NCBI GenBank assembly: GCA_021814165.1 | Contig: JAKAIX010000002.1 | Coordinates: 69,371 to 133,370 of the forward strand | Source of the DNA: a bacterium | Lineage (GTDB): Bacteria; Patescibacteriota; Minisyncoccia; UBA6257; GWB1-50-10 | Length of the DNA: 64,000 bases | Direction: 5' to 3' | Shown here: one piece after another, positions 1 to 64,000 of the stretch | Numbering within the stretch: position 1 is the stretch's first letter | How the letters are laid out: every line of letters starts with the position of its first letter | Notes under the pieces: model-generated | Told to the model about the DNA's origin: nothing | Databases searched by the model: none | What the model saw: only the letters and a program-made list of their open reading frames with translations | Position numbers and translations under genes: made by a program

Positions 1-1
1 C

Positions 2-706
2 GGAGTAACTCCGGAAACACTTTCCGCGACCAGGGCGGCGCTTCGCGTGAAAGGCGGGAGGGTCGGGGTCGTAACGACGGGAGGCCCGCTTCTTCGTCTT
101 GCCGAAACAAAAGGATTGTCTCGCGTGACATTTCGTGCGGGAGACTTGACACCGCGGGAATCCCATGCTTATATGTATTACGCTATCATCGAGATGGTGC
201 GGAAGATGCTTCCTCTGAAGACGCCGACTATCTCGAGATCATTCTCTCCTTCCAAACTGCGCACGCAAGGGAAACGTTACGCGAAAAGGATTCGCGGCGT
301 ACCGACGCTCATTTACGCTCCATCCGCCGACGCGCATTTGGGATACATCTGGAAGAGGAACCTGAACGAGACGGGAAAAATCCCTGCTTTTACGCATCAA
401 TATCCAGAACTCTATCACGAAGAAATAGCGGGTTTTGAGAAAAAAAAGACGCACTGGAACGCACTTTGGATTATGAGTCCGCGGCTCCGGCGGGAAGAAA
501 AGAAAAAAATAGAGCGCGCGCAATCGATTCTCGCAACATACGGAGTAACAAGCTTCTCAATTCCACTCCACGGAAACAATAAACTTGAAGAGCTTTGGAA
601 TTCGGAAGTACTTTCTCATTGGGTTTCTTATTACTTGGCAAAAGCGGGGGGGCTTGATCCGAAAGCAATCCCCATTATTACCAAGCTGAAAAGTTTGAAA
701 AAGTAA
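2..706 (+). CDS. 3' part of a gene that runs off the window start; the C-terminus weakly resembles the C-terminal domain of bacterial bifunctional phosphoglucose/phosphomannose isomerase (SIS family)
   Basis: The frame is open from base 2 with no upstream stop. The C-terminal stretch SHWVSYYLAKAGGLDPKAIPIITKLK resembles the bact-PGI_C pattern. Recognition is weak. Confidence 0.3.
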   Translation, partial: GVTPETLSATRAALRVKGGRVGVVTTGGPLLRLAETKGLSRVTFRAGDLTPRESHAYMYYAIIEMVRKMLPLKTPTISRSFSPSKLRTQGKRYAKRIRGVPTLIYAPSADAHLGYIWKRNLNETGKIPAFTHQYPELYHEEIAGFEKKKTHWNALWIMSPRLRREEKKKIERAQSILATYGVTSFSIPLHGNNKLEELWNSEVLSHWVSYYLAKAGGLDPKAIPIITKLKSLKK

Positions 707-712
707 CGCGTC

Positions 713-796
713 GCCGAGGTGGCGAAACTGGCAGACGCACTGGCTTCAGGAGTCAGCGACCGCAAGGTCTTGGGAGTTCAAATCTCCCCCTCGGCA
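713..796 (+). tRNA. tRNA-Leu (anticodon CAG), class II with a long variable arm
   Basis: Acceptor GCCGAGG/CCTCGGC, anticodon stem-loop CTGGC-TTCAGGA-GTCAG with CAG at positions 34-36, long variable arm, and T-arm GGAGTTCAAATCTCC. CCA is not encoded. Confidence 0.8.
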
Positions 797-1047
797 CAAA
801 CAGGAATTTTCAATTATCAATTTCCAATTTTTCCGCCGAAGGCGGGTCATCCTTCGAAGGACAATCAATTTCGTAATTGTAAAATTTTCAAATTGAAAAT
901 TCACTGTCTCCCTACGGGAGATGTTCCGAAGGGACAAAAATTGATCATTGGAAATTGAAAATTAATAAAGTAAATAGCTTTTTCCGCCTTATCCCGAATT
1001 CGGAGTAATGTCGAAATTCCAGAGCGGGTGAAAAGAGTTAATAAAAT

Positions 1048-2772
1048 ATGCCACGAATGGCACAACACAGGACAAGGAGGTCCTCGGATCACGAAACACT
1101 CCAAAAAGAAAAAGGTCACGTCAATCTCATTCCCTTGGGCGGGCTTGAGGAAATCGGACGTAATATGTCCTACGTCGAATACAAAGATGAGATCGTCATC
1201 GTCGACGCGGGCATCCAGTTTCCCGAAGAAACGACGCCGGGCGTTGATTTCATCATTCCGAACGTGAGTTCGCTTGAATCGAAGAAATCACATATCAAGG
1301 CGCTTGTGCTCACGCACGCACACTTCGATCATATTGGTGCGCTCCCCTATCTCACCGAAAGATTGGGGAATCCGCCGATTTACACGATGGAGCTCACAAA
1401 AGCCCTGATCGAAAAGCGGCAGAACGAGTTTACGAATGCGCCGAAGCTCGTTGTCGAAACCGTAAAATACGGCGACAAGAAGAGGGTCGGCCAATATCTC
1501 GAACTTGAGTTCTTCGGCGTGGACCACACGGTGCCCGAAACGAGCGGCATCGTTATAAAAACACCCATCGGGAACATCGTGCACTTCGCCGATTTCCGTC
1601 TCGAATACAACGAGAAGGGTGAGCCGCAGAACACGGCGGAGTTCAAGCGCATCGGAGAAATGGGGGTGCATACCTTCATGATCGACAGCACGAATGCCGA
1701 GGAGGAGGGGCACTCGCTCTCCGAAAAGAATATCGAGAAAAATCTCGAGAAACTTTTTGAACAGGCACAGGGACGCATCATTCTTACCACGTTTTCCTCA
1801 ATGCTCACCCGTATCGCGGAGATCATCAAAATTGCGGAACGGCTCGGGCGAAAGGTTTCTATCAACGGCCGCTCAATGAAGGAAGGGGTTCAAATCGCCC
1901 AGTCCCTCGGCTATATCAAATCGAAGAAAGATACCTTAATTCCGGTCGAGGACATACACAAACACAAAGACAATAAAGTGCTGATCCTTACGACCGGCTC
2001 GCAGGGACAGGAAAACGCGGGACTTATGAGAATTATGACGGGCGAGCATCGCTACATCCGCATCAAGCCCGGTGACATGGTTCTCTTTTCCTCTTCGGCA
2101 ATTCCCGGAAATGAACGGAGCATCCAGACATTAAAAGACAACCTAAGCAGACAGGGAGCGCTCGTTATTACTTCTTCGATCATCGATATCCACGTCAGCG
2201 GTCATGCGCCGAAAGGAGATTTGGAGGCGGTGATAAAACTCATCAAGCCGAAATTTCTTATGCCGGTGCACGGTTACTACTTTATGCGTTTCGCAAACGG
2301 CCAGAACGGCGTCGCGGCGGGACTCAGGCCCGATCAAGTGCGCCTTATGGATAACGGACAAATTGCGCACCTTACCGAACATGAGTTCGTAATTACCAAG
2401 GAAACGGTGCCCGCGAACTATGTGCTTGTTGACGGGCTGGGAGTCGGCGATGTAGGCGAGGTGGTACTTCGCGACCGACGCATGCTCTCGCAGGAAGGCA
2501 TGTTCGTGATTATCACGACTATCGATAAGAAGACGGGAAGAGTGCTCAAAAATCCCGACATCATCTCGCGCGGATTCATTTATCTCAAGGAAAATCAGAC
2601 GCTCCTGGATGAGATACGGAAACGGGTGCGCGGCATCATCGGCCGCATCCCCCGCTATCAACCGCTCGATGCGGATTACGTGAAATCGCTTATCCGCGAT
2701 CAGGTGGGGCAGTTTCTCTATAACAAGACGAAGAGACGTCCCATGGTACTTCCGGTACTCATCGAAATCTAA
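1048..2772 (+). CDS. rnj: Ribonuclease J (metallo-beta-lactamase / beta-CASP family)
   Basis: 574 aa. Contains the HAHFDHIGALP metal-binding motif, an RNase J-like N-terminus (LIPLGGLEEIGRNMSYVEY...IVDAG), and a beta-CASP plus C-terminal domain. Confidence 0.85.
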   Translation: MPRMAQHRTRRSSDHETLQKEKGHVNLIPLGGLEEIGRNMSYVEYKDEIVIVDAGIQFPEETTPGVDFIIPNVSSLESKKSHIKALVLTHAHFDHIGALPYLTERLGNPPIYTMELTKALIEKRQNEFTNAPKLVVETVKYGDKKRVGQYLELEFFGVDHTVPETSGIVIKTPIGNIVHFADFRLEYNEKGEPQNTAEFKRIGEMGVHTFMIDSTNAEEEGHSLSEKNIEKNLEKLFEQAQGRIILTTFSSMLTRIAEIIKIAERLGRKVSINGRSMKEGVQIAQSLGYIKSKKDTLIPVEDIHKHKDNKVLILTTGSQGQENAGLMRIMTGEHRYIRIKPGDMVLFSSSAIPGNERSIQTLKDNLSRQGALVITSSIIDIHVSGHAPKGDLEAVIKLIKPKFLMPVHGYYFMRFANGQNGVAAGLRPDQVRLMDNGQIAHLTEHEFVITKETVPANYVLVDGLGVGDVGEVVLRDRRMLSQEGMFVIITTIDKKTGRVLKNPDIISRGFIYLKENQTLLDEIRKRVRGIIGRIPRYQPLDADYVKSLIRDQVGQFLYNKTKRRPMVLPVLIEI

Positions 2773-2785
2773 TTTTGGGAAGATT

Positions 2786-2837
2786 GGAAGCCGGGCCTCC
2801 GTGACCTGCCTGCGCAGGCAGGGGAAGCCCGGCTTCC
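2786..2837. repeat. GC-rich nested palindromic repeat: outer IR GGAAGCCGGGCCTCC/GGAAGCCCGGCTTCC around a perfect 18-bp palindrome CCTGCCTGCGCAGGCAGG; followed by TTTTT at 2842-2846 (probable rnj terminator)
   Basis: The palindrome is read directly from the sequence. The same core recurs at 23092-23147, 58777-58800 and 34681-34701 (variant), and related arms occur at 9579-9612 and 21265-21283. Confidence 0.7.
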
Positions 2838-2955
2838 ATGTTTTTATCGTTGCTCGCTGGAGGCCGTACCTCCGTTAGGAGGTCCGGCCTCCTTATATTG
2901 ACGTCATTAATGATCCGTCTTGCACAACCTACGATCACAAATTACCATACTACAT

Positions 2956-3939
2956 ATGAAACCAATCCTCGTATCGGGAATCCAGCCGACGGGAAAATTG
3001 CATATCGGAAATTACCTCGGCGCGCTCAAGAACTTCGTGGCTCTCCAAAACACGGGGAAGTTCCAGTGTTTTTTCTTTGTCGCAGATCTCCACTCCATGA
3101 CCGAGGAATTCAATCCGAAAGAGAAGTCGAAACAGGTCGAGAATCTCATTCTCGACTTTCTCGCGGCGGGGATCGACACAAAAAAATCGACGCTCTTCGT
3201 ACAGTCGGCAATCCCCGCTCACAGCGAACTCGCATGGATTTTGAACACCATCACTTCCTTCGGAGAACTGCGCCGCATGACGCAGTTCAAAGAAAAGACG
3301 GGTGAGGAGTATGAAACGACAAACGTCGGTCTTTTCGACTATCCCGTCCTTATGGCAGCGGATATTCTGCTTTACAGCGCGAAGTTCGTTCCTGTAGGCG
3401 ATGATCAACTCCAACACCTCGAACTCACCCGTACGCTCGCTCGGAAGTTTAACTCGAAATTCGGGAACACATTCTTTGAGCCGAAACCGCTCCTGACAGA
3501 AGTTCCCCGTCTTATGAGCTTGGACGACCCGACAAAGAAGATGTCGAAATCACGCCCCGAGGGATGTCTTTTTCTCGACGATGAACCGGAGGTAATCAGA
3601 AAGAAAATTATGCGCGCCGTTACAGACTCGGATACGGAGGTGCGCGCCGATCGCGATCGAAAACCGGCGGTTACGAATCTTATCAGAATCTATTCCGCAA
3701 TGAGCGGCAAGGACGCACTTCAGATTCAGGAGCGCTTTAGGGGAAAGGGGTATGGGGAGTTCAAAAAAGAACTTGCGGAGACCGTCATACAAGGACTTGC
3801 GCCGTTCCAAAAAAGAAAGAAAGAACTCAAGAAAAAACGGGCAGTAATCATGGGGCAGGTCGCCGCGGGAAACAAGAAGGCAAATGTGATCGCTTGGAAA
3901 AAACTTGCGGAAGCAAAGAAAAAAACCGGCCTCGTTTGA
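2956..3939 (+). CDS. trpS: Tryptophanyl-tRNA synthetase
   Basis: The N-terminus reads MKPILVSGIQPTGKLHIGNYLGA (a class I HIGH-type motif) and KMSKS is present. I picked the start at 2956, the internal Met that matches the TrpRS N-terminus. Confidence 0.85.
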   Translation: MKPILVSGIQPTGKLHIGNYLGALKNFVALQNTGKFQCFFFVADLHSMTEEFNPKEKSKQVENLILDFLAAGIDTKKSTLFVQSAIPAHSELAWILNTITSFGELRRMTQFKEKTGEEYETTNVGLFDYPVLMAADILLYSAKFVPVGDDQLQHLELTRTLARKFNSKFGNTFFEPKPLLTEVPRLMSLDDPTKKMSKSRPEGCLFLDDEPEVIRKKIMRAVTDSDTEVRADRDRKPAVTNLIRIYSAMSGKDALQIQERFRGKGYGEFKKELAETVIQGLAPFQKRKKELKKKRAVIMGQVAAGNKKANVIAWKKLAEAKKKTGLV

Positions 3940-3993
3940 CAGGAAAACACAAAAAGAACTAGAGTAATAACGGGTCGGAAAAAAATAATATTT

Positions 3994-4158
3994 ATGAACA
4001 CCGAAAAATTCCAAGAGGAAGAAACACCACAGGAAGAGAGTGCAAAAACGGAGCAGCTCTATCCAACTGCGGACGGGATGTTTCTAACCGAGCAAGAAAA
4101 AAGGAGCCAGGACGAGGAGAAAAAAGCAAACCCGAATTGGTATCACGAACAAGAATAA
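3994..4158 (+). CDS. Small (54 aa) highly acidic hypothetical protein
   Basis: ATG at 3994 and TAA at 4156, so too short to appear in the ORF track. It is followed immediately by a strong hairpin terminator, but there is no other support. Confidence 0.25.
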   Translation: MNTEKFQEEETPQEESAKTEQLYPTADGMFLTEQEKRSQDEEKKANPNWYHEQE

Positions 4159-4192
4159 AGAAAACCGCGGCCTAGGCCGCGGTTTTCTTTCA
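4159..4192. terminator. Bidirectional rho-independent terminator (AAAACCGCGGCCTAGGCCGCGGTTTT)
   Basis: A perfect GC-rich palindrome flanked by an A-run and a T-run, lying between the convergent small ORF and the ileS 3' end. Confidence 0.7.
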
Positions 4193-4225
4193 ATCTTCAC
4201 CACCTCTCTCTTCCCTACTAACCTG

Positions 4226-7200
4226 CTATAATCTCCTTAATCCTATCCAGATTTTGAGCTCATCGAGCTCGGTATCAAGCTCCGCATCGAACTTCTCCGA
4301 TCGTTTCCACTCGAAGGACGCTGCTCCCGTTTCTTTCCTGATAAGCGCCTCGTTATTTTCAACGATGTGTTTGAATTCTTTGTTTCCTTCCGTCATAAGC
4401 GCGATTCTGTCCTTCGGCTCCAGTTTCGCGTCCTGGCGCAGGCCCTGAATCATCCTTACCAATTCTCTCAACATCCCCTCCTCCCGAAGTTCGTGCGTAA
4501 TTTCCGTATCAAGTATAAACTCCTCCTTCAGATTCTTATCAAACGTGATTTGCTTCACGTTAACCTCATCCTTCAATATATCAAGCAGTTCTTTCTCATC
4601 CTTTCCGCCAAAGGCGGATCCTCCTTTGGAGGAAATTCTCAATTCCCGTAATGGTTGCCTCACCTTAATTCCCAATTCCGCCCGCTTTGCGAGAACGGCA
4701 CTCGCAAGATCGCGAATTTGTTGCATTGCTCCAAGGAGTTTTTTGTCGATAAGCTTTTTGTCCGCCTTCGTCCATTCGGCCGCATGCACCGACGTGTTTT
4801 TCCCCTCAAGCGACAAATAAAGCGCCTCCGCAAAAAACGGCGTGAAGGGGGCCATGAGTTTCGTAATTTCTTCCAGCACGAACTTCAAGGTGGTTGATGC
4901 GGCGAGATAGTCTTTCTGTGTGTCCGGCTTTTGTAAACGCCTTCGCGAGCGGCGGATATACCATCGGGAGACGTCCCCGACGAACTCCTCGATATTTCTC
5001 GCCGCGATTCCCACTTCGTATATATCGAGGTTCTTCGTCGCGACATCGATAGTCTCATGAAGCCGCGCGAGAATCCACCTGTCGAGAATGTTCGAGGATT
5101 TTATATTTGAAGCTTTGGGTTTCGAATTTTTATCCCCGTATGTTTCATAAAATATGAACGAGTTGTAGATGAGCGAGAAAAACTGCCTCGATACTTTCCC
5201 GAGATCGGCTTCATCGAAGCGCTTCGGTTCGCTGGGAGGATTCACGACATAAAAGTACCAACGGACGGCGTCCGCGCCGTACTTCGCAATCATATCCCAC
5301 GGATTCACGGTGTTCCCTTTTGATTTGGACATCTTGGATCCCTCCTTGTCGAGAATGAGTCCTAGAACAATCACGTTCCGGTAGGGTGACTCGAGCCCTA
5401 AGAGTGTCGCAAGTGCAAGGAGTGTATAGAACCACCCTCTTGTCTGATCCATCGCCTCGCAAATATAGTCGGCGGGAAAGTCGATTGATTTCAGGTGCGT
5501 CCTTAGCTTCTGGTCGGAGAGTTTCAATACATGATCCGTGAGCTTCAAGCTGTTGCCGAAGGGGAAGTGCGCCTGGGCGTACGGCATCGCTCCCGAGTCG
5601 AGCCATACGTCAACCACCTCGGGAGTGCGACGCATCGCCGCCTTGCATTTGGGGCATCTGGTCGGGAGCTCGTCGATGTAGGGCTTATGAAGATCAAACG
5701 CGCCCGTCTCATCTCTCGGTACCAAGCGGAATGTTCCGCGTTCTACCTGCCCGTTTTTTACGTAATCTTCGCCGCGCCTATCCTTCTCCGCGACTGCCTC
5801 GACGCTTGTCCAGCCCTGCATGATGTGTTGCAGCATCCAAACGCATGATTCGTGCGTCACGACGAGAATCGTTTTTCCCGCATACTTCTTTTCGAGATCC
5901 CGTACAAAATCAAAGAGCCGCGCGCGAAGGTCCGCAAAGCTCTCGCCGTTCGGCGCTTGTTTTAAAAATTTCTCATGGCGGGAGCTGTAGTAGCCCTTGT
6001 ACGCCTCATACGGTTTTCCGTTAAAATCACCGAAGTCGAATTCGCGAATGCGCGGATCGAAAAGTACGGTTCCGAGAGAGAGTTGTTTCTTGAATATTTC
6101 CGCACTTTCTTTTGTGCGGGTGAGATCGGACGCAAACACGAGATCCACTTTGTCCTTTTTAATTTCCTTCGCCGCCGCCTCGATCTGTTTTCTCCCCTTA
6201 AGTGTGAGATGATACGGCTTCCTCTCGGGCCAACTGATAACCATGTGCTGAATGTTGCTCTCCGCTTCTCCGTGGCGCACGAAGATGTATTTATTGGCGC
6301 TTTTCGGCGCGAGGAGCTCAAGTTCCCTTACGCTTCCCGCGCAGTACCCCTTGCCGCATTTTTCGCACTGCCACACGGGGAGCGGCGTTCCCCAGTAACG
6401 ATCCCGCGACACCGCCCAATCCTTCACCTCGCGAAGCCATTCGCCGAACCTGCCGTCTCGAATCGTTTCCGGGACCCAGTTGATTTTTTTATTTGACGCG
6501 AGAAGTTTCGACCGGAGCTTGCTCATAGCGATAAACCATGAGTCGCGCGCGTAATACAGGAGCGGCGTACCGCACCTCCAGCAGAACGGATAGTCGTGGG
6601 TGTAAAGTTCGGTTTTAAAAAGGAGTTTTCTTTTCTTGAGATATTCAAGAATTTTATTCGTCGTTTCCGTTTCCGTCTTCTCGTCCTTCGATTTCACTGT
6701 CATTCCTTCGAATCCCTTCACGTCTCCCGTGAATCTCCCCCGCTCGTCCACCGTATGATGCTGGGGAAGCCCGATTTTTGTTCCGAGATTGTAATCGTCC
6801 TCGCCGTACATTACCGCGGTATGCACGACGCCCGTACCGTCAGTCGTCGTCACGAAGTCAGCGAGATATATCTTGTAGGAGGTCTCTGATTTAAGCGCCG
6901 GCACGTCGAAGAGCGGCTCATACTCAAGCCCGACCAGGTCGTTCCCGCTTAAAGTGGCAAGTGTCTCGTATTTCGTATCAAATATTTTATCCGCTAAATC
7001 CGCGGCAACAATAAAGTTTTCCCCGGTATTCTTAATACTCACTACTTGATACTTGATGCTCTTCCCTACCGCGAGCGCCACGTTTCCCGGTAACGTCCAC
7101 GGCGTCGTCGTCCAAGAGAGAATATAAGTATCACCGCGAGTTTTTAGTTTCGGGTTTTTAGTTTTTAGTTTAAATTTTATATATACGGAGGTGTCTTGCG

Positions 7201-7798
7201 TCTCCTTATACCCTTGTGCAATTTCATGCGACGAAAGCGCCGTACCGCATCGCGTGCACCACGGCACCACTTTGTGTCCCTTGTAGAGCAACTTCTTCTC
7301 CCATACCTGTTTCAAAATAAACCAGATCGACTCCATGTAGTCGTTCTCGTAAGTCACGTAAGGATGCTTCATGTCGAGCCAGAATCCGATTCGGTTCGTG
7401 AGTTTCTCCCACTCGTCCTGATACTGCCAGACCGATTTTCTGCACTCCTGGTTAAACTTCGAAACGCCATACGACTCGATTTCCTTCTTTGATTTGATGC
7501 CGAGCTTTTTCTCGACCTCGAGCTCCACCGGAAGCCCGTGCGTATCCCATCCCGCGCGGCGCGGCACGTAGAAACCTCTCATCGACTTGTAGCGGAGTAT
7601 GATGTCCTTGAAAGAGCGTGCAAGCACGTGATGGAGGCCCGGTCGGCCGTTCGCCGTCGGAGGACCTTCATAAAACACGAATTTTTTGCTCTTCTTGCGG
7701 GAGGTGAGCGTTTTTTCAAATATTGCGTTTGTGTGCCAGAACTCAAGTACTTTTTCCTCGATCTCCGGAAGCGAAAATTTCGAAAGCCTTCGTAGCAT
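4226..7798 (-). CDS. ileS: Isoleucyl-tRNA synthetase with an inserted histidine-phosphatase (PGAM-superfamily) domain
   Basis: 1190 aa. It has class I aaRS blocks, a CP1 editing motif (TDGTGVVHTAVMYGEDD), DVWLDSGAMPY and KMSKS. Residues about 503-700 carry YIFVRHGEAESN and ILVVTHESCVW motifs between two CxxC pairs. Confidence 0.9.
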   Translation of the reverse strand: MLRRLSKFSLPEIEEKVLEFWHTNAIFEKTLTSRKKSKKFVFYEGPPTANGRPGLHHVLARSFKDIILRYKSMRGFYVPRRAGWDTHGLPVELEVEKKLGIKSKKEIESYGVSKFNQECRKSVWQYQDEWEKLTNRIGFWLDMKHPYVTYENDYMESIWFILKQVWEKKLLYKGHKVVPWCTRCGTALSSHEIAQGYKETQDTSVYIKFKLKTKNPKLKTRGDTYILSWTTTPWTLPGNVALAVGKSIKYQVVSIKNTGENFIVAADLADKIFDTKYETLATLSGNDLVGLEYEPLFDVPALKSETSYKIYLADFVTTTDGTGVVHTAVMYGEDDYNLGTKIGLPQHHTVDERGRFTGDVKGFEGMTVKSKDEKTETETTNKILEYLKKRKLLFKTELYTHDYPFCWRCGTPLLYYARDSWFIAMSKLRSKLLASNKKINWVPETIRDGRFGEWLREVKDWAVSRDRYWGTPLPVWQCEKCGKGYCAGSVRELELLAPKSANKYIFVRHGEAESNIQHMVISWPERKPYHLTLKGRKQIEAAAKEIKKDKVDLVFASDLTRTKESAEIFKKQLSLGTVLFDPRIREFDFGDFNGKPYEAYKGYYSSRHEKFLKQAPNGESFADLRARLFDFVRDLEKKYAGKTILVVTHESCVWMLQHIMQGWTSVEAVAEKDRRGEDYVKNGQVERGTFRLVPRDETGAFDLHKPYIDELPTRCPKCKAAMRRTPEVVDVWLDSGAMPYAQAHFPFGNSLKLTDHVLKLSDQKLRTHLKSIDFPADYICEAMDQTRGWFYTLLALATLLGLESPYRNVIVLGLILDKEGSKMSKSKGNTVNPWDMIAKYGADAVRWYFYVVNPPSEPKRFDEADLGKVSRQFFSLIYNSFIFYETYGDKNSKPKASNIKSSNILDRWILARLHETIDVATKNLDIYEVGIAARNIEEFVGDVSRWYIRRSRRRLQKPDTQKDYLAASTTLKFVLEEITKLMAPFTPFFAEALYLSLEGKNTSVHAAEWTKADKKLIDKKLLGAMQQIRDLASAVLAKRAELGIKVRQPLRELRISSKGGSAFGGKDEKELLDILKDEVNVKQITFDKNLKEEFILDTEITHELREEGMLRELVRMIQGLRQDAKLEPKDRIALMTEGNKEFKHIVENNEALIRKETGAASFEWKRSEKFDAELDTELDELKIWIGLRRL

Positions 7799-7891
7799 GC
7801 TAACTATTGTAATAGGGACCTAGCTTTTTCGCAAAAATTCGGAATATTGGAGGCCGGGCTCCTATTGGGAACTAAACCTTCTGAAAACGTG

Positions 7892-7931
7892 CTGCCTCAA
7901 AATCTATGCATATGCACAAATTTTGAGGCAG
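7892..7931 (-). terminator. Hairpin CTGCCTCAAAAT...ATTTTGAGGCAG just downstream of the argS stop
   Basis: A perfect 12-bp inverted repeat with a 16-nt loop. A T-rich run follows it on the minus strand. Confidence 0.5.
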
Positions 7932-7936
7932 GTCGC

Positions 7937-9529
7937 TTACATCTTTTTTGGGGCGCTGATACCGATCGTCGAAAAGAGATTCTCAAATATAATGCATGTT
8001 GCGGCAACGAGTGCGACGCGCGCATCGCTGATTCCTTTTTCTTCTCCCGCCACGCGCTCCGCTTCGTAGAAGTTATGGAATGTCTTTGCGAGCTCCGATG
8101 CGTATCGCGTGAGGCGGTGGACGCCGTAGTCGCGGGCGGCATCCTCGATAATCTCAGGAAACCGCGCAAGTTCGCGGATGAGGCCTATATCATGCACGGT
8201 CGAGAGTTTCGTAACGTCGAAGTTCTTCGACGCGGTTGTTATCTTCATCTTCGTGAGAATATTCTTCGCGCGCACATACGCATACTGAACGTAATACACG
8301 GGGTTTTTCTGCGATCTCTCTTTCGCGAGCGCGAGATCGAAATCCATATGCGTTTCCGGAGCGATCATGAGAAAAAAGAATCGCGCCACATCGGCTCCCA
8401 CCTCGTCCACAAGCTCCTCGAACGTCACGAATTTTCCTTTCCGTTTGGACATTTTTACCAACTCTCCTTGTTCCATAAGGCGAATCGCCTGTGTGACAAG
8501 TACGGTCGATTCTTTGAACCCGAGGATTTTCGCGACGGCTTGGATGCGCGCCACATAGCCGTAATGATCCGGCCCCAGAATGTTGATCTTAGTATCAAAT
8601 CCGCGTTGCTTCGTTTGGAGATAATGCCCGGCATCCGCAAGAAAATACGTCGGATTCCCCTCCTTTGTGATAATTACCCGGTCCTTGTCGTCGCCGAACG
8701 CGGTCGTCTTGAGCCACGTTGCTCCGTCCTCTTCGAATACAAAATTTTTCTTCTTAAAGAGCGTGAGCACTTTCTTGACGAGGCCGGTCGTATGGATCTG
8801 TTTCTCGGAGGTAAAACGATCGAATTTGATCCTCGCTTTTTTCTGTACGGCAGTTTTGATAAACCTGAGAAAGTCTTTCGCGGCGCGCTCTCCCAGGGAA
8901 AGCGGCTTTCCCTTCATGCTCTCGATAAGCGCGCGGTGACCGTCCGCCCATTCTTTTACATAATCACCCTTGTAGTACTCCTCCGAGTCGGGAATGATTC
9001 CTCCCGCGGCAAGTATGGATTTCCCCAGGTTCAATACCTGATTTCCCGTGTCGTTCACGTAATACTCCCGCTCCACCTTTGCGCCCGCGCGCGCGAGCAC
9101 GTTTCCCAGGGCGTCGCCCAAAAATCCTCCCCTGCCGTTCGCGAGCGTAAGCGGCCCCGTCGGATTCGCCGAGATGAACTCAAGCTGGACTTTCTTCTTG
9201 AGGAGCTTGAGTGTTCCGTACTTCTTCTTCTCGTTCAAAATCCGCTTCAGCTCCTCTTCGAGTACGTTGCTGCTTACCGAAAAATTAATGAATCCGGGGC
9301 CCGCAACTTCCACTTTCTCGAAAAAACCCTTAGGCGCTTTTACCCCGATGCTGTCCGCGATCTTCGTTGCGATCTCCCGCGGATTCTTTTTCTCCGCCTT
9401 TGCGAGCTGGAATGCGACCATCGTTGCGTAGTGCGCCTCCTGATGTTCCTCGGCAACCCGCACGTCGAATACCGTCCCCTTGGGAACCGCTTTCGCGACG
9501 ATTGCCGTAATCCTCGATCGAATACCCAT
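7937..9529 (-). CDS. argS: Arginyl-tRNA synthetase
   Basis: 530 aa with an ArgRS-type N-terminal domain, a class I catalytic core and a DALR-like C-terminus. The 562-aa ORF on the + strand over the same span is its antisense shadow. Confidence 0.85.
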   Translation of the reverse strand: MGIRSRITAIVAKAVPKGTVFDVRVAEEHQEAHYATMVAFQLAKAEKKNPREIATKIADSIGVKAPKGFFEKVEVAGPGFINFSVSSNVLEEELKRILNEKKKYGTLKLLKKKVQLEFISANPTGPLTLANGRGGFLGDALGNVLARAGAKVEREYYVNDTGNQVLNLGKSILAAGGIIPDSEEYYKGDYVKEWADGHRALIESMKGKPLSLGERAAKDFLRFIKTAVQKKARIKFDRFTSEKQIHTTGLVKKVLTLFKKKNFVFEEDGATWLKTTAFGDDKDRVIITKEGNPTYFLADAGHYLQTKQRGFDTKINILGPDHYGYVARIQAVAKILGFKESTVLVTQAIRLMEQGELVKMSKRKGKFVTFEELVDEVGADVARFFFLMIAPETHMDFDLALAKERSQKNPVYYVQYAYVRAKNILTKMKITTASKNFDVTKLSTVHDIGLIRELARFPEIIEDAARDYGVHRLTRYASELAKTFHNFYEAERVAGEEKGISDARVALVAATCIIFENLFSTIGISAPKKM

Positions 9530-9578
9530 TATTAATTAATGTAACGCGTTACCGACAAAACCTCCAGTCGCTTAAGGA

Positions 9579-9612
9579 GGAAGCCCGGCCTCCGATCGGA
9601 GGCCGGGCTTCC
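9579..9612. repeat. Perfect 34-bp GC-rich palindrome GGAAGCCCGGCCTC-CGATCG-GAGGCCGGGCTTCC
   Basis: Read directly. The arms are the same as the outer arms of the 2786-2837 element. The flanking CCTTATATT motif is also shared with 2888-2900. Confidence 0.7.
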
Positions 9613-9659
9613 TTATATTAATCCGTCCGTAATTTTTGATTCCTAATTTGTAATTCCCG

Positions 9660-11429
9660 TTACACGACTTCTGCTTGATAACATGATTCGCAGTATACAA
9701 TCTCATGTCGCTCGGGCGCGTAGCTTGTCTCGAACTCGTTGGGACATTTCTCCGTCCCGTGAGTATGTTTCCCGGTATTTTGATAAACGCCGTTTTCCGA
9801 TTTCGATCCCACACATTGGCACTTTCTATGCCATAACTTAAGTGGATTCTTCCGAAAAAACCGCGCCTGATGTCTGCAGTTGGGACACAGACGCGGAAGG
9901 GGCAGATTCATCCTGCGGTGAAACGTGAGTTCCTCCGGAATGATTTTGAACGCCGTAGTACACTGATGCGCGCACTTCCCTTCGTGCGCGCATCCGACTA
10001 CCTCCTCCAAAATAGAATCCGGAACATCTTTAATGGTCTGCTGCAAATTTTTGCTCTCTTGCGTCACCTTATAGTTCCGCTCCTCCGGCTCCTTCCATAA
10101 AAATCCCTTTCCTGCCGCTTCCTGCTTTGAAAGAGGGAAGTAGTCCTGAGCGACCGTTTCGTTATATGCAAAGGGGCAGAGATCGGAGGAAAAAAATTCA
10201 CCGTATCCGAATCGCCGTCCTCCGGTATCCTGAAACGGTTTTTCTTTCATCTGCAGAACGACTTTTTCTCTTAATTCTTCATATTCCTCTTTCGAATATT
10301 GTTTGTTTAAAATGCAGTATTGCGCTTTCCGCAAACTTACGCACCCGAACAAATTATTCGAGTTCTCGCAGGTATCGCAGTATTCCGCATCAAAATCGTT
10401 CCATACGCAGTATCCGAACTTCACATTACTCGTCGTGATCGCGCTCACAATCTCATACGAAAACTGGCCATCATCAACCGCAACATACCCGTCATAACAG
10501 TTCCTGCTTTTGTTTCCGTGATTCATGAACTTCGAGTCCTCAAGCAATTCGGAATCGTATGCATGAAAGGCGTTTTTCGAGTTGAACACGTAGTCACCCG
10601 AAACGTTGGTGTTTTGAATCCCGTGGATGTGTTTTGATGGGAATCTTTTCCAGAACTCGAACGCGAGAACTCGCGTCGAGTCGATACCGTCCTGGGAGTC
10701 CAGTCTCATGGACTCCATTTCTTTCAAATAGTCCTCTTTCGAGTACTGCTTATTGAAAATCTGATAGCGCGCGTTCCGCAGGTTGGCACATCCGATACAG
10801 TCCTGGCAGTTCGCACAGTTCTTACAAAAGAAGAGGTCTTGGGAATCATTGCAATCCTCCGAAAAGCAGATCTTGTAGCACTTCCGGCACGTGACCGAAT
10901 CGTAAGAAAGTTCGCACTCGTGGCAATTCAGGAGATCCGCACTGTTGCGGCAATCGAAGGTTGAATACGAGTACATCAGATCCTCATTGTGGTCGCTTAC
11001 AAAGATAAGGTAACAATTTTTGTTGAACGCAGCGCCGTTCGCATAATCGCTCTTCACATTCTGAAATGCGAACGCATAAAGACGCGGAACTTTAAATTGC
11101 AGTTTCCTGAACTGTTCGAGAAAGGGCCTCGAGAAATCGACATCAACACCGAAAGAAAGCGGATCCCACTTATCCGAGTGGTAACACTCCCGGCAGTACA
11201 CTGTGTAGGGCTTGTCGGGAGAGTATATGGAAATTATGGTGTTGCCGCAGAGATCGCATTTTCTCCGGTACAAACTGCGTTCACAGCGCCAGATGAGGCG
11301 CCGCTGCAATCTGCATTCCGAACACCACGTGGGAGGAGGAACCTGTAGTTTCTCATAAAATGAAAAATCATCCGGTTCGATCGTGAACGATTGCTTGCAA
11401 TTCTGACAGATTTTGGATTCCGTATTCAT
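9660..11429 (-). CDS. Cysteine-rich multi-zinc-ribbon protein, paralog 1 of 3 (family not recognised)
   Basis: The true start is probably the internal Met (MNTESKICQNCKQSFTIEPDDF...) at 11429, not the track start at 11495. It has an N-terminal double CxxC ribbon (PPPTWCxxCRLQRR), two internal C-x2-C-x2-C...FGC...YCIxNKQYSKEEYE modules, and a C-terminal Cys/His cluster ending YCESCYQAEVV. Confidence 0.7.
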   Translation of the reverse strand: MNTESKICQNCKQSFTIEPDDFSFYEKLQVPPPTWCSECRLQRRLIWRCERSLYRRKCDLCGNTIISIYSPDKPYTVYCRECYHSDKWDPLSFGVDVDFSRPFLEQFRKLQFKVPRLYAFAFQNVKSDYANGAAFNKNCYLIFVSDHNEDLMYSYSTFDCRNSADLLNCHECELSYDSVTCRKCYKICFSEDCNDSQDLFFCKNCANCQDCIGCANLRNARYQIFNKQYSKEDYLKEMESMRLDSQDGIDSTRVLAFEFWKRFPSKHIHGIQNTNVSGDYVFNSKNAFHAYDSELLEDSKFMNHGNKSRNCYDGYVAVDDGQFSYEIVSAITTSNVKFGYCVWNDFDAEYCDTCENSNNLFGCVSLRKAQYCILNKQYSKEEYEELREKVVLQMKEKPFQDTGGRRFGYGEFFSSDLCPFAYNETVAQDYFPLSKQEAAGKGFLWKEPEERNYKVTQESKNLQQTIKDVPDSILEEVVGCAHEGKCAHQCTTAFKIIPEELTFHRRMNLPLPRLCPNCRHQARFFRKNPLKLWHRKCQCVGSKSENGVYQNTGKHTHGTEKCPNEFETSYAPERHEIVYCESCYQAEVV

Positions 11430-11498
11430 AATTCCCGTTACACGACTTCTGCTTGACCCTCCTTCGCTTTTCGAGCTACGAAGGGCAAGTAGCACCGC
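11430..11498 (-). other. 69-bp spacer between the tandem paralogs containing a fossil copy of a paralog 3' end (...QAEVV-stop + CGGGAATT)
   Basis: The 28-nt block TCAAGCAGAAGTCGTGTAACGGGAATTA at 9651-9678 (the C-terminal codons plus stop of paralog 1) is repeated at 11430-11456, directly upstream of the paralog 1 ATG. Confidence 0.6.
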
Positions 11499-13286
11499 TC
11501 ATACAACCTCCGCCTGATAACATCCCTCACAGTAGATGACCTCGGGTCGCTCCGGAGCGTACGGAGTTTCAAATTCGCTGGGACAGTGGGTGTTTCCATG
11601 AACGTGCTTACCGGTATTTTTGAAAATTTCCTTCTCGGAAGCGGCGCCCGCGCACATGCATTTCCGGTGCCAGAGCTTCAACGGATTGCGCTTCGAAAAC
11701 CGCTCATGGTGGCGGCAATTGGGGCAGAGGCGCGGAAGCGGTACTCCCAGCTGCTTGTACAAACTAAGCTCCTTGGGAATTATCTTGAAGGCGGTCGTGC
11801 ACTGCTCCACGCACTTCCCTTCGTGCGCGCATCCTACAACTTCGTTCAGGATAGAATCATTTACATCCTCGATACGATCCGGAAGATCATTGGCGCGTAC
11901 CGTGACGGTGTAATTTTTATTTTCCATTTCCCGCCATACGAGTCCGCGCGCTTCCATTTCCTCTTTAGTGAGCGGGTAATAATCTTGTGCAATTGTTTCG
12001 TTATAGGCGAAGGGTGAAAACTCCGGCGGGAAAAACTCGCCGTAGGCATACATCCTCCCCTTCTTATCCGTGTACGGCATCGCATTCATGTGGGCAACGA
12101 GCTTCGGCAACAGTAATTCATACTCCTCTTTTGTATACTGCCTGTTCAGGATGCAATACTGCTTGCTGTGCAATCCCACACACCCGAAGCAGTCCTGGCA
12201 TCCGGTGCAGCCAACCGAGTAGTAAATTCGCGCACTCCCCTTTATGAAGAAGCTGAAGTAATAGTCCTGGTTTTCATTCGATTCGAATCCTATCGCTATC
12301 GTCTCATACACTCTCTCGGCGCTCGGCATGCCGTAGTTGTCATACCCGTCCTTCACGCCGATCACCGCATACACCGTGTATTTCGAGTCCTCGGATCCGG
12401 TCCCCGACAGATCGAAACAGTTCTTGCAGTTCCTGGCGTTTCTCACGTTGTCACCAGTGGAGTTTTCCGTGTTGACCATAAACGCGTAGCGATGGAGTGA
12501 TTTTCGGTATAATTCGTCGAATTTCCGCTTGGCCTCCTGCAACGCCCCGTGGTTCCCGAGATTCAGCTCTTTCACCCGCTTTTCATATTCTTCTTTGGTT
12601 AGCTGCTCGTTAAAGAAACAATTACTCTTGCCTCGGAGATTCGCGCACCCGAAACAGTTCGTACAGTTCTTGCACTCATAAAGGAACCAGGAGTCGGAAC
12701 AGTTATCCGAGTATTTACTGAAAAGGAGTCGGTTAGAGTTCTCGCATTGGATATCCTCGTAGCAAAGTTCCATCTTCGAACAGTTAAAAAGATCGAGAGA
12801 ATCTCTCGTAGATGAGGTGGTCTCGGAATAGAGAAGGTCTTCGTTCTGCCTGCCGCCGAAAATGAGATAGGAATTTTTATTCGAGGCGGTGAAGTTGCAG
12901 TAATCGGAGTTCACCGATTGTGTATTAAAAAGATTGATCACGGGTACCGCTTTAAAGAGGTTTTTGAATTGGGATAAAAAACTTTCGCTGAAATCCAACT
13001 TCATGCCGTAAGACATCGGATCCCACGCATCGCCCCACCAGCATTCCTGGCAAAATACCGTCATCGGGCTCGTGTCGGATAGAAAGGAGATAATCGATTT
13101 CCCGCACTTGTCGCACTTTCTCCTGTAGAGCGATCTCTGGTTCCGGAACGCCAGGCGCCGTTGGAGCCGGCATGCCGGGCACCACGTGGGGGGAGGCACT
13201 TTCATCTTCTCGTAGAAGGCGAAGTCATCCGGCTCGATCGTGAACGATTGCTTGCAGTTTTGGCATTGTCGTGTTTCCTTCTCCAT
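11499..13286 (-). CDS. Cysteine-rich multi-zinc-ribbon protein, paralog 2 of 3
   Basis: 595 aa. It starts MEKETRQCQNCKQSFTIEPDDFAFYEKMKVPPPTWCPACRLQRR, has the same module architecture as paralog 1, and ends YCEGCYQAEVV. Confidence 0.7.
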   Translation of the reverse strand: MEKETRQCQNCKQSFTIEPDDFAFYEKMKVPPPTWCPACRLQRRLAFRNQRSLYRRKCDKCGKSIISFLSDTSPMTVFCQECWWGDAWDPMSYGMKLDFSESFLSQFKNLFKAVPVINLFNTQSVNSDYCNFTASNKNSYLIFGGRQNEDLLYSETTSSTRDSLDLFNCSKMELCYEDIQCENSNRLLFSKYSDNCSDSWFLYECKNCTNCFGCANLRGKSNCFFNEQLTKEEYEKRVKELNLGNHGALQEAKRKFDELYRKSLHRYAFMVNTENSTGDNVRNARNCKNCFDLSGTGSEDSKYTVYAVIGVKDGYDNYGMPSAERVYETIAIGFESNENQDYYFSFFIKGSARIYYSVGCTGCQDCFGCVGLHSKQYCILNRQYTKEEYELLLPKLVAHMNAMPYTDKKGRMYAYGEFFPPEFSPFAYNETIAQDYYPLTKEEMEARGLVWREMENKNYTVTVRANDLPDRIEDVNDSILNEVVGCAHEGKCVEQCTTAFKIIPKELSLYKQLGVPLPRLCPNCRHHERFSKRNPLKLWHRKCMCAGAASEKEIFKNTGKHVHGNTHCPSEFETPYAPERPEVIYCEGCYQAEVV

Positions 13287-13395
13287 AATTCTTAGTTCAT
13301 AACTCTTTATTCCCGTCTCTACTACTCTACCGCGCGGGGCAGAAAATCTCCAGCACGAAGTTGATCTTCAAATACGTTTCCCTCCAATGTAAATA

Positions 13396-13431
13396 AAAAG
13401 TGGCGCAGAAGGGTTGTTTGCGCCACTTTTC
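13396..13431. terminator. Hairpin AAAAGTGGCGC...GCGCCACTTTT
   Basis: Inverted repeat with flanking A and T runs. It lies downstream of the 129-aa gene on the minus strand and upstream of the Cys-rich paralog pair. Confidence 0.55.
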
Positions 13432-13470
13432 AAAAGATGGGTTTTTAAAAATGAGGTTGAGAAGGTTGAG

Positions 13471-13860
13471 TTAGCTATTATTATACACAACTTCGGTTTT
13501 TGCGTCCGCTGTAACAGTAACCTTGCCGTTGGAAGTAATGAGCGCATTTATCAGGTTTACGTGGCCCGTTTTTCTTGTTTTCAGTCCTGTTACAGCAACC
13601 TCTGAAGGGAGTGCGGCATTGTCACCTACCTGTTCAACGGTGCGGATTGCAAGATTGGTAACACCACAAAAGAAAATTTGTTTCACCTTCTGTGCGGTTA
13701 CTCCTTCAACCTGTTCACTAAGATTGATGGTATCGCCGATTCTTGCGTTTTCGATGTCGGCACGCACTGTTTGGTTGTGAGTCATTCCCGCTTCTTCCAT
13801 GTAATTGGTAAGAACTTCCGGTTGGGAACTCGAAAGCACAACTACCGTTCTCTTTCTCAT
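13471..13860 (-). CDS. Hypothetical protein (129 aa), first gene upstream of the Cys-rich tandem pair
   Basis: This ORF sits in an AT-richer stretch. I recognised no motif. Confidence 0.35.
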   Translation of the reverse strand: MRKRTVVVLSSSQPEVLTNYMEEAGMTHNQTVRADIENARIGDTINLSEQVEGVTAQKVKQIFFCGVTNLAIRTVEQVGDNAALPSEVAVTGLKTRKTGHVNLINALITSNGKVTVTADAKTEVVYNNS

Positions 13861-14159
13861 AAAAATACCCTCCTTAGGATATTTAGTTATGAATTAAATT
13901 ATTTAGGTACAGCCGTGATATCAAGGCTGATGTTAGAGTACACCACACCAGACCCGCACATCAAGTGTTTCTCTTTCACGCTCACGCCCCGCCCCGGAAG
14001 TTAGTAGCACGAGCATATCCACAGTTACCTATTTCAATCTCCTCCATCTGTGATACCTTTAAAAGAACCAAAAACGAGCCACGAAGATAGGAGGCGCGCT
14101 CGTCCAGGTAGTACAGTAGTACGGAACGCTTTTTTAAAACTTTAAATATAGAGGTTATC

Positions 14160-14684
14160 ATGAAAGCGAAAAATGTCTTTGGTATATTTCTGTGTTTGGT
14201 GTTCGTTGGTCTCTTAGCAATTTCGCAGGTAGATCAAGCGGGTAATACCAAAACACAAGCACAGGTAGTTGATTTTCAATCGGCGTTTCAAACCCATCCA
14301 CCTGGAACTGCAACCCTTAAGGTATACCAGGTGAAAGAGAATATAACCGCAGGACAGGTGCTACAACGAGTACATATGGAACAGTTGGATGTCGGCCAAA
14401 TTGCAAACCAGAAGCTGATGGCAAACACTACTCGGAATTTAACAATGGTACAAGGTACAAATGACGTTACAGGTGCTGCTCAATACATTGTTCTCCAAAA
14501 GGTAAAAACCCAAGCTATACAAGATGATTTCGGTAACGGTTATAACCAATTGGCGAACTCGGCTTACTCAGAACAAAATACTACAAACTTTAACTCTGCA
14601 ATCTTTGCAAATAACAGTGCTGCTGTGAGTAATGATGCTCCAACCTCAAAATTTCTAAGAGCAAGCTACGTTCTTAGAATCTAA
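14160..14684 (+). CDS. Hypothetical secreted protein (N-terminal signal peptide, Asn/Gln/Thr-rich)
   Basis: The N-terminus MKAKNVFGIFLCLVFVGLLAISQVDQA is signal-peptide-like. A hairpin terminator follows at 14695-14730. Confidence 0.45.
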   Translation: MKAKNVFGIFLCLVFVGLLAISQVDQAGNTKTQAQVVDFQSAFQTHPPGTATLKVYQVKENITAGQVLQRVHMEQLDVGQIANQKLMANTTRNLTMVQGTNDVTGAAQYIVLQKVKTQAIQDDFGNGYNQLANSAYSEQNTTNFNSAIFANNSAAVSNDAPTSKFLRASYVLRI

Positions 14685-14694
14685 TTTCCAGTTC

Positions 14695-14730
14695 TTAGGG
14701 AAGGCAAAATGTCTTCCCTAAAACTTTTTA
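14695..14730 (+). terminator. Hairpin TTAGGGAAG-GCAAAATGT-CTTCCCTAA followed by an A/T run
   Basis: Read directly from the sequence, downstream of the 174-aa gene. Confidence 0.5.
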
Positions 14731-14760
14731 AGGCCTCTACGAATTTAACTCCGGCACCAG

Positions 14761-14794
14761 AAAACCACAGAACCCACCATTAAGGTGGGTTCTG
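14761..14794 (-). terminator. Rho-independent terminator of the tmRNA gene (CAGAACCCACC...GGTGGGTTCTG + TGGTTTT on the minus strand)
   Basis: A perfect 11-bp inverted repeat immediately 3' of the tmRNA acceptor end. Confidence 0.65.
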
Positions 14795-14801
14795 TAGTTT
14801 G

Positions 14802-15139
14802 TGGAGATGGCCGGAGTTGAACCGGCATCCAGTAGCTTCCTTACAAACCTTCTACAAGCTTAGTCCGTTAAGACGATGTTTGATTCTTTGTTTAACGAGC
14901 GTATCCGAATCGCTATACACTCACGAGTCCCATGTATAACACCAGTGATCCTCTATGGAACCTGAAGGACTGATGCCCCTCCTTCGCATAAAGCTACGGG
15001 AGGGGATCCCACACTACGCGTAAGCGAGCGCGGGAACTGCGTTTCTATTGGCAGTTAAAATTGAGTGAAGAGTTTCACGAGATTTTCAGCTCGACCTGCG
15101 GTTTGCAAGGGAATGATACTGTCGAAGCCTAGCATCCCC
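14802..15139 (-). ncRNA. ssrA: tmRNA (SsrA), about 338 nt
   Basis: Minus-strand 5' GGGGATGCTAGGCTTCGAC and 3' ...GCCGGTTCAACTCCGGCCATCTCCA form a 7-bp acceptor stem with one G-U pair, and the T-arm is GCCGG-TTCAACT-CCGGC. A candidate tag ORF GCC AAT AGA AAC GCA GTT CCC GCG CTC GCT TAC GCG TAG encodes ANRNAVPALAYA. smpB is adjacent. Confidence 0.7.
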
Positions 15140-15186
15140 AACGGAAATTATCAATTTCCAATTTTCAAATAACGAACGAGGAGATA

Positions 15187-15636
15187 CTAATATGAACGTT
15201 TCTCGGCTCGTTTTATTTCACGCTCCGTCTCACGTTTCTTGATGGTTTCCCGTTTGTCATATTGTTTCTTGCCTCTTGCGAGCCCGAGCTCTATCTTCAC
15301 CCGAGCGCCTTTATTATACAATCTAACAGGCACCAGCGTCAACCCGCTCTTCGTTTTTCCTATAAGATAGGAGATTTCCTTTTTATTAAGAAGAAGTTTC
15401 TTCGTGCGCATCGAGTCGTAGTTTGCGGGCGCGTTTTTCGGTTGGAATGACGGCACGTCCATCCCCACGAGGAATAACTCCCCGCCGCGGACGATCGCGT
15501 GCGCTCCCGCAAGGTTTACGTGCCCCGTTTTGATGGATTTTGCCTCGTGTCCGGATAATACGATGCCGGCCTCGAATTTTTCGAGGATCTCATAGTCGAA
15601 TCTCGCTTTTTTGTTTTCCTTTACACCTTTCCGCAT
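15187..15636 (-). CDS. smpB: SsrA-binding protein SmpB
   Basis: 149 aa with an SmpB-like pattern (KKARFDYEILEKFEAGIVLSGHEAKSIK...LVPVRLY..GK.KVELALA.GKK.YDKRE) and a basic C-terminal tail. Confidence 0.85.
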   Translation of the reverse strand: MRKGVKENKKARFDYEILEKFEAGIVLSGHEAKSIKTGHVNLAGAHAIVRGGELFLVGMDVPSFQPKNAPANYDSMRTKKLLLNKKEISYLIGKTKSGLTLVPVRLYNKGARVKIELGLARGKKQYDKRETIKKRETEREIKRAEKRSY

Positions 15637-15824
15637 AACACTCTCACATTATCACACATAAAGTGAGGTGAAAAATAGGGGGTGAAAAAAGAGAAACTCA
15701 AATAAAGACAGGGAAAATTTCTAATCTATGGTTTTAAAGAGGCAGCGAAGCGACGACGTGAAATTCTGGCCATCTTTATAGAAAACCAAGGGGGTTTCTG
15801 CTTTTTGGTTAGTATTGGATTGCT

Positions 15825-15853
15825 TTGACTTTCGATTTATTTTCGACTATAAT
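15825..15853 (+). promoter_or_regulatory. Consensus sigma70-type promoter TTGACT-N17-TATAAT whose spacer is the 17-nt motif TTTCGATTTATTTTCGA (candidate LexA operator)
   Basis: TTGACT is at 15825-15830 and TATAAT at 15848-15853. The 17-mer at 15830-15846 is identical to 17316-17332, just upstream of the lexA ATG. Confidence 0.5.
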
Positions 15854-15922
15854 GAAAACACAACATGAAGGCAAAAACTCGGATGTGGATAACTAACAAA
15901 GGCCGGAAGACAAAGTAAAAAT

Positions 15923-16114
15923 ATGCCATTAGGAGAACATCAGAGGACAAAAGAGGGTACGTTCAGAAGAGAGCGGAGCGATTCCAAGGTGGGTAATCTT
16001 AAGGAGGATTATCCCGTACTAGACCAATTCAATGGAAATACTCATCTGGGAACGCTTTTAGAAAAGTACGACGTTGATTCCTTAAGTCAATTACTCAAAA
16101 AGTTACGTAAGTGA
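15923..16114 (+). CDS. Hypothetical small protein (63 aa)
   Basis: ORF downstream of the candidate promoter; it overlaps the next gene in an ATGA junction. Confidence 0.35.
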   Translation: MPLGEHQRTKEGTFRRERSDSKVGNLKEDYPVLDQFNGNTHLGTLLEKYDVDSLSQLLKKLRK

Positions 16115-16587
16115 GTATGTCACCGATCTTAACCTCAGCGGTTATAGCCGGGCTTGTGAGTGCGATGATAAGTGGCGCGGTTCAGATTTATGCCTGGTTT
16201 CTTAATCACAACCAAGAGCGCTATCAGCAACTCTATGGGCCATTAAGGTTGAATCTCTTAATGATGCAAGTTATCACTGAAAATAGTGAGGAAGTTGCTA
16301 AAGAGATTCGAGAGACTATCGGAAATATTGAAATGAGAATTGAATCGCTTTCAACTCACATATCCCCACTCACAAGAGAATGGCTAGCTCATCGGGACAC
16401 TATCAAGTTACTATTTGAGAAACATATCGGATTAGTCAGGCGTCGGGATCTCGCGTTAGTTAAGGAATTTATGGATGCACATCTCAAGCGCAAAATAATA
16501 CAGGAGGGTCAGAACTCACTTGCAACAGAAGAACGCATAACAAAAATTATAGACATTATAAAGGAACTTCAAAATAAACTTCTATGA
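16111..16587 (+). CDS. Hypothetical membrane-anchored protein (158 aa: one N-terminal TM helix then a coiled-coil-like region); candidate SOS-regulated gene
   Basis: The N-terminus ILTSAVIAGLVSAMISGAVQIYAWF is hydrophobic. The operon carries the lexA-promoter motif in its own promoter. Confidence 0.4.
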   Translation: MSMSPILTSAVIAGLVSAMISGAVQIYAWFLNHNQERYQQLYGPLRLNLLMMQVITENSEEVAKEIRETIGNIEMRIESLSTHISPLTREWLAHRDTIKLLFEKHIGLVRRRDLALVKEFMDAHLKRKIIQEGQNSLATEERITKIIDIIKELQNKLL

Positions 16588-16654
16588 CACCTATAATTTC
16601 CTGAACCGCCATGAAAAAATTCCATCGTCGGAAGAGTTTGATGTAGTATAGAAC

Positions 16655-16687
16655 AAAAAAACCGCCAACTGCATCGGCGGTTTTTTG
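16655..16687. terminator. Bidirectional terminator AAAAAAACCGCC-AACTGCAT-CGGCGGTTTTTT
   Basis: Lies between the convergent 158-aa gene and lexA. Confidence 0.65.
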
Positions 16688-16692
16688 TTTTT

Positions 16693-17307
16693 CTAGTCAG
16701 CCTTACGTTTAATCACCCCGAGCACTACTCCCTGAATCGCGAATCCGGTGTTGCCGCTTCGCACGATGATCGGTTCCATTTTTTTGTTCGCGGGCTGTAA
16801 TCTTACCTGTCCCCTTTCTTTGAAGAAGGTTTTGAGTGTCGCCTCGTGATTGTCGATGAGTGCAACGACTTTCTCTCCGTTGTCCGCGGTCGACTGATGA
16901 CGCACCAGAACGATGTCGCCATCGTTGATGTTCTCGTCGATCATGCTGTTGCCGACGACCTTCAACGCGTAAATGTTTCCCAGAGAACGCGGAAGCCGGC
17001 TTCTCGGAATCGCGATAATTTCTTTCGTTTCCATCGCCTCTATCGGCATACCGGCCGCGATCGTGCCGAGTAAAGGAATTTGAATCATCTGTTCCGATTG
17101 GAAAACATCGATGCCGCGCGGCTGGTTTTCTTCCCTGCTCAGATATCCCAGACCTTCCAACGCTTTTACGTGGTGATGGGCCGTCGAAACGGAAGACAAA
17201 CCGAGATGTTTTTTTATCTCCTCGAGAGACGGAGCATACCCCTTCTTCTTCTTATAGCCCCCTATGAAATCCAGGGCTTCTTTCTGTTTTTTGGTGATTG
17301 GCGACAT
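16693..17307 (-). CDS. lexA: LexA repressor (winged-HTH + S24 peptidase)
   Basis: 204 aa with an N-terminal HTH, an Ala-Gly cleavage-site region (GTIAAGMPIEA), a VVGNSM serine motif and a catalytic Lys region (LKTFFKERGQVRL). Confidence 0.8.
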   Translation of the reverse strand: MSPITKKQKEALDFIGGYKKKKGYAPSLEEIKKHLGLSSVSTAHHHVKALEGLGYLSREENQPRGIDVFQSEQMIQIPLLGTIAAGMPIEAMETKEIIAIPRSRLPRSLGNIYALKVVGNSMIDENINDGDIVLVRHQSTADNGEKVVALIDNHEATLKTFFKERGQVRLQPANKKMEPIIVRSGNTGFAIQGVVLGVIKRKAD

Positions 17308-17315
17308 GGTTATGT

Positions 17316-17332
17316 TTTCGATTTATTTTCGA
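17316..17332 (-). promoter_or_regulatory. 17-nt motif TTTCGATTTATTTTCGA (TTCGA-N6-TTCGA direct repeat, 11-bp period) immediately upstream of the lexA start; candidate LexA box
   Basis: Identical to 15830-15846. It lies between a TTGACT-N16-TAGAAT promoter-like pair and the lexA ATG on the minus strand. Confidence 0.45.
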
Positions 17333-17409
17333 TTCTACTACAAGCACGCGGTAAGTCAAAGGGTGCGGTTATCCACACCCCCACAGTAAAATCCCAAATA
17401 ACTTCATAG

Positions 17410-17490
17410 CCCCGCACGCATCCCTCCGAACGAGGGTAAGACCGGCCAAGCGGCCTTGGAGCGCCCGAGTGAGGGGGAATGTGTGCGGGG
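17410..17490. mobile_element. MITE-like element of about 81 bp with imperfect terminal inverted repeats (CCCCGCACGCATCCCTC ... GAGGGGGAATGTGTGCGGGG); family B
   Basis: It shares the internal blocks CGAACGAGGGTAAG and GGAGCGCCCGAGT with the element at 58741-58834, and has a central palindrome CCAAGCGGCCTTGG. Confidence 0.55.
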
Positions 17491-17503
17491 ATTAAGTTAA
17501 AAC

Positions 17504-18046
17504 TCAAAACCTCATTTGATACCAATCCAGGCCATAGACGGTTTGGATGAGAAGCCGCTCCCCCTTCGCCCACGTGCGGTTTCCTTTGAGACCGAGGAGC
17601 TTGATCGCCTCCTGCACGTGTTCCTCGCTTGATCCTTCAATTTCGAGATACGGCGGCATTCCCGGATAGTAGTCGATCTCAAACTGCCAGTCTTTGAGTA
17701 TGAAGGAAACCCGCTTCTTCTCCTGATACGCATAGCGCTCCAGTCCGATCGCTTCAAAAAACGCGCCCATCTTCTCCGGATCCGAGACAATAAGGTTGAT
17801 CTCCTTATGCGTCCGCGAGGCGCCGAGAATGTCGGACCTTCCTTTCCACGTAACCTCGTGATTGCCTTCCGAATCGGATCGAATCCTAAGATACCACGGA
17901 TCTTCCCCTTCCTTCGTGCCTTGTATGCGGTACCAACGCACGCTCAAAGTGGTGTCTCTCGTCTTTTTCGCGCCGAGTGATCCGAGTTTCTTTTTTACCG
18001 CTTCCGCGTCGATGTCCAAAATCGTCGATTCGGTCTCGTGTGCCAT
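17504..18046 (-). CDS. CYTH-domain protein (class IV adenylate cyclase / triphosphatase family)
   Basis: CYTH-like pattern of charged beta-strands: LRIRSDSEGNHEVTWKG and the C-terminal EIDYYPGMPPYLEIEG. Confidence 0.45.
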   Translation of the reverse strand: MAHETESTILDIDAEAVKKKLGSLGAKKTRDTTLSVRWYRIQGTKEGEDPWYLRIRSDSEGNHEVTWKGRSDILGASRTHKEINLIVSDPEKMGAFFEAIGLERYAYQEKKRVSFILKDWQFEIDYYPGMPPYLEIEGSSEEHVQEAIKLLGLKGNRTWAKGERLLIQTVYGLDWYQMRF

Positions 18047-18053
18047 ACGGGAA

Positions 18054-18701
18054 TTATATCTTAAAATCTTCGAGTTCCGCGATTATGTTTTTTGATCCTT
18101 CTTCGCTTATATCCTCCGGCTTGATTTTCATCTTCCCGAATATCTGTCGTTCCAGTTCTCTCAACGCGTCATCGAGCGTTTGTAACCGCTCCGGACTCAT
18201 CTCCTTATCCTTTCTCCCCGCGTACCGATTCCTCCCTTCGGAAATTCGCTCCTCGATGGAACATACGCCGTAGGGATTTACCCTCATGTCCGCATACGCG
18301 CAGATTTTCTTTTCAAAAGAAGCGTCACGAAGCGCGTGTTCCAGGTTTTGATAGCCGACCGCGCAAAGATACAAAAACGCGCGCTCCGAAATTCCCGCTT
18401 CCCTCGCGATCGTCTGGGTGGCGTGATGCTCGCTTCTGCCGTATTTTTCCACATATTCATCTTTCACCTTTTGCCAGTATTCGAGTCCTTCCGGCTTAAG
18501 GTGTTCCGGAAAATAGTTAAGATCGAATTTGATAATATTCCCCATGTCATGGAGAAGGCACGCGACGAGAATTTCGCGCTTGTCGAGTGGCTCCGGAAAA
18601 TTATCGCAGATCGTCTTCGCGACGGCGGCGACGCGAAGCTGGTGCAGCCCCAAGCTCGGCATAATACGATACGCCGAGTATATTTCCCGAACGGTCCTCA
18701 T
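18054..18701 (-). CDS. HD-domain phosphohydrolase
   Basis: Contains ...LLHDMGN... (the HD motif). 215 aa. Confidence 0.5.
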   Translation of the reverse strand: MRTVREIYSAYRIMPSLGLHQLRVAAVAKTICDNFPEPLDKREILVACLLHDMGNIIKFDLNYFPEHLKPEGLEYWQKVKDEYVEKYGRSEHHATQTIAREAGISERAFLYLCAVGYQNLEHALRDASFEKKICAYADMRVNPYGVCSIEERISEGRNRYAGRKDKEMSPERLQTLDDALRELERQIFGKMKIKPEDISEEGSKNIIAELEDFKI

Positions 18702-19762
18702 GCTTCAATCGACTTGAAGTCCTTTAAAAGCGCGTTGATATATTTTCTCAAACCAACCGAGATCCTTACGGTGCCGTCGTCGAAAAACTTCACAAGCACT
18801 ATCTTTTGTCTCTTCACTATCCTTTTCATTTCCGAAACCGCGCGCGGGGAAGGCCTGAGAAGTATGAAATTCGCATTCGACGAGAATACTTTGAGACCCT
18901 TCGCCCTGAGTTTCGAAATTAAATATTCCCTGTCCCGTTTCACCTCCGCGGCCACGCGCCTGTAGTATGTCTCGGAATTCAGCGCTGCAATCGCGGTTTC
19001 TTCAAGCACCCTGCTCAAACCGAGAAAGCGGTTCTCATAGTTCAATAATTCCTTCACCTTCTTCCCGCAAAGCGCGAATCCTATTCTCATCCCCGCAAGC
19101 GCGTAGTATTTTGAAAAAGTCCGGAGAAGCGCGAGGTTCGGATATTTTTCGAGAAGCCGAAGGAACGATCGCTCATTATATTTCTTCTCGAATCCGCGAT
19201 AGGCCTGGTCGAGAAGCACGGGGCAGTCCTTCTTCACATTTTTCAGGATTACCTCCAACTCACGGACCGAGAGTACGTTGCCCGTCGGATTCGCGGGGGA
19301 CGCAAGGAGTATCATCTCGGGCTTGTGCGCACGATACTTCCTTATGAAATCCTTTATGTCGAACGAGAACGAATCGCCGGCCTCCGGCATGCGGAAGGTG
19401 AGAAGCCGTACATTCTTGAACTTCGCATGAATGCGGTAGTACGTGTAGTGATACTCGCTCGTAAGGATGCTCCCCTTTCTCTCGGAAACTTTCTCAAACA
19501 TGAGCGACAAGAAATCCTCAATGCCGTAACTCAGAATAATTCTGTCCTCCGGAATGCGGAATTTCCCCGAAAGCGCGGGGATAAGGAGCGAGCTGTAGTA
19601 GCCCGGGATATAGGTGCTTGCGTGATCTTTCTTAAACGCCCGAAGCGCCTGAAGCGCTTTCGGGGAGAGACCCTGGAGCACCTCGTTCCTATCCAGAAGC
19701 TGCCGTTTCATCTTTATTATTGTACCACTCCACGGGCGTTCCGTCCGACAATAGCTTGACAT
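18698..19762 (-). CDS. Class I/II PLP-dependent aminotransferase (histidinol-phosphate aminotransferase / CobD-like)
   Basis: Contains LLASPANPTGNVLSVRELEVIL and a lysine region typical of the HisC/CobD family. It overlaps the HD gene by 4 bp. Confidence 0.5.
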   Translation of the reverse strand: MSSYCRTERPWSGTIIKMKRQLLDRNEVLQGLSPKALQALRAFKKDHASTYIPGYYSSLLIPALSGKFRIPEDRIILSYGIEDFLSLMFEKVSERKGSILTSEYHYTYYRIHAKFKNVRLLTFRMPEAGDSFSFDIKDFIRKYRAHKPEMILLASPANPTGNVLSVRELEVILKNVKKDCPVLLDQAYRGFEKKYNERSFLRLLEKYPNLALLRTFSKYYALAGMRIGFALCGKKVKELLNYENRFLGLSRVLEETAIAALNSETYYRRVAAEVKRDREYLISKLRAKGLKVFSSNANFILLRPSPRAVSEMKRIVKRQKIVLVKFFDDGTVRISVGLRKYINALLKDFKSIEA

Positions 19763-19981
19763 GAAACAAAATTCCTTGCATATCGTTATATCTTGTACAA
19801 CAGCTATGAAACGGTTTTATCACGACATGAATACGAATACCTGGACGAATAACGCGTCGCCGCGTTGCGTCGCCATCCGCCAGATGAAATACGTTTGTAT
19901 TCAGCCGTGATACTTTTAATGCTCTAAAAGATACTTACATATCATTTTTAGAAGAATCTCGGCTGAACGAAAGCCGAGTTT

Positions 19982-21208
19982 TTGTTTTCGCTTCAGCAGC
20001 TTTTTTACAACAAAAAAGGGGCTCGTATGAAGCTGAAACACACATATCGAAACGTCATCCTCTATAAACGCTTCGTGTTGTTCAATGAACCCTTGTTCCG
20101 TGGAGCCGTTATTATTACCTCACTCCAGAAGCTTGCGCACATGTCGCTATCCGATATTTATTTCATGGAATCGGCGGTGGTAGTGCTCTGGGCGCTGTTC
20201 GACATACCCGCGGGAGCGCTCGCGGACCTCATCGGAAGAAAGAAAACCATTATTATCGGGCAGATATTCCTTCTCGGAAGCTTTATCGGGTTTGCGCTCA
20301 TGACATCCCCTCTTACCGCGTGGATCTCCGATATTCTTTGGGCAATTGGAATCTCGTTCCAGTCGGGGGCGGACAAGGCACTTCTTCAGAACTCTCTGAA
20401 CGAGTGTAAAATGGGGAATAAGTTCAAAGAAATCGAGGGGCGCGCGATGGGATCGCGATATCTCCTTATTGCTTTTTGCTCGCTTGTGGTGGGACCGCTT
20501 GCGGAAATTAATCTGAGAATCCCGCTTATCCTGTCCGTTCCCGGATTTCTCATTTCGTTCGTCACCTCTTGGTCATTCCAAGAGCCCGCTCGAACGAAAG
20601 GATATAACCCGCGGGCGCAACTAAGAGCGGTAAGGGAGGGGGTTGCCTACTCGGTCAAGAAAAAAGAGATACGGTGGATCGTCGGATTTTGTGCGCTCCT
20701 CATGGCAAGCGCAAAGGTCTGGTTTTTCACTTACAATCCTTATTTCGAGAGAGTCGGAATCGAACTGAAGTATTACGGTCTTATCTTTTTTCTCCTTAAC
20801 CTCATCGCGTGGCTATCAAGCCGCTATGCGAAGGAAATTGAGCGGCGGCTCGGAGAGCGATCGTGCGTCACGACAATGATACTCTCGACAGGCGTTCCCA
20901 TGCTCCTTATGGGACTTTTTCCCGTACAGCCGGCCGCCTATCTTGTGCTCACGCAAAACGTCGTACGCGGATTTATAACGCCGTTCATCGGGGATTTCGT
21001 AAACAAACACATCGAGTCGGAGCATATCCGTGCAACGGTGCTTTCGGTGAGATCTTCCTCGACGAATGCGGCAACTATCGCGGCACTCGCATGGTTCGGA
21101 GTTATGACGACCCGACTCGATCTCCTCGAATCACTCACCGCGCTTGGAGTGGCGGTTCTCGCGTTGGGAAAAATAAGCTTCAGAAGTTACGAGAGGATGA
21201 CAAAGTAA
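19982..21208 (+). CDS. MFS-type transporter
   Basis: About 12 predicted hydrophobic segments with an MFS-like loop pattern. A terminator follows at 21213-21244. Confidence 0.5.
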   Translation: MFSLQQLFYNKKGARMKLKHTYRNVILYKRFVLFNEPLFRGAVIITSLQKLAHMSLSDIYFMESAVVVLWALFDIPAGALADLIGRKKTIIIGQIFLLGSFIGFALMTSPLTAWISDILWAIGISFQSGADKALLQNSLNECKMGNKFKEIEGRAMGSRYLLIAFCSLVVGPLAEINLRIPLILSVPGFLISFVTSWSFQEPARTKGYNPRAQLRAVREGVAYSVKKKEIRWIVGFCALLMASAKVWFFTYNPYFERVGIELKYYGLIFFLLNLIAWLSSRYAKEIERRLGERSCVTTMILSTGVPMLLMGLFPVQPAAYLVLTQNVVRGFITPFIGDFVNKHIESEHIRATVLSVRSSSTNAATIAALAWFGVMTTRLDLLESLTALGVAVLALGKISFRSYERMTK

Positions 21209-21212
21209 CGAC

Positions 21213-21244
21213 AAAAGCGGCGCGCTTCACGACGCCGCTTTTTA
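21213..21244. terminator. Bidirectional terminator AAAAGCGGCG-CGCTTCACGA-CGCCGCTTTT
   Basis: Lies between the convergent MFS gene and Cys-rich paralog 3. It is followed by the palindrome ATCGAGGCCGGGCCTCGAT at 21265-21283. Confidence 0.65.
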
Positions 21245-21312
21245 TTCTCAAATTTTCAACAACCCTTCCAATCTATCGAGGCCGGGCCTCGATAATTTTG
21301 GGGATAACTTTT

Positions 21313-23058
21313 TTATACCACCTCTTTTTGATAGCACTCCTCGCAATACACGACCTCGGGACGATCGGGAGCATACGGCGTTTCGAACTCATTAGGACAC
21401 CTCTCCGGATGTCCGTGATCCGAACCATTGCACATGCATGAACGCCGCCAAAGACGGATGTTTAAGGGATTCCTGTATTCTATTCTTTCATAATGCCGGC
21501 AGTTGGGGCACAACCACGGGAGAGGGAGATGCATCCTCCGATAGAACTGGAGTTCCGACTCCAGAATCCTGAACGCGGTGGTACACTGATGTTCGCACGA
21601 CCCGTTGTGCGCGCACCTTATCGTTTCCTCCGTTATCGAATCGGAAACATTTTTGATGTCGCGAGGTAATTGTCCGGGATCTTTCGTAACGCGGTACTCT
21701 CGCGGAACCGAAACTCCCCAGCGGAAACCAGATTCGATGGCTTTTTCCTTTGTCACGGGATAATATTCCTGCGCGATCGATTCGTTGTACGCGAAGGGAG
21801 AAAACTCCGCCGGAAAGAACTCTCCGAAGGCGTACGTCCTCCCCTTTTCGTCTTTGTACGGCATTGCGTTCATGTGCTCGATGATTTTCGGAATCATCGA
21901 CTCATATTCCTCCTTCGAGTACGGCTTGTTTAGAATATGGTATTGCTTTTTCCGCAACCCCGCGCACCCGAAAATATTCTGCGAAGTTCTGCAGTAATCG
22001 CAGTAGGTTGCGTCACGGATGTCCTCAAAGGTGTTCGTGGAAAACCTGATGAGCGAGTCCCTATATCCCACGTTCACGCCGTCGTACAGGAGTTCCGCTC
22101 CGTTTCCTACGCCATAGAGATCCGCCGAGTCCTTCGCCTCAATGACTCTGATGCCGTAACTCACGTTTTCCAGATCTTCGCCGGTAAAACAATATCTGGC
22201 GTTCTTCGCGTTGATAAGGTTGTTCCCGGTGGCGTTCACGGTTTTGAACAAGCTCGCAAAACGGTGAATTGCTTTCGTCCTCAACGCCTCATACTCGGGG
22301 ATAAGCGCCTGAAACGCCACGCGATCTCCCAAACCCAATTCGCTCATTCTTCGTTCATACTCCTCCTTGGAAAGTTCCTGATTCCTGAACACATATGATT
22401 TGTTCCGCAGGTTTGAACTCATAAAACAATTCCTGCATCCCCTGCAATCGTAGAGAAAAGCGGAGTCAAGACATTCCCTGCAATCGGTCAGATACACGGC
22501 GTTGGCACACCGTTGACAGTCCTGTGATCCATAACAGAGTTGGGAGTCGTACAGGTAGGTTGAGTCCATACTGTCCTGACAGCGCGTGGTTCCGTGGCAG
22601 TAGGAAATATTCTCCGAGTATATGACTGACGAGGAAAGATATACGTTCTTGCTTATCCAGGTGTAGTTGGTGTAGGGCGAGCCCTCATTTTGATAGGCCT
22701 CGAGCGCCATTTTGGGAACCCTCTTGAGAAGCTCCGCGAACTGCACGAAAAACGGTTTACCGAAGTCGTAATCCGTTCCGTACTCCGTCGGATCCCATTT
22801 GTCCGACCACCAACACTCGTTGCAGTATACGATTATGTCCGCGTCGGGATGATACATGGTTATAATGTCCTTTTCACACAGGCCGCACTTCCTCTTAAAA
22901 AGCGCCCGCTCCTGACGGAATACCATCCTTCGCTTCATTCTGCACTCCGGACACCACGTGGGCGGCGGCACTTTTATGTGTTCATAAAACGTAAAATCGT
23001 CCTGCTCGATAACAAATCCTTGCTTGCAGTTTTGACACGTTCTCGATCCCATCTGCAT
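21313..23058 (-). CDS. Cysteine-rich multi-zinc-ribbon protein, paralog 3 of 3
   Basis: 581 aa. It starts MQMGSRTCQNCKQGFVIEQDDFTFYEHIKVPPPTWCPECRMKRR, has the same internal modules, and ends YCEECYQKEVV. Confidence 0.7.
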   Translation of the reverse strand: MQMGSRTCQNCKQGFVIEQDDFTFYEHIKVPPPTWCPECRMKRRMVFRQERALFKRKCGLCEKDIITMYHPDADIIVYCNECWWSDKWDPTEYGTDYDFGKPFFVQFAELLKRVPKMALEAYQNEGSPYTNYTWISKNVYLSSSVIYSENISYCHGTTRCQDSMDSTYLYDSQLCYGSQDCQRCANAVYLTDCRECLDSAFLYDCRGCRNCFMSSNLRNKSYVFRNQELSKEEYERRMSELGLGDRVAFQALIPEYEALRTKAIHRFASLFKTVNATGNNLINAKNARYCFTGEDLENVSYGIRVIEAKDSADLYGVGNGAELLYDGVNVGYRDSLIRFSTNTFEDIRDATYCDYCRTSQNIFGCAGLRKKQYHILNKPYSKEEYESMIPKIIEHMNAMPYKDEKGRTYAFGEFFPAEFSPFAYNESIAQEYYPVTKEKAIESGFRWGVSVPREYRVTKDPGQLPRDIKNVSDSITEETIRCAHNGSCEHQCTTAFRILESELQFYRRMHLPLPWLCPNCRHYERIEYRNPLNIRLWRRSCMCNGSDHGHPERCPNEFETPYAPDRPEVVYCEECYQKEVV

Positions 23059-23091
23059 GCACTTATTATACTATCTAACGACCTTCAATGT

Positions 23092-23147
23092 TTTGAGGCC
23101 CGGCTTCCCCCGCCTGCGCAGGCAGGTCTCGAAGGCCGGGCCTCAAA
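23092..23147. repeat. GC-rich nested palindromic repeat, family A (TTGAGGCCCGGCTTCC-CCCGCCTGCGCAGGCAGG-TCTCGAAGGCCGGGCCTCAA)
   Basis: Same architecture as 2786-2837. It lies between the divergent starts of paralog 3 and the GDPD gene. Confidence 0.7.
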
Positions 23148-23167
23148 TTCTACGCTATAATAAACGC

Positions 23168-23935
23168 ATGAAATGCCGAATCATCAGCCACCGCGGGCTT
23201 TGCAGAAAACATTTCTGGAATTTGCGGAAAGGAGAAAATACGATTGAGGCCTTCAGAGAGGGGTTGGAAGCGCTCGAAAAAATGGGGGTAAAAAAATCGA
23301 TCGAGTTCGACGTTCGCGCTACGAAAGACGCGATTCTTGTGGTGCGTCACAACGAGCGGCTGAGCGGCATCGCCGGCGCGGCGGGATTCGTGCGAGACTA
23401 CACGGCGGAAGAACTTCAGAAACTGGATGCGGGATATGGGAGAAAAATTCCCCTTCTTGAGGAAGTACTCGACGAATTCAAAAACGACGATGTTGAATTT
23501 AACATAGAACTCAAGGAAAGCGGGGTTATTAAGCGGGTGAAAGAGGCGGTGATGGCGCGCGGTCTGGGAAAGAGAACAATCGTTTCCGCGTTTGACGATA
23601 ATGACAACGATCCGCGTTATAAATTTCCCGAACGATTCTCGAGATGGGACGAACTTTCGCAGGCAGGCACCGAGGTGCATTTCGCGCTTCTCGCGACGGG
23701 GTGGAAAATAAGAAGTTTGGGTGGTGAAAAAGCATTCGTGAGAAAAGCCATCGAGTACGGGGCTTCATCGGTTAATCCGGAACGCGCCGCCGCGACAAAA
23801 GCACTCATCGATGCGGCGCACGACGCGGGACTCGAGGTGCGAATATGGGTGGTGAACGGAAAAAGAGAATATAGAAAGTTTGAACAACTCGGGGTTGATG
23901 CGGTTTTCTCCGATAATCCGTTCTTCCTGCAATAA
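23168..23935 (+). CDS. Glycerophosphodiester phosphodiesterase
   Basis: Starts MKCRIISHRG...ENTIEAFREG...EFDVRATKDAILVVRHNERL (GDPD family). I chose the start at 23168 over the longer track ORF that runs through the palindrome. Confidence 0.7.
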   Translation: MKCRIISHRGLCRKHFWNLRKGENTIEAFREGLEALEKMGVKKSIEFDVRATKDAILVVRHNERLSGIAGAAGFVRDYTAEELQKLDAGYGRKIPLLEEVLDEFKNDDVEFNIELKESGVIKRVKEAVMARGLGKRTIVSAFDDNDNDPRYKFPERFSRWDELSQAGTEVHFALLATGWKIRSLGGEKAFVRKAIEYGASSVNPERAAATKALIDAAHDAGLEVRIWVVNGKREYRKFEQLGVDAVFSDNPFFLQ

Positions 23936-24104
23936 GACCGTCAAGTTATCCACAAAATATGAATGGAGCCCTACGTCGCTTCACTCCTCAGGATGATTGA
24001 TTTTCTAAGCTCCTTACGTCGCTAAGAAAATCGAATCAGCCACGGCCTCGATAGACCACGATATAACACTTTATTAACGATCGTGAGAGAAGTGTTATAG
24101 AAAA

Positions 24105-24806
24105 TTAGTTCAAAAACCTGAAGGTTTTTATGATATCCAGGCCCTTATCGAAGTAGGAACGGAGCGCCGTATCAACATCCTCCACGGAGCTCGTGGTGTC
24201 CCTATAGTTACTCCCCGCCCGAAGCTGCTCCACCGCAAAACACATCCCGTTATGCACTGTTCTGAAACTTTTCCCTTCAAGATATTGCATCATGGCGGCA
24301 TCTTGAATGGGAAATTCGTAGAATGTGGTTCCGTTTATTACCACCTCGGTTGAAGAGGCGTTCGCATAAGGATCTGAAGAGGTGCAATTCGAAATGTCCC
24401 GAGCATTCATACTTATTCCGAGGCGCACCTCCGCACTGAAATAACGGGGGTACGTGCTTGTACTTTCCGTCCGATAAATAGGAAATGCCACGACGGGAGT
24501 CCCCGTCGAATCGGGAGCGCTATCCGCGCGCCAACCGTTGGAGAGGAGGTAGAACTGTTTGAATGAGGTGTCGGGCAGCAGCTCTTGGGGATAGCGAATC
24601 TCGAATCCGTACTCCGCGTTTTTATACATATTCCACGCCGCCTCGGAGGTTGTCGTCGCGGCACCCTCGGGCGTGCTTGTCGCACCCTTGTTTGATTCAA
24701 TCGGCGCGAACGTTACCGATGGAATCGATGGAAACGCCCAAAACACGATACCCACGGCAATAACCACAAGAAGAAGTATCAGCCACTTGAGTTTTATGTC
24801 CCCCAT
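24105..24806 (-). CDS. Hypothetical membrane-anchored / secreted protein
   Basis: The likely start is MGDIKLKWLILLLVVIAVGIVFWAF (an N-terminal TM helix), followed by a Thr/Ser-rich linker. Confidence 0.4.
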   Translation of the reverse strand: MGDIKLKWLILLLVVIAVGIVFWAFPSIPSVTFAPIESNKGATSTPEGAATTTSEAAWNMYKNAEYGFEIRYPQELLPDTSFKQFYLLSNGWRADSAPDSTGTPVVAFPIYRTESTSTYPRYFSAEVRLGISMNARDISNCTSSDPYANASSTEVVINGTTFYEFPIQDAAMMQYLEGKSFRTVHNGMCFAVEQLRAGSNYRDTTSSVEDVDTALRSYFDKGLDIIKTFRFLN

Positions 24807-24874
24807 GGTGTAATAGTACTTCCGTAAAGCGGACTTTACTAGACACAAAACAACCGAGGAATAGAATTGAAACT

Positions 24875-25582
24875 ATGAGCACCGCCAAGGAACTGCACCC
24901 GATCCAAGCAAGCATTCTCCGGGTCCTTATGTATAAGCCAAAAGCGAGATTCTCCGATCTGAACGTCGAAGGGCTTTCGAGCGATCACTTCACGTTCCAT
25001 GTGAAGAAACTTCTCGAGATGGAACTTATCGAGAAAACAGACGAGAGCTCATATTGTCTTACGAGATCGGGAAAAGAATTTACCAACAGGTTTGATACCG
25101 ACGTAAAACAGATTGTGCTTGAACGACAGGCGAAGATAGGCGTGAGTATTATCTGTACGCGCGGGGAAGAAGGAAAAACCGAATATTTAATACAGCAGCG
25201 ACTCAAACAGCCCTACTACGGATTTTACGGATTTGTCACCGGAAAAGTGCGTTGGGGAGAAAGTGTCCACGATACCGCGGCGCGGGAACTTAAAGAGGAA
25301 ACGGGGCTCTCCGCAACATTACAACTTGTCGGCATCGAGCATAAGATGGATTATTCCGAGGAGGGAGAACTTCTGGAAGATAAGTACTTTTTTATTTTCA
25401 GGGGGACGACGGCAAACGGCAAGCTCGTCGAACAATTCGAGGGGGGACGGAATGCCTGGTACTCCAGGAGTGAGGTTGGAAAACTTCCGGAAGTGTTCGG
25501 CGACGTGGAAGAGATACTTGATGTCATTATGAAAGGAGAGTTCGGATTCATAGAAAGGAAGTTCACCGTATCAAAATACTAG
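24875..25582 (+). CDS. Winged-HTH + Nudix hydrolase fusion protein
   Basis: The N-terminal roughly 70 aa are MarR/wHTH-like (ILRVLMYKPKARFSDLNV...HVKKLLEMELIEK). A Nudix box GKVRWGESVHDTAARELKEETGL follows. Confidence 0.6.
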   Translation: MSTAKELHPIQASILRVLMYKPKARFSDLNVEGLSSDHFTFHVKKLLEMELIEKTDESSYCLTRSGKEFTNRFDTDVKQIVLERQAKIGVSIICTRGEEGKTEYLIQQRLKQPYYGFYGFVTGKVRWGESVHDTAARELKEETGLSATLQLVGIEHKMDYSEEGELLEDKYFFIFRGTTANGKLVEQFEGGRNAWYSRSEVGKLPEVFGDVEEILDVIMKGEFGFIERKFTVSKY

Positions 25583-25596
25583 ATTTACAAAAAGAG

Positions 25597-25620
25597 AAAA
25601 CCGCCCTTTTAGGCGGTTTT
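25597..25620. terminator. Bidirectional terminator AAAACCGCC-CTTTTA-GGCGGTTTT
   Basis: Lies between the convergent Nudix and DUF378 genes. Confidence 0.6.
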
Positions 25621-25634
25621 CCTTTTCGTTCCGG

Positions 25635-25865
25635 TTATGCCTTCGGCATTGCGGACGACGGAGCGGAGCACTCTTTGCACGTACCCTTGTGGCCGAACAT
25701 TTCGACAAGCGCCGAGATTCCGACCAGTATGTAGATAATGCGAGAAATGATTTCGCCCTGTCCGCCGAAAATCTCACCGATGTCCCAGCTAAACACTCCG
25801 AGGAGAAGCCAGTTCAAACCACCGATTATCAAGAGGACAAAAGCAATTTTATGAAGTCCTTTCAT
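25635..25865 (-). CDS. DUF378-family small membrane protein
   Basis: MKGLHKIAFVLLIIGGLNWLLLGVF... is the typical DUF378 signature. I chose the internal Met at 25865 as the start; the longer track ORF is probably an upstream extension. Confidence 0.55.
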   Translation of the reverse strand: MKGLHKIAFVLLIIGGLNWLLLGVFSWDIGEIFGGQGEIISRIIYILVGISALVEMFGHKGTCKECSAPSSAMPKA

Positions 25866-26392
25866 TGTTGTTGCGCGATTTTCCCGACCTTTCCCCGCAC
25901 CTTTGGAGGATGACTTGTTTTTTAACTCTCCCCAAAGCACTAGATTGGATATTGATTCCTTCTTCCTATCTATCTTCCTTGAAACACTTTCACTAAAATC
26001 CTCCAAAGGTGCGGGGTTTACCCCAAAAGCGCGGTTTTTCTTTATTATACCATCCTTGGAGGGAATGGGGGCGATTTTAGGGAAGTTATCAACAGCCCCC
26101 ATTTTGCGCGGGCGCAAATTTGGTATACTTAGATTAGAACTTCGACAAGTTCAAAAGTTTAAGCTCGCCGAGATCGCTTCGCGACCCCGGTAAATATGGA
26201 GAAAGTTTATTTTTCTCCCAAGCAATAAGGCCGCTATACAATTTCTATTATTTTTTCTCTTGTAGCGGTCTTTAATTTTACATACCCCGTCGGATCCCCG
26301 CTTCAATGGCGGTTTTTTGTTTCTCGAGCTTTCTGGACGAAAGCAAGAGGAACTGATATTATTCCCATATCCATTATCGAATCAACAATCAA

Positions 26393-26869
26393 ATAGCGGC
26401 GCGGGAACTTAGGGTTATCGACGAACGCGGAGAAAATCTGGGCGTTATTTCCAAGGAAGAAGCATTAAAGATTGCGGGAGGAAAGGGGCTCGACCTTATC
26501 GAGATCGCGCCTACGGCGAACCCCCCGGTCGCGCGGATAATGAGCTTTGATAAGTTCCGCTATGAGCGGGAAAAGGAGGAGCGACGCCAGCGACAGGCCC
26601 AGAAACCGAAAGAATTGAAGGAGGTACGAATCACCCCGCGAGCCGCCCTGAACGATCTTCAGGTAAAGGCGAAAAGGGCGGACGAATTTCTGAAGGAGGG
26701 GCATAAGGTCACCATTAATCTCTTTCTCCGCGGACGCGAGAAAGCGAATAAGGACTGGGCCTTGCAGAAAATGGAAGAATTCTTTAGGATGGTGAGCGTC
26801 CCCTACCAGATCACGATGATGCCGAAGCCGGGCGGACGAGGTTATATCGCACAAATTACGAAAAAATAA
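26393..26869 (+). CDS. infC: Translation initiation factor IF-3
   Basis: Reads IAARELRVIDERGENLGVISKEEALKIAGGKGLDLIEIAPTANPPVARIMSFDKFRYE...VTINLFLRGRE. The start is probably a non-ATG codon (ATA 26393 or ATC 26381), as is usual for infC, so the exact start is uncertain. Confidence 0.75.
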   Translation: MAARELRVIDERGENLGVISKEEALKIAGGKGLDLIEIAPTANPPVARIMSFDKFRYEREKEERRQRQAQKPKELKEVRITPRAALNDLQVKAKRADEFLKEGHKVTINLFLRGREKANKDWALQKMEEFFRMVSVPYQITMMPKPGGRGYIAQITKK

Positions 26870-26870
26870 C

Positions 26871-27059
26871 ATGGGAATTAAAAGCGTCAAAAAGAGCATC
26901 ACAAAACGGCTTAGAGTTACGAGGCGAGGGAAAGTGCTGCGGCGGGCGATGGCATTAGGGCACGCGAAGGCAAATAAGAACACCGTACAAAAGAAGAGAA
27001 AGAAGGCTCACCGCACGCTCGGCGTGGGCATAACAAAACAACTGCAACAATATTTATAA
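26871..27059 (+). CDS. rpmI: Ribosomal protein L35
   Basis: 62 aa and basic; the sequence is L35-like and the gene sits between infC and rplT. Confidence 0.8.
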   Translation: MGIKSVKKSITKRLRVTRRGKVLRRAMALGHAKANKNTVQKKRKKAHRTLGVGITKQLQQYL

Positions 27060-27062
27060 CGT

Positions 27063-27407
27063 ATGACACGAGTAAAACGGGGCACAATTGCACACAAGAA
27101 ACGGGAGCGCGTGCTTAAAAAGACAAAAGGGTACCGCTGGGGCAGAAAAACAAAGGAGCGCGCCGCAAAGGAGGCGCTGCTGCACGGGCTGAGCAGGAAG
27201 TTCAAGGGGAGAAAAGAAAAGAAGCGTACGGCGCGGGCGCACTGGCAGGTAAAAATCAACGCCGCGGTACGCGCGGAAGGTATGAGTTACAGCGCGTTTA
27301 TAAGCGCACTAAAAAAGAAAAATATCGTACTCGACAGAAAAGTGCTCGCCGACCTTGCGGAACACAAGCCGGCAATTTTCAAAAGGCTAATTGAGTTCGT
27401 ACGATAG
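27063..27407 (+). CDS. rplT: Ribosomal protein L20
   Basis: The N-terminus MTRVKRGTIAHKKRERVLKKTKGYRWGRK matches L20 closely. Confidence 0.85.
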   Translation: MTRVKRGTIAHKKRERVLKKTKGYRWGRKTKERAAKEALLHGLSRKFKGRKEKKRTARAHWQVKINAAVRAEGMSYSAFISALKKKNIVLDRKVLADLAEHKPAIFKRLIEFVR

Positions 27408-27411
27408 CCGG

Positions 27412-27930
27412 TTATACCTGCTTTTCCTGGGGCGCCGTTTCTTTCTTCGGATCGGCGTTTTCTTTTTGTTTCGGCAAGTGCTCCCGCATCACAATATCGT
27501 ATGCCTTCTTCAAATTCCGCTTCAAATTCGGCGCCTTGAGCATCCGTGCCGCATCCTTATAAAGAAACCATCCGTATCCCTGATGTTCGCGCGGAACGAT
27601 CGTGATAACCTGCTTCGACGTCTCCGCGAGGTAGTAGATCACGAGGCGCGATACGCGTTTTTTCTCTTTCGTGAAGAATACGAACCGGTCGGAAACCTTA
27701 AACCAATTATTGAATCGGAGCTCACGGGGGCCGATCCCCGTCTCTTCCCGCACCTCCCGGAGCGCGGCGCGAAAACTCCGTTCCCCTTCCGTCAGCTTTC
27801 CTTTGGGAAAATTCCAGTAGGGGCCGCCGTGGTATAAAAGCAGAAACTTGGGGCCCTCGGGGGTCCTTCGAAAAATGATAATGCCCGCGGAGACGGACAC
27901 CTCTTTCTTATCTTCCTGTTTGGGAGACAT
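27412..27930 (-). CDS. Nudix hydrolase
   Basis: Nudix box GKLTEGERSFRAALREVREETGI. Confidence 0.6.
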   Translation of the reverse strand: MSPKQEDKKEVSVSAGIIIFRRTPEGPKFLLLYHGGPYWNFPKGKLTEGERSFRAALREVREETGIGPRELRFNNWFKVSDRFVFFTKEKKRVSRLVIYYLAETSKQVITIVPREHQGYGWFLYKDAARMLKAPNLKRNLKKAYDIVMREHLPKQKENADPKKETAPQEKQV

Positions 27931-27988
27931 AACCCCCTTATTTTACCCTCCTTCGCGGAGCAACGGAAGCCCGACACCGAAGCGGGGG

Positions 27989-30514
27989 TTATCCTTTGCT
28001 TATCCCGGAATTCGTGGAAAACTCGAACGACCCGTTCCGAAACGTTACGGAGATGCTGTCGCCTCGGCGTACCTCCTTCCTCAATATTTTCTTCGCAAGG
28101 ATGCTTTTCAGCTGGTTTGAAATGACTTCTCGAAGCGGACGCGCGCCGAAGACGGGGTCGTACCCGAGACGCGCAAGTTCCCGGAGCGCCGCATCGTCGC
28201 ACTCGAGCCACAGCCCGTTCCGCTCCTTGAGAGAAGTCGCAAGCTCCCGGATAAGAAGCTTGGTAATGAGATAGGTTTCTTCCTGATTCAAGTTGCGGAA
28301 GACGATGATTCCCGAAAAGCGGTTCAGGAGTTCCGGTTTGAAATAATCCGTCAGTTTTTTCTTCAGTTCCTCGCCGATCGCTTCCGCGGACCGCCCCGCT
28401 TCGATCGAGGATTTGATGAATTCCGAGTGGGCATTCGAGGTTGCGATGATAATCGTGTTCGTAAAGTCGACGACTCTCCCCAAATTATCAGTCAAGCGTC
28501 CGTCATCGAATACGGGGAGAAAAAGATTCAAGAGGTCCGGGTGCGCCTTTTCGAACTCATCGAGAAGAATCAAGGAATATGGGTGCTCCGCGATCGCATC
28601 GGTAAGCGCTCCGGAGTTCGTTCCGTCCGGCGATCCGATAAACTGCGAGATGCTTGCCTTTTCCTGGTACTGCGACATATCAAAACGCTCCATCGCGTCT
28701 TTCGAGCCGAACTGGATTCCCGCAAGGATCTTCGCGAGCTCGGTTTTTCCGACGCCGGTCGGACCCACAAAAAGAAACGTCGCGATCGGTCCGCCTTTTC
28801 TCGAAAGGCCGCTTCGGTACTCCCTGATTGCCTGCGCAACGGCACGCACGGCGTCGTCCTGCCCGATAAGCCGCTCGTGGATTTTTGTTTCAAGGTTCAG
28901 GAGTTGTTCCGTCTCTTCCTTCCCCGCTTGCTGTATCGGGATGCGGCTAAGCTTCTCCGCAACCGCAATTACGTCATCCGCAACCACTTTTTTCTTCTTG
29001 TCCTCGCTTGCTTGCGCGAGTGCTTGTTTCAGAAGATCCATCGCGCTCCCAGGAAGCAGTTTGTTATGAAAGTACCGATGCGCGAGCGTGACCGCCTGTC
29101 GAATCGCGAGAAACGAGATAAACATCTTGTACTGGCGCTCGAGAATCAGGGCTTCGTAGATTAAGACCTTCACCGCGTCGTCCTCGCTTATTTCATTTAC
29201 CCGAACCGTCTCAAACTGTTCGACAAAATCGGAACGCGGCTCAATATATTGTTTATACTCTCTCGGATATGTTTCTCCTATGACCGGAATTATCTCCTCC
29301 TTGATGATGGGAAATATAATGTCGATGGGGTTCAATCCCGCCTTCTGGGATGTCCTGAAAAGATCGTGAACTGAAGGGATATACAGCACGATATTCCCCG
29401 CATTCAGTATCTCCTCAACGATTGTCTTTAAGCGCCCGCTTAGCACCTCGGGCGGCGCGTCAGCGATGAGCGCGCCGATCTCAAGCGATACGAGCCGTTT
29501 ATCGAAGAGCACCGACGGCACCTGGTCTTTTATCATCCTGAACGCGAGATGCGCGATGATACTCGATTTCCCCGCGCCCGGCTCTCCCACGAGGAGCGCG
29601 TTCGGTTTTCCGCTTCTTGAAATTACTTGAATGAGGTTTTGGAATTCCTCCTCGTGCCCCACAAGGAGCCCCACTTCCTCTGCGCGCGCAAGATCCGTGA
29701 GATCGGTCGTAAACTTGTCCAAAACGGGGGTGGGTCGCGCCGTCCATGCGCGGTTCATCACGCGATGTCGGAGAAAGTGCGGCTTGTTCGCGAACCCCCC
29801 GATCGAAGCGGGAAGAAAACGCACCTTGCCGAGCAACCGGCGCCACCTCCCGAAAATCGCCGCCGCTTGCAAATCCTTCATGGTTACGTTGAACGAATCG
29901 AAAACGCTCTGCATCTCCCGAGGAACGTTCGGTAAAGAAACGAGCGCGACAAGAATATTCCTCGTATCGATAAAGCGTTCGTTGCCGCCTATAGCGCTTT
30001 GATGCGCAAGAAGCGTGAGCGCCGCTATTTTTTGCAGAAGCTCTACCGGCGAGGCTGCCGCCTCCTTCGGCGCGTCCGGAAGAAGCTCCTGGATCCTTTT
30101 CCGAAAAGCAGCGGGGTTCACGTCGAGTCGGCTCAACGTCTCCTGAATGTCCTCCTTTTCGGAAAGTGATTCGAGAAGGAGAAAATAAAAATCCTGGCCA
30201 GTCATCTTCGTGCGCCGATACGCGTGGCTTAATACGCGGACGCTCGAAGGAGTGAAGGCTTTTGCGATATTCGCGGTCTTCATTCTTCCGAGCTCGCTTA
30301 AATCACGTTCTCCCTCGCCCGCATGAACCGCGCGGTCTATGAGAAAAAGGGCAAACAGTACGCCGAGCCACGAAAGCGACTCCGATCCGGAAAAGAAGAG
30401 AATCACCGTGGTAGCGGAAAGGAGAATGTACCACGAATATATGGCAAGCCGTACCACGAACTCGTCCGCGGCGTTCAGAAATAGTCTCGATTCTTTGAAA
30501 TAGAACTGCGTCAT
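27989..30514 (-). CDS. ClpC/ClpA-like AAA+ ATPase with an N-terminal transmembrane segment
   Basis: 841 aa. The N-terminal about 60 aa are hydrophobic (LAIYSWYILLSATTVILFF...LGVLFALFLI). Clp-N-like repeats follow, then two Walker A sites, GEPGAGKSS and GPTGVGKTE. Confidence 0.7.
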   Translation of the reverse strand: MTQFYFKESRLFLNAADEFVVRLAIYSWYILLSATTVILFFSGSESLSWLGVLFALFLIDRAVHAGEGERDLSELGRMKTANIAKAFTPSSVRVLSHAYRRTKMTGQDFYFLLLESLSEKEDIQETLSRLDVNPAAFRKRIQELLPDAPKEAAASPVELLQKIAALTLLAHQSAIGGNERFIDTRNILVALVSLPNVPREMQSVFDSFNVTMKDLQAAAIFGRWRRLLGKVRFLPASIGGFANKPHFLRHRVMNRAWTARPTPVLDKFTTDLTDLARAEEVGLLVGHEEEFQNLIQVISRSGKPNALLVGEPGAGKSSIIAHLAFRMIKDQVPSVLFDKRLVSLEIGALIADAPPEVLSGRLKTIVEEILNAGNIVLYIPSVHDLFRTSQKAGLNPIDIIFPIIKEEIIPVIGETYPREYKQYIEPRSDFVEQFETVRVNEISEDDAVKVLIYEALILERQYKMFISFLAIRQAVTLAHRYFHNKLLPGSAMDLLKQALAQASEDKKKKVVADDVIAVAEKLSRIPIQQAGKEETEQLLNLETKIHERLIGQDDAVRAVAQAIREYRSGLSRKGGPIATFLFVGPTGVGKTELAKILAGIQFGSKDAMERFDMSQYQEKASISQFIGSPDGTNSGALTDAIAEHPYSLILLDEFEKAHPDLLNLFLPVFDDGRLTDNLGRVVDFTNTIIIATSNAHSEFIKSSIEAGRSAEAIGEELKKKLTDYFKPELLNRFSGIIVFRNLNQEETYLITKLLIRELATSLKERNGLWLECDDAALRELARLGYDPVFGARPLREVISNQLKSILAKKILRKEVRRGDSISVTFRNGSFEFSTNSGISKG

Positions 30515-30518
30515 AGAA

Positions 30519-30863
30519 TTAGGAAAGCGTCATAAAAAATTGCCACACCACCGCCGGCGGGATGAGAAGCCATAAGAGATACCCGAAGATCGAAACCGCG
30601 AAGATAAGAATATATACCACGCTCGCGAGAACGAGGCGGATGGTGCGAAAAACAAACCCCAATATGCGCCCGACAATCGAATAGTCTTTATAGAGCGGCT
30701 CGAGAAGGTGGTTCCACGTGATTCTCAACGCAAGCACCTCATCGATCTGGGAAAGCTTGTTCAAAACGAAGTTGGAATAGATTTTCCCGCTCTTCACATA
30801 CCAGTGTCGCAGAAACTCCACAATACGGTAGAGGAAGCGTTCCCCGAGATAAATAAATGCCAT
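30519..30863 (-). CDS. Hypothetical small membrane protein
   Basis: 114 aa with a C-terminal TM helix. It lies 4 bp upstream of the Clp-like gene and was not recognised. Confidence 0.3.
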   Translation of the reverse strand: MAFIYLGERFLYRIVEFLRHWYVKSGKIYSNFVLNKLSQIDEVLALRITWNHLLEPLYKDYSIVGRILGFVFRTIRLVLASVVYILIFAVSIFGYLLWLLIPPAVVWQFFMTLS

Positions 30864-30955
30864 TTAACAGATTATACCTTATGTTCTTGGCTTTTTAAAA
30901 TACTGAAGCGCCGAGATAAAAGTATCCGACGCTTCGATTTTTGTTTAAAACTCAA

Positions 30956-31300
30956 CTATTCCTTCGGTTTTGGCAACTCGGTTCTCGTAAACGCGAAGTT
31001 ACCGGTGTTTTTCTTTTCACAAAGAAAATACTTGCCGGAGTCCCCTTCGATCCAACTCACACTTTGAACACCTTCTATGTTCAAAATGTCTGCCAAGTTC
31101 GTTGCAGAATTTAGGCTCGCGATAGTTGCGGGATCATCGAACGAAACAGAATATTTTCCCACAGTTACCGTCGACGGTTTCGATAGTTCTCTTTCGATCA
31201 TTTTGTCATCTGCCGCATTCGAACGAATAAACACAAATGCGGACATGGCTAAAATCGCGAAAAGAAACAGGGCGGCATAAATCGTGTTTCGGTTCATCAC
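30956..31300 (-). CDS. Hypothetical secreted / membrane-anchored protein
   Basis: N-terminal signal/TM segment MMNRNTIYAALFLFAILAMSAFVFI. Confidence 0.35.
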   Translation of the reverse strand: MMNRNTIYAALFLFAILAMSAFVFIRSNAADDKMIERELSKPSTVTVGKYSVSFDDPATIASLNSATNLADILNIEGVQSVSWIEGDSGKYFLCEKKNTGNFAFTRTELPKPKE

Positions 31301-31384
31301 TCTATCCTTATAAAGTTAGAAATATGCTAATAATTGTAGAATATTACCATAAAACAATAAAAAAGTCAATCCTTCACAACCCCA

Positions 31385-32296
31385 TCAAAAATACCTCACT
31401 TCTTCCTCCAGGGTTATTCCGAACTTCGCTTTTACCTTCTTTCTTAAAATATCTGCCAATTTTTTAACGTCCTTCGCGGTTGCCTTGCCGGTATTCTCGA
31501 AAAGATTCCCGTGGAAGTCGGGGATTCTGATGCCGCCCTGTCGTATCCCCTTCGCGCCCACTTCTTCAAGGAGGTAGCCGGTGGGTATCTTCCCGCCGAT
31601 TATTTTTGTTGTGTCGATTTTCTTCATCGCGGATCGCGAAACCTCGCTCGCCACCACGTTTTTGAAAAAACTTCCCGGGCATTTGATGCCTGGCTTGTAC
31701 TTTTTTTCTCTGACGGAGACAATCTCTCCCGATTTTTTTTGAAGTTCTTTTTTGTCCCCTCTTTTAAACCGAAGCTCGACGCGAAGCACAAAGAACGGCT
31801 TATGTTTCAATATGCTTTCCCTATATCCGAACCCGCACGCCTTGTTTATAATCCACCTTCTTTTTTTCCCATCCCATATCTCGACCCTTGTGATGACTTC
31901 CGAAATCGAGTGCCCGTAAGCGCCCGCGTTCCCCACCGTCGCGCCGCCGACCGTTCCGGGAATTCCCGAGAGCGTCTCGAGTCCCTTAAATCCGTGCCGT
32001 ATCGCGGTTCTGATAACTTTCATAAGCGGCACGCCCGCGTCGGCGATAATTTTATTATTCGAAATTTTGAGCGATCCTCCGTGAAATCTAACGAGGAGGC
32101 CTTTTAATCCTTCGTCGGGAAATACGATGTTGCTCCCGCCCGCGAATACCCTGAAGGGGATTTTGTGTTTCTTGGCCCACTCGATTGTAACAATCAAATC
32201 CTCTGGTGTTTTTACCAACCGAAACAATTCTGTTTTCCCGCCGATGCGGAACGTTGAAAGAGAGGCGAGGGATATGTTTTTTTGAATTCGAATCAT
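31385..32296 (-). CDS. murB: UDP-N-acetylenolpyruvoylglucosamine reductase
   Basis: FAD-binding FRIGGKTELF...FAGGSNIVF and the MurB C-terminal GLE.LSGIPGTVGGA..GNAGAYG. Confidence 0.8.
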   Translation of the reverse strand: MIRIQKNISLASLSTFRIGGKTELFRLVKTPEDLIVTIEWAKKHKIPFRVFAGGSNIVFPDEGLKGLLVRFHGGSLKISNNKIIADAGVPLMKVIRTAIRHGFKGLETLSGIPGTVGGATVGNAGAYGHSISEVITRVEIWDGKKRRWIINKACGFGYRESILKHKPFFVLRVELRFKRGDKKELQKKSGEIVSVREKKYKPGIKCPGSFFKNVVASEVSRSAMKKIDTTKIIGGKIPTGYLLEEVGAKGIRQGGIRIPDFHGNLFENTGKATAKDVKKLADILRKKVKAKFGITLEEEVRYF

Positions 32297-32401
32297 AACA
32301 CTTCGAATTATGAATAAAAATTTATGAATTGGGGTAACGAGTGTTTGGATCTTTTTTTCTGTTCCAGTCCATAATTCCTTATTCCTGATTCTTTATTCGA
32401 G

Positions 32402-33925
32402 CTAGACGCCTTCCATCACCTGTATATCCGCTCCAATGGAGTTTAGCCGCGAGGCGATTTCCTCATAGCCCCTGTTGATGGAATAAACATTCCGGAGGAT
32501 CGACGTTCCCTCGGCCGCCAGCATGGCGATAAGGATGATCATCGCGGGTCTCAGGGCCGGCGGACACACGATCTGTCCCGCCTTGAGCCGTGTTTTTCCG
32601 GTAATAAAGACGCGGTGCGGATCCGCCAAGGTAACCTGCGCTCCGAGACGGTTTAATTCGGTGAAGTACACGGCTCTGTTTTCCCACATCCAATCGTGGA
32701 TCAGGGTCGTTCCTTCGGCCTGTGTCGCAATCGGCACGAAAAACGGGAGGTTGTCGGAGTTAATGCCGGGATACGGCAGAGAGTGGATCTTATCCGACGG
32801 CGCCTTAAGCTTTGAAGGAAAGACGGTGATATCCACCAGATCCGTTCGTCCGTTGTATGACTTGTACTTCGGCGAAACGGAGAATTTGAGCCCCATCTTT
32901 TCAAGCTTCAGGAGTTCGAGCGAGAGAAAATCGATGGGGCAGCGCGTGATGTGCAATTTCGAGTTCGTCGTCGCCGCGACGGAGATAAACATCATGGACT
33001 CGATCGGATCTTCGCTGTTCCAATACTCTATCGGTTTGTTGATTTCCTTGATCCCGTGGACGACAAGATTGGTCGTGCCGATTCCTTCGATCTTCACCCC
33101 CGCTTTTTCCAAAAAGAAACAGAGTTCCTGCACCTGATAGTTCGGCGGCGCGAAACGAATGGTCGTCGCGCCGGGAATCAGGGCCGCAGCCATCAGAATA
33201 TTGTTTGCCGCCGTATCCCCCGCCTCATACATGACGATCTCCGCAGGTTTCAATTTTTTTGTGGAGACCGTGTAATGATCCGATCTCGTTATAATCGAGA
33301 CGCCGAGTTCTTCCAAACCATAACGATGCGCGGCGATCGTACGGTTTCCCATCTTGCACCCCCCCGCGTGCGGCAACTGAAACTCCGACTCGCGGTGAAC
33401 GAGGGAACCGATAAACATCAAACTCGACCGAACCTTCGAGGCCGCGTCGCGATCAAGTTTTCCGAGCGTAAAATGTTTCGGCGGCATAATCTCGACGCTG
33501 TTCTTCGCAATCCATTTTGCGGAAACGCCGATACTCTCCATAATTTCCATGAGCCGGTTCACCTCCTCGATTCTCGAGATGCCGTGAAGCGTCGTTTTCC
33601 CCCTATTCAAGAGCGAAGCGCATAAAAGCGCCACCGATCCGTTCTTCGAGAAGTTCGTCGCGATGCTTCCCGATAACTTCTTTCCCCCGGTGATTTGGAA
33701 ATCGATCGAGTGGGAGATCGAGACGATTCTTCGATTGAGGATCTTGCTGATCTTCTGGAGTTCTTTCGTGCTGAAATTTTGTTTCCCCGCCTCCATGCGC
33801 GCGACCGCCGACTGGGACGTACCGAGCTCTTTTGCAAAGGCCGCCTGGGTCATGCCACGTTCTTCCCGGAGATTCTTGATGAAATACCCTATCTTCTCCT
33901 GTGTATTCTGGTGGGTGATTGCCAT
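32402..33925 (-). CDS. murA: XRE-type HTH domain fused to UDP-N-acetylglucosamine 1-carboxyvinyltransferase (MurA)
   Basis: The N-terminal about 65 aa read IGYFIKNLREERGMTQAAFAKELGTSQSAVARMEAGKQNFSTKELQKISKIL (classic XRE HTH). The rest is MurA-like (ITGGKKLSGSIATNFSKNGSVALLCASLL...). Confidence 0.75.
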   Translation of the reverse strand: MAITHQNTQEKIGYFIKNLREERGMTQAAFAKELGTSQSAVARMEAGKQNFSTKELQKISKILNRRIVSISHSIDFQITGGKKLSGSIATNFSKNGSVALLCASLLNRGKTTLHGISRIEEVNRLMEIMESIGVSAKWIAKNSVEIMPPKHFTLGKLDRDAASKVRSSLMFIGSLVHRESEFQLPHAGGCKMGNRTIAAHRYGLEELGVSIITRSDHYTVSTKKLKPAEIVMYEAGDTAANNILMAAALIPGATTIRFAPPNYQVQELCFFLEKAGVKIEGIGTTNLVVHGIKEINKPIEYWNSEDPIESMMFISVAATTNSKLHITRCPIDFLSLELLKLEKMGLKFSVSPKYKSYNGRTDLVDITVFPSKLKAPSDKIHSLPYPGINSDNLPFFVPIATQAEGTTLIHDWMWENRAVYFTELNRLGAQVTLADPHRVFITGKTRLKAGQIVCPPALRPAMIILIAMLAAEGTSILRNVYSINRGYEEIASRLNSIGADIQVMEGV

Positions 33926-34000
33926 ATATCATATATGATATAAATCCAGATAAAAAAGTAAAGTGTGCAACAAAACTCCTATATTGCTTATAATTAGCAT

Positions 34001-34573
34001 ATGGATTTACGCTTCGTTCTTGGAGTTTTGGGTGGTATTATCACTGCATTTTCCGTTATCCCCTATGTACGGGATATTATGAAGAAAACAACGCGCCCGA
34101 ATTCTGTCTCATGGTCCATTTGGGTACTTCTTCTTACTATTTCGATTTTCGCTCAATGGAGCGCCGGAGCGTCGTGGTCGATTATTCTTCTTATAGGCGA
34201 TCTAATCGGCACAAGTACCATCGCCGCGCTTTCTTTCGCGGGCTACGGCTACGGAAAATATGGCCGCCTCGAGTGGACGTGTCTCGGCCTCGCAATCCTC
34301 GCAATTATTTCCTGGCAAATTACAAGCCAACCGATCTGGGCGATTGTCTTCGCAATCATCGCCGATGCGCTCGCGGCATTTCCCACGCTCGTCAAGGCGT
34401 TCCGCGATCCCCGCTCCGAACACCCGACTATGTGGCTCCTAATTTCATTGGGCGCTCTCCTCGGTATCGCTTCAACCACAATCGTTAATGCCGCAAATCT
34501 TCTCTTCCCCTTTTATCTCTTTGTGATTAACAGCACAATTGGCATCACGACGCTCGTCGGGAGAAAAAAATAA
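34001..34573 (+). CDS. Hypothetical polytopic membrane protein
   Basis: 190 aa with about 6 hydrophobic segments. Confidence 0.4.
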   Translation: MDLRFVLGVLGGIITAFSVIPYVRDIMKKTTRPNSVSWSIWVLLLTISIFAQWSAGASWSIILLIGDLIGTSTIAALSFAGYGYGKYGRLEWTCLGLAILAIISWQITSQPIWAIVFAIIADALAAFPTLVKAFRDPRSEHPTMWLLISLGALLGIASTTIVNAANLLFPFYLFVINSTIGITTLVGRKK

Positions 34574-34580
34574 GTTTTTT

Positions 34581-34774
34581 TGTGCCCTCGATAGGAAGCA
34601 AACGTCGCTTCGCTCCTTGAGAACCCTCGGTTCTCAACGGGCTTCGCCCTGCTCTCCTACACGGGAGACCAGCGTGTTCTCCCTGCCTGCGCAGGCGGGC
34701 CGACCCCACTCCTGTTCGATTCCTTTGAGAAAAAATCAAAAATCCCCAGGACAAGCCCGGGGACTTTTGATTTG
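34581..34774. other. Structured GC-rich segment bounded by a 17-nt imperfect direct repeat of the tRNA-Arg 3' end (TGTGCCCTCGAYAGGAA at 34581-34597 and 34773-34789)
   Basis: Contains the hairpin TTGAGAACC-CTC-GGTTCTCAA, a family-A core variant CCTGCCTGCGCAGGCGGG, and a terminator-like hairpin ATCAAAAGTCCCC...GGGGATTTTTGAT. Confidence 0.5.
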
Positions 34775-34846
34775 TGCCCTCGACAGGAATCGAACCTGTA
34801 TCTTCTCCTTCGGAGGGAGATATTCTATCCATTGGACTACGAGGGC
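34775..34846 (-). tRNA. tRNA-Arg (anticodon CCG)
   Basis: Minus-strand sequence GCCCTCGTAGTCCAATGGATAGAATATCTCCCTCCGAAGGAGAAGATACAGGTTCGATTCCTGTCGAGGGCA. The anticodon loop is CT-CCG-AA and the T-arm is ACAGG-TTCGATT-CCTGT. Confidence 0.8.
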
Positions 34847-34887
34847 TCCCTTCCTAAACAAAAATTACCACAAAGATGGGTGGTTTG

Positions 34888-36180
34888 CTAACCATTTCCC
34901 TGCTTCTGCCCCAGGCCCAGAAGCAGGCCTGCGGAGAGCCAAAACATAAGCTGGCCCGCCTCTAAATCCCACATGAAGTGGTCTACGAGACCGAAGAGAA
35001 GGAGGCCGCCAAAAAGCACGCTCACCACGAAAATCTCGTGGGTCTTCTCTTCTCCCTTTGTTTCCTTGAAGCGCCTGAATGCGGAGCGAAATACAAGGAA
35101 TAAAAAGACAAGGAACGCCGAGACGCCCGCAATCCCGCTCTCCGTCGCTACTAAAATGTACAGGTTATGAATCGGCTGTTCTTGCCACGAAAGCGAGAGG
35201 CCCTGTTCGCCGTACAATCCTTCGTGTGCGGCGGTCAGAATCTGATTTCCCCACCCAACGCCGAAGGGGTGACGAAGAAGAAGTTCGGCACCGATCGTAT
35301 TGTACCGTACCCGATGATCTACCGAAGGCTCCTCGGCGGTGAAGTGCGCGCGGGGAAACACTAGCCACCCGAACTGGATAAGAAGCGCTGCGAGCGTTAT
35401 CACCACGACACAGAAAAGGAAAAATGCACGGGAGCGAAGCGGTTTTTTTAGAAAACCATATAAAAGAAGTGCGGCGACGCTTAGTGCCGCGACGATCCAT
35501 CCCGATCGGGAGAAAGTAAGAAGAAGGCCGCCAAGAAGAATAAAAACACAGATTCCGAGAGACGTATTTTCCCATCGTTTCTTGTCTCCCAAAAACAGAA
35601 GTCCGATCGCCGCGACGATTCCCATTACAAAGAGTGCCGCGAGAATATTCGCGTGCGGCATCGTGCCGTAGATACGGAGGAACGAGAGGTCACCGACACT
35701 TACCCTCGCAACACCCTTCGTAAGCGAGGTGATGAATGATTCCCCAAAGAGGTGCAGTCCCACGCTCGCCTGCGCGCCGAACTGGAAGAACCCCACAACA
35801 CCCTGAAGCATGGAGGAGATTACGAGAAGCCATAAAATTATTCTGAGCTCAATGGTTCCTTTTCGGAGAAGCGCCGCGACGGCGAGCGCGAAAAGGAGGA
35901 AAAGGAGAAGGTGAATCCATTTGTAAACAATAAGCCACGGGTCGGAAGACCAAAAGACCGGAAGAAGCCCCAGGAGAGAGAAAGCAAGAAGGAGTTTCGT
36001 GATAGCGTCCCGTTTAATCGCGCGCACGCCCCACGCCGCGAGAAAAAACACAAGAAGGATATCAATCCCGAAGAGGAAAATTGAATGATAATCGCTCACT
36101 CCCGGCGTAAAGGAGAAGAGATATTTTTTCGTCCCCACGGGGATCAAAAACGCGAGGACATATACAAACCAGGAACTCAT
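34888..36180 (-). CDS. O-antigen ligase / polymerase-like polytopic membrane protein
   Basis: 430 aa with more than 10 TM segments and a large periplasmic loop; the Wzy/WaaL-like topology is a tentative call. Confidence 0.4.
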   Translation of the reverse strand: MSSWFVYVLAFLIPVGTKKYLFSFTPGVSDYHSIFLFGIDILLVFFLAAWGVRAIKRDAITKLLLAFSLLGLLPVFWSSDPWLIVYKWIHLLLFLLFALAVAALLRKGTIELRIILWLLVISSMLQGVVGFFQFGAQASVGLHLFGESFITSLTKGVARVSVGDLSFLRIYGTMPHANILAALFVMGIVAAIGLLFLGDKKRWENTSLGICVFILLGGLLLTFSRSGWIVAALSVAALLLYGFLKKPLRSRAFFLFCVVVITLAALLIQFGWLVFPRAHFTAEEPSVDHRVRYNTIGAELLLRHPFGVGWGNQILTAAHEGLYGEQGLSLSWQEQPIHNLYILVATESGIAGVSAFLVFLFLVFRSAFRRFKETKGEEKTHEIFVVSVLFGGLLLFGLVDHFMWDLEAGQLMFWLSAGLLLGLGQKQGNG

Positions 36181-36186
36181 ACGGGT

Positions 36187-37302
36187 TTATAGTACCACGC
36201 GCGCCACCTCATAAAAGAGTGCCGCAGCAAAAACGAAATAAAGCGAGAAGCTCAGTGCCCTTAAGCGGTGCGAGGGGAAGGCCTTCTGCCACATTCGCAC
36301 AATGAACATACCCTCGAAGGCGAGAAATACGCTCCCCGTGAAGGCCACTAGCTCGAGAAACGTCCCGATGCCGGAAACATAGAAGAGAAGTGGCACAAAA
36401 AGCACGAGAAGCGAGCTCCATGAGGGGCGCACTTTAAGATCGCTCCGAAGAAGATCCTTCACGTTAAGACCTATCATGAAATACGATGTCCAGAGAGCTA
36501 GAAACCCAACAATGCCGAGACCTACGAGAAGCGTCTGTGGAAGCCCGGAAAAACCGCTTAGGGCGTCGGTTGTAACGTTCGGATTGATGCGCAATACCGC
36601 AAACACAAATACGAGATATGTAAGAAGCGGCGCGATCGTGCCGAGCATGATTGCGTTTTTGAGTTTGAATCCGCGTCCCTCTTTTTTTGCAATGCGGTAC
36701 TCCTCCACCATTTTCGGAATCGCAGGCCTTCCGGAAAAAGAAAAAAGAAGTGGGCCAAAGGGGAGCAAGAGCACAATCCAATGGGACGGCGAAACAAAGA
36801 GAGGGGAAGAAACCGATCCTTCCCCCGCGCCGAGTATAAGAAAAATAATCCCCAGGATTCCCGCGATGCCGAACATCTCCGCAACGCCGAGAATAGAGAG
36901 CTCAACAAATATGAAAATCGACGACACGGCCCAAAAAACGATCCCTAAAGGAAGTCCGCTCCATCCGACAATAAGTTCCATAAACGAAGGTGCAAGCACG
37001 AGATAAATTGCGAGCGTAAATATCATCTCCCCCACAATTATGAAATCCGCCCAGATTCTTGCCCGCGGAGAAAAATAATGTTCGGCAAAATATACGAAAC
37101 GGTGGCTACCCTCGTGTCTTAAGCAAATAGCCGCGTACATGGAATGAATGCAGAAATATACAAAAGTAAAAAAGAGAAGATAGAAAAAGCCGAGCACAAG
37201 CCCGACTTTCGAGACGACGTACGGCAGGGAAAAAATCCCCGCGCCAATAATCGTCCCCGCAAGGAGTCCTGAGGAGAGAACGGCGTTCGCGTTCAGGCGC
37301 AT
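36187..37302 (-). CDS. Amino acid permease-like transporter (HAAAP / TnaB-Mtr-TyrP-like)
   Basis: The N-terminal GTIIGAGIFSLP motif resembles the HAAAP signature. About 11 TM segments. Confidence 0.4.
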   Translation of the reverse strand: MRLNANAVLSSGLLAGTIIGAGIFSLPYVVSKVGLVLGFFYLLFFTFVYFCIHSMYAAICLRHEGSHRFVYFAEHYFSPRARIWADFIIVGEMIFTLAIYLVLAPSFMELIVGWSGLPLGIVFWAVSSIFIFVELSILGVAEMFGIAGILGIIFLILGAGEGSVSSPLFVSPSHWIVLLLPFGPLLFSFSGRPAIPKMVEEYRIAKKEGRGFKLKNAIMLGTIAPLLTYLVFVFAVLRINPNVTTDALSGFSGLPQTLLVGLGIVGFLALWTSYFMIGLNVKDLLRSDLKVRPSWSSLLVLFVPLLFYVSGIGTFLELVAFTGSVFLAFEGMFIVRMWQKAFPSHRLRALSFSLYFVFAAALFYEVARVVL

Positions 37303-37309
37303 GGAATTA

Positions 37310-37954
37310 TCAAATAATACGCCCGTTCACGCCGTTCTTGCGCTCTTCTTCGTGAATAACATCGAGTACCAGATCAATGAGTGTTGAGGGGTCTTTTGAA
37401 AACACCACTTTCCCTAGGCCGCGATGCGCTCCTTCGAGTATCCCCTTTATCATGTCCGCGGTGCCTCCCGTACCTTCAAGCACGCCCTGGGGCTTTTGAT
37501 CTTCGAATGCAACCGTAAATTCGTTCAGGGTTCCGGTGCGACCGCACACCGTGATAACCGCGTCCGCCGATCGGGTAAGAAGAAGGTTTCTGCCCGCGTA
37601 ATCGAAGCCGGTATAAATGATAATATCGTGATAATCAAGCGGTAAGTGGTAGGTTTTTACGTGCGCGAGCTTTGAGGCGGCCGGCGAAAGTCCCACCACA
37701 AAACCCCCTTCCTCTTTCGCGCCTTTCGCGGCCCAGTACGGCAGCCCAATAGTGGCGCCCGTCACGAGAATGAGCCCGCGTCGCGCGATCTCTCTTCCTA
37801 AGGCCTCCGCTTTTTCCGCGGCATCCTTCGCACAATGCCCCGTCTCTGCGGCGCCCGACACGCAAATTTTATACTTCAGGTGATACCCAAAATGGTGAGC
37901 GTGAGACTTTGCTTCGGGTTGCTTCTTCGCCGCGATATTCTTTTTCTTCTGCAT
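37310..37954 (-). CDS. LOG / TIGR00725-family protein (Rossmann-like, cytokinin riboside 5'-monophosphate phosphoribohydrolase family)
   Basis: Family-typical motifs GLILVTGATIGLPYWAAKGA and VCGRTGTLNEF. Confidence 0.55.
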   Translation of the reverse strand: MQKKKNIAAKKQPEAKSHAHHFGYHLKYKICVSGAAETGHCAKDAAEKAEALGREIARRGLILVTGATIGLPYWAAKGAKEEGGFVVGLSPAASKLAHVKTYHLPLDYHDIIIYTGFDYAGRNLLLTRSADAVITVCGRTGTLNEFTVAFEDQKPQGVLEGTGGTADMIKGILEGAHRGLGKVVFSKDPSTLIDLVLDVIHEEERKNGVNGRII

Positions 37955-37972
37955 ATATTTATTGTGCGTTTA

Positions 37973-39328
37973 TTATAACACCACCGATTCTCCGAACAAA
38001 GGGACTTCCGCCGCAATCACGAGTTCATCTTTTATCTTTTGTGCGAGCGCTTCAGATTCTTCCTTGTCTCCTTGCACCACAAAGATTTTTTTTACGTGCG
38101 GACGCATCGCTTCCGCCCATTTCATAAGTTGCAGCTGATCGGCGTGCGCCGAATACCCGGAGATGGTTTTAATATGGCACCGCACCGGCACCGTTTTCTT
38201 CTCTATTACGACAGACGACGCCCCGTCCTGAAGCGCGCGCCCGAGCGACCCCGTCGCCTGATATCCGACAATAAGAAGGGTGCTCCTCGGGTCGGGAAGA
38301 TAACGCACTTCATGATGGAGGATCCGCCCGCCGTTCGACATTCCCGCCCCCGCGATTATGATCTTGGGCGGCGGTACGTCGTTAATCTTCTTCGACTCCT
38401 CCTTGGTTGCCGTTTGAATGAGGCCGGGGAAATCAAAAATGCCGTCTCCCTTCCCCGCAAGACGGATCGTTTCTTCGTTGAAGTAGTCGGGATCGTTCAT
38501 GTATTTCTTATACACTTCGGTGAGCCTGATCGCGAGCGGGCTGTCGACATACACGGGTGTCTTTGGAATGCGTTTTCCCTCCACGAGTTCGTTCAGTTCA
38601 AATATCATTTCCTGCGTGCGCTCCATCGCGAACGCGGGGATCATAAGAACTCCGCCGTCACGCACGGTATCTTCTATCACGTCTTCCATCATGTTCTTCC
38701 GTTCTTCCGGGTGTTCATGAATGCGGTTCCCGTACGCGGATTCGATGAGCGCGTAATCGACGTCGCCAAAATACTCAATCGGCTTGATAAGAGGCGCGGG
38801 AGTATTTCCGAGATCTCCCGAGAACACGATTTTCTTTCCTTCGGCGGTAATGAGAATCGAACTCGATCCCAAAACATGTCCCGCATCATAAAACTCAACC
38901 GCCACGTCGCCTAAGGAGAGTGGCGCGTGGTATCTTGCGGTCTGCCAGTACATCATCGCCTCCTTCACGTCGTCTTCGGTATAGAGATGTGGAATTCCTT
39001 TAAGGTCCGCTTCCTTGCCGAGTACGTGTTCCGAGTCGAGAAGAAGGAGTTCCGCGATTTCTTTCGTGGGTGGCGTTGAAACAATCATACCGCGGAAACC
39101 CGCCTTCACGAGCTGCGGAATTCGTCCTACATGATCGATGTGCGCGTGCGTTACGAAAACCGCGTCAATCTCCGCGGGATCATAAGAGAACGGCCTGAGA
39201 TTTGTTTCGGAGGCGAACTCCTCCCCTTGCTCAAGGCCACAATCGACGAGTATCTTCTTTCCGCCTGTTTCGAGGAGATAATTCGCCCCTGTCACGGTTC
39301 CCGCCCCTCCGTAAAATGTGAGTTTCAT
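37973..39328 (-). CDS. MBL-fold beta-CASP ribonuclease (second RNase J / CPSF-like paralog)
   Basis: Starts MKLTFYGGAGTVTG, has the HAHIDHVGRIP motif and a beta-CASP C-terminal region. I chose the start at 39328 to avoid overlap with the upstream gene. Confidence 0.6.
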   Translation of the reverse strand: MKLTFYGGAGTVTGANYLLETGGKKILVDCGLEQGEEFASETNLRPFSYDPAEIDAVFVTHAHIDHVGRIPQLVKAGFRGMIVSTPPTKEIAELLLLDSEHVLGKEADLKGIPHLYTEDDVKEAMMYWQTARYHAPLSLGDVAVEFYDAGHVLGSSSILITAEGKKIVFSGDLGNTPAPLIKPIEYFGDVDYALIESAYGNRIHEHPEERKNMMEDVIEDTVRDGGVLMIPAFAMERTQEMIFELNELVEGKRIPKTPVYVDSPLAIRLTEVYKKYMNDPDYFNEETIRLAGKGDGIFDFPGLIQTATKEESKKINDVPPPKIIIAGAGMSNGGRILHHEVRYLPDPRSTLLIVGYQATGSLGRALQDGASSVVIEKKTVPVRCHIKTISGYSAHADQLQLMKWAEAMRPHVKKIFVVQGDKEESEALAQKIKDELVIAAEVPLFGESVVL

Positions 39329-40605
39329 TTGGTGTGTAATAATTCTTCCGTAATCTCCCGTTCGTTCCACGGAATTTTCTTTCCGTGCGCAAGACGTATC
39401 GAGCTTTCGCTCCCCTTCCCAGTCATAATAACCACATCCCCTTCTTTCGCAAGTGAGATCGCTTTTTGTATCGCTTCTCTTCTGTCCAAAATTTTCCAGT
39501 AGTTTTTCGAAATTTGAAATTTGGCACCTGGAATTCGTGAAAATCCCGCTTCAATATCGTCTATTATTGCCGCCGGGTCTTCATCAAAGGGGTCTTCGTT
39601 TGTGAGAATTAAGAGCTCGCATTTCTTTGCGGCTATTTTCCCCATCTGCGGCCTCTTCCATTTATCCCTTCCCCCGCCCGCGGAGCCGAGTACGCAAATA
39701 AGCGATCCGTGTTTCCCGAATATTTCCTCGGGCCGGACGGCACTATAGGCCTTTTCGAGCGAGTCCGGCGTATGCGCATAATCGATTACAACCGCGAAAG
39801 GTTCCCGCTGTATGAATTCAAAGCGACCGGGTACGCCGCGAAATTCCCAAAGCGCTCTCATAAACGTCTTCCAAGGAATGTTTTGCGTTTTAGCAAACAC
39901 CCACGCGGCGGCGGCATTCACCATGTTAAAATCCGGCACGAACCACTCGTTCAGTGCGCGGCGTCCTTCCGCGCTCCGAAGATCGTTTCCGCACAAAGAC
40001 GCTTCTTGTAGAAGTGATCCGAGCGAAAACGGGAACAATTTCCCGTTCTTCGTCTCTCGCGCCGCTTCCGTAAAATACCCAGCGTTATCGTCGTCTTCGT
40101 TCACAAAGAAGTATTTTGTCGGCTTTCTTGACCTTGAAAGATATTTGAAAAACGAGACCTTCGCCGCGCGGTAATTCTCGAAAGATCCGTGCCGCTCAAT
40201 ATGTTCGGGGGCGATATTCAGAAACAACGCGGCATCCCAGTCGATGAAACGATGGCGGTGTTGCAATATTCCTTCGGACGTAACCTCAATAATCGCGTAT
40301 TCCGCGCCGGCACACACCGCATCGTGGAGAAATCTCTGGATCGCAAAACGGCCGGGCATCGTGTTGCCCGTCTTTCCTTTTGTGCTCTCGTACAGGATTT
40401 TTTTTCGCACCGATCCCAAAAGCGCGGTTTTTTTCTCCGCAGTTTCCAGCACCGCATTGAGAACTTCAACCGTACTCGATTTTCCTTTCGTTCCCGTTAC
40501 TCCTATTACAAAGAGCTTCCGCGAGGGGTGCCCGTACCACACACTTCCCGCCCACGCCATTAAAAAATGGTAAACCCTCTTGAGTCGCTCGTAACAATAT
40601 CCCAT
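39325..40605 (-). CDS. Mur ligase family protein (MurE/MurT-like; lacks a typical long N-terminal domain)
   Basis: P-loop IGVTGTKGKSST and VIDYAHTPDSL (Mur ligase middle/C-terminal motifs). 426 aa. Confidence 0.5.
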   Translation of the reverse strand: MGYCYERLKRVYHFLMAWAGSVWYGHPSRKLFVIGVTGTKGKSSTVEVLNAVLETAEKKTALLGSVRKKILYESTKGKTGNTMPGRFAIQRFLHDAVCAGAEYAIIEVTSEGILQHRHRFIDWDAALFLNIAPEHIERHGSFENYRAAKVSFFKYLSRSRKPTKYFFVNEDDDNAGYFTEAARETKNGKLFPFSLGSLLQEASLCGNDLRSAEGRRALNEWFVPDFNMVNAAAAWVFAKTQNIPWKTFMRALWEFRGVPGRFEFIQREPFAVVIDYAHTPDSLEKAYSAVRPEEIFGKHGSLICVLGSAGGGRDKWKRPQMGKIAAKKCELLILTNEDPFDEDPAAIIDDIEAGFSRIPGAKFQISKNYWKILDRREAIQKAISLAKEGDVVIMTGKGSESSIRLAHGKKIPWNEREITEELLHTK

Positions 40606-40611
40606 GGACCG

Positions 40612-41190
40612 TTAACGCTTCCCTAAAATCCTCAATGCCTGCCGCAGGCGGTCCTCAAGCGTCTCCGCTTCCGGCCCAACTTCTCCCAACGCCTTCCGTA
40701 TTTCTTGCCGTCCGTAGCCGAGCCCCGAAAGCGCGTCTTCAATCTCCATATTCGCACTTACCACCCGCCCCATTGCTTCGGCCTTGGGAAGAGCAATCCT
40801 GTTATTGAGATCGAGTATTATGCGTTCCGCGGTTTTCTTCCCGATACCGGAGGCGCGTGCGAGCACTTCGGTTTGTTTGTTTATGATGGCCGCCATCACA
40901 TGTTCCACCGTGTCGACGTCCAAGACCGAGAGGGCGGTCTTGGGACCTACGCCGGAGACGGAGATGAGAAACTCAAAAAGCTTGAGCGCTTCTTCCTCTG
41001 GAAATCCGTATAAATCAAGTTGGTCTTCGCGTACATAAAGATGACAAAAAAGCGCCACGTTTTCTCCTTCGTGAGGCAGGCGGGAAAACGTTCGTTCGTT
41101 CGTAAATATCTTAAATCCTATGCCTCCCGTTTTCACAACGAGGAAGTGGTCCTCGCGGCGCAAGAGCGTCCCTTCGACGGTGTAAACCAT
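40612..41190 (-). CDS. ruvA: Holliday junction DNA helicase RuvA
   Basis: The N-terminal OB domain, the tandem HhH region (VSGVGPKTALSVL...ASGIGKKTAERII) and the C-terminal domain are all typical of RuvA. Confidence 0.8.
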   Translation of the reverse strand: MVYTVEGTLLRREDHFLVVKTGGIGFKIFTNERTFSRLPHEGENVALFCHLYVREDQLDLYGFPEEEALKLFEFLISVSGVGPKTALSVLDVDTVEHVMAAIINKQTEVLARASGIGKKTAERIILDLNNRIALPKAEAMGRVVSANMEIEDALSGLGYGRQEIRKALGEVGPEAETLEDRLRQALRILGKR

Positions 41191-41372
41191 ATACGTTCAT
41201 TATAGGCCTAAATGCCAAATCAACAATAAAACCTAAAACGTTTTTCGATGCCGGTTGTCGGGTTTGGTTTGTATGAGACGTTTGAACCGTGCTATTTCAA
41301 AAACAATTCGAGCTGATACATCCGTTTCTAAAAATTGACAACGGCTCCTGGACCCCATATTATATCTCTACT

Positions 41373-41648
41373 ATGCCTATTACGAAATCGGCACAAAAGG
41401 CCCATCGACAGACCGCACGCAGACGAAAGCGGAATCTTCTGAGAAAAAAGAAGATGCTTTCTTCTATTAAGGAGTTTAAAAAACTCGCCGCAACGGGCGA
41501 TCCGAAAGCAAACGAAAAACTCCCCTCACTCTACAAAACCATCGATAAAATGAAGAAGGTGAAGCTTATTAAGCGCGGGAGAGCGAATCGGTTGAAATCG
41601 CGCCTCACGAAAAAGCTACGCGCCGGCTCCAAGGAGCACAAATCGTAA
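41373..41648 (+). CDS. rpsT: Ribosomal protein S20
   Basis: MPITKSAQKAHRQTARRRKRNLLRKKKM... I chose the start at 41373, the internal Met that matches S20. Confidence 0.8.
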   Translation: MPITKSAQKAHRQTARRRKRNLLRKKKMLSSIKEFKKLAATGDPKANEKLPSLYKTIDKMKKVKLIKRGRANRLKSRLTKKLRAGSKEHKS

Positions 41649-42434
41649 CAGCGCCTCCTCGTACTCCATTTTCCCGCTCTTTACCGCCACGTCGTAATCG
41701 GCGAGGGCGATGAGTTCGTTCCCGCGAGCCCCGTAGGCGAGTGAATTGAAAATATAAGCCCCCGCTTCGCGCTGAAGGAACAGGCGCTCAAGGAGCGATA
41801 TCCGCTCTTTCCAGTTCCGCGTTGAGAGCATTTCCCTTGTTACGCGGAACACTTCAAATTTCAGAGAGTAGTTGATATATCTCCCAAGCTCCGCTCGCGA
41901 GAGCGGTTTTCCGTTTCCAAGAAGCGAGAGTTTATCGAGCTCCGTGACCGCAACCCAACTGCGTTCTTCCGCTGCGTCGAGAGACTCGAGAAAGAAGCGA
42001 AGCGCGTCCGGAGCGAGCTCGACTTCTCTCGCCTTCATTTCCTCGCGCACAAACACCTCAAGAAGTCGTCCTCCGAGAGTCTTGAATTCCTGGGTGCGTA
42101 CCGGCGACTCAAGAAGAAAGCGGAAATCCTTGAGCGGCCCTTTTTCTTCAGAAAGAATAAGAAAGATCTTCTTGTTTTCCAAAAAAGATTTTATGGTTTT
42201 TACCCATTCTTTTTCTTTCGTTTCGCCGGGATTTTTCACCACGGCAACCTTCGAATCCACGAACATTGAGGGCTGGTTTAGAAAATCCCTTACTTTTTCC
42301 CAATCCTTCGGTTCGTCCTCAAGGTCGACCGAATAAAGATCAAGGCTGGGGTACTTCTTTTTGTATTCGGAAAGGAGCGCTCCGAGCTTTTTCTGGCGCC
42401 TATAGGAATCAGGTCCGTAAAGGTAAATAACCAT
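41616..42434 (-). CDS. holA: DNA polymerase III delta subunit-like (HolA, short form)
   Basis: N-terminus MVIYLYGPDSYRRQKKLGALL..., an AAA-lid-like middle region, and the usual holA-rpsT neighbourhood. Its 3' end overlaps rpsT by 33 bp in convergent orientation. Confidence 0.5.
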   Translation of the reverse strand: MVIYLYGPDSYRRQKKLGALLSEYKKKYPSLDLYSVDLEDEPKDWEKVRDFLNQPSMFVDSKVAVVKNPGETKEKEWVKTIKSFLENKKIFLILSEEKGPLKDFRFLLESPVRTQEFKTLGGRLLEVFVREEMKAREVELAPDALRFFLESLDAAEERSWVAVTELDKLSLLGNGKPLSRAELGRYINYSLKFEVFRVTREMLSTRNWKERISLLERLFLQREAGAYIFNSLAYGARGNELIALADYDVAVKSGKMEYEEALLRFVLLGAGA

Positions 42435-42509
42435 AGAGATATTATAAAGAGGTTTGGTATAACCTCAAACAGCCGACCCGTAGTTGGTTGATTAACTACG
42501 GGCCTTAAA

Positions 42510-43277
42510 CTAATAGGTATTTCTAATAATGGAGGGGGTGAGCAATATTTGCACAGCACGGGGGGTATTGTTCGTCCAAACAGAAAAACTAGAACCTGAC
42601 CACCCTACTTCTCTTCCTCTGTCACTATACACGAATTTAACAGGAATTGTTCCATTAACTTGGAGCACGTTTTCATAGGGAAGGGTTATGTCTTCCATGC
42701 TTGAGACGTGAACGCTGTGACCAGTTCCGAGTTTTGCTTCTACAGCAAAATATGTACAGTTTATAAACTGTACATATACCGTTGTCCCCAAAGAAGTTCC
42801 TGGAAAATCAATTTCCTTATCCTTAGGGAGGTCGGGTGCCCCATATGGAGATACTCCATAATAATTATAAAGAGAGTATCTTCCGTCTGGGTAATAAACC
42901 TGCGTGACGATCCACTCTCCTAACTGGTTTTCGCGAAAGTTTGGCGCCCCGAACGCGACACCAATTCTTCTCCCGGTAGCGTCGAGCATCCACCCAACAA
43001 ATGGGTACTGCTCCCCGTCGAATTTCACAGAATGTGTTCCCCACGCAAATCCTCCTGGGGGAATAGAGCCTACCGGTTTTCCCAACGCCGAAATACTGGT
43101 GGTAAAGGGTGTCGGGTTAAAAATTGTAACCCTCTCCTTCGCTAAACCAAAAAGATTTAATATGGTTTTTGCCGGCGAAGGAATGGTAACCTGCATGGTT
43201 GTCTGCGCAAGTGAAACGACGGAAAATACAAGGGCAAGAATTATTGTTTTTTTCAACTTCTCATCTCCTCCAGTCAA
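42510..43277 (-). CDS. Hypothetical secreted protein
   Basis: Signal-like N-terminus ...KKTIILALVFSVVSLAQT; beta-rich; not recognised. Confidence 0.4.
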   Translation of the reverse strand: MTGGDEKLKKTIILALVFSVVSLAQTTMQVTIPSPAKTILNLFGLAKERVTIFNPTPFTTSISALGKPVGSIPPGGFAWGTHSVKFDGEQYPFVGWMLDATGRRIGVAFGAPNFRENQLGEWIVTQVYYPDGRYSLYNYYGVSPYGAPDLPKDKEIDFPGTSLGTTVYVQFINCTYFAVEAKLGTGHSVHVSSMEDITLPYENVLQVNGTIPVKFVYSDRGREVGWSGSSFSVWTNNTPRAVQILLTPSIIRNTY

Positions 43278-43486
43278 ACGACTGGCTTTTGTTTTAAAAT
43301 AAGTCGAGTTAAACTCTTATTTTCTGAGCAAATTATACATAAAATTTACATCTATGTCAAACTCACTTACGGCTCAATATTAGAAGACCCGGCCTCAGTG
43401 GGGGGGCGGGGCCTTCTTTCATCACTCGGCTTCAAGTGATGGTTTTCTTCTTGTGAGCGTCAAAAAAACGCTCTACACTTATAGAA

Positions 43487-45157
43487 ATGCTTCAATCGAA
43501 AGCGCTCGAAGAACAAGTACGGCGACAAAGGAAGGAGGCGGAAGAGAACGACGCAAAACGCCGCGCCCAAAAACTCGGGCTCCCCTACACGGATCTCATC
43601 TCAACATCGGTTCCGACCGAAATAAAAGCGCTCTCGCTCGTTTCCGAGACGGACGCGAAAAAGGCGTTCCTTGCGCCGCTCCAACTTGTAAAAAAAACGC
43701 TTATCGTCGCGGTCTTCGATTCCGAAAAGCAGGAAACAAAATCGGTGATCGACGAGTTGAAGAAGAAATTTGAGGTGAAGCTTGTAGTGTGTTCGATGAC
43801 CGGCCTCGCACACGCCTGGTCATACTATCAATATGTCGTCCACGAAAAGGAAATTAGCGGACGCGTCGAGATCAACGAGGAGCGCCTCCACTCAATCGAG
43901 GAAACCATTCACAGCCTGGGGGACCTCGAAAAAAACATCCGTGAGTTCAAGAGCCCTTACACCTCGGAAATTTTGGAAATCGTCTTAAGCGGCGCCCTGG
44001 CGCTTCACGCTTCGGACATCCATCTCGAACCCTCGAAAGAAACGGGAGCTCTTCGCCTCCGGATCGACGGGCTTTTACACCTCGCTTACGGCGAGTTCCC
44101 CATCCATACCTATGAGCTTCTCGTTACGAGAATAAAGCTCCTCTCTAATTTAAAACTCAACATTCGTGACGAACCGCAGGACGGCCGCTTCACGATCGGT
44201 CTCAAGGATCGGTCGATTGAAATGCGTACATCGATCATCCCCTCGGAATTCGGTGAGACGGCCGTGCTTCGTCTGCTTGATCCAAAGGCGCTTAAGGTAA
44301 ATCTGGAAGAGCTCGGCTGGCGCGCGGACGATCTCGAAATTGCAAAACGCGCGATTAAAGAGCCAAACGGCCTTATTCTTAATACAGGACCGACCGGATC
44401 GGGAAAAACAACGACGCTGTATGCTTTCCTTACGTACGTCCGGAAGCCCGAAATAAAAATAATTACTATTGAGGATCCGATAGAGTACCATCTGGCCGGC
44501 ATCTCGCAGACACAAGTGGATCCCGACGCGAACTATACGTTTGCGTCCGGTCTCCGATCAATCCTAAGACAGGATCCGAACATTATCCTGGTGGGAGAGA
44601 TTCGCGATAAAGAAACGGCGGAGATTGCCCTGAACGCGTCCTTGACCGGCCATCTCGTATTTTCAACGCTCCACACGAATGACGCGGTGGGTGCTATTCC
44701 GCGACTTATCGATCTCGACATCCAGGGAAACATTTTAGGGCCGTCTTTAAGTCTTATCATCGCTCAACGTCTTGTCCGCGTGCTCTGCCCCAAATGCAAG
44801 ACAAAAAAAGAGCCCGACGAAATACTCAAAAAGAAGGTGAATACCTTCCTTACAAAGCTTCCCTCCCGAGTGGACAGGGCGCCTTATCTTAATTTCACCG
44901 TTTTCGAGTCCAAGGGATGTGCCGAGTGCGGCAATCTCGGGTACCGGGGAAGAACATCGATATTCGAGCTCTTTCCCGTTGACGAGACAATCGAGGAAGC
45001 GATCTATAAAAACCCCACCGAGATAGAACTGAGGCGCTTGGCAAAAAACACCGGAATGGTTACGATGCAAGAAGACGGCGTATTGAAGGCTCTTTTAGGA
45101 ATTACTTCGTTCGATGAGATCGAACGACTTACGGGACCGATTGTGTGGGACAAATAA
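43487..45157 (+). CDS. pilB: Type IV pilus / type II secretion assembly ATPase (PilB/GspE family)
   Basis: Walker A LNTGPTGSGKTTTLYAFL, Asp box, His box, and the C-terminal tetracysteine motif CPKC...CAEC. Confidence 0.8.
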   Translation: MLQSKALEEQVRRQRKEAEENDAKRRAQKLGLPYTDLISTSVPTEIKALSLVSETDAKKAFLAPLQLVKKTLIVAVFDSEKQETKSVIDELKKKFEVKLVVCSMTGLAHAWSYYQYVVHEKEISGRVEINEERLHSIEETIHSLGDLEKNIREFKSPYTSEILEIVLSGALALHASDIHLEPSKETGALRLRIDGLLHLAYGEFPIHTYELLVTRIKLLSNLKLNIRDEPQDGRFTIGLKDRSIEMRTSIIPSEFGETAVLRLLDPKALKVNLEELGWRADDLEIAKRAIKEPNGLILNTGPTGSGKTTTLYAFLTYVRKPEIKIITIEDPIEYHLAGISQTQVDPDANYTFASGLRSILRQDPNIILVGEIRDKETAEIALNASLTGHLVFSTLHTNDAVGAIPRLIDLDIQGNILGPSLSLIIAQRLVRVLCPKCKTKKEPDEILKKKVNTFLTKLPSRVDRAPYLNFTVFESKGCAECGNLGYRGRTSIFELFPVDETIEEAIYKNPTEIELRRLAKNTGMVTMQEDGVLKALLGITSFDEIERLTGPIVWDK

Positions 45158-45474
45158 CACAAAACGAACCCCGAGGGGCTCGTAACGGATCCCGACCGAA
45201 GATCTGTGGACACTTTAGCCAAAGTGAGAGAGGCGTATGTGAGATTCTTTCGAGGAATTACCCAGCCGGAGCCAAGCAACCCGAAGCTGGAAAGATTCTC
45301 CCTGTCCACAGGTCTCCAATCAGGATACGACTGCCATACTAGCACAAACAATTATAAATGTCAATGCCTCTCTGGCGCCTGCGGGTAAGGGGGTACAGGG
45401 AGCCAGATACGAAGGATTTTAAATAAAAACGAGCAATAATTATACTAAGTAGGGGGAGTCAATCCCCAACCGCC

Positions 45475-46479
45475 ATGGATCAGCAAATAAAAAAAACACA
45501 AAAGGAGGATGAGCGAAATCTTGAGCTTCTGCTCCGCCCCACGCGATGGGAGGATTATGTAGGCCAGGAAAAGGTGAAAACAAATCTTCGACTTATCGTC
45601 GAGGCGGCAAAAGGAAGAGGAGAAAGCACCGATCACCTTCTTTTTTACGGTCAGGCGGGGCTTGGAAAAACAACGCTCGCCTATCTTATTGGAAGGGAAA
45701 TGAACGCGAGTGTGCGATCAACATCGGGACCTGCTCTTGAGAAGGCGGGCGACATCGCCGCGCTCTTAAGCAACCTCGAGCCGCACGAGATTCTCTTTAT
45801 CGACGAGATCCACCGCATCAATAAACTTGTGGAGGAAATCCTTTATCCCGCTCTTGAATCGAGAAAACTTCATCTCATCATCGGGAAGGGGCCGACCGCA
45901 AAAACATTTACACTTGATCTTCCCCCCTTCACGGTGATCGGCGCGACAACCAGGGTGAATCTTCTTTCGGCGCCGCTCAGGTCTCGTTTCGGTGCGACGT
46001 TCCGTCTCGATTATTACAACTTCGAGGATGTGGAAAAAATCGTAAAGCGTTCGGCGGAAATCCTCGGGGTGCATATTGCTCCCGGAGCGGTACGCGAGCT
46101 CGCGAAGGCGGCGCGGTTCACGCCGAGAATAGCGAACCGGCTTCTGAAGCGCGCTCGCGATTATGCGCAGGTATACAAAAAACGGGAGATTGACGAAGAG
46201 GTGGTGCAAAAAACACTGGACATGCTCGAGATTGACGAATTGGGGCTTGAGGAGACCGACCGCGAACTCCTAAAAATTATCATCAAAAAGTTCGGTGGGG
46301 GGCCCGTAGGACTGAAAACGCTCGCAGCTTCCCTCAATGAGGAAATGGAGACTATTGAGGAGGTGTATGAGCCTTTTCTTATGAAATTGGGGCTTCTTCA
46401 TAGAACTTCCTCGGGGCGCATCGCAACGGAGCTCGCCTACCAACACCTCAAAATTCCCCGTGATAAGAAACTCCTCTAA
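45475..46479 (+). CDS. ruvB: Holliday junction DNA helicase RuvB
   Basis: LLFYGQAGLGKTTLAYLIGREM (Walker A) and a RuvB-type C-terminal winged helix. Confidence 0.85.
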   Translation: MDQQIKKTQKEDERNLELLLRPTRWEDYVGQEKVKTNLRLIVEAAKGRGESTDHLLFYGQAGLGKTTLAYLIGREMNASVRSTSGPALEKAGDIAALLSNLEPHEILFIDEIHRINKLVEEILYPALESRKLHLIIGKGPTAKTFTLDLPPFTVIGATTRVNLLSAPLRSRFGATFRLDYYNFEDVEKIVKRSAEILGVHIAPGAVRELAKAARFTPRIANRLLKRARDYAQVYKKREIDEEVVQKTLDMLEIDELGLEETDRELLKIIIKKFGGGPVGLKTLAASLNEEMETIEEVYEPFLMKLGLLHRTSSGRIATELAYQHLKIPRDKKLL

Positions 46480-46945
46480 AATGAGGCGCATAACAACGAG
46501 AAGACCAAGCTGTTCTCCCCGAGAAACGAAACAACAGGGCGCTTTTTTCGCAAAAACACTCTTGATGCGGCGCAGCACAACGCCGCTCGTAGTTGCGCTC
46601 CGCGGCGAGCTTGGCTCCGGCAAGACAACGTTTGTCCAGGGCCTTGCCCGGGAACTCGGGGTACGACGAACCATAACAAGCCCCACCTTCCTTATTGTTC
46701 GGCACTATCCCGTCCGCCGAGGAGCCGTTAAACACCTTTTTCATATTGATGCGTATCGTATGAAGAACAAGAAAGAGGTTTCCACCATCGGGTTGCGGGA
46801 GATTTTCTCGACACCAAGGAGTGTCATCGTCGTCGAGTGGCCCGAACGCCTCCACACCAAACTTCCGCGAGGTACCGTACGTGTGACGTTCCGCCACGGT
46901 TCACACGAACGCGAGCGAACATTACGCGTTCCTTCATCCTTATAA
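46460..46945 (+). CDS. tsaE: tRNA threonylcarbamoyladenosine biosynthesis protein TsaE
   Basis: LRGELGSGKTTFVQGLARELGV is the TsaE/YjeE P-loop. Confidence 0.7.
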   Translation: MIRNSSKMRRITTRRPSCSPRETKQQGAFFAKTLLMRRSTTPLVVALRGELGSGKTTFVQGLARELGVRRTITSPTFLIVRHYPVRRGAVKHLFHIDAYRMKNKKEVSTIGLREIFSTPRSVIVVEWPERLHTKLPRGTVRVTFRHGSHERERTLRVPSSL

Positions 46946-49344
46946 TGAAAAAATTTCTTCTTATCGACGCAAACTCGCTGATTCATCGATCGTTTCACGC
47001 GCTTCCTCCTCTTACCTCGCCCGAGGGAAAACCGGTGGGCGCGCTTTACGGCCTCGCCGGAGCCCTTATTAAAATAATAAAAGAGCAGAAGCCGGACTAT
47101 GTCGCGGCGGCGTTCGATCGTCCAGAGCCGACCTTCAGAAAAGAAATGTTTAAGGATTATAAGGCGCATCGCCCGGAAACTCCGGAGGAGCTCGCGGAAC
47201 AACTTAACGAGGCGAGAGCTCTTTTTAGCCGTTTTGGAATCAGGACGTTCGACGAGAAGGGCTTTGAGGCGGACGATATTATCGGCACCTTTGTAAAGCG
47301 ATTCAAAAAGAAGGGTGGCTTGAAAATCATCATCCTTACCGGCGACCTCGACACGCTCCAACTTGTCGACGACGAACGGATTGTGGTCGTAACGCCGAAA
47401 CGCGGCGTGAGCGAGACAATCGAGTATGACGAAACGGCGGTACGCGAACGTTACGGGCTCTCTCCCGGACAAATTCCCGATTACAAGGGTCTTGTAGGAG
47501 ACACATCGGACAATATTCCCGGCATAAAGGGGATAGGACCGAAGACCGCGACAACACTCCTCCAGGAGTTCGGAACAATCGAGAATCTTTTCCGAGATAT
47601 GAAACAAGAGGATAAGCGCGCCCCAAAGGTTCTTCCTTTCAAGGAGATAGCGCTTACTTCAAAAGAACTGGGAACTATTCGCGCTGACGCACACGTCTCT
47701 GCAACACTTCAAGATGTCGCCTGCGATCTGTTTTTCCCGAAAAAGCTGGCGGAATATTTCGAAGCCAAGGGGTTTGTGAGTTTGTTGGGGCGACTTCCTT
47801 CGGTAAAAGACGGGGGGGCACAAAAATCCGAGAGTCCATCCGGGGGCGGGGAACAAGAAATTCAAATTGGCGATACCGATGCCGCGTGGGCGTGGAAACC
47901 GATTTTAAAGGAACGGATAAAGGCGGGCGGACGGATCCCTAAAAAACTTTTTGACTGTTCCGTCGCGGGGTGGCTTCTTGCGCCCGAGGAAACGGACTTT
48001 TCCGAAACAACCCTAAAAAGAAGGTTTTTAAGACGGGGGGGCGACGAGGGCAGCCTCCGCGAGATCGTTCCCGCTCTTATGAGCGCGATAGAAAAAGAGG
48101 GTCTCGCACGAGTGTGTTATGAGATCGAAATGCCGTTGATCGAGGTTTTGGCACATATGGAACTTTGCGGAATACGACTCGATCGAAACAAGCTTGAGAA
48201 GCTTCTCGAGGAAGCGACGCTTGAGCTAAACGGTGCCGCAAAAGAGATATACGGCCATGCGGGCGTGATATTTAACATTAATTCACCCCAACAGGTGGGC
48301 GAGGTGCTTTTTAAAAAACTCGGGGTACGAGACACAAAGATTAAGAGAACGAGAACGGGACGATATTCAACCTCGGAAGAAACACTCTCCTCGCTTAAAG
48401 GAAACAATCCGATCGTCGATCTTCTCCTCTCGTACCGTGAAACGTCAAAAATCAAATCGACGTATCTCGAACCGCTCCTCTCGCTTATTGAAAGCGACGG
48501 ACGCGTTCATACCACATTTATTCAGACCGGGACGTCCACCGGACGGCTTGCTTCCGAGAAACCGAACCTCCAAAACATTCCGCAGGAATCGAAGTGGGCC
48601 CCCGAACTCCGCAATGCGTTTGTTCCGGAGTCCGGTTGGAAATTTTTTTCACTCGATTATTCACAACTGGAGCTTCGCCTCCTCGCTCACATCACGCAAG
48701 ATAAAAATCTGCTTCGTGCGTTTCACGAAGGCGAGGATATTCACACGCTTACTATATCGCGCGTGCTCGGCATATCAAAGGAACGCGTAACGCCGGAGCT
48801 GCGTCGCATCGGGAAGACGCTTAATTTCGGCATAATTTACGGCATGGGACCGAGAGCGTTCGCGAGAACGAGCGGTGTTTCGGTTGAAGACGCCTCCCGT
48901 TTCATTAAAAAGTATTTTGAAGAATTCCCCGATATCAGAAGGTGGCAAGAGTCATCGAGGGAGCAGGTAAAACAAAGGGGATATGCGGAGGATTTTTTGG
49001 GGAGAAAACGATGGTTTTCGAGAAAAATCAACGCGCAAAACCCCGGAGCGTTTGCCGAAATAGAACGGGCGGCGATAAACATGCCGATTCAGGCGCTTGA
49101 GGCGGAGATTGTAAAGATAGCCATGAAAGAAACCTATGATTTCCTGTATAAAAAGGGGTGGCTTACAACAAAAGCAAGGCTACTTTTAAGCATTCACGAC
49201 GAATTGCTCTTCGAAATCCGCGATGATATTCTAAAAGAAGCGAGCGGTCCGCTTAAGGAAATTATGGAGCGTGTTTTCCCGCTTGACGTTCCTCTGGTAG
49301 TTGAGGGCGGCACGGGAACAAGCTGGGGGTCGCTTCGTCTGTAA
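46945..49344 (+). CDS. polA: DNA polymerase I (5'-3' exonuclease + polymerase domains)
   Basis: Start MKKFLLIDANSLIHRSFHAL (FEN/5'-nuclease), HhH2, and the polymerase motifs A (DYSQLELR), B (RRIGKTLNFGIIYG) and C (IHDELLFE). Confidence 0.85.
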   Translation: MKKFLLIDANSLIHRSFHALPPLTSPEGKPVGALYGLAGALIKIIKEQKPDYVAAAFDRPEPTFRKEMFKDYKAHRPETPEELAEQLNEARALFSRFGIRTFDEKGFEADDIIGTFVKRFKKKGGLKIIILTGDLDTLQLVDDERIVVVTPKRGVSETIEYDETAVRERYGLSPGQIPDYKGLVGDTSDNIPGIKGIGPKTATTLLQEFGTIENLFRDMKQEDKRAPKVLPFKEIALTSKELGTIRADAHVSATLQDVACDLFFPKKLAEYFEAKGFVSLLGRLPSVKDGGAQKSESPSGGGEQEIQIGDTDAAWAWKPILKERIKAGGRIPKKLFDCSVAGWLLAPEETDFSETTLKRRFLRRGGDEGSLREIVPALMSAIEKEGLARVCYEIEMPLIEVLAHMELCGIRLDRNKLEKLLEEATLELNGAAKEIYGHAGVIFNINSPQQVGEVLFKKLGVRDTKIKRTRTGRYSTSEETLSSLKGNNPIVDLLLSYRETSKIKSTYLEPLLSLIESDGRVHTTFIQTGTSTGRLASEKPNLQNIPQESKWAPELRNAFVPESGWKFFSLDYSQLELRLLAHITQDKNLLRAFHEGEDIHTLTISRVLGISKERVTPELRRIGKTLNFGIIYGMGPRAFARTSGVSVEDASRFIKKYFEEFPDIRRWQESSREQVKQRGYAEDFLGRKRWFSRKINAQNPGAFAEIERAAINMPIQALEAEIVKIAMKETYDFLYKKGWLTTKARLLLSIHDELLFEIRDDILKEASGPLKEIMERVFPLDVPLVVEGGTGTSWGSLRL

Positions 49345-49370
49345 GACCTTCGCGTAACGCTGGAAAGAAA

Positions 49371-50717
49371 ATGGGAGCAAGCGAACAGAAACAATCTTTT
49401 TCGATGTTTATCCAAGAGATACGAACTTACCTCGGGAAGCGCGGCATGGCGCTTCTTTTGTGCGCTGCGTTCTCGTGGCTCTTTATTCTTCTTCTCTCCG
49501 TGTTTTTTCTCCCCGTCCCCGTTCTCCTATCGGTCGCGCTTCTCCTCGTGTTCGCGTGCGTTTGTATAGCCATCGGATATCGCAACATCGCGCGACTGGG
49601 ATTCGCCGACAAAATAAGGAACACCGAACTTGAGGCGGTGGTAGAAAACATAAGAGACGGCGTTATGGTGTATGATCCGAACTTCAGAATCATTAGCATG
49701 AACCGCGCCGCGGAAGAGGTGTTCGGCCTCTCGGCAAAGGAGGTTGTTGGTACTTTCGTAACTCCCGAGCTCGTGAATAACGCCCATCTCCGCATCCTCG
49801 CCCAAGTAATCTTTCCTTCCCTTGCTCCATCGATTAACGTCACATCAAACGAGTGGCCGCAGGTTATGGATATAACATTCGAGGAGCCGCATCTTGAGCT
49901 TCACACCGTTCTAAACAGAATTGTGGGCAGCGACGGAAGGGTGATTGGTTTTTTAAAACTCATAACCGACACAACAAGGGAGAAGGCTATACTTGCTTCA
50001 AAGAGCGAATTTATCACCGTTGCCGCCCACCAGCTCCGCACGCCCCTCACCGCGCTGAGTTGGATATTTGAAACAATACAGAAGGCGGTGAAAGAAAAAA
50101 ACAACGCCGACCCGACGCTTTCCTCAAACATCCAGGAGGGATGGGGGCTCACCCAACGATCGCTCAGGATTATTAACGACCTTCTCGATGCAGCAAGGAT
50201 CGAGGAGGGAAAATTTGGTTTTCATTTTCAGGACGTTATACTTGCGGAGTTGGTAAAAACGATCTCCGACGAGGCGGTTATTATTGCGAAGGAAAAAGGG
50301 GTGACGGTCCGTTTTTCCACCGGCGCGGCGCGCGACGCGGTGCGAGCGGACCCCGAGCGCCTCGGGATCGCGATAAGCAATCTCGTCGATAACGCCATAA
50401 AATATAATACCAAGGGTGGTTCGGTTGATATAAGCGTGAATCCATCCGCTAATGGGGCCCTCCTCGAGGTGCGCGTCACCGACACGGGGATTGGCATAAA
50501 GAAAGAGGATGTCGCAAAACTATCCCAGAAATTCTATCGGGGAGAGAATGCGACACAGCTCGAACCGAACGGAAGCGGACTTGGAATATACATCGCAAAA
50601 AACATCATCGAACGACATGGAGGGACGATAAGTGTTGTGTCGGAACCCGAGAGAGGGACAACGTTTTCGTTTACCATACCGGTAAAAAATTCTTCCGAAA
50701 GCTCTATCGTACGATGA
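49371..50717 (+). CDS. Sensor histidine kinase (2 TM + PAS + HisKA + HATPase_c), with no adjacent response regulator
   Basis: H-box ITVAAHQLRTPLTAL, N-box VDNAIKYN, and G-boxes DTGIGI...GSGLGI. Confidence 0.75.
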   Translation: MGASEQKQSFSMFIQEIRTYLGKRGMALLLCAAFSWLFILLLSVFFLPVPVLLSVALLLVFACVCIAIGYRNIARLGFADKIRNTELEAVVENIRDGVMVYDPNFRIISMNRAAEEVFGLSAKEVVGTFVTPELVNNAHLRILAQVIFPSLAPSINVTSNEWPQVMDITFEEPHLELHTVLNRIVGSDGRVIGFLKLITDTTREKAILASKSEFITVAAHQLRTPLTALSWIFETIQKAVKEKNNADPTLSSNIQEGWGLTQRSLRIINDLLDAARIEEGKFGFHFQDVILAELVKTISDEAVIIAKEKGVTVRFSTGAARDAVRADPERLGIAISNLVDNAIKYNTKGGSVDISVNPSANGALLEVRVTDTGIGIKKEDVAKLSQKFYRGENATQLEPNGSGLGIYIAKNIIERHGGTISVVSEPERGTTFSFTIPVKNSSESSIVR

Positions 50718-51184
50718 TTATATTAGGAATAGATCCTGGAATAACGAGAGCGGGATATGGCCTGGTGAAGAAAAAACAAGGAGGGCTCGTATATCTCAAG
50801 AGCGGCCTTCTTTCTTCTCCCGACACGAGCGATCATGGCGATCGGCTTCTCGCGCTCGAACGCGGGCTTCGGAACGTTATTAGAACCGCCCGACCCGAAG
50901 TTGTGGGAATGGAAAGATTATATATTACAAAGAATAAAAAGACGGCGGTGCGCGTTGCGGAGGCAAGGGGCGTCATTATAAAACTCCTCTACGAAAAAGG
51001 GCTTCACCTGGAAGAGTTCTCTCCGCCGTCCGTGAAGCTCGCGGTTACTGGAAGTGGGCGCGCCGACAAAAAGGCGGTGGCGAAAATGGTTTCTCTAATT
51101 CTTCATATAAACACTTCAAAGATGCTCGACGACGTGACCGACGCCCTTGCAATAGCAATCGCCACCTCCTCTCTACGTTCTTAA
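50714..51184 (+). CDS. ruvC: Holliday junction resolvase RuvC
   Basis: MIILGIDPGITRAGYGLV... with RuvC-family catalytic acidic residues. Confidence 0.8.
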   Translation: MIILGIDPGITRAGYGLVKKKQGGLVYLKSGLLSSPDTSDHGDRLLALERGLRNVIRTARPEVVGMERLYITKNKKTAVRVAEARGVIIKLLYEKGLHLEEFSPPSVKLAVTGSGRADKKAVAKMVSLILHINTSKMLDDVTDALAIAIATSSLRS

Positions 51185-51475
51185 CACCAATCGGGCTCTT
51201 TCTTCTTCCTTATAAGCACATTAAGGAGGTTTAGGAATCTCCGAGTAAAGACGACGCACACGAGAAATCACGCACCGCCCGAGTTCCCCTGGGCCGAATT
51301 TGCGTGATTTCCGCGTGTGCGAGGACGCGCGAGGAGGATTCCTTCAAGCGAACGTTTCTGCTTATGAGAGAGTGAAAGAAGACGCTCTCCCGCCTATTTG
51401 ACTTTTAAATCTTCTTCCTTATACTATCCGCAATATATCAAAAGGTCGTAATACCAGACGGATTCCAAGAGAATT

Positions 51476-51643
51476 ATGCTCTCCACAGAACTATTAAAAC
51501 CTTCTCTGTTATTGAACTATTCCGACGATGAGGAAGAAGAGGGGGGGGTTGACGCTGGCCTTGGCGAGGAAGAAAACGAAGAGCTTGGCGGAGGCGCGAA
51601 CGACGACGATGAAATAGACGAGTTCGACGACGAAGAACTATAA
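51476..51643 (+). CDS. Small (55 aa) extremely acidic hypothetical protein (Asp/Glu-rich)
   Basis: ATG at 51476 and TAA at 51641. A perfect hairpin terminator follows at 51660-51686, but it is too short for the ORF track. Confidence 0.3.
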   Translation: MLSTELLKPSLLLNYSDDEEEEGGVDAGLGEEENEELGGGANDDDEIDEFDDEEL

Positions 51644-51659
51644 GTCGCTCCTCTTACGG

Positions 51660-51686
51660 CCTCGCGCAATTGCGCGAGGTTTTTGT
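51660..51686 (+). terminator. Rho-independent terminator CCTCGCGCAATTGCGCGAGG + TTTTT
   Basis: A perfect 20-bp palindrome followed by a T-run. Confidence 0.65.
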
Positions 51687-51721
51687 TTGCAATCGGGATA
51701 ATGCGTTATAGAATTACTACC

Positions 51722-54226
51722 ATGCGGATCGGAAAAACAAAACCAAAGAGAAACGGGGCGAAGAAAACGTCCAGCAAAAAGAGGGTGATTCTTTCGGCTC
51801 TCATTGTTTCTTTTATTGTGGGGTTAAGCGTAACGGTGGTTGTTGTGGTATATGCAGTGGTTGCAATTCGACAGCTTCCTTCTCCCGATCAATTCTCAAC
51901 GCGGCAGGTGAGCCAGTCGACAAAGCTTTATGACCGGACTGGAAAAATTCTCCTCTACGAAATACATGGCGAAGAAAAACGAACGGTTGTGCCCCTATCA
52001 GATATTCCGGACACCCTGAAGAACGCGACCCTCGCGGCGGAGGACTCCAACTTTTATACGAGGCCGGCGTTTGATTGGAAGGGTATACTTCGTGCGGTTT
52101 GGACCGACATCAAGGAGTGGCGCGCGGCCGCCGGCGGATCAACGATCACTCAACAGCTAGCACGAAACGCTTTTCTCTCCGGAGAAAAAACCATTACGAG
52201 AAAGATTAAGGAATTAATTCTCGCGATAGAGCTTGAGGCAAAATACCCGAAAAATGACATTCTCGGTTTTTATTTAAACCAAATTCCTTACGGATCGAAT
52301 GCATACGGGGTTGAGGCGGCAAGCCAAACCTACTTTAATAAGCCGGTGAGGGATATTACCCTGAATGAGGCGGCAATACTTGCGGGCATTGTAAAGGCGC
52401 CCAGCTACTATTCCCCATGGGGAACACACACCGACGACCTTATAGTGAGGAAGAATTACGTTCTTGATAGAATGGCGGCGCTCGGGTTTATAACCCAACA
52501 GGAGGCGGACGCGGCAAAAAAAGAGATGCCGAAATTCGCACCGCCGTCTCTTGGATCTATTAAGGCGCCTCATTTCTCCCTTGCGGTAAAAGACTGGCTC
52601 ATAGATAAATATGGGGAGGATTTAGTGACAAACGGCGGACTTAGGGTTATCACCACGCTCGACTGGTCTATGCAACAAACCGCGGAGAAGGTGGTACAAG
52701 AAGGAGCCAAACGCAACAGCGAGCTCTATAAAGGAACAAACGCGGCGCTCGTAGCCCAGGACCCGAAGACCGGACAAATTCTTGCGCTCGTAGGGTCACA
52801 CGATTATTTCGACACGGAACACGGCGGAAACTTCAATGTTCCTCTCCAAGGACTCCGACAACCGGGATCGGCGTTGAAGCCGTTTGTATATATGATGGCA
52901 TTCGAGAAAGGATACCTGCCAAAAACCACCATTTTTGACGTACCAACCGAGTTTGTCTCGGGAAGCAGCAATTGCCCCCCCATTCCCTCCCTTGACGACT
53001 CCTCTCCCCATACCGAGTGTTTTCACCCTCAGGACTTTGAGCCGTTCACCGGTCCCGTTACGCTTGAGCAGGCGCTGGCACAATCAATAAACGTGCCAGC
53101 GGTGAAGATGCTTTACCTTGTCGGCTTAAGAAACGTTTTGGATACCGCGCGTTCTCTCGGAATATCAACACTTACCGACCCGTCGCGTTACGGCCTCTCG
53201 CTGGTCTTGGGGGGCGGCGAAGTAAAGATGATAGAGCTTGTAAATGCATATGCAACACTTTCTCAGGAGGGGGTAAGGCACGATCAGACTATGGTGCTTG
53301 AGGTTTCCGATTCAAATGGAAAAATACTCGAAACATACCGCGACCAGAACACGAAGGTTATCGACCCGGAATATCCTCGGCTTATAAACCAAATTCTCTC
53401 CGATAAGGAATTGCGTTCAGGACTCTTTCAGGGGAGCTTATCACTCACCGTGTTCCCCGACCACGACGTTGCCCTTAAGACGGGTACCACAAACGATTAT
53501 CGCGACGCGTGGGCGTTCGGATATACCCCCTCGCTTGTGGTGGGAGTCTGGGCGGGAAATAACAACAACGCGCCAATGCAACGTCAGGGGTCAAGTATCC
53601 TTGCGGCGGTGCCTATGTGGAGCGATTTCCTAAGCAGGGTATTACCAAACTATCCTCAGGAGCTTTTTTCAAAGCCCGATCCCCTGCCCACATTCCAAAA
53701 ACCGATGTTAAGCGGGCAATTTGTGTATGATGCGGCCGTTGGTGGGGAGGCGCGCCCTCAAATACACTCGATCCTTTATTATGTGGATAAAAACGACCCG
53801 ACCGGGCCAATTCCAAAAGACCCGTCAGAGGATCCTCAGTTTACGAACTGGGAGGCGGGGGTGCTCAATTGGGCACAAAAAAACGTATCGAGTTTCAGTT
53901 CTTTTAATAAATCTATCCCGCTTGGAGCCGGCGCGAGCGAGACCGGCGGGAACATAACAATACAAAACGTTGTCCCCTCAAACGGATCTTTTGTTGTTTC
54001 TCCGTTTCGTGTCCGCGCCGATATACGCTCAATAAATCCCATACAAACGGTTGGTGTTTATATAAACGATATTCCCGTGACGGTGCTTGATGGAATATCT
54101 CAAACACATTATTATCTCGACTACCAAACGACGCAAACACTCGACCCCCAAAACACCCTTGAAATTAGAGCCGTTGATTCGGGCGGGAAGGCCGCCTCAT
54201 CGAAAACAATAGTGTACCGCCGCTAG
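51722..54226 (+). CDS. Class A penicillin-binding protein (PBP1A: glycosyltransferase + transpeptidase) with a C-terminal extension
   Basis: GT51 motifs (EDSNFYTRPAFDW, GGSTITQQLAR), transpeptidase motifs, and an N-terminal TM helix. The start is approximate. Confidence 0.8.
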   Translation: MRIGKTKPKRNGAKKTSSKKRVILSALIVSFIVGLSVTVVVVVYAVVAIRQLPSPDQFSTRQVSQSTKLYDRTGKILLYEIHGEEKRTVVPLSDIPDTLKNATLAAEDSNFYTRPAFDWKGILRAVWTDIKEWRAAAGGSTITQQLARNAFLSGEKTITRKIKELILAIELEAKYPKNDILGFYLNQIPYGSNAYGVEAASQTYFNKPVRDITLNEAAILAGIVKAPSYYSPWGTHTDDLIVRKNYVLDRMAALGFITQQEADAAKKEMPKFAPPSLGSIKAPHFSLAVKDWLIDKYGEDLVTNGGLRVITTLDWSMQQTAEKVVQEGAKRNSELYKGTNAALVAQDPKTGQILALVGSHDYFDTEHGGNFNVPLQGLRQPGSALKPFVYMMAFEKGYLPKTTIFDVPTEFVSGSSNCPPIPSLDDSSPHTECFHPQDFEPFTGPVTLEQALAQSINVPAVKMLYLVGLRNVLDTARSLGISTLTDPSRYGLSLVLGGGEVKMIELVNAYATLSQEGVRHDQTMVLEVSDSNGKILETYRDQNTKVIDPEYPRLINQILSDKELRSGLFQGSLSLTVFPDHDVALKTGTTNDYRDAWAFGYTPSLVVGVWAGNNNNAPMQRQGSSILAAVPMWSDFLSRVLPNYPQELFSKPDPLPTFQKPMLSGQFVYDAAVGGEARPQIHSILYYVDKNDPTGPIPKDPSEDPQFTNWEAGVLNWAQKNVSSFSSFNKSIPLGAGASETGGNITIQNVVPSNGSFVVSPFRVRADIRSINPIQTVGVYINDIPVTVLDGISQTHYYLDYQTTQTLDPQNTLEIRAVDSGGKAASSKTIVYRR

Positions 54227-55329
54227 CCCTTAATCGGCATCACCACGTAAATAAGGTGCGGCTCTTTCGGGTTACGAAGAAGCGCCGGACGCTCTGAGGA
54301 GTGGATTCCTAAAGTTATATCGGTGCCGGAAAAAACCTTAAGTCCATCAAGAAGATAGCGCCAATTAAAAACTACGGAAAATTTTTCTCCCGATAATTTT
54401 GCCGGCACTTTATAAGAACTTTCTCCGAGCGCGCTGTCGGTAGCGTACACCTCGAGAAATTTTTTATTATCACCCGATTTAAGAGTTATGTCGTTCGCTC
54501 TTCCCGAGAAAGAGCTTGCGAGCCGCACGGCGTTTATAAACTCTTGCCGCTCAATTATCGCCTCGTGCGGCGTATTCTTAGGGATCACCGCGCGATAATC
54601 GGGAAATGATCCGTCGATGAGGCGTGAGGTTATTTTCTCGTTCGGCGCAGAAAGAAGTATTTGGTTTGATTCCACAAATATCGTTATTTCGTGCTGTTCT
54701 TTAAAAACCTTCAGAAGCTCCGATGCCGTCTTCAGGGGAATTATGACCGAGATTTTTTCCGCGTCCGTTTTTATACTGCCCGACTCCAACTTCTTTTCGG
54801 CGAGACGAAATCCGTCCGTAGCGGCAAAAACCGCATCACCTCCGGAATATTCAAAATATACGCCGCTTATTTCCGGGCGTATGTCGGAGTACTGTGCCGC
54901 AACAATAACGCTCGCAAGCGCCCCGCGAAAAGACTCCACGCCGCACACGAAGCGTTGTGCTTCCTTATGAACCGAGGGAATAATAGGAAACTCTTTCGGG
55001 TCCTGTCCTTGAAGCACCGCCTCATAATTATCGGTGGTTATTATCACCTTCCCCTCTTTTTCCTCAATCGATATGCGCTCCGCGGCGAGGTTTCGTATAA
55101 TCGAACAAAAAAGGGAGAAGGGTAGTGCCACCCCTCCTTCCTCCAGCACCTTTCCCGACATCGAGTACTCGACGGCGAGCTCGAGGTTGGTGGTGATGAG
55201 TATTATTTTCCCTCCCTCCGCCCTCAGGAGAACGTTTTTTAAAATAGGAAGGTTTGAGCTTTCGTTCACCGCTCTTTCCACAATACCCAGTCCTTCTACT
55301 AGGTTAGTTTTTAATAGTAGTATTTTCAT
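54223..55329 (-). CDS. dnaN: DNA polymerase III beta sliding clamp
   Basis: 368 aa. The N-terminus MKILLLKTNLVEGLGIVERAV... is typical of DnaN, and the gene is adjacent to dnaA. Confidence 0.85.
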   Translation of the reverse strand: MKILLLKTNLVEGLGIVERAVNESSNLPILKNVLLRAEGGKIILITTNLELAVEYSMSGKVLEEGGVALPFSLFCSIIRNLAAERISIEEKEGKVIITTDNYEAVLQGQDPKEFPIIPSVHKEAQRFVCGVESFRGALASVIVAAQYSDIRPEISGVYFEYSGGDAVFAATDGFRLAEKKLESGSIKTDAEKISVIIPLKTASELLKVFKEQHEITIFVESNQILLSAPNEKITSRLIDGSFPDYRAVIPKNTPHEAIIERQEFINAVRLASSFSGRANDITLKSGDNKKFLEVYATDSALGESSYKVPAKLSGEKFSVVFNWRYLLDGLKVFSGTDITLGIHSSERPALLRNPKEPHLIYVVMPIKG

Positions 55330-55502
55330 ATTAGTAGTAATAGTAGGTCGTGTGTAGAAGTGTATAACTCTTGTTTTCTTCGTGTTTTTCTCGCTTTAAA
55401 CACTTTCTTTACTAGAATAATAAGGGGACAACATCGTGATCTTTTTCTATTAATGTGTATAATTATTTTTTTCCCGAAAATACATCCACACAATATCCAC
55501 AG
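55330..55502. other. Candidate oriC segment between dnaA and dnaN, with DnaA-box-like 9-mers and an AT-rich stretch
   Basis: AGTGTATAA (55351), TGTGTATAA (55454), ATCCACACA (55484) and TATCCACAG (55494), against the consensus TTATCCACA/TGTGGATAA, plus ATAATTATTTTTTTCCCGAAAATACA. Confidence 0.55.
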
Positions 55503-56885
55503 CTACATTTTGAATAATCGCTCCTTTATGAGAAGTATTTTTTGGTTAAGGCCGTGGTCTTGGCTGCACTCTTTGTTTATTTTCTCACAAGCGTGTATCG
55601 CGGTAGTGTGATCCCGTTTTCCAAGACGCTCACCGATATGCGGATATGAAAGTTTTAAAATATCTCTCATAAGAAACATGGCTATTTGTCGCGGTTGCAC
55701 CACCTCCTGTTTTCTCCCCCTGTTTAACATGTCGCTTGGAGAAACCTCAAAAAAGTCAGCAACCGCTTTTATAATATCGTTCGCGGTTATGTTTTTGGGG
55801 GTAACCTGGACCGCCTCCCCTATAATTTCCTCGAGTTTTTTCGTGTCAATCTTCTCGTTTTTATATTGTTGATAGAAAATTATTTTATTCAATACTCCCT
55901 CGAGTTCTCTTACGTTTTTTTGAACCCTCGTTGCAACCTGCTCGAGAATATGGTCGTCAACAAGAGAACCCTTCTCTTGGAGTTTTGTTTTAAGAATAGC
56001 GAGCCGGGTTTCGTAGTCGGGATATTCCACATCTACAATCATTCCGCCCTCAAAGCGGGATCGAAGCCTCTCTTCAAGCGTAGGAATCGCGGTCGGCGGC
56101 CTATCGGAAGAAATAATAATCTGTTTATTATTTTCATAAAGGGTATTGAAGGTGTAGAAAAACTCTTGTTCCGTGGCGGTCTTTCCGCCGATGAATTGAA
56201 TGTCGTCGATAATAAGTACGTCTATGTCCCTGTATTTTTTTTTCACATCCTCCATGCGTTTATTGCGGACCGCCCACACCACGTCGTTTATAAATTTTTC
56301 CGAGGAAACGTACAGCGTAGCCACCGAATTTTTATACTCTTTAGAGATTTCATTTCCGATGGCCTGGATCAGGTGGGTCTTTCCCAGCCCCACCCCCCCG
56401 TATACGAACAAGGGGTTGTATTTTTTCCCTACGTCTTTCACCACCGCCTGGGAGGCAGCATACGCCAACTCATTTGATGATCCGACGACGAATGTTGAAA
56501 ACGTATATCGAGGATTCAGGTTTGTTCTGGGATCAATTTTTAATTCAATAAGAGGGGGCTGCGGCTCCTCGGCGGCGACCGGTTCTTGTGGTCTCGCTTT
56601 TTTACCTTGCACAATAACCGCGTGCGCGGAGCCCTGACTCAGGACGGCATAGTCAACATTTTTTATCGATCCGTCGATGTTTCTCAGAGACCCGAGAATA
56701 AGTTTGTGATATCTGCTCTTCACCCACTCCTTCGCAAAATTATTAGGGAGACCGACAAGCACCACCCCTTCCCGCTCATTTTTTTCGAGGAGCTGGCTGT
56801 TTTTGAGCCAGGTTAGAAAATTAGGTCTCGATATCTGAAGCTCGATGTCTCCTAGTACGCTTTGCCAGAGTTCTTTATTTTCCAT
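55503..56885 (-). CDS. dnaA: Chromosomal replication initiator DnaA
   Basis: AAA+ Walker A GGVGLGKTHL and a C-terminal DnaA-box-binding domain. Confidence 0.9.
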   Translation of the reverse strand: MENKELWQSVLGDIELQISRPNFLTWLKNSQLLEKNEREGVVLVGLPNNFAKEWVKSRYHKLILGSLRNIDGSIKNVDYAVLSQGSAHAVIVQGKKARPQEPVAAEEPQPPLIELKIDPRTNLNPRYTFSTFVVGSSNELAYAASQAVVKDVGKKYNPLFVYGGVGLGKTHLIQAIGNEISKEYKNSVATLYVSSEKFINDVVWAVRNKRMEDVKKKYRDIDVLIIDDIQFIGGKTATEQEFFYTFNTLYENNKQIIISSDRPPTAIPTLEERLRSRFEGGMIVDVEYPDYETRLAILKTKLQEKGSLVDDHILEQVATRVQKNVRELEGVLNKIIFYQQYKNEKIDTKKLEEIIGEAVQVTPKNITANDIIKAVADFFEVSPSDMLNRGRKQEVVQPRQIAMFLMRDILKLSYPHIGERLGKRDHTTAIHACEKINKECSQDHGLNQKILLIKERLFKM

Positions 56886-57016
56886 GGTGGTTTAGAAAAC
56901 GCGCTTTCCCTTAAGAATAGAAACTTTTTCAAGGAATGCAACATTGCGGCAAAAACGATTTTGTGCTTTACCTGTGCATTGCTTGTGTATAGTGATTTCT
57001 GGGGTATAATCCGATT

Positions 57017-57151
57017 ATGGCACAGACGTATCAGCCGAAAAAAAAGAAGCGGAAGCGAACGCACGGATTCTTAAAGCGCGCGCGCTCTTCGGGCGGGCGG
57101 AACGTGCTTCTAAGAAGGAGAGCAAAGAAGCGGAAACGGTTAAGCGTGTGA
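57017..57151 (+). CDS. rpmH: Ribosomal protein L34
   Basis: [44 protein letters not shown] is the classic L34 sequence. It is too short for the ORF track. Confidence 0.85.
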
Positions 57152-57411
57152 GCTCGAGCGCGACATCGTTGAGAATTATTACCAAAACCCGCGGGAAGCG
57201 AAGGGCGGTAATTTCTATTTCAAAAAGAGCCGTAAAAAACGCCTCCGCCAGAAACTTGATAAAAAGAAGAATCCGGGTTATCCTACAACCACTTCTGCCT
57301 CGGGTCGCGGGAACAATCGCGGTAACGGTACGGCAAAACGCGACGGCAATCTCTTTTACGGAACTAAAGAGAGAGCTCCTGGAACAAGCGAGGCGGGGCG
57401 GCATTTTATGA
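57148..57411 (+). CDS. rnpA: RNase P protein component
   Basis: Small basic protein with ...RNLIKRRIR... (RnpA-like), immediately after rpmH. Confidence 0.7.
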
Positions 57412-58085
57412 GTGAACTCTTTCATGTGTACATATACGGACCGATCCTCTCGGTTCTTGTGTTTTTGTATCAATATCTCTCCTTTCACGACCTCGGGATA
57501 TCCATCATTGAACTCACCGTCCTTATTCGTCTCGTTCTTCTTCCCGTTTTTTATAAAAGCACGAAAGACCAGACAATTCTCCAGCGCTTACAGCCGCACA
57601 TAAAAAAAATACAAACCGACCACAAAGAAGACAAAGAGCGACAAGCAAAAGAGCTTATGGCGCTGTATCGGGAACACCGCGTAAATCCATTTACCGGATT
57701 TCTTCTTTTATTAATTCAACTCCCCGTGTTTATAGCGCTTTTCCAAATTTTCACGACGGGTATAAGCAGCGGAGCGTTTCAGAGTGGGTGGTTTCTCGGT
57801 GTTCTCGATCTAAGCGGAAAAAGTTGGGCGCTCGTGATTGTGGCGGCGGCACTCCAGTTTTTACAGAGCAAGATGATGCTTGCAAAAAAGGCCCCCGACG
57901 CAAAAGGAAGCGACCCGGCGGCTTCGGTGCAGAAAACCATGCTTTTTGTCGGCCCGCTTCTCACTGTGATAATATTAGGAAACCTCCCCGCAGCCATAGG
58001 TCTTTACTGGCTTGTCTCCAATGCATTCTCTTTGGTGCAGCAGGTATATATTAATAAAAAGGTGGAAGAGAATATTCCCCGATGA
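57408..58085 (+). CDS. yidC: Membrane protein insertase YidC (short form)
   Basis: About 5 TM segments. The motif LALYREHRVNPFTGFLLLLIQLPVFIALF matches the YidC/Oxa1 core. Confidence 0.75.
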   Translation: MSELFHVYIYGPILSVLVFLYQYLSFHDLGISIIELTVLIRLVLLPVFYKSTKDQTILQRLQPHIKKIQTDHKEDKERQAKELMALYREHRVNPFTGFLLLLIQLPVFIALFQIFTTGISSGAFQSGWFLGVLDLSGKSWALVIVAAALQFLQSKMMLAKKAPDAKGSDPAASVQKTMLFVGPLLTVIILGNLPAAIGLYWLVSNAFSLVQQVYINKKVEENIPR

Positions 58086-58516
58086 CAATGAACATAGAAA
58101 CACACATACGAAAGCTTCTCGATCTTATGGGTTTTACCGACGCCCAGGTTTCTGTTGATGAAGAACACAGGAAGGTAGTTGTGGTGGTCGACGATGAACT
58201 GTTTCGATCCCAGCTCCCCACCTCTCTTCCCGCGTTTGAACACCTTATTAATTTGATGTTGAGACGCGAAAAACTCCCCTCATTTGTGGTTGATGTTAAT
58301 TACTACAGAAGAGAACGCGAGCGCCTCATCATTGAGCTTGCAAAAGCGGGAGCAAAGAAGGCCCTTCTTACGAAGACCGACGTTGAATTACCTCCCATGA
58401 ATGCGTACGAGCGCAGATTGGTTCATGTGGAAATTTCCACCCACCCCGACCTCACTACGGAAAGTGAAGGCGTTGGCAAGGATCGCCACACCGTTATCAA
58501 ACACATCACCGCGTAG
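58082..58516 (+). CDS. Jag/KhpB-like RNA-binding protein (KH + R3H)
   Basis: Usual position after yidC. The C-terminal R3H-like ...NAYERRLVHVEIS... is present. Confidence 0.65.
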   Translation: MTMNIETHIRKLLDLMGFTDAQVSVDEEHRKVVVVVDDELFRSQLPTSLPAFEHLINLMLRREKLPSFVVDVNYYRRERERLIIELAKAGAKKALLTKTDVELPPMNAYERRLVHVEISTHPDLTTESEGVGKDRHTVIKHITA

Positions 58517-58740
58517 TTTTTTTGGTTTGCCCCATTCCCTCGCGGCACCGGGTGTCGGAATGCTCCTGCGGCATTCCGCACCCTACGCTCTCGGCTTCCG
58601 CCTTCGCACAAAGCTTCGGCCGGACAAGCGCCCTTACTTTTGCCCTGCCCTCCGTAGCTTTCAAGCGAAGGAGGATCGTCCTGCGAGAGCTGCCGCTTAG
58701 GAACGAGGGCAAACCACACACAATCAATCAAAAAAGATCT

Positions 58741-58834
58741 GCGCCATACTCCTTCGAACGAGGGTAAGGCTTGGCCAAGCCTGCCTGCGCAGGCAGGCGG
58801 CCCGGAGCGCCCGAGTCGAGAAGGAGTATGGCGC
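58741..58834. mobile_element. MITE-like element, family B copy 2, with perfect 14-bp terminal inverted repeats (GCGCCATACTCCTT / AAGGAGTATGGCGC) and an embedded family-A core CCTGCCTGCGCAGGCAGG
   Basis: Shares the CGAACGAGGGTAAG and GGAGCGCCCGAGT blocks with 17410-17490. Confidence 0.6.
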
Positions 58835-58847
58835 AGAGAACAAAAAC

Positions 58848-60074
58848 CTAGTCTCCCGCGCTCTGACCGGCCTCGGAAAACCGATCCGAGGTAAGGTTTA
58901 GCGCATAGAGGTGTCCGTCATAGCGGTTTATAAAGTAAAGAAAGCCCTTACTAAACCTCGGGGAGATTCCATCGAACACCCCCCCGTTTATTGTTTTTGG
59001 GAGATCGGACGACGCGGTGCCGCCATTCGAGAGATTTACTTCAAAAAGAGAATCAGAGGTGAAGATTTTTGACTTGAGGTAGTCGTCGGGAAGAACCGCC
59101 CCTCTGAAATTTTGGGAGGTTGGCACGAAACAATATACGATCACGCCCCCAAACGCGCATTTTTCCGGAACCGTAACGAACGGAATGGGGGTTATGGTGC
59201 TTAGCGTTCTTGGATCGAGCGCGTGGAACGCATTACCTTGGAAGGAAAAAAGCACCCGCTTGTCGTCGCTTGGCGCAAAAAGAAGTCCGTTCTCCGGCCC
59301 GAGGAGAAGATGAACGGAGAGATCGTTCACATCAACCCCCCAGATGCGGGAAGAATATTTTGCAGACCCGCGCTCTTCAAGAAAAAGCGTTGAGGGAGGG
59401 AAAAACGAAAGCTGTACATCCTGAAAACGAAAATCCTTCACAAGAATTTTGGTTGAGACATCGCTCTTGCTTATATCGATCAGAGCGAGCGCGGGAATGC
59501 TCCCGTTTTGAACAACTCCGTAAAGCACACCGTTGTTTGGCCCCCACGTCGCGTTTAAGACGGTATTTGAAAGCGGACGCCACGTCTGATCCACATCATC
59601 GAAAACCCCCCATTGCGGAGAACGCGGATCGCCAAAAGAAGCGAGAACTCTTTGAGAGTTTGGGCCGACCTCGATTGAATTCGGTGTGCCGGCGCGCTGT
59701 TTGACTATTTCCACATCCCCCCCATTTTTATTTTTGTTGACCAAGAACACCCGTCCGTCCCCGCTCAAGTAAAAAATGCCCTCGGTTTGGGGATCAATCC
59801 AATACCCGGAAACCGGCTGGTCAGAAACCTTAAAGACGGGATCGGAGTCGGACGGAAATGTGATGGTGTTTACGGCGCCAATCGGCCCCGTTGATGTCCC
59901 CGCGGTTGGAAAGAGCGATCCTCCGGGGAAAGTCGAAGAGGGAGAAGAAGGCGCAAGGGGGGCCGTTGTTTCCGGGCCGGCAATCCCTCCCCAGATAAAA
60001 TAAATAATAACCCCCACCACGGCGACAATAAGGAGGGCAATGATTATTTTCTTATAGTCCAGTTTTTTTACCAT
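58848..60074 (-). CDS. Hypothetical membrane-anchored protein (N-terminal TM, Pro/Ser/Thr-rich linker, beta-rich ectodomain)
   Basis: N-terminus MVKKLDYKKIIIALLIVAVVGVIIYFIW; not recognised. It is the first gene of the T4SS-like cluster. Confidence 0.4.
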   Translation of the reverse strand: MVKKLDYKKIIIALLIVAVVGVIIYFIWGGIAGPETTAPLAPSSPSSTFPGGSLFPTAGTSTGPIGAVNTITFPSDSDPVFKVSDQPVSGYWIDPQTEGIFYLSGDGRVFLVNKNKNGGDVEIVKQRAGTPNSIEVGPNSQRVLASFGDPRSPQWGVFDDVDQTWRPLSNTVLNATWGPNNGVLYGVVQNGSIPALALIDISKSDVSTKILVKDFRFQDVQLSFFPPSTLFLEERGSAKYSSRIWGVDVNDLSVHLLLGPENGLLFAPSDDKRVLFSFQGNAFHALDPRTLSTITPIPFVTVPEKCAFGGVIVYCFVPTSQNFRGAVLPDDYLKSKIFTSDSLFEVNLSNGGTASSDLPKTINGGVFDGISPRFSKGFLYFINRYDGHLYALNLTSDRFSEAGQSAGD

Positions 60075-61588
60075 TGTACGTGAATATTGTCGCCGGTCGT
60101 CGTGTCATAAGTCTTCCCGTTACAACCCGCGTATTCGTTAAGCGATCCTCCAAGCCCCGCGGCTTTCAGGGCGGCCATCGCCTTTTTCACATTGCCGCAC
60201 GGATCATTCCCGGACGCGGGAGTCGTAAGTTTTATGTCGGCGCAGGTTCCTATCGCGTGGCACGAAGCCATATGGTGAACCGTCGACGGCCACGCCTCCG
60301 TGATATACCACGCGCCGGTTCCTCCCATCGACTTACTAAAGACTTTCAATTTGGTTATTAGGTCGGGATTGAGTTTGCATTCCCCGGTGGCATTTAGGTT
60401 GCTGTTATTTATCGTTTTATCACACGGATTGGAGCCGACCGCGAAACCGGCGCTTGTGACGGTTTCGCATGGGTGCGAGGTGTCGGTTCCTGCACACGCC
60501 TGAACATCCGCATTATTGGACGGCATATTTACCTTGGGGTTCTCGGAGACGGTGCAGGTCCATTTTTGTTCCTGACAGTAATCCGTATAACAGAGACCGT
60601 CTTGTCCGGGAACCGGCCCCACCTTTGTGCCGTCGCTCTTTGTTCTTTCGAGGGGCGGCGGCGAGGAGATATCATAGTAAGGAAACTGATCCGAGACGTC
60701 GACGGCATCAACCACGGGCGTGTACTGCGAGGGATCGTGCGCGTCAAACCCCTTAACCGAGGATCTTTTTGCGGTAAAAGTCCACGTCTTACAGGTGGGG
60801 CTGTCCAGGCTTTGCATTTTCGGGGCACACAACTGTAAGTTGGAATTTAAATCCACCATTTGTATCTCGGGTTTTGTGTTGTTGCTGTCTTTGGGAAGAA
60901 GATACGCATAAATCAGACACTCGGCCGTCGAAGCGCCGCCCTGTTTTTTGAAGTAGGGGTAAAGCCACACCATTGAACCCTTTGATATCACCGGGTTGTC
61001 GTTATAATAATCACCCTCTACAAGCTGAATGTCTTGCGTCTTCAGCACCGATCTTCTATAAAGGCAGTTTAAGCTTGCCACCTGAGAGCTCCCGTCAAAC
61101 ACCCGAATGGTCTCGAATGTCTGTGTGTCAGAGCCAACACAATCGTTCGCGGTAAGAGAATCGGTGTTTTGTGAGGACAGTTTTATATCGCTCTCTCCCG
61201 CGGCAGGAAGTTTAAGGAGGGTGATCTCGGGGTTAATGGTATTCAACACAAGATAAGAGCCGAAGAGGAGAATGAGGCCGAATATCGATGAGGTGATCAT
61301 ATCCGAGGCCTCGCGCAGCTTGTCGGGACTTCCCGCGGAAACGATCCTCATGATGCCGCCCGCGACAATCATTCCCAAGGCGAGCGCTCCGCCGATCCAC
61401 AAGCTGAATTTATAGAGATTATTTATGTAAGTAACGATATCGGTTGTTTTGCTCTGGCATCCGGGACAGGGAAAATCAACATTCACAATCTTGTCGTTCT
61501 GCCCCGCGGTTTGGGCGTGCGCCACAAGACCAAACCCCATAATAATAAGGAAGAGAAAGAAAATTGTTGTGATGTTTTTTCTCCTCAT
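60068..61588 (-). CDS. VirB2/TrbC-like pilin-architecture N-terminus (signal peptide + two TM helices) fused to a ~370-aa Cys-rich extracellular domain
   Basis: Signal peptide MRRKNITTIFFLFLIIMGFGLVAHAQ, TM1 SLWIGGALALGMIVAGGIM, a short loop, TM2 IFGLILLFGSYLVLNTI, then a Cys-rich C-terminal domain. Confidence 0.45.
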   Translation of the reverse strand: MRRKNITTIFFLFLIIMGFGLVAHAQTAGQNDKIVNVDFPCPGCQSKTTDIVTYINNLYKFSLWIGGALALGMIVAGGIMRIVSAGSPDKLREASDMITSSIFGLILLFGSYLVLNTINPEITLLKLPAAGESDIKLSSQNTDSLTANDCVGSDTQTFETIRVFDGSSQVASLNCLYRRSVLKTQDIQLVEGDYYNDNPVISKGSMVWLYPYFKKQGGASTAECLIYAYLLPKDSNNTKPEIQMVDLNSNLQLCAPKMQSLDSPTCKTWTFTAKRSSVKGFDAHDPSQYTPVVDAVDVSDQFPYYDISSPPPLERTKSDGTKVGPVPGQDGLCYTDYCQEQKWTCTVSENPKVNMPSNNADVQACAGTDTSHPCETVTSAGFAVGSNPCDKTINNSNLNATGECKLNPDLITKLKVFSKSMGGTGAWYITEAWPSTVHHMASCHAIGTCADIKLTTPASGNDPCGNVKKAMAALKAAGLGGSLNEYAGCNGKTYDTTTGDNIHVQW

Positions 61589-61589
61589 G

Positions 61590-62306
61590 TTATTGGGATG
61601 TTTGCAAAGGAATAAAGAGCAACGACTTCGCGATTTCGAGCGGATTTAAGTTGTTCTGCGTAGCGGCGGAAATCTGGACGGTATTTTGCGAAATCGTTTT
61701 CGGGGTTCCCACGTTCAGGGTGAGCACGTTGCCTTTTGTGTCGACACGGCCTTCATTTACGGACCAGAAGAAGCTGAGATCGCTCAGCGAGCGAATGGAA
61801 AAGGAAAAAGGAATCGCCTCAACTGTTATTTGGGAGTCGGGTGCGACGGCGCCCGTCGGGGACTTGTAACTTAACACGACCTCCGGCGACACGATGGGAA
61901 TTTGAAGAGAATTTTGGAACGAGCCGTCTTTTGTTACTATGGTGGCGCGAACCGACGCGTAGCCGTCGTCTTCCTGCCCCGCATAGAAGGAAATAGTTTT
62001 GAGCCCGGTGCCCGACTTCAAAAATTCGTCATCAACGAACCAGCGAATCTCGGCGCCCGAAACGTCCATGAGTTTGTTGTTTTGAATAAGTTCAGCAGAC
62101 ACCACAATCTCGGTGTGTGGCGCGGGAAGCGGCTTCCCCGTAAAACCGGCGGGGATATAATTATTCGCCTCCCAAGTAATAATAACCTGGCCGTTCGTTG
62201 TCTGTGCGGAGGAAGGAGAAACAACCGAAAGAGAAATAACGGCAGCAAACGCAAGTAAGGAGAAGAATTTTGAAGTTTGAAATTTGGATTTTAGCATTGT
62301 CTTCAT
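61590..62306 (-). CDS. Hypothetical secreted protein
   Basis: Signal peptide ...FFSLLAFAAVISLSVVSPSSAQ; beta-rich. Confidence 0.4.
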   Translation of the reverse strand: MKTMLKSKFQTSKFFSLLAFAAVISLSVVSPSSAQTTNGQVIITWEANNYIPAGFTGKPLPAPHTEIVVSAELIQNNKLMDVSGAEIRWFVDDEFLKSGTGLKTISFYAGQEDDGYASVRATIVTKDGSFQNSLQIPIVSPEVVLSYKSPTGAVAPDSQITVEAIPFSFSIRSLSDLSFFWSVNEGRVDTKGNVLTLNVGTPKTISQNTVQISAATQNNLNPLEIAKSLLFIPLQTSQ

Positions 62307-62312
62307 TATACC

Positions 62313-62744
62313 CTACTTACCTCCCGCCGCCCCCGCGACACTCTCCGCGATAGCGAATTTTTCGGGGTGGTTGTGAATATAAGTCTCGGCGACGAACATA
62401 ACGGTGTTAATAAAGAGAGGAATCCAGGGAACGACGTTCGCAATCCCCTTGAATACAATCCTTCCTACCTTGGTTGCGTGGGGATCGTTTTTTGACTTAA
62501 GCCACAACCAAATTGTAAACGCAACGCCGTTCCTTAAAACCGGAGTTATTATCGCGCCTATTATCGTGTAGTCGAGCGCCAGACACATAGTGTCGGTGGT
62601 GAAGGTGTATATAAGCCCGACCATTATCTCGGAGGTAGTGAAGTCGTCCGGATTTGGTCCCGCGCTTCCGGAGTATGCCCCCTCTTTCTTTTTAAGGCTT
62701 TGCGTCCCGGAGGATTTGGTTGTTGTTTTCGGAAGCTCCGCCAT
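62313..62744 (-). CDS. Hypothetical small membrane protein, possibly VirB3-like by position (immediately downstream of the VirB4-like gene)
   Basis: Two hydrophobic segments. The VirB3 assignment rests on position only. Confidence 0.3.
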   Translation of the reverse strand: MAELPKTTTKSSGTQSLKKKEGAYSGSAGPNPDDFTTSEIMVGLIYTFTTDTMCLALDYTIIGAIITPVLRNGVAFTIWLWLKSKNDPHATKVGRIVFKGIANVVPWIPLFINTVMFVAETYIHNHPEKFAIAESVAGAAGGK

Positions 62745-62747
62745 GGT

Positions 62748-64000
62748 TTATTTTTGTTGCAACCCCTTAATCTCCATGATTTGTTCGGGGTTCGTGGTAA
62801 TGATCTGATCCTCCGTATAAGAAGGGATGATTTTAATCGCAACGTGCTTCAGTCCCGCAAAGAAAAGCCCTTCACCGATCCCGGCCTGGAGGAGAAATGC
62901 CGCCTCCCCCTCGGTAAGGCCGAACGCCTTGGTAAGAACCTCGATCGAGGTGGGGGATTGTTTTAGGAGTAACTGAAGCGAGGAGTTGGTGATAATCGGC
63001 TTCCCGTACTCCGATTTCAAGAAGTCGTCGACGTCCTGCGTGATAGTGACGACACCGAGATAATATTTTCGCGCTCTTTTTACAAGACCGAAAAGAAACG
63101 AGGCGCTGTCTTTGTGTTTCATCATAAGCCACGCCTCATCAATCACAAGCATCCGCTTTTTAAGTTCCGACCGGATGATGTTCCACACGAAGTTCAAAAT
63201 AATATACATCGCGATGGGACGAAGCTCTTCTTCGAGATCGCGGATTGAAAACACAATGAGCCGATTCTTAATATCGACGTTCGTGGGCGCATTAGTGAAA
63301 CCGGAGTAAGAGCCGTGGGTGAATTTATCGAGACGCTGACCGATACCGCGCCCGCCCTCGGTGTTCATAAGAATTGTTTGCAGGTCCTCGAGGAGCGGCG
63401 GGTTTAATTCCTTCATACTTCCGAAATTCTCCGCAGTAATGTCCCGCGAGGCATACGTCTCGGTGATCGCACGGTCGAGAAGCGATTCCTCCTCGGGGGT
63501 TATTTCTCCCAACATGAGTTTTACGAGACCCGTCAGGTTCAGGATATGAGACTTGAAGACATCCGCCGGTTCATCTCCTTCGGGAATAATCGGGATATCG
63601 AACGGATTAATGTGGCTCGGCGAAGTGAGTGAGATTTTGAAATAACTCCCCCCGATCGCATTCGCCAGGTTTTCATATTCGTTCTCCGGGTCGATCACGA
63701 TAACATTCGTGCCCACCATCATCGAGCGGAGAATCTGAAGCTTTGCCGCATATGATTTTCCGGACCCGGATTTCGCGAAGATGGTCATGTTCGCATTCTC
63801 AAGCGAATAGCGATCGAAAATAATCAAACTATTGTTGTGCATATTTACCCCATAGAGAATGCCTTTTTCCGAGGTAAGATCAGGGGAGATGAACGGAAAG
63901 AGCGATGAGGCGGGGCCCGTGTTCAAAGAGGTTCTCACCGCGAGTTCGTCAGATGCAAGCGGAAACACAGAGTTTAGCCCCTCGGATTGTCTGAAGAGTG
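62748..64000 (-). CDS. virB4: VirB4/TrbE-family type IV secretion ATPase, C-terminal portion (gene continues beyond the window end)
   Basis: Walker A IFAKSGSGKSYAAKL and Walker B MLVIDEAWL. The frame is open to base 64000; the track 'start' at 63968 is a GTG inside the gene. Confidence 0.7.
   Translation of the reverse strand, partial: LFRQSEGLNSVFPLASDELAVRTSLNTGPASSLFPFISPDLTSEKGILYGVNMHNNSLIIFDRYSLENANMTIFAKSGSGKSYAAKLQILRSMMVGTNVIVIDPENEYENLANAIGGSYFKISLTSPSHINPFDIPIIPEGDEPADVFKSHILNLTGLVKLMLGEITPEEESLLDRAITETYASRDITAENFGSMKELNPPLLEDLQTILMNTEGGRGIGQRLDKFTHGSYSGFTNAPTNVDIKNRLIVFSIRDLEEELRPIAMYIILNFVWNIIRSELKKRMLVIDEAWLMMKHKDSASFLFGLVKRARKYYLGVVTITQDVDDFLKSEYGKPIITNSSLQLLLKQSPTSIEVLTKAFGLTEGEAAFLLQAGIGEGLFFAGLKHVAIKIIPSYTEDQIITTNPEQIMEIKGLQQK

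Follow-up and report, generated by a model that had tools for sequence, protein, structure and literature searches.

Patescibacteria are uncultured bacteria with reduced genomes, so their regulation can be read from sequence only. The locus described here carries the same 17-nt sequence at the lexA promoter and at the promoter of a small, unannotated two-gene cassette. This raises the question of whether the 17-mer is the operator of the LexA repressor, and what kind of genes stand under it beside lexA. Features of the locus are in Table 1. The window is the whole stretch of DNA analyzed, 64,000 nucleotides in length.

Table 1. Predicted features of the lexA locus and the adjoining cassette, with positions in the window
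Feature	Position	Strand	Description
−35 hexamer TTGACT, cassette promoter	15825..15830	+	promoter scan, 11/12 match, 17-nt spacer
LexA box 1, TTTCGATTTATTTTCGA	15830..15846	+	two TTCGA half-sites 11 bp apart; fills the −35/−10 spacer
Candidate promoter TTGCCT-17-TATAGT towards smpB-ssrA	15846..15874	−	promoter scan, 9/12 match, weaker
−10 hexamer TATAAT, cassette promoter	15848..15853	+	promoter scan
TGTGGATAAC	15884..15893	+	reverse complement of the DnaA-box consensus TTATCCACA; 5′ leader of ORF63
ORF63	15923..16114	+	small basic protein; two internal repeats of ~22 aa
ORF156	16117..16587	+	N-terminal transmembrane helix, then helical bundle
Bidirectional intrinsic terminator	16656..16686	both	between the converging cassette and lexA
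lexA	16693..17307	−	204 aa; winged-helix DNA-binding domain and S24 self-cleaving peptidase
LexA box 2, TCGAAAATAAATCGAAA on the lexA strand	17316..17332	−	exact match and promoter scan
lexA promoter TTGACT-16-TAGAAT	17332..17359	−	promoter scan, 10/12 match
TGTGGATAAC, DnaA-box-like	17369..17378	−	upstream of the lexA −35, in lexA orientation

The lexA gene and its promoter

The lexA product displays the LexA_DNA_bind (Pfam PF01726) and Peptidase_S24 (PF00717) domains, and its nearest relatives are all from Patescibacteria. The residues of the cleavage machinery are kept, A84/A85/G86, S121 and K159 being invariant among 30 relatives. Many Patescibacteria LexA proteins are, in addition, found fused to a DNA methyltransferase.

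Box 2 is situated directly after the −10 hexamer TAGAAT, over the lexA transcription start, and its orientation and position are the same in L011–L013, L019, L025, L026 and L061. Autoregulation of lexA through the 17-mer, as proposed in the initial annotation, is supported by the way in which box 2 abuts the −10 hexamer. LexA bound at this predicted site would cover the transcription start of its own gene.

Copies of the 17-mer in the window

The TTTCGATTTATTTTCGA sequence is present in exactly two exact copies, both on the + strand and both at the positions that the initial annotation reported. Allowing up to 3 mismatches brings no third site to light in the window, and exact copies appear in 0 of 100 dinucleotide-preserving shuffles of the window. 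When the pattern is relaxed to TTCGA-N6-TTCGA and one mismatch is permitted, there is no enrichment in the window (11 observed vs 15.9 expected); thus only the two perfect sites count. The flanks of the two copies are unlike (ctttgac/ctataat vs ttatgt/ttctact), with identity confined to the 17 bases, and the copies are therefore not parts of a duplicated segment. A dispersed repeat or a duplicated segment as the source of the 17-mer was rejected in view of the unrelated flanks and of the presence of two copies only in the window.

Comparative evidence for a probable LexA operator

A direct repeat of the form TTCnn-N6-TTCnn is found within 200 bp upstream of 77 of 80 lexA genes from different Patescibacteria species, compared with a background of 0.049 per 200 bp elsewhere in the same 1.0 Mb. 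Strong direct-repeat sites away from lexA number only 7 in this 1.0 Mb, and these lie mostly within open reading frames. Besides the window, 7 other species carry the identical 17-mer ahead of lexA, as do at least 15 metagenome contigs. In a metagenome scan for the exact 17-mer, every match recognized as Patescibacterial is a lexA promoter and no further regulon members were found; most matches outside Patescibacteria are within coding sequence or arise by chance.

The half-site sequence also follows the protein. Residue 45 in the LexA recognition helix co-varies with half-site bases 4–5: histidine is found mostly with GA, phenylalanine or tyrosine mostly with TA, and glutamine, glutamate or aspartate always with GG (21/21). 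The association gives a chi-square of 89 (p = 2e-18), a value uncorrected for phylogeny in that shared ancestry is ignored. The window LexA carries H45 and its predicted sites have TTCGA half-sites. The H-GA, F/Y-TA and Q/E-GG pairs amount to a compact recognition code, which is testable by a single-residue swap.

Thus TTTCGATTTATTTTCGA is very probably the LexA operator, a TTCGA variant of the Patescibacteria direct-repeat box with its 11-bp period, and it appears to control an accessory cassette as well as lexA. The proposal that this lineage uses the 17-mer as its LexA box is borne out, at the level of prediction, by the 77/80 conservation and by the residue-45 covariation. A further suggestion, that the motif could newly define such a box, does not stand: a direct-repeat motif has already been published for Patescibacteria, and the motif is therefore not new. 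Recognition of a direct repeat by Patescibacteria LexA is attributed to Sanchez-Osuna, Barbe and Erill, 2017 (PMC7739468); the same work, in Environ Microbiol, is also cited in PMC8565304. As described in these citing sources, the published motif resembles that of the window in being a direct-repeat operator in lexA promoters.

The window motif also has a likeness outside the phylum. Among the Patescibacteria lexA promoters there are some with the sequence GTTCGG-N5-GTTCGG or GTTCTA-N5-GTTCTA (L059, L077, L079). The alphaproteobacterial LexA box is GTTC-N7-GTTC, a direct repeat with the same 11-bp period and a TTC core, and the comparison drawn with it in the initial annotation is apt. However, the window motif has T rather than G before the TTC and needs GA after it, and the window LexA is from a different clade.

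A search for the box at other repair genes had been proposed as a check. The ruvB, ruvC and polA genes present in the window do not carry it, and the check is therefore negative where it was run, on genes within the window. Given the comparative evidence, the missing boxes at these three genes do not refute the LexA assignment.

The cassette promoter

Box 1 overlaps the core promoter TTGACT-17-TATAAT (15825–15853) of the ORF63-ORF156 pair, and the promoter scan agrees with the earlier placement of the 17-mer between the two hexamers of a near-consensus promoter. Because the second copy fills the spacer, it is very plausible that the pair forms a LexA-repressed (SOS) operon, which makes the cassette a newly proposed target of LexA. 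The cassette converges on lexA and is served by a separate promoter and box at a distance of 1.5 kb.

The same design, TTGAC-[17-mer]-TATAAT, adjoins lexA in L115, L120, L131, L137, L138, L140, L159, L162 and L165. In other species it serves genes divergent from lexA, a homolog of ORF63 included: in L115 the promoter beside lexA drives an ORF63 homolog followed by a DUF4238 gene.

In the proposed mechanism, LexA at box 1 would occupy the whole −35/−10 spacer of the near-consensus promoter, so that RNA polymerase would be excluded and the operon kept silent. DNA damage would then lead to RecA-stimulated self-cleavage of LexA and to release of both promoters, a step predicted from the intact Ala-Gly/Ser/Lys machinery.

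The −10 hexamer of the candidate minus-strand promoter abuts box 1 in just the way seen at lexA. Through this promoter LexA might control smpB-ssrA, a weak possibility; no LexA box is found upstream of smpB in L011, L031 or L071.

DnaA-box-like elements

A second element is shared by the two promoters. Exact copies of TGTGGATAA in the window number 4 against 0.22 expected, and of the 80 lexA upstream regions, 53 contain the DnaA-box-like 9-mer. The arrangement of TGTGGATAAC at lexA is the same in the closest relatives (L009–L013). The spacing between TGTGGATAAC and the LexA box is clade-specific, with values of 0–2 bp, 9–15 bp or about 50 bp. In E. coli the SOS promoters of uvrB, recN and dinJ are under dual DnaA/LexA control (PMC6015884). 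Both promoters in the window are similar in that a perfect DnaA-box 9-mer is situated beside the LexA operator; however, these boxes are recognized by their sequence and may serve another factor or promoter architecture.

Alternative explanations of the 17-mer

Two other explanations of the repeated 17-mer can be weighed against the operator. In one, the second copy has no role at the ORF63 promoter and is a chance or non-functional copy, a part of a dispersed repeat or the end of a mobile element. A repeated 17-mer in 64 kb is not rare as such, and several other dispersed 17-mers exist in the window, TTTCGATTTATTTTCGA being one of a handful without a hairpin or paralogue origin. Yet the copy is a perfect consensus operator set exactly in a 17-bp promoter spacer, the identical box-in-spacer design adjoins lexA in other species, and the second lexA-promoter element, TGTGGATAAC, is also found near the cassette copy. 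With the unrelated flanks and the lack of further copies in the window at 3 mismatches, this explanation is barely credible and already largely refuted. In the other, some different regulator, which also controls lexA, would bind the direct repeat in place of LexA. Binding by LexA is indeed deduced from sequence, and the conserved TGTGGATAAC element points to a second kind of site in lexA promoters. However, the identity of the half-site follows a residue in LexA's own recognition helix, the site is present at 77/80 lexA promoters and almost nowhere else in 1 Mb, and the published work, as cited in PMC7739468, gives Patescibacteria LexA a direct-repeat motif. A separate regulator is thus very improbable.

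The cassette genes

Both open reading frames named in the initial annotation exist, but gene callers and homologs place the start of the second at the ATG at 16117, which gives a protein of 156 rather than 158 aa. Its start is 2 nt past the ORF63 stop codon. Family searches with ORF63 and ORF156 in Pfam, NCBIfam, PHROGs and PADLOC yielded nothing meaningful. ORF63, of 63 aa, belongs to an unannotated family of approximately 344 clusters. It shows no match in Pfam, NCBIfam or PHROGs, and a sequence profile search of the PDB was also empty. A search of 2.9 million viral contigs showed only 2 relatives, both weak and functionally uninformative.

ORF156 is a small single-pass membrane protein with a hydrophobic stretch at residues about 4–28. 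An AlphaFold2 model (pLDDT 90.5) displays a helix at 3–67 followed by three helices. Foldseek searches against PDB and BFVD give no match with an E-value below 0.08, and neither LysM nor any other Pfam domain is present. Only 27 relatives were found among 1.84 billion representative proteins.

No homologs of ORF63 or ORF156 are found in 80 other lexA loci. The GC content of the cassette is 0.38–0.41 compared with about 0.50 in the flanks. Thus the pair looks like a horizontally acquired accessory cassette and not a core repair function.

Gene neighborhoods were compared at about a dozen loci. Both families consist of sporadic accessory genes that occur in restriction-modification, defense-type and mobile surroundings. 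The cargo downstream of ORF63-family genes includes methylases, PycTM, DUF4238, KAP NTPase and RNase H-like genes. Neighbors of ORF156-family genes include a type I restriction-modification S subunit situated upstream, a type II restriction-modification system, and a umuDC/SRAP/recombinase island. At L004, L005, L209 and L214, genes of the two families have as neighbors either LexA-like S24 repressors, as is the case in L004 and L209, or an HTH-M78 regulator. In L004, L005 and L209 the homologous cassettes are found beside different repressors with different palindromic operators, so LexA control of the gene family is not universal. Four other loci (L216, L220, L221, L223) have no such regulator alongside.

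Patescibacteria genes divergent from lexA under LexA-box promoters include SAVED+HNH, AAA_21/OLD-TOPRIM and DUF4238 genes. Over 51 species the genes divergent from lexA are very mixed, with plain repair and housekeeping genes included.

Function of the cassette

Our best guess for the cassette is a membrane effector that is induced by stress and comes from the gene pool of defense and mobile elements; we favor this over a dedicated division inhibitor. It would consist of two parts, a conserved "leader", ORF63, which elsewhere precedes varied cargo, and the rare, membrane-anchored, all-helical ORF156.

The initial annotation had likened the second protein to SOS cell-division inhibitors. The genes for YneA, ChiZ, DivS and SosA adjoin lexA and are under LexA control; their products are small single-pass membrane proteins, which in YneA and ChiZ include an extracellular domain of the LysM or peptidoglycan-binding type. 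On this reading ORF156, alone or together with ORF63, would be the functional analog of YneA, ChiZ, DivS, SosA or SidA in this lineage: once LexA is cleaved, this small membrane protein would be made and would hold up the divisome for as long as repair takes. The likeness consists of a promoter with a LexA box, a gene that adjoins lexA, and a small protein whose N-terminus forms a single transmembrane helix. The SOS division inhibitors known so far are mutually unrelated and fast-evolving, and the missing homology of ORF156 is therefore not decisive. However, the protein has no LysM, peptidoglycan or divisome-related domain and no sequence, fold or structural match, the operon is convergent with lexA and not divergent, and ORF156 is situated behind a separate conserved small open reading frame. 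Its family is sporadic, being missing from the 80 other Patescibacteria lexA loci, with relatives in restriction-modification or umuDC/SRAP/recombinase contexts that are typical of accessory or defense genes, and genes of the partner family, that of ORF63, stand ahead of unrelated cargo, with methylases, PycTM and KAP NTPase as examples. The proposal of a division inhibitor finds no specific support here and is improbable. A further rival, in which the cassette is a damage- or phage-triggered defense or abortive-infection module, is less remote, though still somewhat unlikely. ORF156 would be the membrane effector and ORF63 the regulator or sensor; LexA would keep the cassette off, and inactivation of LexA by damage or infection would fire it. 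The PycTM, KAP NTPase, DUF4238, RNase H-like and methylase genes behind ORF63-family members are in keeping with this, as are the restriction-modification contexts of ORF156-family genes, the SAVED+HNH, OLD-TOPRIM and DUF4238 genes under LexA-box promoters elsewhere, and the low GC and patchy distribution of the cassette. Against it, 20 ORF156-family members gave no meaningful PADLOC match (best E-value = 0.0022, with one member per model), ORF63 is nearly absent from the viral contigs, the neighborhood evidence is circumstantial at about a dozen loci, and the genes divergent from lexA are as mixed as described above.

Implications for Patescibacteria

A broader scheme, which we regard as unlikely as a whole, combines three elements: LexA guards an exchangeable cargo "slot", the ORF63 family is a widespread but hitherto overlooked cassette leader or regulator, and LexA promoters are co-controlled through the DnaA box (TGTGGATAAC). 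If the slot is real, mobile, defense-like or accessory cargo would be plugged in under a box-in-spacer promoter, with ORF63+ORF156, DUF4238, SAVED-HNH and OLD-like ATPases as examples, and LexA would do more in Patescibacteria than run a minimal repair regulon. DnaA-box co-control, if true, would couple the damage response to replication-initiation status, with the lexA promoter included.

The locus itself is a clean, testable example of a consensus promoter with a perfect predicted LexA operator in its spacer, and the unannotated two-gene cassette is one more candidate beside the few SOS targets proposed so far for Patescibacteria. If the observations on the DnaA-box partner, the variable cargo at the side of lexA and the LexA-methyltransferase fusions are borne out, they would show how, in a minimal genome, the sensing of damage is wired both to the control of replication and to accessory or defense genes.

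Repeated 17-mer and its promoters

A 17 nt sequence, TTTCGATTTATTTTCGA, is found as two exact copies in the 64-kb window, both on the + strand, and no third copy was found there with up to 3 mismatches allowed. The initial annotation had reported this repeat and is borne out: both copies are exact, each is situated in a promoter, and dinucleotide-preserving shuffles (n = 100) gave 0 exact copies. The flanks are unrelated and identity is confined to the 17 bases, which rules out a duplicated segment as the source of the pair. Most of the remaining 17-mers that repeat in the window belong to hairpins or are copies within paralogous genes.

The first copy (box 1) fills the promoter spacer ahead of two open reading frames, ORF63 and ORF156, together termed the cassette. 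The second (box 2) begins on the final base of the lexA -10 element and overlies the start region. CYTH and HD genes border the lexA region on the side opposite smpB and the tmRNA.

Features of the window and, where a locus number (L) is given, of other Patescibacteria loci
Feature	Positions	Strand	Remarks
Cys-rich paralogue	9660-11495	-	
Cys-rich paralogue	11499-13286	-	
Cys-rich paralogue	21313-23058	-	
tmRNA	14799-15139	-	same side as smpB
smpB	15187-15636	-	one side of cassette/lexA region
Cassette promoter	15825-15853	+	TTGACT-17-TATAAT; promoter scan, 11/12
17-mer, box 1	15830-15846	+	
TGTGGATAA(C)	15884-15893	+	beside box 1
ORF63	15923-16114	+	63 aa
ORF156	16117-16587	+	156 aa
Bidirectional terminator	16656-16686		between two converging transcription units; promoter/terminator scan
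lexA	16693-17307	-	204 aa; LexA DNA-binding and S24 peptidase domains
17-mer, box 2	17316-17332	+	
lexA promoter	17359-17332	-	TTGACT-16-TAGAAT; promoter scan, 10/12
TGTGGATAA(C)	17369-17378	-	beside box 2
Hairpin	17405-17485	-	between CYTH stop and lexA promoter
TGTGGATAA	23946-23954	-	
TGTGGATAA	53782-53790	+	
dnaN	54223-55329	-	
dnaA-dnaN spacer	55330-55502		8/9 DnaA boxes at 55454 and 55493
dnaA	55503-56885	-	
20-mer AATTATCAATTTCCAATTTT	812-831		just 3' of tRNA-Leu (713-797)
20-mer AATTATCAATTTCCAATTTT	15146-15165		just upstream of tmRNA 5' end (15139, -)
Palindrome CC(T/C)GCCTGCGCAGGCAGG	2803-2822; 23109-23128; 34682-34699; 58779-58798		GC-rich
lexA-methyltransferase fusion	10001-11593		L014
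lexA-methyltransferase fusion	10001-11452		L019
lexA-methyltransferase fusion	10001-11458		L074
lexA-methyltransferase fusion	2156-3943		L166

The 17-mer as a probable LexA box

Comparison was made across a set of 80 Patescibacteria lexA loci, taken from different species. A direct repeat TTCnn-N6-TTCnn, with halves at least 5/6 identical and within 200 bp upstream of lexA, is present in 77 of the 80, against a background of 0.049 per 200 bp in the remainder of the same 1.0 Mb. Repeats of TTCTA, TTCGG or TTCGA outside lexA promoters number only 7 in this 1.0 Mb, 5 of them within long open reading frames. Seven other species (L011, L012, L013, L019, L025, L039, L061) have the identical 17-mer ahead of lexA, and a metagenome scan places it directly at lexA in at least 15 further contigs.

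The type of half-site, the 5-base unit repeated with an 11-bp period, tracks residue 45 of the LexA recognition helix (window numbering, ...STAH-H45-HV...). Half-sites are mostly TTCGA with H at this position, mostly TTCTA with F or Y, and always TTCGG with Q, E or D (21/21); cross-tabulation gives a chi-square of 89 (p = 2e-18), uncorrected for shared ancestry. The window LexA pairs H45 with TTCGA half-sites. Conservation, residue-45 covariation and autoregulatory placement, taken together, make binding of the 17-mer by LexA well supported, about as strong a case as sequence evidence by itself allows. Patescibacteria LexA recognizes a direct repeat, as stated in a passage of PMC7739468, citing Sanchez-Osuna, Barbe & Erill 2017 (see also PMC8565304). 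The regulatory interpretation in the initial annotation is well supported, but its suggestion that the motif could define the LexA box of this lineage brings no new type of box, as this kind of motif is already known in Patescibacteria. The check on repair genes that it proposed is negative within the window: ruvB, polA and ruvC, like dnaA and dnaN, are located there and do not carry the 17-mer.

The Ala-Gly cleavage site and the catalytic Ser and Lys of the window LexA are invariant in an alignment with 29 relatives. Its closest relatives are all Patescibacteria/CPR, and an identical protein is encoded on a MAG contig of GCA_027423885.1. In many Patescibacteria the lexA open reading frame does not end after the peptidase but reads on, without a frame change, through an N6_N4 DNA methyltransferase domain at the C-terminus; the fused proteins are 484-595 aa and display LexA_DNA_bind, Peptidase_S24 and N6_N4_Mtase domains (further examples are proteins P0083, P0094 and P0105). 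The window LexA is unfused.

DnaA-box-like element

Four copies of TGTGGATAA are present in the window, vs 0.22 expected; read on the other strand, this 9-mer is the DnaA-box consensus TTATCCACA. Exact copies are found in 53/80 lexA upstream regions (L009-L088), and in 69/80 with one mismatch; the background is 0.0045 per 200 bp. Since its distance from the LexA box depends on the clade, being 0-2 bp, 9-15 bp or about 50 bp, TGTGGATAA looks like a separate site and not part of the LexA operator. LexA-box promoters may be co-regulated by DnaA and LexA, and the elements beside the two boxes can be likened to E. coli uvrB, recN and dinJ, which are under joint DnaA/LexA control (PMC6015884). The stretch upstream of dnaA (56886-57017), at the end of which rpmH starts (~57018), contains no perfect DnaA box.

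Other repeats and paralogues

The hairpin upstream of lexA, CCCCGCACACAUUCCC...GGGAUGCGUGCGGGG, is imperfect and ~80 nt long, with -46.3 kcal/mol and z = -4.3 vs shuffles; it lacks a T-tract and matches no Rfam family in a gathering-threshold scan. The 20-mer AATTATCAATTTCCAATTTT may be a common promoter/processing element or an old integration scar, and the dispersed palindrome looks like a REP-type element. The three Cys-rich proteins (~580-610 aa) have N-termini of the form ...CQNCKQ.F.IE.DDF.FY... and many CxxC pairs. Two of the genes are adjacent, with identical stretches of 17-28 nt in common; 11499-13286, the only one tested alone, gave no Pfam match.

The ORF63-ORF156 cassette

GC content is 0.38-0.41 over 15600-16800 vs ~0.50 on either side, and relatives of ORF63 and ORF156 are absent from all 80 other lexA loci. 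The unannotated ORF63 family (P0124-P0243) comprises ~344 clusters of proteins 60-70 residues long and extends over several phyla, with members in Patescibacteria, Omnitrophota, Ignavibacteria, Bacilli and others. It is strongly conserved, with two internal repeats R-x-D-x-x-h-G-T-h-x-x-x-Y read by eye from the alignment, and ORF63 resembles nothing in Pfam, NCBIfam, PHROGs or PDB sequences. In every context examined the ORF63-family gene comes first and precedes a variable cargo: an ORF156 relative (window, L004), DUF4238 (L115), N6/N4 methylases (L209), PycTM (L214), an RNase H-like protein (L216), a KAP NTPase (L221), an uncharacterized protein (L220), or an uncharacterized protein with an MqsA-like HTH protein (L223). 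Adjoining regulators include a true lexA in the window and L115, a diverged LexA-like S24 repressor with other operators in L004 and L209, and an HTH_3-M78 protein in L214.

ORF156 has only 27 family representatives among 1.84 billion representative proteins; these have in common the motifs ER-Y-x-KLYGPL and F-x-DG-x-IKR. An AlphaFold2 model from 20 sequences is confident (pLDDT 90.5) and shows a long N-terminal helix, a membrane anchor continuing to residue 67, packed on three more helices. Structure searches of PDB and BFVD gave no significant neighbour, and PADLOC models gave no match. In L004 a relative adjoins both a type II restriction-modification system and a LexA-like repressor. The L005 relative belongs to an operon that diverges from umuD/Y-family polymerase genes and has an SRAP gene, a methylase and a serine recombinase in its vicinity. 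In L228 the relative comes immediately after the specificity (S) subunit of a type I restriction-modification system, and in L219 it adjoins an HD_4 gene.

Genes divergent from lexA

A TTGAC-[17-mer]-TATAAT-like design is found on the strand opposite lexA in L115, L120, L131, L137, L138, L140, L159, L162 and L165; one box therefore serves two divergent promoters. The partner gene varies from case to case, examples being SAVED+HNH, AAA_21/OLD-TOPRIM, DUF4238, metallo-beta-lactamase-fold, PNPOx-like and unknowns. In L115 an ORF63 homologue is the first gene behind this promoter, followed by the DUF4238 gene, and thus the ORF63 family is independently tied to LexA-box promoters. Across 51 species (GTDB loci, alignment A7) the divergent partner is very heterogeneous and includes RmuC, PIF1, UDG, GIY-YIG, Schlafen/AlbA_2, HerA, proteases and housekeeping genes. 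This divergent position, which shares the LexA box with lexA, has the look of a LexA-controlled slot with changing occupants.

Function and regulation of the cassette

The initial annotation likened the membrane protein of the cassette to SOS division inhibitors of the YneA, DivS and ChiZ types, a reading whose sole basis is a small membrane protein adjoining lexA. The SOS division inhibitors known so far are unrelated to each other, which leaves room for this reading. It is nevertheless unlikely, and the label is unsupported, as a LysM or related domain is absent, the cassette is convergent with lexA, and both families are sporadic and found in restriction-modification, defence-type and mobile contexts. 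An accessory membrane effector from the defence/mobile gene pool is a tentative alternative, ranked somewhat higher, with much of the probability left to other functions.

As to regulation, the straightforward reading is that LexA would repress the 15825-15853 promoter. The sequences themselves show a perfect operator in each of the two core promoters and an intact LexA, together with conservation, residue-45 covariation and the accessory character of the cassette. In undamaged cells LexA dimers would sit on both 17-mer sites, and DNA damage, acting via RecA, would set off self-cleavage of LexA. Both lexA and the cassette would then be transcribed until fresh LexA re-represses them. With the cassette, the LexA regulon gains a new candidate member.

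Follow-up and report, generated by a model that had tools for sequence, protein, structure and literature searches.

A multi-copy family of putative zinc-ribbon and solenoid proteins in Patescibacteria and its linkage to VirD4/TrwB-like ATPase and Hsp70 genes

Introduction

Several zinc-dependent partners of Hsp70 are known, among them the Cys-rich domain of DnaJ, the redox-switch holdase Hsp33 and the escort proteins Hep1/Zim17. Nucleic-acid binding is common among treble-clef and zinc-ribbon modules. In type IV secretion, the virD4-bep locus of Bartonella encodes Bep effector paralogs that adjoin virD4, and a conserved VirD4-interacting C-terminal domain is common to the T4SS effectors of Xanthomonas. 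Patescibacteria, of the Candidate Phyla Radiation (CPR), are ultra-small bacteria that have genomes of less than 1 Mb and have shed most non-essential genes. They carry 5,713 unexplained VirD4-like genes, of which 148 lie near virB4, and a study of these coupling-protein homologues from 2025 considered a different, exapted function possible (PMC12102498). For the CxxC-x17-CxxC domain, zinc binding was measured with ICP-MS in small proteins of Methanosarcina mazei (PMC12704099).

Here we describe a gene in a stretch of 64,000 nucleotides (the window) whose product carries putative ribbons of this type at both ends. In relatives, members of its family lie beside genes for VirD4/TrwB-like ATPases and for the Hsp70 system.

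Results

At least six copies of the gene in one small genome

The open reading frame at 21313-23058 (-) is intact and encodes a protein of 581 amino acids (MQMGSRTCQNCKQGF...YCEECYQKEVV) with 32 Cys, 12 His and no transmembrane segments. An identical protein (P0001) is found in public assemblies, on a contig of 775,138 bp. An earlier note on this DNA had described the gene as the third, dispersed copy of a Cys-rich paralog family, with the same module order as a tandem pair 8 kb away. The module order was borne out: the 581-aa product can be aligned over its full length with both tandem paralogs (44% and 48% identity), the three paralogs share 200+ invariant columns, and the BLASTP E-values (~1e-175 or lower) are far beyond chance. 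The gap to the tandem pair is indeed 8.0 kb, and the convergent partner at 19982-21208 (+) encodes an MFS transporter (PF07690), as had been stated. For the tandem paralog at 9660-11429, the ORF itself extends to GTG 11495; the alignment of homologues and the public gene call favour ATG 11429, which is most likely the true start.

The earlier note had also predicted further copies in the genome. Three additional full-length paralogs (580, 597 and 593 aa) were found in tandem elsewhere on the 775,138-bp contig that holds the window trio, which brings the total to at least six. The genome is that of a member of the Patescibacteria (CPR) of the Paceibacteria type, about 775 kb in size, and its six or more paralogs diverged anciently. 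The opposite outcome, namely that only these three copies exist and are strictly conserved orthologues across relatives, was wrong in its first part and partly true in its second, because every paralog lineage is old. 'Dispersed' describes the copy in the source genome, but not the general state, since the arrangement is lineage-specific: the closest homologues of the 581-aa protein (69.5% and 58% identity) sit inside arrays of five and nine genes.

Table 1. Features of the gene, its flanks and its tandem paralogs (window positions)
Feature	Position	Strand	Remarks
Family gene, 581 aa, ATG start	21313..23058	-	ORF; family profile 957 bits over positions 1-581
N-terminal module, residues 1-105	22744..23058	-	Two Cys4 ribbons, C8/C11/C36/C39 and C58/C61/C79/C82
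Solenoid unit 1, residues 119-262	22273..22704	-	Hexapeptide period; C196-x8-C205-x2-C208-x2-C211; 'LRNKxY..N..SKEEYE' helix
Solenoid unit 2, residues 263-400	21859..22272	-	Diverged duplicate of unit 1; ends 'GLRKKQY..LNK.YSKEEYE' plus helix
Acidic linker, residues 401-476	21631..21858	-	Near-invariant columns in the alignment
C-terminal module (double ribbon), residues 477-581	21316..21630	-	Conserved end YCE.CYQ.EVV
TATAAT box	23065..23070	-	6 nt upstream of ATG; without Shine-Dalgarno; consensus match
GC-rich palindrome, core CCTGCCTGCGCAGGCAGG	23092..23147		Within the 109-bp divergent intergenic region; a neighbour, not family-specific
Convergent intergenic region	21214..21297		Hairpins at ~21214-21246 (flanked by A/T runs) and 21274-21294 (TATCGAGGCCGGGCCTCGATA)
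Tandem paralog, 595 aa	11499..13286	-	Profile 857 bits; public P0273 on the same 775-kb contig
Tandem paralog, 589 aa	9660..11429	-	Profile 807 bits; public call P0274, 589 aa

Paired ribbons at both ends of the protein

The protein consists, from the N-terminus, of a double Cys4 zinc ribbon, two beta-solenoid units, an acidic linker and a second double Cys4 zinc ribbon. All eight Cys of the N-terminal module are invariant among 52 sequences, and the two terminal modules are homologous to each other (hhalign 99.2%, E = 1.2e-19). In the C-terminal module the ribbon Cys are C488/C492/C517/C520 and C541/C543/C554/C572/C575, with C482, H484, H548 and H550 in addition. CxxC motifs paired at a distance of ~17-24 residues were found in the N-terminal module (C8/C11 with C36/C39, C58/C61 with C79/C82), and these motifs, together with C517/C520 and C572/C575, are invariant in the 52 sequences; in total, 16 or more ribbon Cys are invariant. 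The metal content is read from these Cys patterns, and the zinc is therefore putative. The linker follows the consensus 'MPY.D.KGR.Y.YGEFFP.E.SPFAYNET.AQ.Y.P..K..A...G..W' and has a median pI of 4.7 over the alignment.

Searches of Pfam with the three window paralogs and the 52 members, and of NCBIfam with the three window paralogs, returned only sub-threshold zinc-ribbon matches. In the 581-aa protein, zf_Tbcl matches residues 7-44, while zf_Tbcl_2 and TIGR04272 match residues 553-579, each below its curated cutoff (16.7 vs 24, 12.2 vs 27 and 10.5 vs 36 bits, respectively). Across the family, zf_Tbcl (PF13451) and zf_Tbcl_2 (PF23477) match 36/52 and 22/52 members at E <= 0.1, with best values of 2.4e-6 and 1.1e-6, so that a diverged domain of the zf_Tbcl type is very probably present. 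A sequence search of the PDB with the family profile gave only chance-level matches to LIM/CRP zinc fingers (E >= 0.32).

A duplicated solenoid core without described relatives

In the core, Ser or Cys occupies each sixth position between residues ~119 and 226, and the two solenoid units are homologous (hhalign 99.6%, E = 6.8e-24). The full-length AF2 model reached a pLDDT of 81.8 and a pTM of 0.81, and the model of the central domain a pLDDT of 93-98 at about residues 180-260. The core has no counterpart in Pfam, NCBIfam or the PDB and belongs to no described protein family; Foldseek searches of the full-length and core models against the PDB, and against BFVD, returned nothing significant.

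The sub-threshold Foldseek matches in the PDB were exclusively left-handed beta-helix enzymes (LpxD, GlmU, PglB and gamma-carbonic anhydrase). Together with the six-residue period and the conservation of C196, C205, C208 and C211 in 87-98% of members, they bring up an enzyme of the acyltransferase or gamma-carbonic-anhydrase type, or an Fe-S or redox-switch protein that would use the Cx8CxxCxxC motif, either of them on a core resembling a left-handed beta-helix. The motif in unit 1 could hold a ligand other than zinc. However, the models do not superpose significantly on a left-handed beta-helix (best E = 0.0096, TM ~0.1, rmsd ~18 A), none of the 52 members matches Hexapep or another enzyme family in Pfam at E <= 0.1, and the conserved residues are mirrored across both solenoid units, as positions of a structural repeat would be. 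Moreover, 6-10 old paralogs of a single enzyme would be unusual for a genome below 1 Mb. We consider an enzymatic or redox function highly improbable.

Flanks of the gene and palindromic elements

The palindrome that had been noted next to the gene start is present, with arms at 23092-23117 and 23122-23147, 34 nt upstream of the start codon, and folds into a hairpin of -39 to -40 kcal/mol (z = -4.7 to -5.9). Its core CCTGCGCAGG occurs four times in the window, each time in an intergenic region, against 0.05 copies expected. An association between these palindromes and the family, raised in the earlier note, did not hold up: one of the four palindromes adjoins a family gene, one of the six family genes has a palindrome, and the core is absent from the second family cluster of the same genome (L001). 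The copy at 2783-2838 is followed by a run of T and may be a terminator.

The TATAAT box upstream of the gene is probably its promoter and would give a transcript that is leaderless or nearly so; the same pattern is seen at five gene starts in the window. In the convergent region downstream, the two folds have z-scores of -3.8 and -5.3, and one terminator-like site was called at 21287-21303; these hairpins are probably the terminators of the MFS gene and the family gene. A 3'-flank block (TAACGGGAATT) directly follows both stop codons of the tandem pair (9652-9662 and 11430-11440, -) and is absent behind the 581-aa gene, as described before.

A large, old and slowly evolving family

Clustering at 90% identity divides the family into at least 7,051 clusters, and clustering at 50% identity into 5,365, of which 2,193 have E <= 1e-30. 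All matches are annotated as hypothetical, and those from named organisms belong to Patescibacteria of the Parcubacteria/Paceibacteria type (Jorgensen-, Lipton-, Brenner-, Nomura-, Giovannoni- and Staskawiczbacteria). Literature searches gave nothing specific on the family or its gene linkage. Members have a constant size of about 550-610 aa, and a hydrophobic 19-mer is found in none of 190; the proteins are predicted to be cytoplasmic and metalloprotein-like.

Two or more copies were present in 54 of 82 loci of up to 22 kb among relatives, with a maximum of ten per locus. For 151 of 155 paralogs the nearest relative is in another genome, and identity within a locus has a median of 43%. Judged by these identities, the paralogs are ancient and form old orthogroups. 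Recent amplification and concerted evolution were rejected, as identity within a locus does not exceed 61%. In one and the same genome pair, family members are 45-58% identical, compared to 66% for S13 and 46% for IF1, which by this measure makes the family about as slow in its evolution as these translation proteins.

These data also bear on the idea that the family is mobile, phage-derived, involved in defence or repeat-associated, having been spread by the GC-rich palindromes or being linked to them. What speaks for it is the palindrome abutting the gene start, the multiple copies, and two weak PHROG matches of function unknown that were obtained with the three window paralogs (best E = 3e-4). 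Against this stand the poor adjacency of palindromes and family genes described above, the absence of relatives on 2.9 million viral contigs (IMG/VR), the lack of any PADLOC match for the three window paralogs at E <= 1, the missing recent duplicates and the fact that transposase or integrase genes do not flank the arrays. Such an origin is effectively refuted.

Linkage to VirD4/TrwB-like ATPases

In relatives, genes for P-loop ATPases of a long and a short type recur beside the family. Of 81 family-sampled loci, 30 contain them, compared to ~3.7 expected; P-values for this comparison overstate independence, since the genomes in the sample are related by phylogeny and the null model is crude. 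Nearly all of them (41/42) lie on the strand of the family genes, and the gap between the long ATPase and a family gene has a median of 7 bp. In the reciprocal sample, the family was present in 58 of 80 ATPase-sampled metagenome loci. Both ATPase types flank the nearest homologues of the 581-aa protein (L163 and L165).

The ATPases possess the nucleotide-binding and all-alpha domains of VirD4/TrwB. They score above the Pfam cutoffs for TrwB_AAD_bind (31-50 bits, cutoff 20.5), T4SS-DNA_transf (28-32, cutoff 20.1) and TraG-D_C (24-28, cutoff 22) and far below the NCBIfam equivalog cutoffs, and their sole sequence match in the PDB is TrwB. In addition, all 14 long ATPases carry the CxxC-x17-CxxC ribbon of the family (TIGR04272, 48 bits with a cutoff of 36; zf_Tbcl_2, 54 bits). 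In a second context, two membrane-anchored proteins precede the short ATPase and a family array; these are DUF8128 and a protein of ~175 aa, both with N-terminal hydrophobic anchors, and they were found in this position in 23 of 80 loci. None of the ATPase, dnaK, DUF8128 and ~175-aa protein genes occurs in the window or in L001 and L003, and neither an ATPase nor dnaK, dnaJ or grpE lies near any of the six copies in the 86 kb of the source genome that were covered. The linkage is therefore not obligatory.

The arrangement invites the explanation that family members are translocated substrates or effectors, whose ribbon modules would be recognised by the VirD4-like ATPases, kept competent by DnaK and DnaJ and exported into a host via a T4SS or another envelope channel. 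In relatives, the paralog arrays, which lack signal peptides, adjoin coupling-protein-like ATPases, for which the Bep-virD4 neighbourhood of Bartonella and the VirD4-interacting C-terminal domain of Xanthomonas provide analogies. DUF8128 and the ~175-aa protein could provide the missing membrane domain, and this membrane context fits a role in translocation at least as well as a scaffold. An effector role would also touch on the thousands of unexplained VirD4-like genes that rarely lie near virB4 (PMC12102498). However, 41 of 42 ATPase sequences have no hydrophobic 19-mer that could form an N-terminal transmembrane anchor, and their Walker A motif lies at residue 42 or 64. Furthermore, slow evolution at the level of S13 and IF1 and ancient orthogroups are unlike typical host-targeted effectors, four or more zinc sites and a rigid solenoid would make a poor substrate for unfolding, and the source-genome copies are not near any ATPase in the 86 kb covered. 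On balance an effector role is unlikely.

A function in handling nucleic acids has also been weighed, with ribbons that bind DNA or RNA and VirD4/TraD/CedD-like ATPases that translocate it, for instance during the uptake and processing of DNA or in quality control related to RNA and ribosomes. This would agree with the habits of treble-clef and zinc-ribbon modules in general, with ATPases that exceed the Pfam cutoffs for the TrwB 'DNA-binding domain' and for T4SS-DNA_transf and weakly match CedD, and with terminal modules that are mildly basic (median pI 7.5 and 8.1). Translation genes (ArgRS, a class-I aaRS and the infA-rpsM operon) are frequent neighbours as well, but such neighbours are expected by chance in a 0.8-Mb genome. 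Moreover, the whole protein has a pI of ~6.3 and an acidic linker, so that charge does not indicate a ligand class; helix-turn-helix, nuclease and helicase domains were not found in Pfam and NCBIfam; and for CedD and TraD the scores fall far short of the family cutoffs. We judge nucleic-acid handling to be distinctly unlikely.

Linkage to Hsp70 genes

Family genes also recur within the Hsp70 operon of relatives, in the same-strand order grpE-FAM-FAM-dnaK-ATPl-FAM-ATPs-dnaJ-FAM, where FAM stands for a family gene and ATPl and ATPs for the long and short ATPase. dnaK was found in 18 of 81 family-sampled loci against ~1.9 expected under the same crude null model, and dnaJ directly follows the short ATPase in 30 of 80 ATPase-sampled loci. 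A search for CIRCE/HrcA operators across 2.17 Mb of loci gave no match.

Discussion

From the genomic context of relatives, we tentatively propose that the family provides a cytoplasmic, zinc-bound scaffold or adaptor in protein handling linked to ATPases and Hsp70, a reading that is plausible but still falls somewhat short of likely. The protein would be a zinc-stabilised rod, with soluble, hexamer-type VirD4/TrwB-like P-loop ATPases and DnaK-DnaJ-GrpE as its partners. Given that the CxxC-x17-CxxC ribbon is shared with the long ATPase, the terminal ribbon modules may serve for docking, and the solenoids would offer an extended binding surface. The old paralogs might differ in their clients or partners, or might assemble with one another. 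The 581-aa copy would have moved out of an ancestral array and would be expressed alone from its TATAAT-N6-ATG promoter.

A broader idea, possible but doubtful, is that of an undescribed, Paceibacteria-specific machine, composed of the family, both soluble VirD4-like ATPases, DUF8128, the ~175-aa protein and DnaK/DnaJ/GrpE, that would assemble, remodel or export paralogous zinc-solenoid proteins at the expense of ATP. If true, such a machine would explain why Patescibacteria have thousands of coupling-protein genes that are 'orphan', outside any T4SS. The tight reciprocal linkage to the ATPases is in any case a testable lead for the orphan coupling-protein puzzle that was raised in 2025.

The investment of these reduced genomes in the family is considerable. 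Six old paralogs take up ~10.6 kb (~1.4%) of the source genome, and relatives keep arrays of nine or ten. With over 5,000 clusters at 50% identity, the family is abundant; its rate of evolution is as low as that of core translation proteins, and its core has no described match. Its insertion in the grpE-dnaK-dnaJ operon points to an unrecognised Hsp70 partner system in a major bacterial radiation.

Compared to known systems, the palindrome next to the gene resembles REP-like extragenic palindromes, being a GC-rich, imperfect palindrome of ~56 nt that is intergenic, occurs in four copies with a common 18-nt core and forms a strong hairpin. Unlike these elements, it comes with no sign of a RAYT-type transposase, and its placement is not family-specific. 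Like left-handed beta-helix proteins such as LpxA/LpxD, GlmU, PglD and the gamma-carbonic anhydrases, the solenoid core has a sequence period of six with small residues in set places, and its predicted structure has a short-strand solenoid geometry. It differs from them in the many Cys and Ser at its inward positions, in a duplicated unit into which a helix is inserted, and in the absence of a catalytic signature.

With DnaJ, Hsp33 and Hep1/Zim17 the family has the predicted Cys4-zinc type in common, and many genomes have its genes interspersed among grpE, dnaK and dnaJ on a single strand. It differs from these proteins in that no sequence or fold similarity was detected and neither a J-domain nor CxxCxGxG is present, so that the link is one of gene order. 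As in type IV coupling loci, for instance virD4-bep of Bartonella, ATPases lie directly upstream of tandem paralogs without signal peptides. In contrast to VirD4, TrwB and TraD, the ATPases of the relatives are soluble, lack the N-terminal membrane domain and are embedded in an Hsp70 operon; unlike in typical coupling-protein loci, such ATPases are rarely near virB4 according to the literature, and the paralogs evolve slowly. Finally, the Cys of the four terminal ribbons are spaced as in CxxC-x17-CxxC or treble-clef domains, for example those of the small zinc-binding proteins of M. mazei. Whereas the known examples are small single-domain proteins or short repeats, the family pairs its ribbons in a module of ~80 residues, which is doubled at the ends of a 580-aa protein with a 370-aa core unrelated to those proteins.

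A third family gene and its surroundings

The gene in question (the focal gene; positions in the table) starts with ATG and encodes exactly the 581-aa Cys-rich protein that an earlier note had described as a third, dispersed paralogue. All elements of that observation were confirmed. The protein aligns end to end with both tandem products (44% and 48% identity; BLASTP E of about 1e-175 or lower), in agreement with paralogy and a shared module order. Its convergent neighbour is an MFS transporter gene, with two hairpins inside the 104-bp spacer, while the palindrome near its start has a folding energy of about −40 kcal/mol (z = −4.7 to −5.9). As described, TAACGGGAATT is found directly 3′ of the stop codon in both tandem genes, but is absent 3′ of the focal gene.

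Features of the window and of public loci (the latter preceded by the locus handle)
Feature	Position	Strand	Remark
Focal gene	21313-23058	-	581 aa
Tandem family gene	11499-13286	-
Second tandem family gene	9660-11495	-	start probably at ATG 11429, giving 589 aa
MFS transporter gene	19982-21208	+
TATAAT-N6-ATG, focal gene	23065-23070	-	divergent from the next
TATAAT-N6-ATG, divergent neighbour	23156-23161	+	opposite side of palindrome 23092-23147
GDPD gene, probable start	23168		same TATAAT-near-start pattern
Palindrome copies	2783-2838; 23092-23147; 34682-34705; 58767-58803		GC-rich; shared core CCTGCCTGCGCAGGCAGG
Class-I aminoacyl-tRNA synthetase gene	4226-7798	-	1,190 aa; tRNA-synt_1, Anticodon_1, DUF5915
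47-nt similar stretches	9632-9678; 11410-11456		89% identical
67-nt direct repeat	15795-15861; 17281-17347		70% identity; common core TTTTCGATTTATTTTCGA
LexA gene	16693-17307	-	start overlapped by 67-nt repeat
SmpB-like gene	15187-15636	-	about 160 bp downstream of other 67-nt copy
tmRNA gene	14799-15139		close to the SmpB-like gene
DUF8128/~175-aa/short ATPase trio	L163 6447-9818; L165 1-2514		also in 23 of L083-L162; family genes usually next
Nine-gene family array	L165 3867-18792		Brennerbacteria MAG; first member a 352-aa short form

Within the window, an exact TATAAT ends 6-8 nt before the start codon in at least 5 of 46 genes (starts 18046, 23058, 34001, 41190 and 42434), and only 5 of the 46 have a Shine-Dalgarno-like motif. 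Together, these observations suggest that leaderless mRNAs are frequent in this organism.

The palindrome core CCTGCGCAGG is present in four copies, all intergenic, where 0.05 would be expected. The copy at 2783-2838 has a T-run after it and is a possible terminator of the RNase J gene; for one copy, the distance to a tRNA gene is about 70 nt. The proposed association with the Cys-rich family did not hold, as just one of the four copies adjoins a family gene and none is found in the second family cluster of the same genome. The palindrome is a dispersed REP-like hairpin that is not specifically tied to the family. The reading of the family as repeat-linked or mobile in origin was rejected on these counts, and because a search of viral contigs yielded no relatives.

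The tandem proteins are about 49% identical overall; the far more similar 47-nt stretches comprise the final 19 coding bases of each gene plus 28 bases downstream, and could be explained by local gene conversion or by conservation of a 3′/intercistronic element. The 67-nt direct repeat may be a shared operator. In the tRNA synthetase, a His_Phos_1 domain (E = 2e-32) is inserted at residues 505-662, within the catalytic domain; relatives of comparable length (1,129-1,186 aa) were seen in public loci L055, L063 and L075.

Copy number and evolution of the family

A protein identical to the focal one (P0001) is present in public assemblies with contigs of up to 775,138 bp. The additional copies that had been predicted do exist: a second cluster of the same genome, just upstream of infA-rpsM-rpsK-rpsD-rpoA-rplQ, contains three more full-length tandem paralogues (580, 597 and 593 aa), and all six proteins (43-51% pairwise identity) are recorded on one 775,138-bp contig. 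The focal gene is real and one of at least six old paralogues in a large Paceibacteria-type family of at least 7,051 clusters at 90% identity. At 50% identity, 5,365 clusters were found with E <= 1e-3, of which 2,193 had E <= 1e-30. Almost all members measure 550-610 aa and are annotated as 'hypothetical' or 'zinc-binding domain-containing'; named sources are Jorgensen-, Lipton-, Brenner-, Nomura-, Giovannoni-, Staskawicz-, Sungii- and Niyogibacteria and 'Paceibacterota/Minisyncoccia'. Two entries carry other labels, namely L013 (JAMPXW010000002.1, 267,744 bp; four family genes and both ATPase types described below), filed under a 'Burkholderiales' MAG, and the family protein P0110, filed under 'Woesearchaeota'. 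Both are probably due to misbinning or mislabelling and not to true occurrences outside Patescibacteria.

At least two copies were present in 54 of 82 loci (each <=22 kb), nearly always in tandem on the same strand, with ten in one locus. For 151 of 155 paralogues from multi-copy loci the nearest relative is in another genome, and paralogues within a locus share a median identity of 43% and at most 61%; the arrays are therefore old sets of distinct lineages rather than products of recent amplification. When the window's genome is compared with a Brennerbacteria relative, the best family pairs share 45-58% identity, against 66% for S13 and 46% for IF1, so that the family's rate of evolution is housekeeping-like.

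Architecture of the family protein

The N-terminal (residues 1-105) and C-terminal (477-581) modules each contain two invariant Cys4 sites and are mutually homologous (hhalign 99.2%, E = 1.2e-19). The core is internally duplicated, residues ~130-242 matching ~278-393 (hhalign 99.6%, E = 6.8e-24). Both core units repeat every six residues, with Ser or Cys in each sixth position, and terminate in 'LR(N/K)KxY..N..SKEEYE' and a helix; in solenoid unit 1, a Cx8CxxCxxC motif (C196, C205, C208, C211) is kept in 87-98% of members. The resulting order, A-B-B′-A′, is palindromic and therefore did not arise by a single tandem duplication. This defined repeat architecture includes at least four probable zinc sites; for proteins with CxxC-x17-CxxC motifs, zinc binding has been demonstrated (PMC12704099). 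With such ribbons, nucleic-acid handling is a rival reading. Median pI is 6.3 and Cys content 5.9%; no transmembrane-like segment was seen in any member examined, and the protein is probably cytoplasmic.

Confident AF2 models were obtained for the full-length focal protein (pLDDT 81.8, pTM 0.81) and the core alone (pLDDT 84.5, pTM 0.82). The solenoid might also have an enzymatic or redox role; Foldseek against PDB retrieved left-handed beta-helix enzymes alone, none of them significant (best E = 0.0096, TM ~0.1). The BFVD fold search gave nothing beyond local zinc-ribbon and hexapeptide matches, diverged treble-clef ribbons were the sole matches in Pfam and NCBIfam, and PADLOC returned none.

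Linkage to VirD4-like ATPases and Hsp70 genes

Among clustered ORFs flanking the family in 81 loci, a P-loop ATPase was the dominant neighbour, located on the same strand as the family in 41 of 42 cases, at a median of 72 bp from the nearest family gene. It exceeds the Pfam cutoffs for TrwB_AAD_bind, T4SS-DNA_transf and TraG-D_C, and no membrane segment was found in it. The long type (ATPl; ~650-756 aa, Walker A at residue 42) lies a median of 7 bp from the next family gene, and the short type (ATPs; ~482-512 aa) has Walker A at residue 64. In each of the 14 long ATPases, the ATPase domain is followed by a CxxC-x17-CxxC ribbon of the same type as ribbon B in the terminal module of the family. 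In long ATPases (L032 residues 481-754 and others) the ribbon is followed by a Lys/Pro/Glu-rich low-complexity tail of 170-270 residues that looks disordered.

Gene-order maps revealed a recurrent same-strand order, grpE-FAM-FAM-dnaK-ATPl-FAM-ATPs-dnaJ-FAM (FAM, family gene), with the chaperone genes confirmed by Pfam. Against expectations from a crude null model, the 81 loci contained the ATPase in 30 (3.7 expected), dnaK in 18 (1.9) and dnaJ in 12 (1.9). Reciprocally, 58 of 80 metagenome loci picked by the short ATPase contained family genes; dnaJ was immediately 3′ in 30, and compact dnaK-ATPl-FAM-ATPs-dnaJ units recurred. In relatives, the family is thus linked to Hsp70 genes and soluble VirD4-like ATPases in a strong, reciprocal and operon-like manner. 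No CIRCE operator supporting heat-shock control was found. In 23 of the 80 loci, a second context was observed: DUF8128 (a label from the collection's precomputed domain matches), a ~175-aa protein, ATPs and then a family array. The DUF8128 protein (~440 aa) and the ~175-aa protein both have N-terminal hydrophobic anchors; neither matched NCBIfam, PDB or Pfam in the searches made.

The closest homologue of the focal gene (69.5% identity) opens a five-gene family array in L163, with ATPs and ATPl on either side; another (58%) lies within nine consecutive family genes in L165, where 4-bp overlaps suggest translational coupling and fixed stoichiometry. None of the ATPases, Hsp70 genes, DUF8128 or the ~175-aa protein was found near the six copies in 86 kb of the window's genome. 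Thus, the dispersed position of the focal gene is derived.

We infer from gene order that the family proteins may serve a protein-handling pathway coupled to the ATPases and Hsp70, as scaffolds or adaptors stabilised by zinc. The terminal ribbons would be docking elements, and the paralogues could confer specificity or co-assemble. Alternatively, the family members could be exported substrates of a coupling-protein-like pathway, which fits the membrane partners but not the slow family evolution and the soluble ATPases.

Comparison with known systems

A literature search returned no description of the family or of its ATPase/Hsp70 linkage. A 2025 survey of T4SS in Patescibacteria counted 5,713 VirD4-like genes in 2,918 genomes, only 148 of them near virB4, and its authors leave room for VirD4-like exaptation to another function (PMC12102498). 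With the linkage described above, many of these orphan ATPases gain a candidate partner. Each component is familiar (zinc ribbons, beta-solenoid, VirD4-like ATPase, Hsp70); neither the core of the protein nor the gene system has been assigned to a known family.

What the first reader, a model, noticed from the sequence alone, without database searches (positions are those of the whole stretch)
32402..33925. XRE-family HTH domain fused to MurA
The first about 65 residues (IGYFIKNLREERGMTQAAFAKELGTSQSAVARMEAGKQNFSTKELQKISKIL) are a textbook XRE/Cro-type HTH. They join directly to a full-length MurA enolpyruvyl transferase, which catalyses the first committed step of peptidoglycan synthesis; murB follows. 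A DNA-binding domain on a cell-wall biosynthetic enzyme suggests direct transcriptional feedback, or enzyme sequestration at DNA. I do not know of a described HTH-MurA fusion.
Basis: partly seen in the sequence, partly recalled or inferred. Interest (0 to 1): 0.6.

Follow-up and report, generated by a model that had tools for sequence, protein, structure and literature searches.

The report
Self-regulating MurA enzyme with DNA-binding head
A cell-wall enzyme (MurA) of an ultra-small 'candidate phyla radiation' bacterium carries a real, widely conserved DNA-binding domain. An 18-bp palindrome sits on its own promoter in almost every relative, so the enzyme very probably switches off its own gene (and murB), a kind of cell-wall control I found described nowhere.

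Summary
Window 32402-33925 (-) is one uninterrupted 507-aa ORF with an XRE-type HTH (aa 8-67), a roughly 10-aa linker and a full MurA domain (aa 76-504). murB follows.

It is not an artefact. The identical protein lies on 13 independently assembled contigs, and 76 of 80 species-level relatives (Parcubacteria/Paceibacteria) have the same single-frame fusion.

The main new result is a perfect 18-bp palindrome, TATATCATATATGATATA (33925-33942), on the gene's promoter and start codon.
- It is present in 68 of 72 evaluable fusion loci, and three more have it further upstream.
- It is sharply bounded and almost absent elsewhere in 632 kb.
- It is absent from 6 of 6 relatives that lost the HTH. Those keep only the -10 half.
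- It is kept in a 70% GC genome.
- In 29 loci it sits centrally between divergent murB and HTH-murA.
- An unbiased metagenome scan for the palindrome returned two recurrent neighbours: HTH-MurA, and Gp49-toxin/XRE-antitoxin modules whose HTH is 28-52% identical over the aligned stretch (46-52% in the seven closest of ten).

Distant family members have lost the catalytic loop and sit beside a separate murA-murB operon.

Best reading: a bifunctional enzyme-repressor that autoregulates murA and murB. Nothing has been shown biochemically. Five literature searches found no description.

The parts
32402..33925 (-). HTH-MurA coding sequence (507 aa plus stop)
   Evidence: The identical ORF is on 13 contigs.
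33725..33904 (-). XRE/Cro-C1 type helix-turn-helix domain (aa 8-67). Model helices are 8-22, 27-34, 38-45 and 53-63.
   Evidence: Pfam HTH_3 E 4e-15. AF2 model secondary structure.
33791..33814 (-). Predicted recognition helix (aa 38-45, QSAVARME, within the near-invariant TSQSAVARME)
   Evidence: T36, Q38, A40, A42, R43 and E45 are invariant in 89 sequences. Helix 38-45 in the model. Assigning it as the DNA-reading helix is an inference from the XRE fold.
33701..33736 (-). Linker (aa 64-75), conserved in sequence but of low model confidence
   Evidence: pLDDT about 67, and below 50 at aa 69-71. Motif S73, D75, F76 is nearly invariant.
32405..33700 (-). MurA (UDP-GlcNAc enolpyruvyl transferase) domain, aa 76-507. 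The catalytic Cys190 codon is at 33356-33358.
   Evidence: K94, N95, R166, C190, R195, D391, R417, R459 and R485 correspond to E. coli K22, N23, R91, C115, R120, D305, R331, R371 and R397. All are invariant in the clade.
33925..33942 (.). Candidate operator: the perfect 18-bp palindrome TATATCATATATGATATA. It overlaps the -10 hexamer and the A of the start codon.
   Evidence: It is the only match in the window with up to 3 mismatches. It is conserved in 68 of 72 fusion loci and absent in 6 of 6 HTH-less loci.
33935..33962 (-). Promoter-like site: -35 TTTACT (33957-33962), a 16-nt spacer, then -10 TATCAT (33935-33940). The predicted transcription start is about 2-3 nt before the ATG, giving a leaderless or near-leaderless mRNA with no Shine-Dalgarno motif.
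   Evidence: Consensus scan. HTH-less relatives keep TATCAT 8-9 nt before their ATG. Leaderless-type promoters are common in the window. The transcription start is inferred, not measured.
31385..32296 (-). murB (UDP-N-acetylmuramate dehydrogenase), probably co-transcribed with HTH-murA
   Evidence: NCBIfam TIGR00179 194 bits against 144.5. No terminator-like site lies on the minus strand in the 105-nt gap. Co-transcription is inferred.

Best explanation
The gene encodes a bifunctional protein, made of a catalytically competent MurA with an N-terminal XRE-type DNA-binding domain.

Proposed mechanism: two copies bind the 18-bp palindrome TATATCATATATGATATA. This site is superimposed on the -10 element, transcription start and start codon of the protein's own, probably leaderless, murA-murB transcript. 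Bound protein keeps RNA polymerase off, so MurA sets its own level and that of MurB by negative feedback. In relatives where murB is transcribed divergently, a single central site covers both back-to-back promoters.

The MurA body probably also acts as the sensor, with occupancy by a UDP-sugar or PEP changing DNA affinity. Distant relatives have lost catalysis yet keep the HTH, the MurA fold and the operator next to a separate murA-murB operon.

**Shown here:**
- The fusion is real and conserved.
- The palindrome is conserved, specific and positioned on the promoter.
- The palindrome is gained and lost with the HTH.
- The catalytic residues are conserved.

**Inferred:**
- DNA binding itself.
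- Dimerisation.
- The sign of regulation (repression).
- Enzyme activity.
- Ligand control.
For: **1. The fusion is real.**

**2. Footprint.** In 72 evaluable fusion loci the 16-bp core (up to 2 mismatches) lies within -150..+10 of the ATG in 68. Three more have it at -156, -182 and -351. Only 2 weak matches occur elsewhere in 632 kb. Composition-matched control patterns give 0-2 hits against 80. Information content is about 2 bits across 18 bp and below 0.6 bits outside. The two flanking positions were not part of the search pattern, yet are T in 70 of 70 and A in 67 of 70.

**3. Gain and loss with the HTH.** Six independent MurA orthologues at about 80% identity lack the HTH, and none has the palindrome. 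At least four of them keep TATCAT 8-9 nt before the ATG, so the promoter half survives while the symmetric arm has decayed.

**4. Deep conservation.** The site is kept in members only 35-52% identical, including CATCTCATATGTGAGATA 21.5 nt before the ATG in a 70% GC genome.

**5. Geometry.**
- The modal distance from dyad to ATG is 17.5-20.5 nt. That is what a leaderless mRNA from the extended -10 (TGnTATAnT) formed by the outer arm would give.
- In 29 loci murB is divergent. Intergenic regions are as short as 34 bp, with the dyad 17.5 nt from both ATGs.
- Where the site is far from murA it lies 17.5-20.5 nt from murB.

**6. Independent link between this HTH type and this DNA.** An unbiased metagenome scan for the palindrome gave 120 loci. 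The only recurrent neighbours were HTH-MurA (27 loci), MurB (5 loci) and 11 Gp49-toxin/HTH_3-antitoxin modules. The antitoxin HTH is 28-52% identical to this one over the aligned 48-65 residues, and 46-52% in the seven closest of ten. Its recognition helix is most often TKQSN[IV]ARIE.

**7. Protein-DNA co-variation.** The clade with recognition helix SS[IV]PR has half-site TGAGAT in 6 of 6 loci.

**8. Enzyme side.** K22, N23, R91, C115, R120, D305, R331, R371 and R397 equivalents are invariant. The model matches MurA structures at TM 0.90-0.92. murB is adjacent in 32 loci. No second murA lies in the window or within 4 kb in 81 loci.

**9. Sensor idea.** P0132, P0133, P0168, P0174, P0215 and P0233 lack the GGC..R catalytic loop but keep the HTH. 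L203 and L206-208 sit divergently from a separate murA-murB operon, and L209 from an operon that includes a separate murA. In all three the fusion gene is followed by ddl or mur-ligase genes.
Against: - No binding, activity or expression data exist. Everything rests on comparative sequence analysis.
- MurA enzymes are, from general knowledge, usually monomers, and an XRE domain needs a dimer for a palindrome. No dimer interface was tested.
- The linker has low model confidence, so coupling between enzyme state and the HTH is unsupported structurally.
- Most positions of the palindrome can also be read as two back-to-back extended -10 elements, so part of its conservation may be promoter function.
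- E. coli D369 is replaced (Ala457, clade motif CPPALRPA), and the TIGR01072 equivalog cut-off is missed. Full catalytic competence is therefore not certain.
- The recognition-helix/half-site co-variation is probably a single evolutionary event, and other helix variants (SAINR) keep the consensus site.
- About 80 of the 120 metagenome hits to the palindrome have no related HTH nearby. These are chance matches or of unknown cause.
- Only 64 kb of this genome could be scanned, so a larger regulon or a second murA cannot be excluded.
Confidence: 0.7

Rival explanations
1. Pure regulator. The window protein binds the palindrome, but its MurA-like domain is only a ligand sensor with no or negligible catalysis, and a separate MurA elsewhere in the genome does the chemistry.
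For: - Distant members have clearly lost the catalytic loop and sit next to a separate murA.
- D369 is not conserved and the TIGR01072 equivalog cut-off is missed.
- Only 64 kb of the genome was visible.
Against: - Nine of ten catalytic or substrate-binding residues are invariant across the clade, including Cys115 and the Lys22/Arg120/Arg397 triad.
- HTH-less orthologues at about 80% identity exist as plain 438-aa MurA proteins.
- No second murA lies in the window or near any of 81 loci.
- The gene is paired with murB in 32 loci.
Confidence: 0.1
2. The palindrome is bound by the HTH, but binding activates transcription or acts as a switch, rather than repressing.
For: - The sign of regulation was not measured.
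- Some XRE proteins, such as the restriction-modification controller proteins that are among the nearest solved relatives, activate at low and repress at high concentration (general knowledge).
Against: - The site covers the -10 element, transcription start and start codon, not a position upstream of the -35.
- In the toxin-antitoxin modules it covers the extended -10 (TGATATAAT), directly downstream of a TTGACA -35-like hexamer. That is a repressor geometry.
Confidence: 0.1
3. The palindrome is only a compact bidirectional or leaderless promoter made of two back-to-back extended -10 boxes. The HTH would then do something else, such as protein-protein contact or non-specific nucleoid association.
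For: - Positions 1-7 and 12-18 can each be read as TGnTATA of an extended -10.
- The 17.5-nt spacing fits a leaderless start.
- Leaderless-type promoters are common in this genome.
Against: - Other leaderless-type promoters in the window carry a plain TATAAT with no palindrome, and there is no second match in 64 kb.
- The full palindrome is kept where no divergent gene needs the second arm, as in the window and the toxin-antitoxin loci.
- HTH-less orthologues keep the -10 half and lose the other arm.
- The central bases and the 'n' positions, which a promoter does not need, are 77-100% conserved.
- The only recurrent neighbours of the palindrome in metagenomes encode this HTH subtype.
Confidence: 0.06
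4. The fusion is an artefact of sequencing, assembly or gene calling, and really represents two genes.
For: None was found. A few 438-aa database entries lack the HTH.
Against: - One frame with no stop.
- The identical protein is on 13 contigs.
- 76 of 80 species show a single alignment segment.
- The 438-aa forms are true HTH-less genes with in-frame stops upstream.
Confidence: 0.01

Closest known systems
Bifunctional enzyme-repressors ('trigger enzymes'): BirA (biotin ligase with winged HTH), PutA (proline dehydrogenase with RHH), NadR (HTH with NMN adenylyltransferase). Comparison from general knowledge.
   Same: One polypeptide combines a metabolic enzyme with a DNA-binding domain and controls the genes of its own pathway. 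The operator overlaps the promoter.
   Different: The enzyme fold (EPSP-synthase/MurA), the pathway (peptidoglycan) and the DNA-binding family (XRE) all differ. Ligand control is known for BirA, PutA and NadR but is only conjectured here. None of them regulates cell-wall synthesis.
Canonical MurA (E. coli and Enterobacter cloacae MurA; PDB 1uae, 3kqj, 1naw)
   Same: - Same fold (TM 0.90-0.92).
- 28% identity over 432 aligned columns.
- Cys115, Lys22, Arg120, Arg397, Asp305, Asn23, Arg91, Arg331 and Arg371 equivalents are present.
- murB is the neighbour.
   Different: - About 75 extra N-terminal residues form an HTH and linker.
- A roughly 12-residue insertion lies around aa 351-365.
- Asp369 is replaced within the clade motif CPPALRPA.
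- The score is below the TIGR01072 equivalog cut-off.
- From general knowledge, known MurA control is post-translational: ClpCP/ReoM proteolysis in Firmicutes and feedback by UDP-MurNAc. It is not a built-in DNA-binding domain.
XRE-family antitoxins of Gp49 (HigB/RelE-like) toxin-antitoxin modules
   Same: - The HTH is 28-52% identical over the aligned stretch, and 46-52% in the seven closest of ten.
- The recognition helix is very similar.
- The same 18-bp palindrome sits on the promoter.
- Autoregulation by antitoxins is a general property of type II systems.
   Different: No toxin gene lies next to HTH-murA. The HTH is fused to a 430-aa enzyme rather than standing as a roughly 100-aa protein. 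The target is murA/murB rather than a toxin operon.
BzdR-type regulators (XRE HTH fused to a shikimate-kinase-like sensor domain; NCBIfam NF006015 gave a weak HTH-only hit)
   Same: An XRE HTH is fused to an enzyme-derived domain that serves as the ligand sensor. This resembles the catalytically degenerate members of this family (P0174, P0215 and others).
   Different: The sensor fold and pathway differ. The window protein still looks catalytically intact.

Membership tests
MurA (UDP-N-acetylglucosamine 1-carboxyvinyltransferase, EC 2.5.1.7) | EPSP-synthase fold and profile match | tested here: met
   - Pfam PF00275 E 1e-43 over aa 79-493.
- NF006873 scores 323.6 bits against a cut-off of 297.
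- Foldseek TM 0.90-0.92 to MurA crystal structures.
MurA (UDP-N-acetylglucosamine 1-carboxyvinyltransferase, EC 2.5.1.7) | Equivalog-level profile score (TIGR01072) | tested here: not met
   310.5 bits against a cut-off of 392.7. This is a divergent subfamily.
MurA (UDP-N-acetylglucosamine 1-carboxyvinyltransferase, EC 2.5.1.7) | Catalytic loop Cys115 (or Asp) plus the PEP-binding Lys22/Arg120/Arg397 triad and Asp305 | tested here: met
   C190, K94, R195, R485 and D391 align to these residues and are invariant in 89 sequences. Residue roles are taken from general knowledge of E. coli and E. cloacae MurA.
MurA (UDP-N-acetylglucosamine 1-carboxyvinyltransferase, EC 2.5.1.7) | Asp369 equivalent | tested here: not met
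   It aligns to Ala457 within the invariant motif CPPALRPA. The consequence is unknown.
MurA (UDP-N-acetylglucosamine 1-carboxyvinyltransferase, EC 2.5.1.7) | Enolpyruvyl transfer from PEP to UDP-GlcNAc | not testable with these tools
   This needs an enzyme assay or complementation. Indirect support: murB is adjacent in 32 of 81 loci and no second murA is nearby.
XRE / Cro-C1 helix-turn-helix DNA-binding domain (PF01381) | Profile match above the curated cut-off and a helical bundle with an HTH motif | tested here: met
   HTH_3 scores 55.9 bits against 23. Four helices at 8-22, 27-34, 38-45 and 53-63 with pLDDT 85-90.
XRE / Cro-C1 helix-turn-helix DNA-binding domain (PF01381) | Sequence-specific binding to a dyad-symmetric operator as a dimer | tested here: inconclusive
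   A conserved 18-bp palindrome co-occurs with the domain and with homologous antitoxin HTHs. Binding and dimerisation were not measured.
Trigger enzymes / bifunctional enzyme-repressors | The same polypeptide is both an active enzyme and a transcription regulator of related genes | tested here: inconclusive
   Both halves are conserved, and the candidate operator lies on its own promoter and on murB's. Neither activity was shown.
Trigger enzymes / bifunctional enzyme-repressors | Regulatory output depends on the enzyme's substrate or product state | not testable with these tools
   There is only indirect support. Degenerate paralogues keep the MurA fold as an apparent sensor.
Type II toxin-antitoxin antitoxin (HigA-like) | Encoded next to, and neutralising, a cognate toxin | tested here: not met
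   No Gp49/RelE-like gene is next to HTH-murA in the window or in the loci. Only the HTH and the operator are shared.

The most novel reading that the evidence does not exclude
HTH-MurA defines a previously unrecognised family of peptidoglycan-precursor regulators in candidate-phyla-radiation bacteria. In this family the MurA fold itself is the metabolite sensor, for UDP-GlcNAc, UDP-MurNAc or PEP. The family would span an evolutionary series:
1. A DNA-binding head and its operator captured from a toxin-antitoxin antitoxin.
2. A bifunctional enzyme-repressor, as in this window.
3. After duplication, catalytically dead 'pseudo-MurA' repressors that control a separate murA-murB/ddl/mur-ligase cluster.
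4. In some lineages, loss of the head with decay of the operator.
Probability: 0.4. Interest if true: 0.85.

Novelty: new variant of a known kind. Interest (0 to 1): 0.72.

Why it matters
MurA catalyses the first committed step of cell-wall synthesis and is the target of fosfomycin. How cells set its level is an active question. From general knowledge, the known answers are proteolysis in Firmicutes and cross-talk with LpxC in Pseudomonas.

A built-in repressor domain would be a third and much simpler solution. It occurs in organisms with tiny genomes and few regulators that cannot yet be grown alone.

The prediction is unusually testable:
- a defined 18-bp site;
- a soluble enzyme with standard assays;
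- natural controls, namely head-less orthologues and catalytically dead paralogues.

It also offers a clean example of how an enzyme becomes a transcription factor, and of a regulatory module (HTH plus operator) that may have been recycled from a toxin-antitoxin system.

Tried and rejected
- **Frameshift or assembly artefact.** Rejected.
- **438-aa database forms as mis-called starts.** Rejected. In-frame stops lie upstream and there is no HTH in any frame, so these are true losses.
- **RNA element or riboswitch upstream.** Rfam finds nothing there at gathering threshold. In the modal geometry the palindrome lies upstream of the predicted transcription start, so it would not be in the mRNA.
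- **Larger regulon.** No second site in the 64-kb window with up to 3 mismatches. No recurrent gene family beside the palindrome in metagenomes other than HTH-MurA, MurB and the toxin-antitoxin pair. The rest of the genome could not be read.
- **Second murA nearby.** None.
- **A simple recognition code between helix and half-site.** Only one clade co-varies. SAINR/SAVNR variants occur with both consensus and variant sites, so this is weak evidence.
- **Structure comparison with AFDB.** The library was unavailable. PDB has no HTH-MurA.
- **Literature.** Five searches with different term sets found no paper on an HTH-MurA fusion or MurA autoregulation. Subscription-only papers are not covered.
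- **Dimer or DNA-complex modelling.** Not possible with the single-chain predictor.
Full report
**1. The observation**

Window 32402-33925 (minus strand) is one open frame of 507 codons from ATG to TAG.
- Pfam finds HTH_3 at residues 16-67 (E 4e-15) and EPSP_synthase at 79-493 (E 1e-43).
- NCBIfam places the C-terminal part in the MurA subfamily NF006873 (323.6 bits, cut-off 297). It falls below the strict equivalog TIGR01072 (310 against 392.7).
- The next gene on the same strand, 31385-32296, is murB.

**2. The fusion is not an artefact**

- The identical 507-aa protein is recorded on 13 contigs from NCBI, ENA and Logan assemblies.
- A search of 5.8 billion proteins returned over a hundred clusters of 69-92% identity and 500-579 aa (most 500-517) with both Pfam domains. 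Where named, they come from Uhr-, Yanofsky-, Zambryskibacteria, Paceibacterota and Parcubacteria, and are labelled simply as MurA.
- In one-genome-per-species contigs, 249 stretches encode relatives. Of the 80 loci kept, 76 align from the HTH through to the end of MurA in a single tblastn segment.
- The exceptions are informative. L021, L042 and L054, plus L212, L213/214 and L215 fetched later, are true 438-aa MurA genes about 80% identical to the window enzyme. They have in-frame stops upstream and no HTH. Their identity is higher than that of most HTH-bearing relatives, which suggests the HTH was lost secondarily. L055 is cut by its contig end.

**3. A conserved palindrome on the promoter**

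Directly 5' of the ATG lies ATATCATATATGATAT. With one more base on each side it is the perfect 18-mer TATATCATATATGATATA (33925-33942), whose last A is the A of the start codon. It is the only match in the 64-kb window even with 3 mismatches.

Upstream regions of the 80 relatives are otherwise unalignable, yet the palindrome is shared.
- Of 72 HTH-bearing loci with enough upstream sequence, 68 have the 16-bp core (up to 2 mismatches) within -150..+10 of the ATG. Three more have it at -156, -182 and -351.
- Only two weak matches lie elsewhere in 632 kb.
- The reversed pattern gives 2 hits and three other AT-rich palindromes give none, against 80 for the real one.
- Information content is close to 2 bits over 18 positions and drops below 0.6 bits immediately outside. 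The two outer positions were not in the search pattern, yet are T in 70 of 70 and A in 67 of 70.

This is the footprint expected of a binding site for a symmetric dimer.

**4. The palindrome goes with the HTH**

- None of the six independent HTH-less loci has it, even with 5 mismatches within 400 nt for L212-L215.
- At least four of them (L021, L212, L213/214, L215) still have TATCAT 8-9 nt before the ATG. This is the same -10-like hexamer, at the same distance, that forms the left arm in the window. The other arm has decayed. L212 keeps a recognisable relic, 'tatcatatcgatat', and L054 keeps only the half-site TATATCATA.
- The promoter half is thus retained without the HTH, and the symmetry only with it.
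- Members only 35-52% identical in the first 130 residues still carry the site in front of the gene or its operon:
  - L203: TATAACATATATGCTATA, 18.5 nt from the ATG.
  - L204: AATATCAGATATGATATA.
  - L206: TATATCATATATGATATT, behind a TTGACA.
  - L209: CATATCATATATGATATA.
  - L210: TATATCATATAGGATATA, before the first gene of the operon.
  - L211: CATCTCATATGTGAGATA, 21.5 nt before the ATG in a genome of 70% GC.

**5. Geometry**

- In the window, a consensus scan finds TTTACT-16-TATCAT (33962-33935), with the -10 inside the palindrome. There is no Shine-Dalgarno motif.
- This genome seems to use leaderless-type promoters widely. Only 11 of 47 long ORFs have an SD-like core. Nine of 47 have a near-consensus TATAAT ending 5-9 nt before the ATG, against 1.8% of random positions.
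- Across relatives, the commonest dyad-to-ATG distance is 17.5-20.5 nt. That places the ATG 7 nt after a -10 hexamer TATAnT, which is formed by the last four bases of the 18-mer plus two flanking bases and is preceded by TG. This amounts to an extended -10 driving a leaderless mRNA.
- murB lies downstream on the same strand in three loci, including the window. In 29 loci it is divergent and immediately upstream. There the intergenic region can be only 34 bp, with the dyad 17.5 nt from both start codons (L015, L019, L056). Where the site is far from murA it is 17.5-20.5 nt from murB (L026, L028, L032, L036).
- One bound dimer would therefore cover the -10 and start of murA, and in many species of murB as well. 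That geometry points to repression. The transcription starts are inferred, not measured.

**6. An independent link between this HTH type and this DNA**

I scanned public metagenome contigs for the palindrome itself (TATATCAYATRTGATATA), without reference to any gene.

Clustering the genes that start next to the sites gave three recurrent families:
- HTH-MurA (27 loci).
- MurB (5 loci).
- A Gp49-family toxin of about 125 aa (11 loci), followed in the ten loci where it could be read by an HTH_3 antitoxin of about 100 aa.

The other flanking ORFs formed only occasional pairs or singletons (63 singletons).

The antitoxin HTH is 28-52% identical to the MurA-borne HTH over the aligned 48-65 residues, and 46-52% in the seven closest of ten. 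Its recognition helix is very similar, most often TKQSN[IV]ARIE against TSQSAVARME. In these loci the palindrome follows a TTGACA, and its 3' end forms TGATATAAT. Antitoxins of type II systems are known to repress their own promoters.

So the same HTH subtype and the same 18-mer co-occur in two unrelated gene contexts. This supports recognition of the site by the domain. It also suggests that HTH and operator were captured together from such a module. The direction of that transfer is an inference.

**7. The two halves of the protein**

*HTH.* The AlphaFold2 model has mean pLDDT 88 and pTM 0.81. It shows helices at 8-22, 27-34, 38-45 and 53-63, then a linker of lower confidence (aa 64-73; 69-71 below 50). 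T36, Q38, A40, A42, R43, E45, G47, Q49 and N50 are invariant in 89 sequences. A clade with SS[IV]PR in place of SAVAR has the half-site TGAGAT in 6 of 6 loci. This is suggestive but probably one event, and other helix variants do not follow a simple rule.

*MurA.* The E. coli sequence used was verified as identical to PDB 1uae. Against it, K22, N23, R91, C115, R120, D305, R331, R371 and R397 correspond to K94, N95, R166, C190, R195, D391, R417, R459 and R485. All are invariant. D369 is replaced, aligning to Ala457 in the invariant motif CPPALRPA. The model superposes on MurA crystal structures at TM 0.90-0.92, and no solved structure includes the HTH. No other murA-like gene lies in the window or within 4 kb in 81 loci.

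I therefore take the window protein to be an active MurA. The D369 change and the unread remainder of the genome keep this open.

**8. Degenerate relatives**

P0132, P0133, P0168, P0174, P0215 and P0233 keep the HTH (TSQSA[VI]ARIEKG) and the overall MurA-like length. They lack the GGC..R loop and several PEP-binding arginines. Their neighbourhoods are as follows.
- In L203 and L206-208 the gene is divergent from a separate murA(438-452 aa)-murB operon and is followed by ddl and/or a Mur ligase.
- In L209 it is divergent from a 164-aa gene, a Mur ligase and murA.
- In L210 it follows NUDIX and a nucleotidyl transferase.

These look like dedicated regulators that use a dead MurA fold as sensor. 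That is the main reason to think the MurA body in the window protein may also modulate DNA binding. This step is conjecture.

**9. Comparison with what is known**

- In mechanism, the closest analogues are the bifunctional enzyme-repressors BirA, PutA and NadR. For the degenerate members the closest are XRE regulators with enzyme-derived sensors, such as BzdR. These comparisons rest on general knowledge.
- Known control of MurA is post-translational.
- Five full-text searches found no paper describing an HTH-MurA fusion or transcriptional autoregulation by MurA. Subscription-only literature is not covered.
- I rate it a new variant of a known kind. The principle is established, while the enzyme, the pathway and the lineage-wide conservation are new.

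**10. Limits**

- There are no experimental data.
- Dimerisation was not tested, and MurA is usually monomeric.
- The HTH-enzyme coupling is not supported by the model's linker.
- Part of the palindrome's conservation may be promoter function.
- About two thirds of the metagenome hits to the palindrome have no related HTH nearby and are presumably chance matches in AT-rich DNA.
- Only 64 kb of the genome was visible.

**Verdict**

- Confidence in the autoregulatory enzyme-repressor model is 0.7.
- Interest is 0.72.

Noticed in passing
window-wide, e.g. 17504-18046(-), 21313-23058(-), 34001-34573(+), 40612-41190(-), 41616-42434(-): Most long ORFs lack a Shine-Dalgarno motif (11 of 47 have one). 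Nine of 47 have a near-consensus TATAAT ending 5-9 nt before the ATG, against 1.8% of random positions. This suggests widespread leaderless mRNAs in this genome.
   Followed up: partly
metagenome loci L096, L108, L112, L138, L151, L154, L169, L171, L172, L191, L194: Gp49-family toxin plus HTH_3 antitoxin modules carry exactly the same 18-bp palindrome on a TTGACA/TGATATAAT promoter. The antitoxin HTH is 28-52% identical to the MurA-borne HTH over the aligned stretch. This is a possible source of the HTH and operator.
   Followed up: partly
L203 3001-4530, L206 3001-4503, L209 3001-4506, L210 3001-4554, L204 1474-2952, L205 713-2260: These are HTH-MurA-like proteins that have lost the catalytic Cys/Arg loop. 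In L203 and L206-208 they are divergent from a separate murA-murB operon, and in L209 from an operon that includes murA. In those loci they are followed by ddl or mur-ligase genes. They look like pseudo-enzyme regulators.
   Followed up: partly
window 27989-30514 (-): The 841-aa ORF has two P-loop motifs (GEPGAGKS, GPTGVGKT), as in Clp/Hsp100 ATPases. It begins with about 60 largely hydrophobic residues, possibly a membrane anchor (translation). No domain search was run on it.
   Followed up: no
window 34001-34573 (+): A divergent 190-aa, very hydrophobic ORF with no Pfam hit lies 75 bp from HTH-murA. It has its own TATAAT 6 nt before the ATG. It is conserved next to murA only in the closest relatives.
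   Followed up: partly
window 34774-34846 (-), 14799-15139 (-), 713-797 (+): tRNA-Arg(CCG), tmRNA (tag ANRNAVPALAYA) and tRNA-Leu(CAG). The many short ORFs listed around 34545-34950 overlap the tRNA and are spurious.
   Followed up: yes
window 34888-36180 (-): A 430-aa polytopic membrane protein with a Wzy_C (O-antigen ligase/polymerase-like) domain, according to precomputed Pfam.
   Followed up: no
proteins P0124, P0128, P0131, P0171: Long proteins (647-1923 aa) contain 7-11 tandem copies of an HTH related to this one. Their function is unknown.
   Followed up: no
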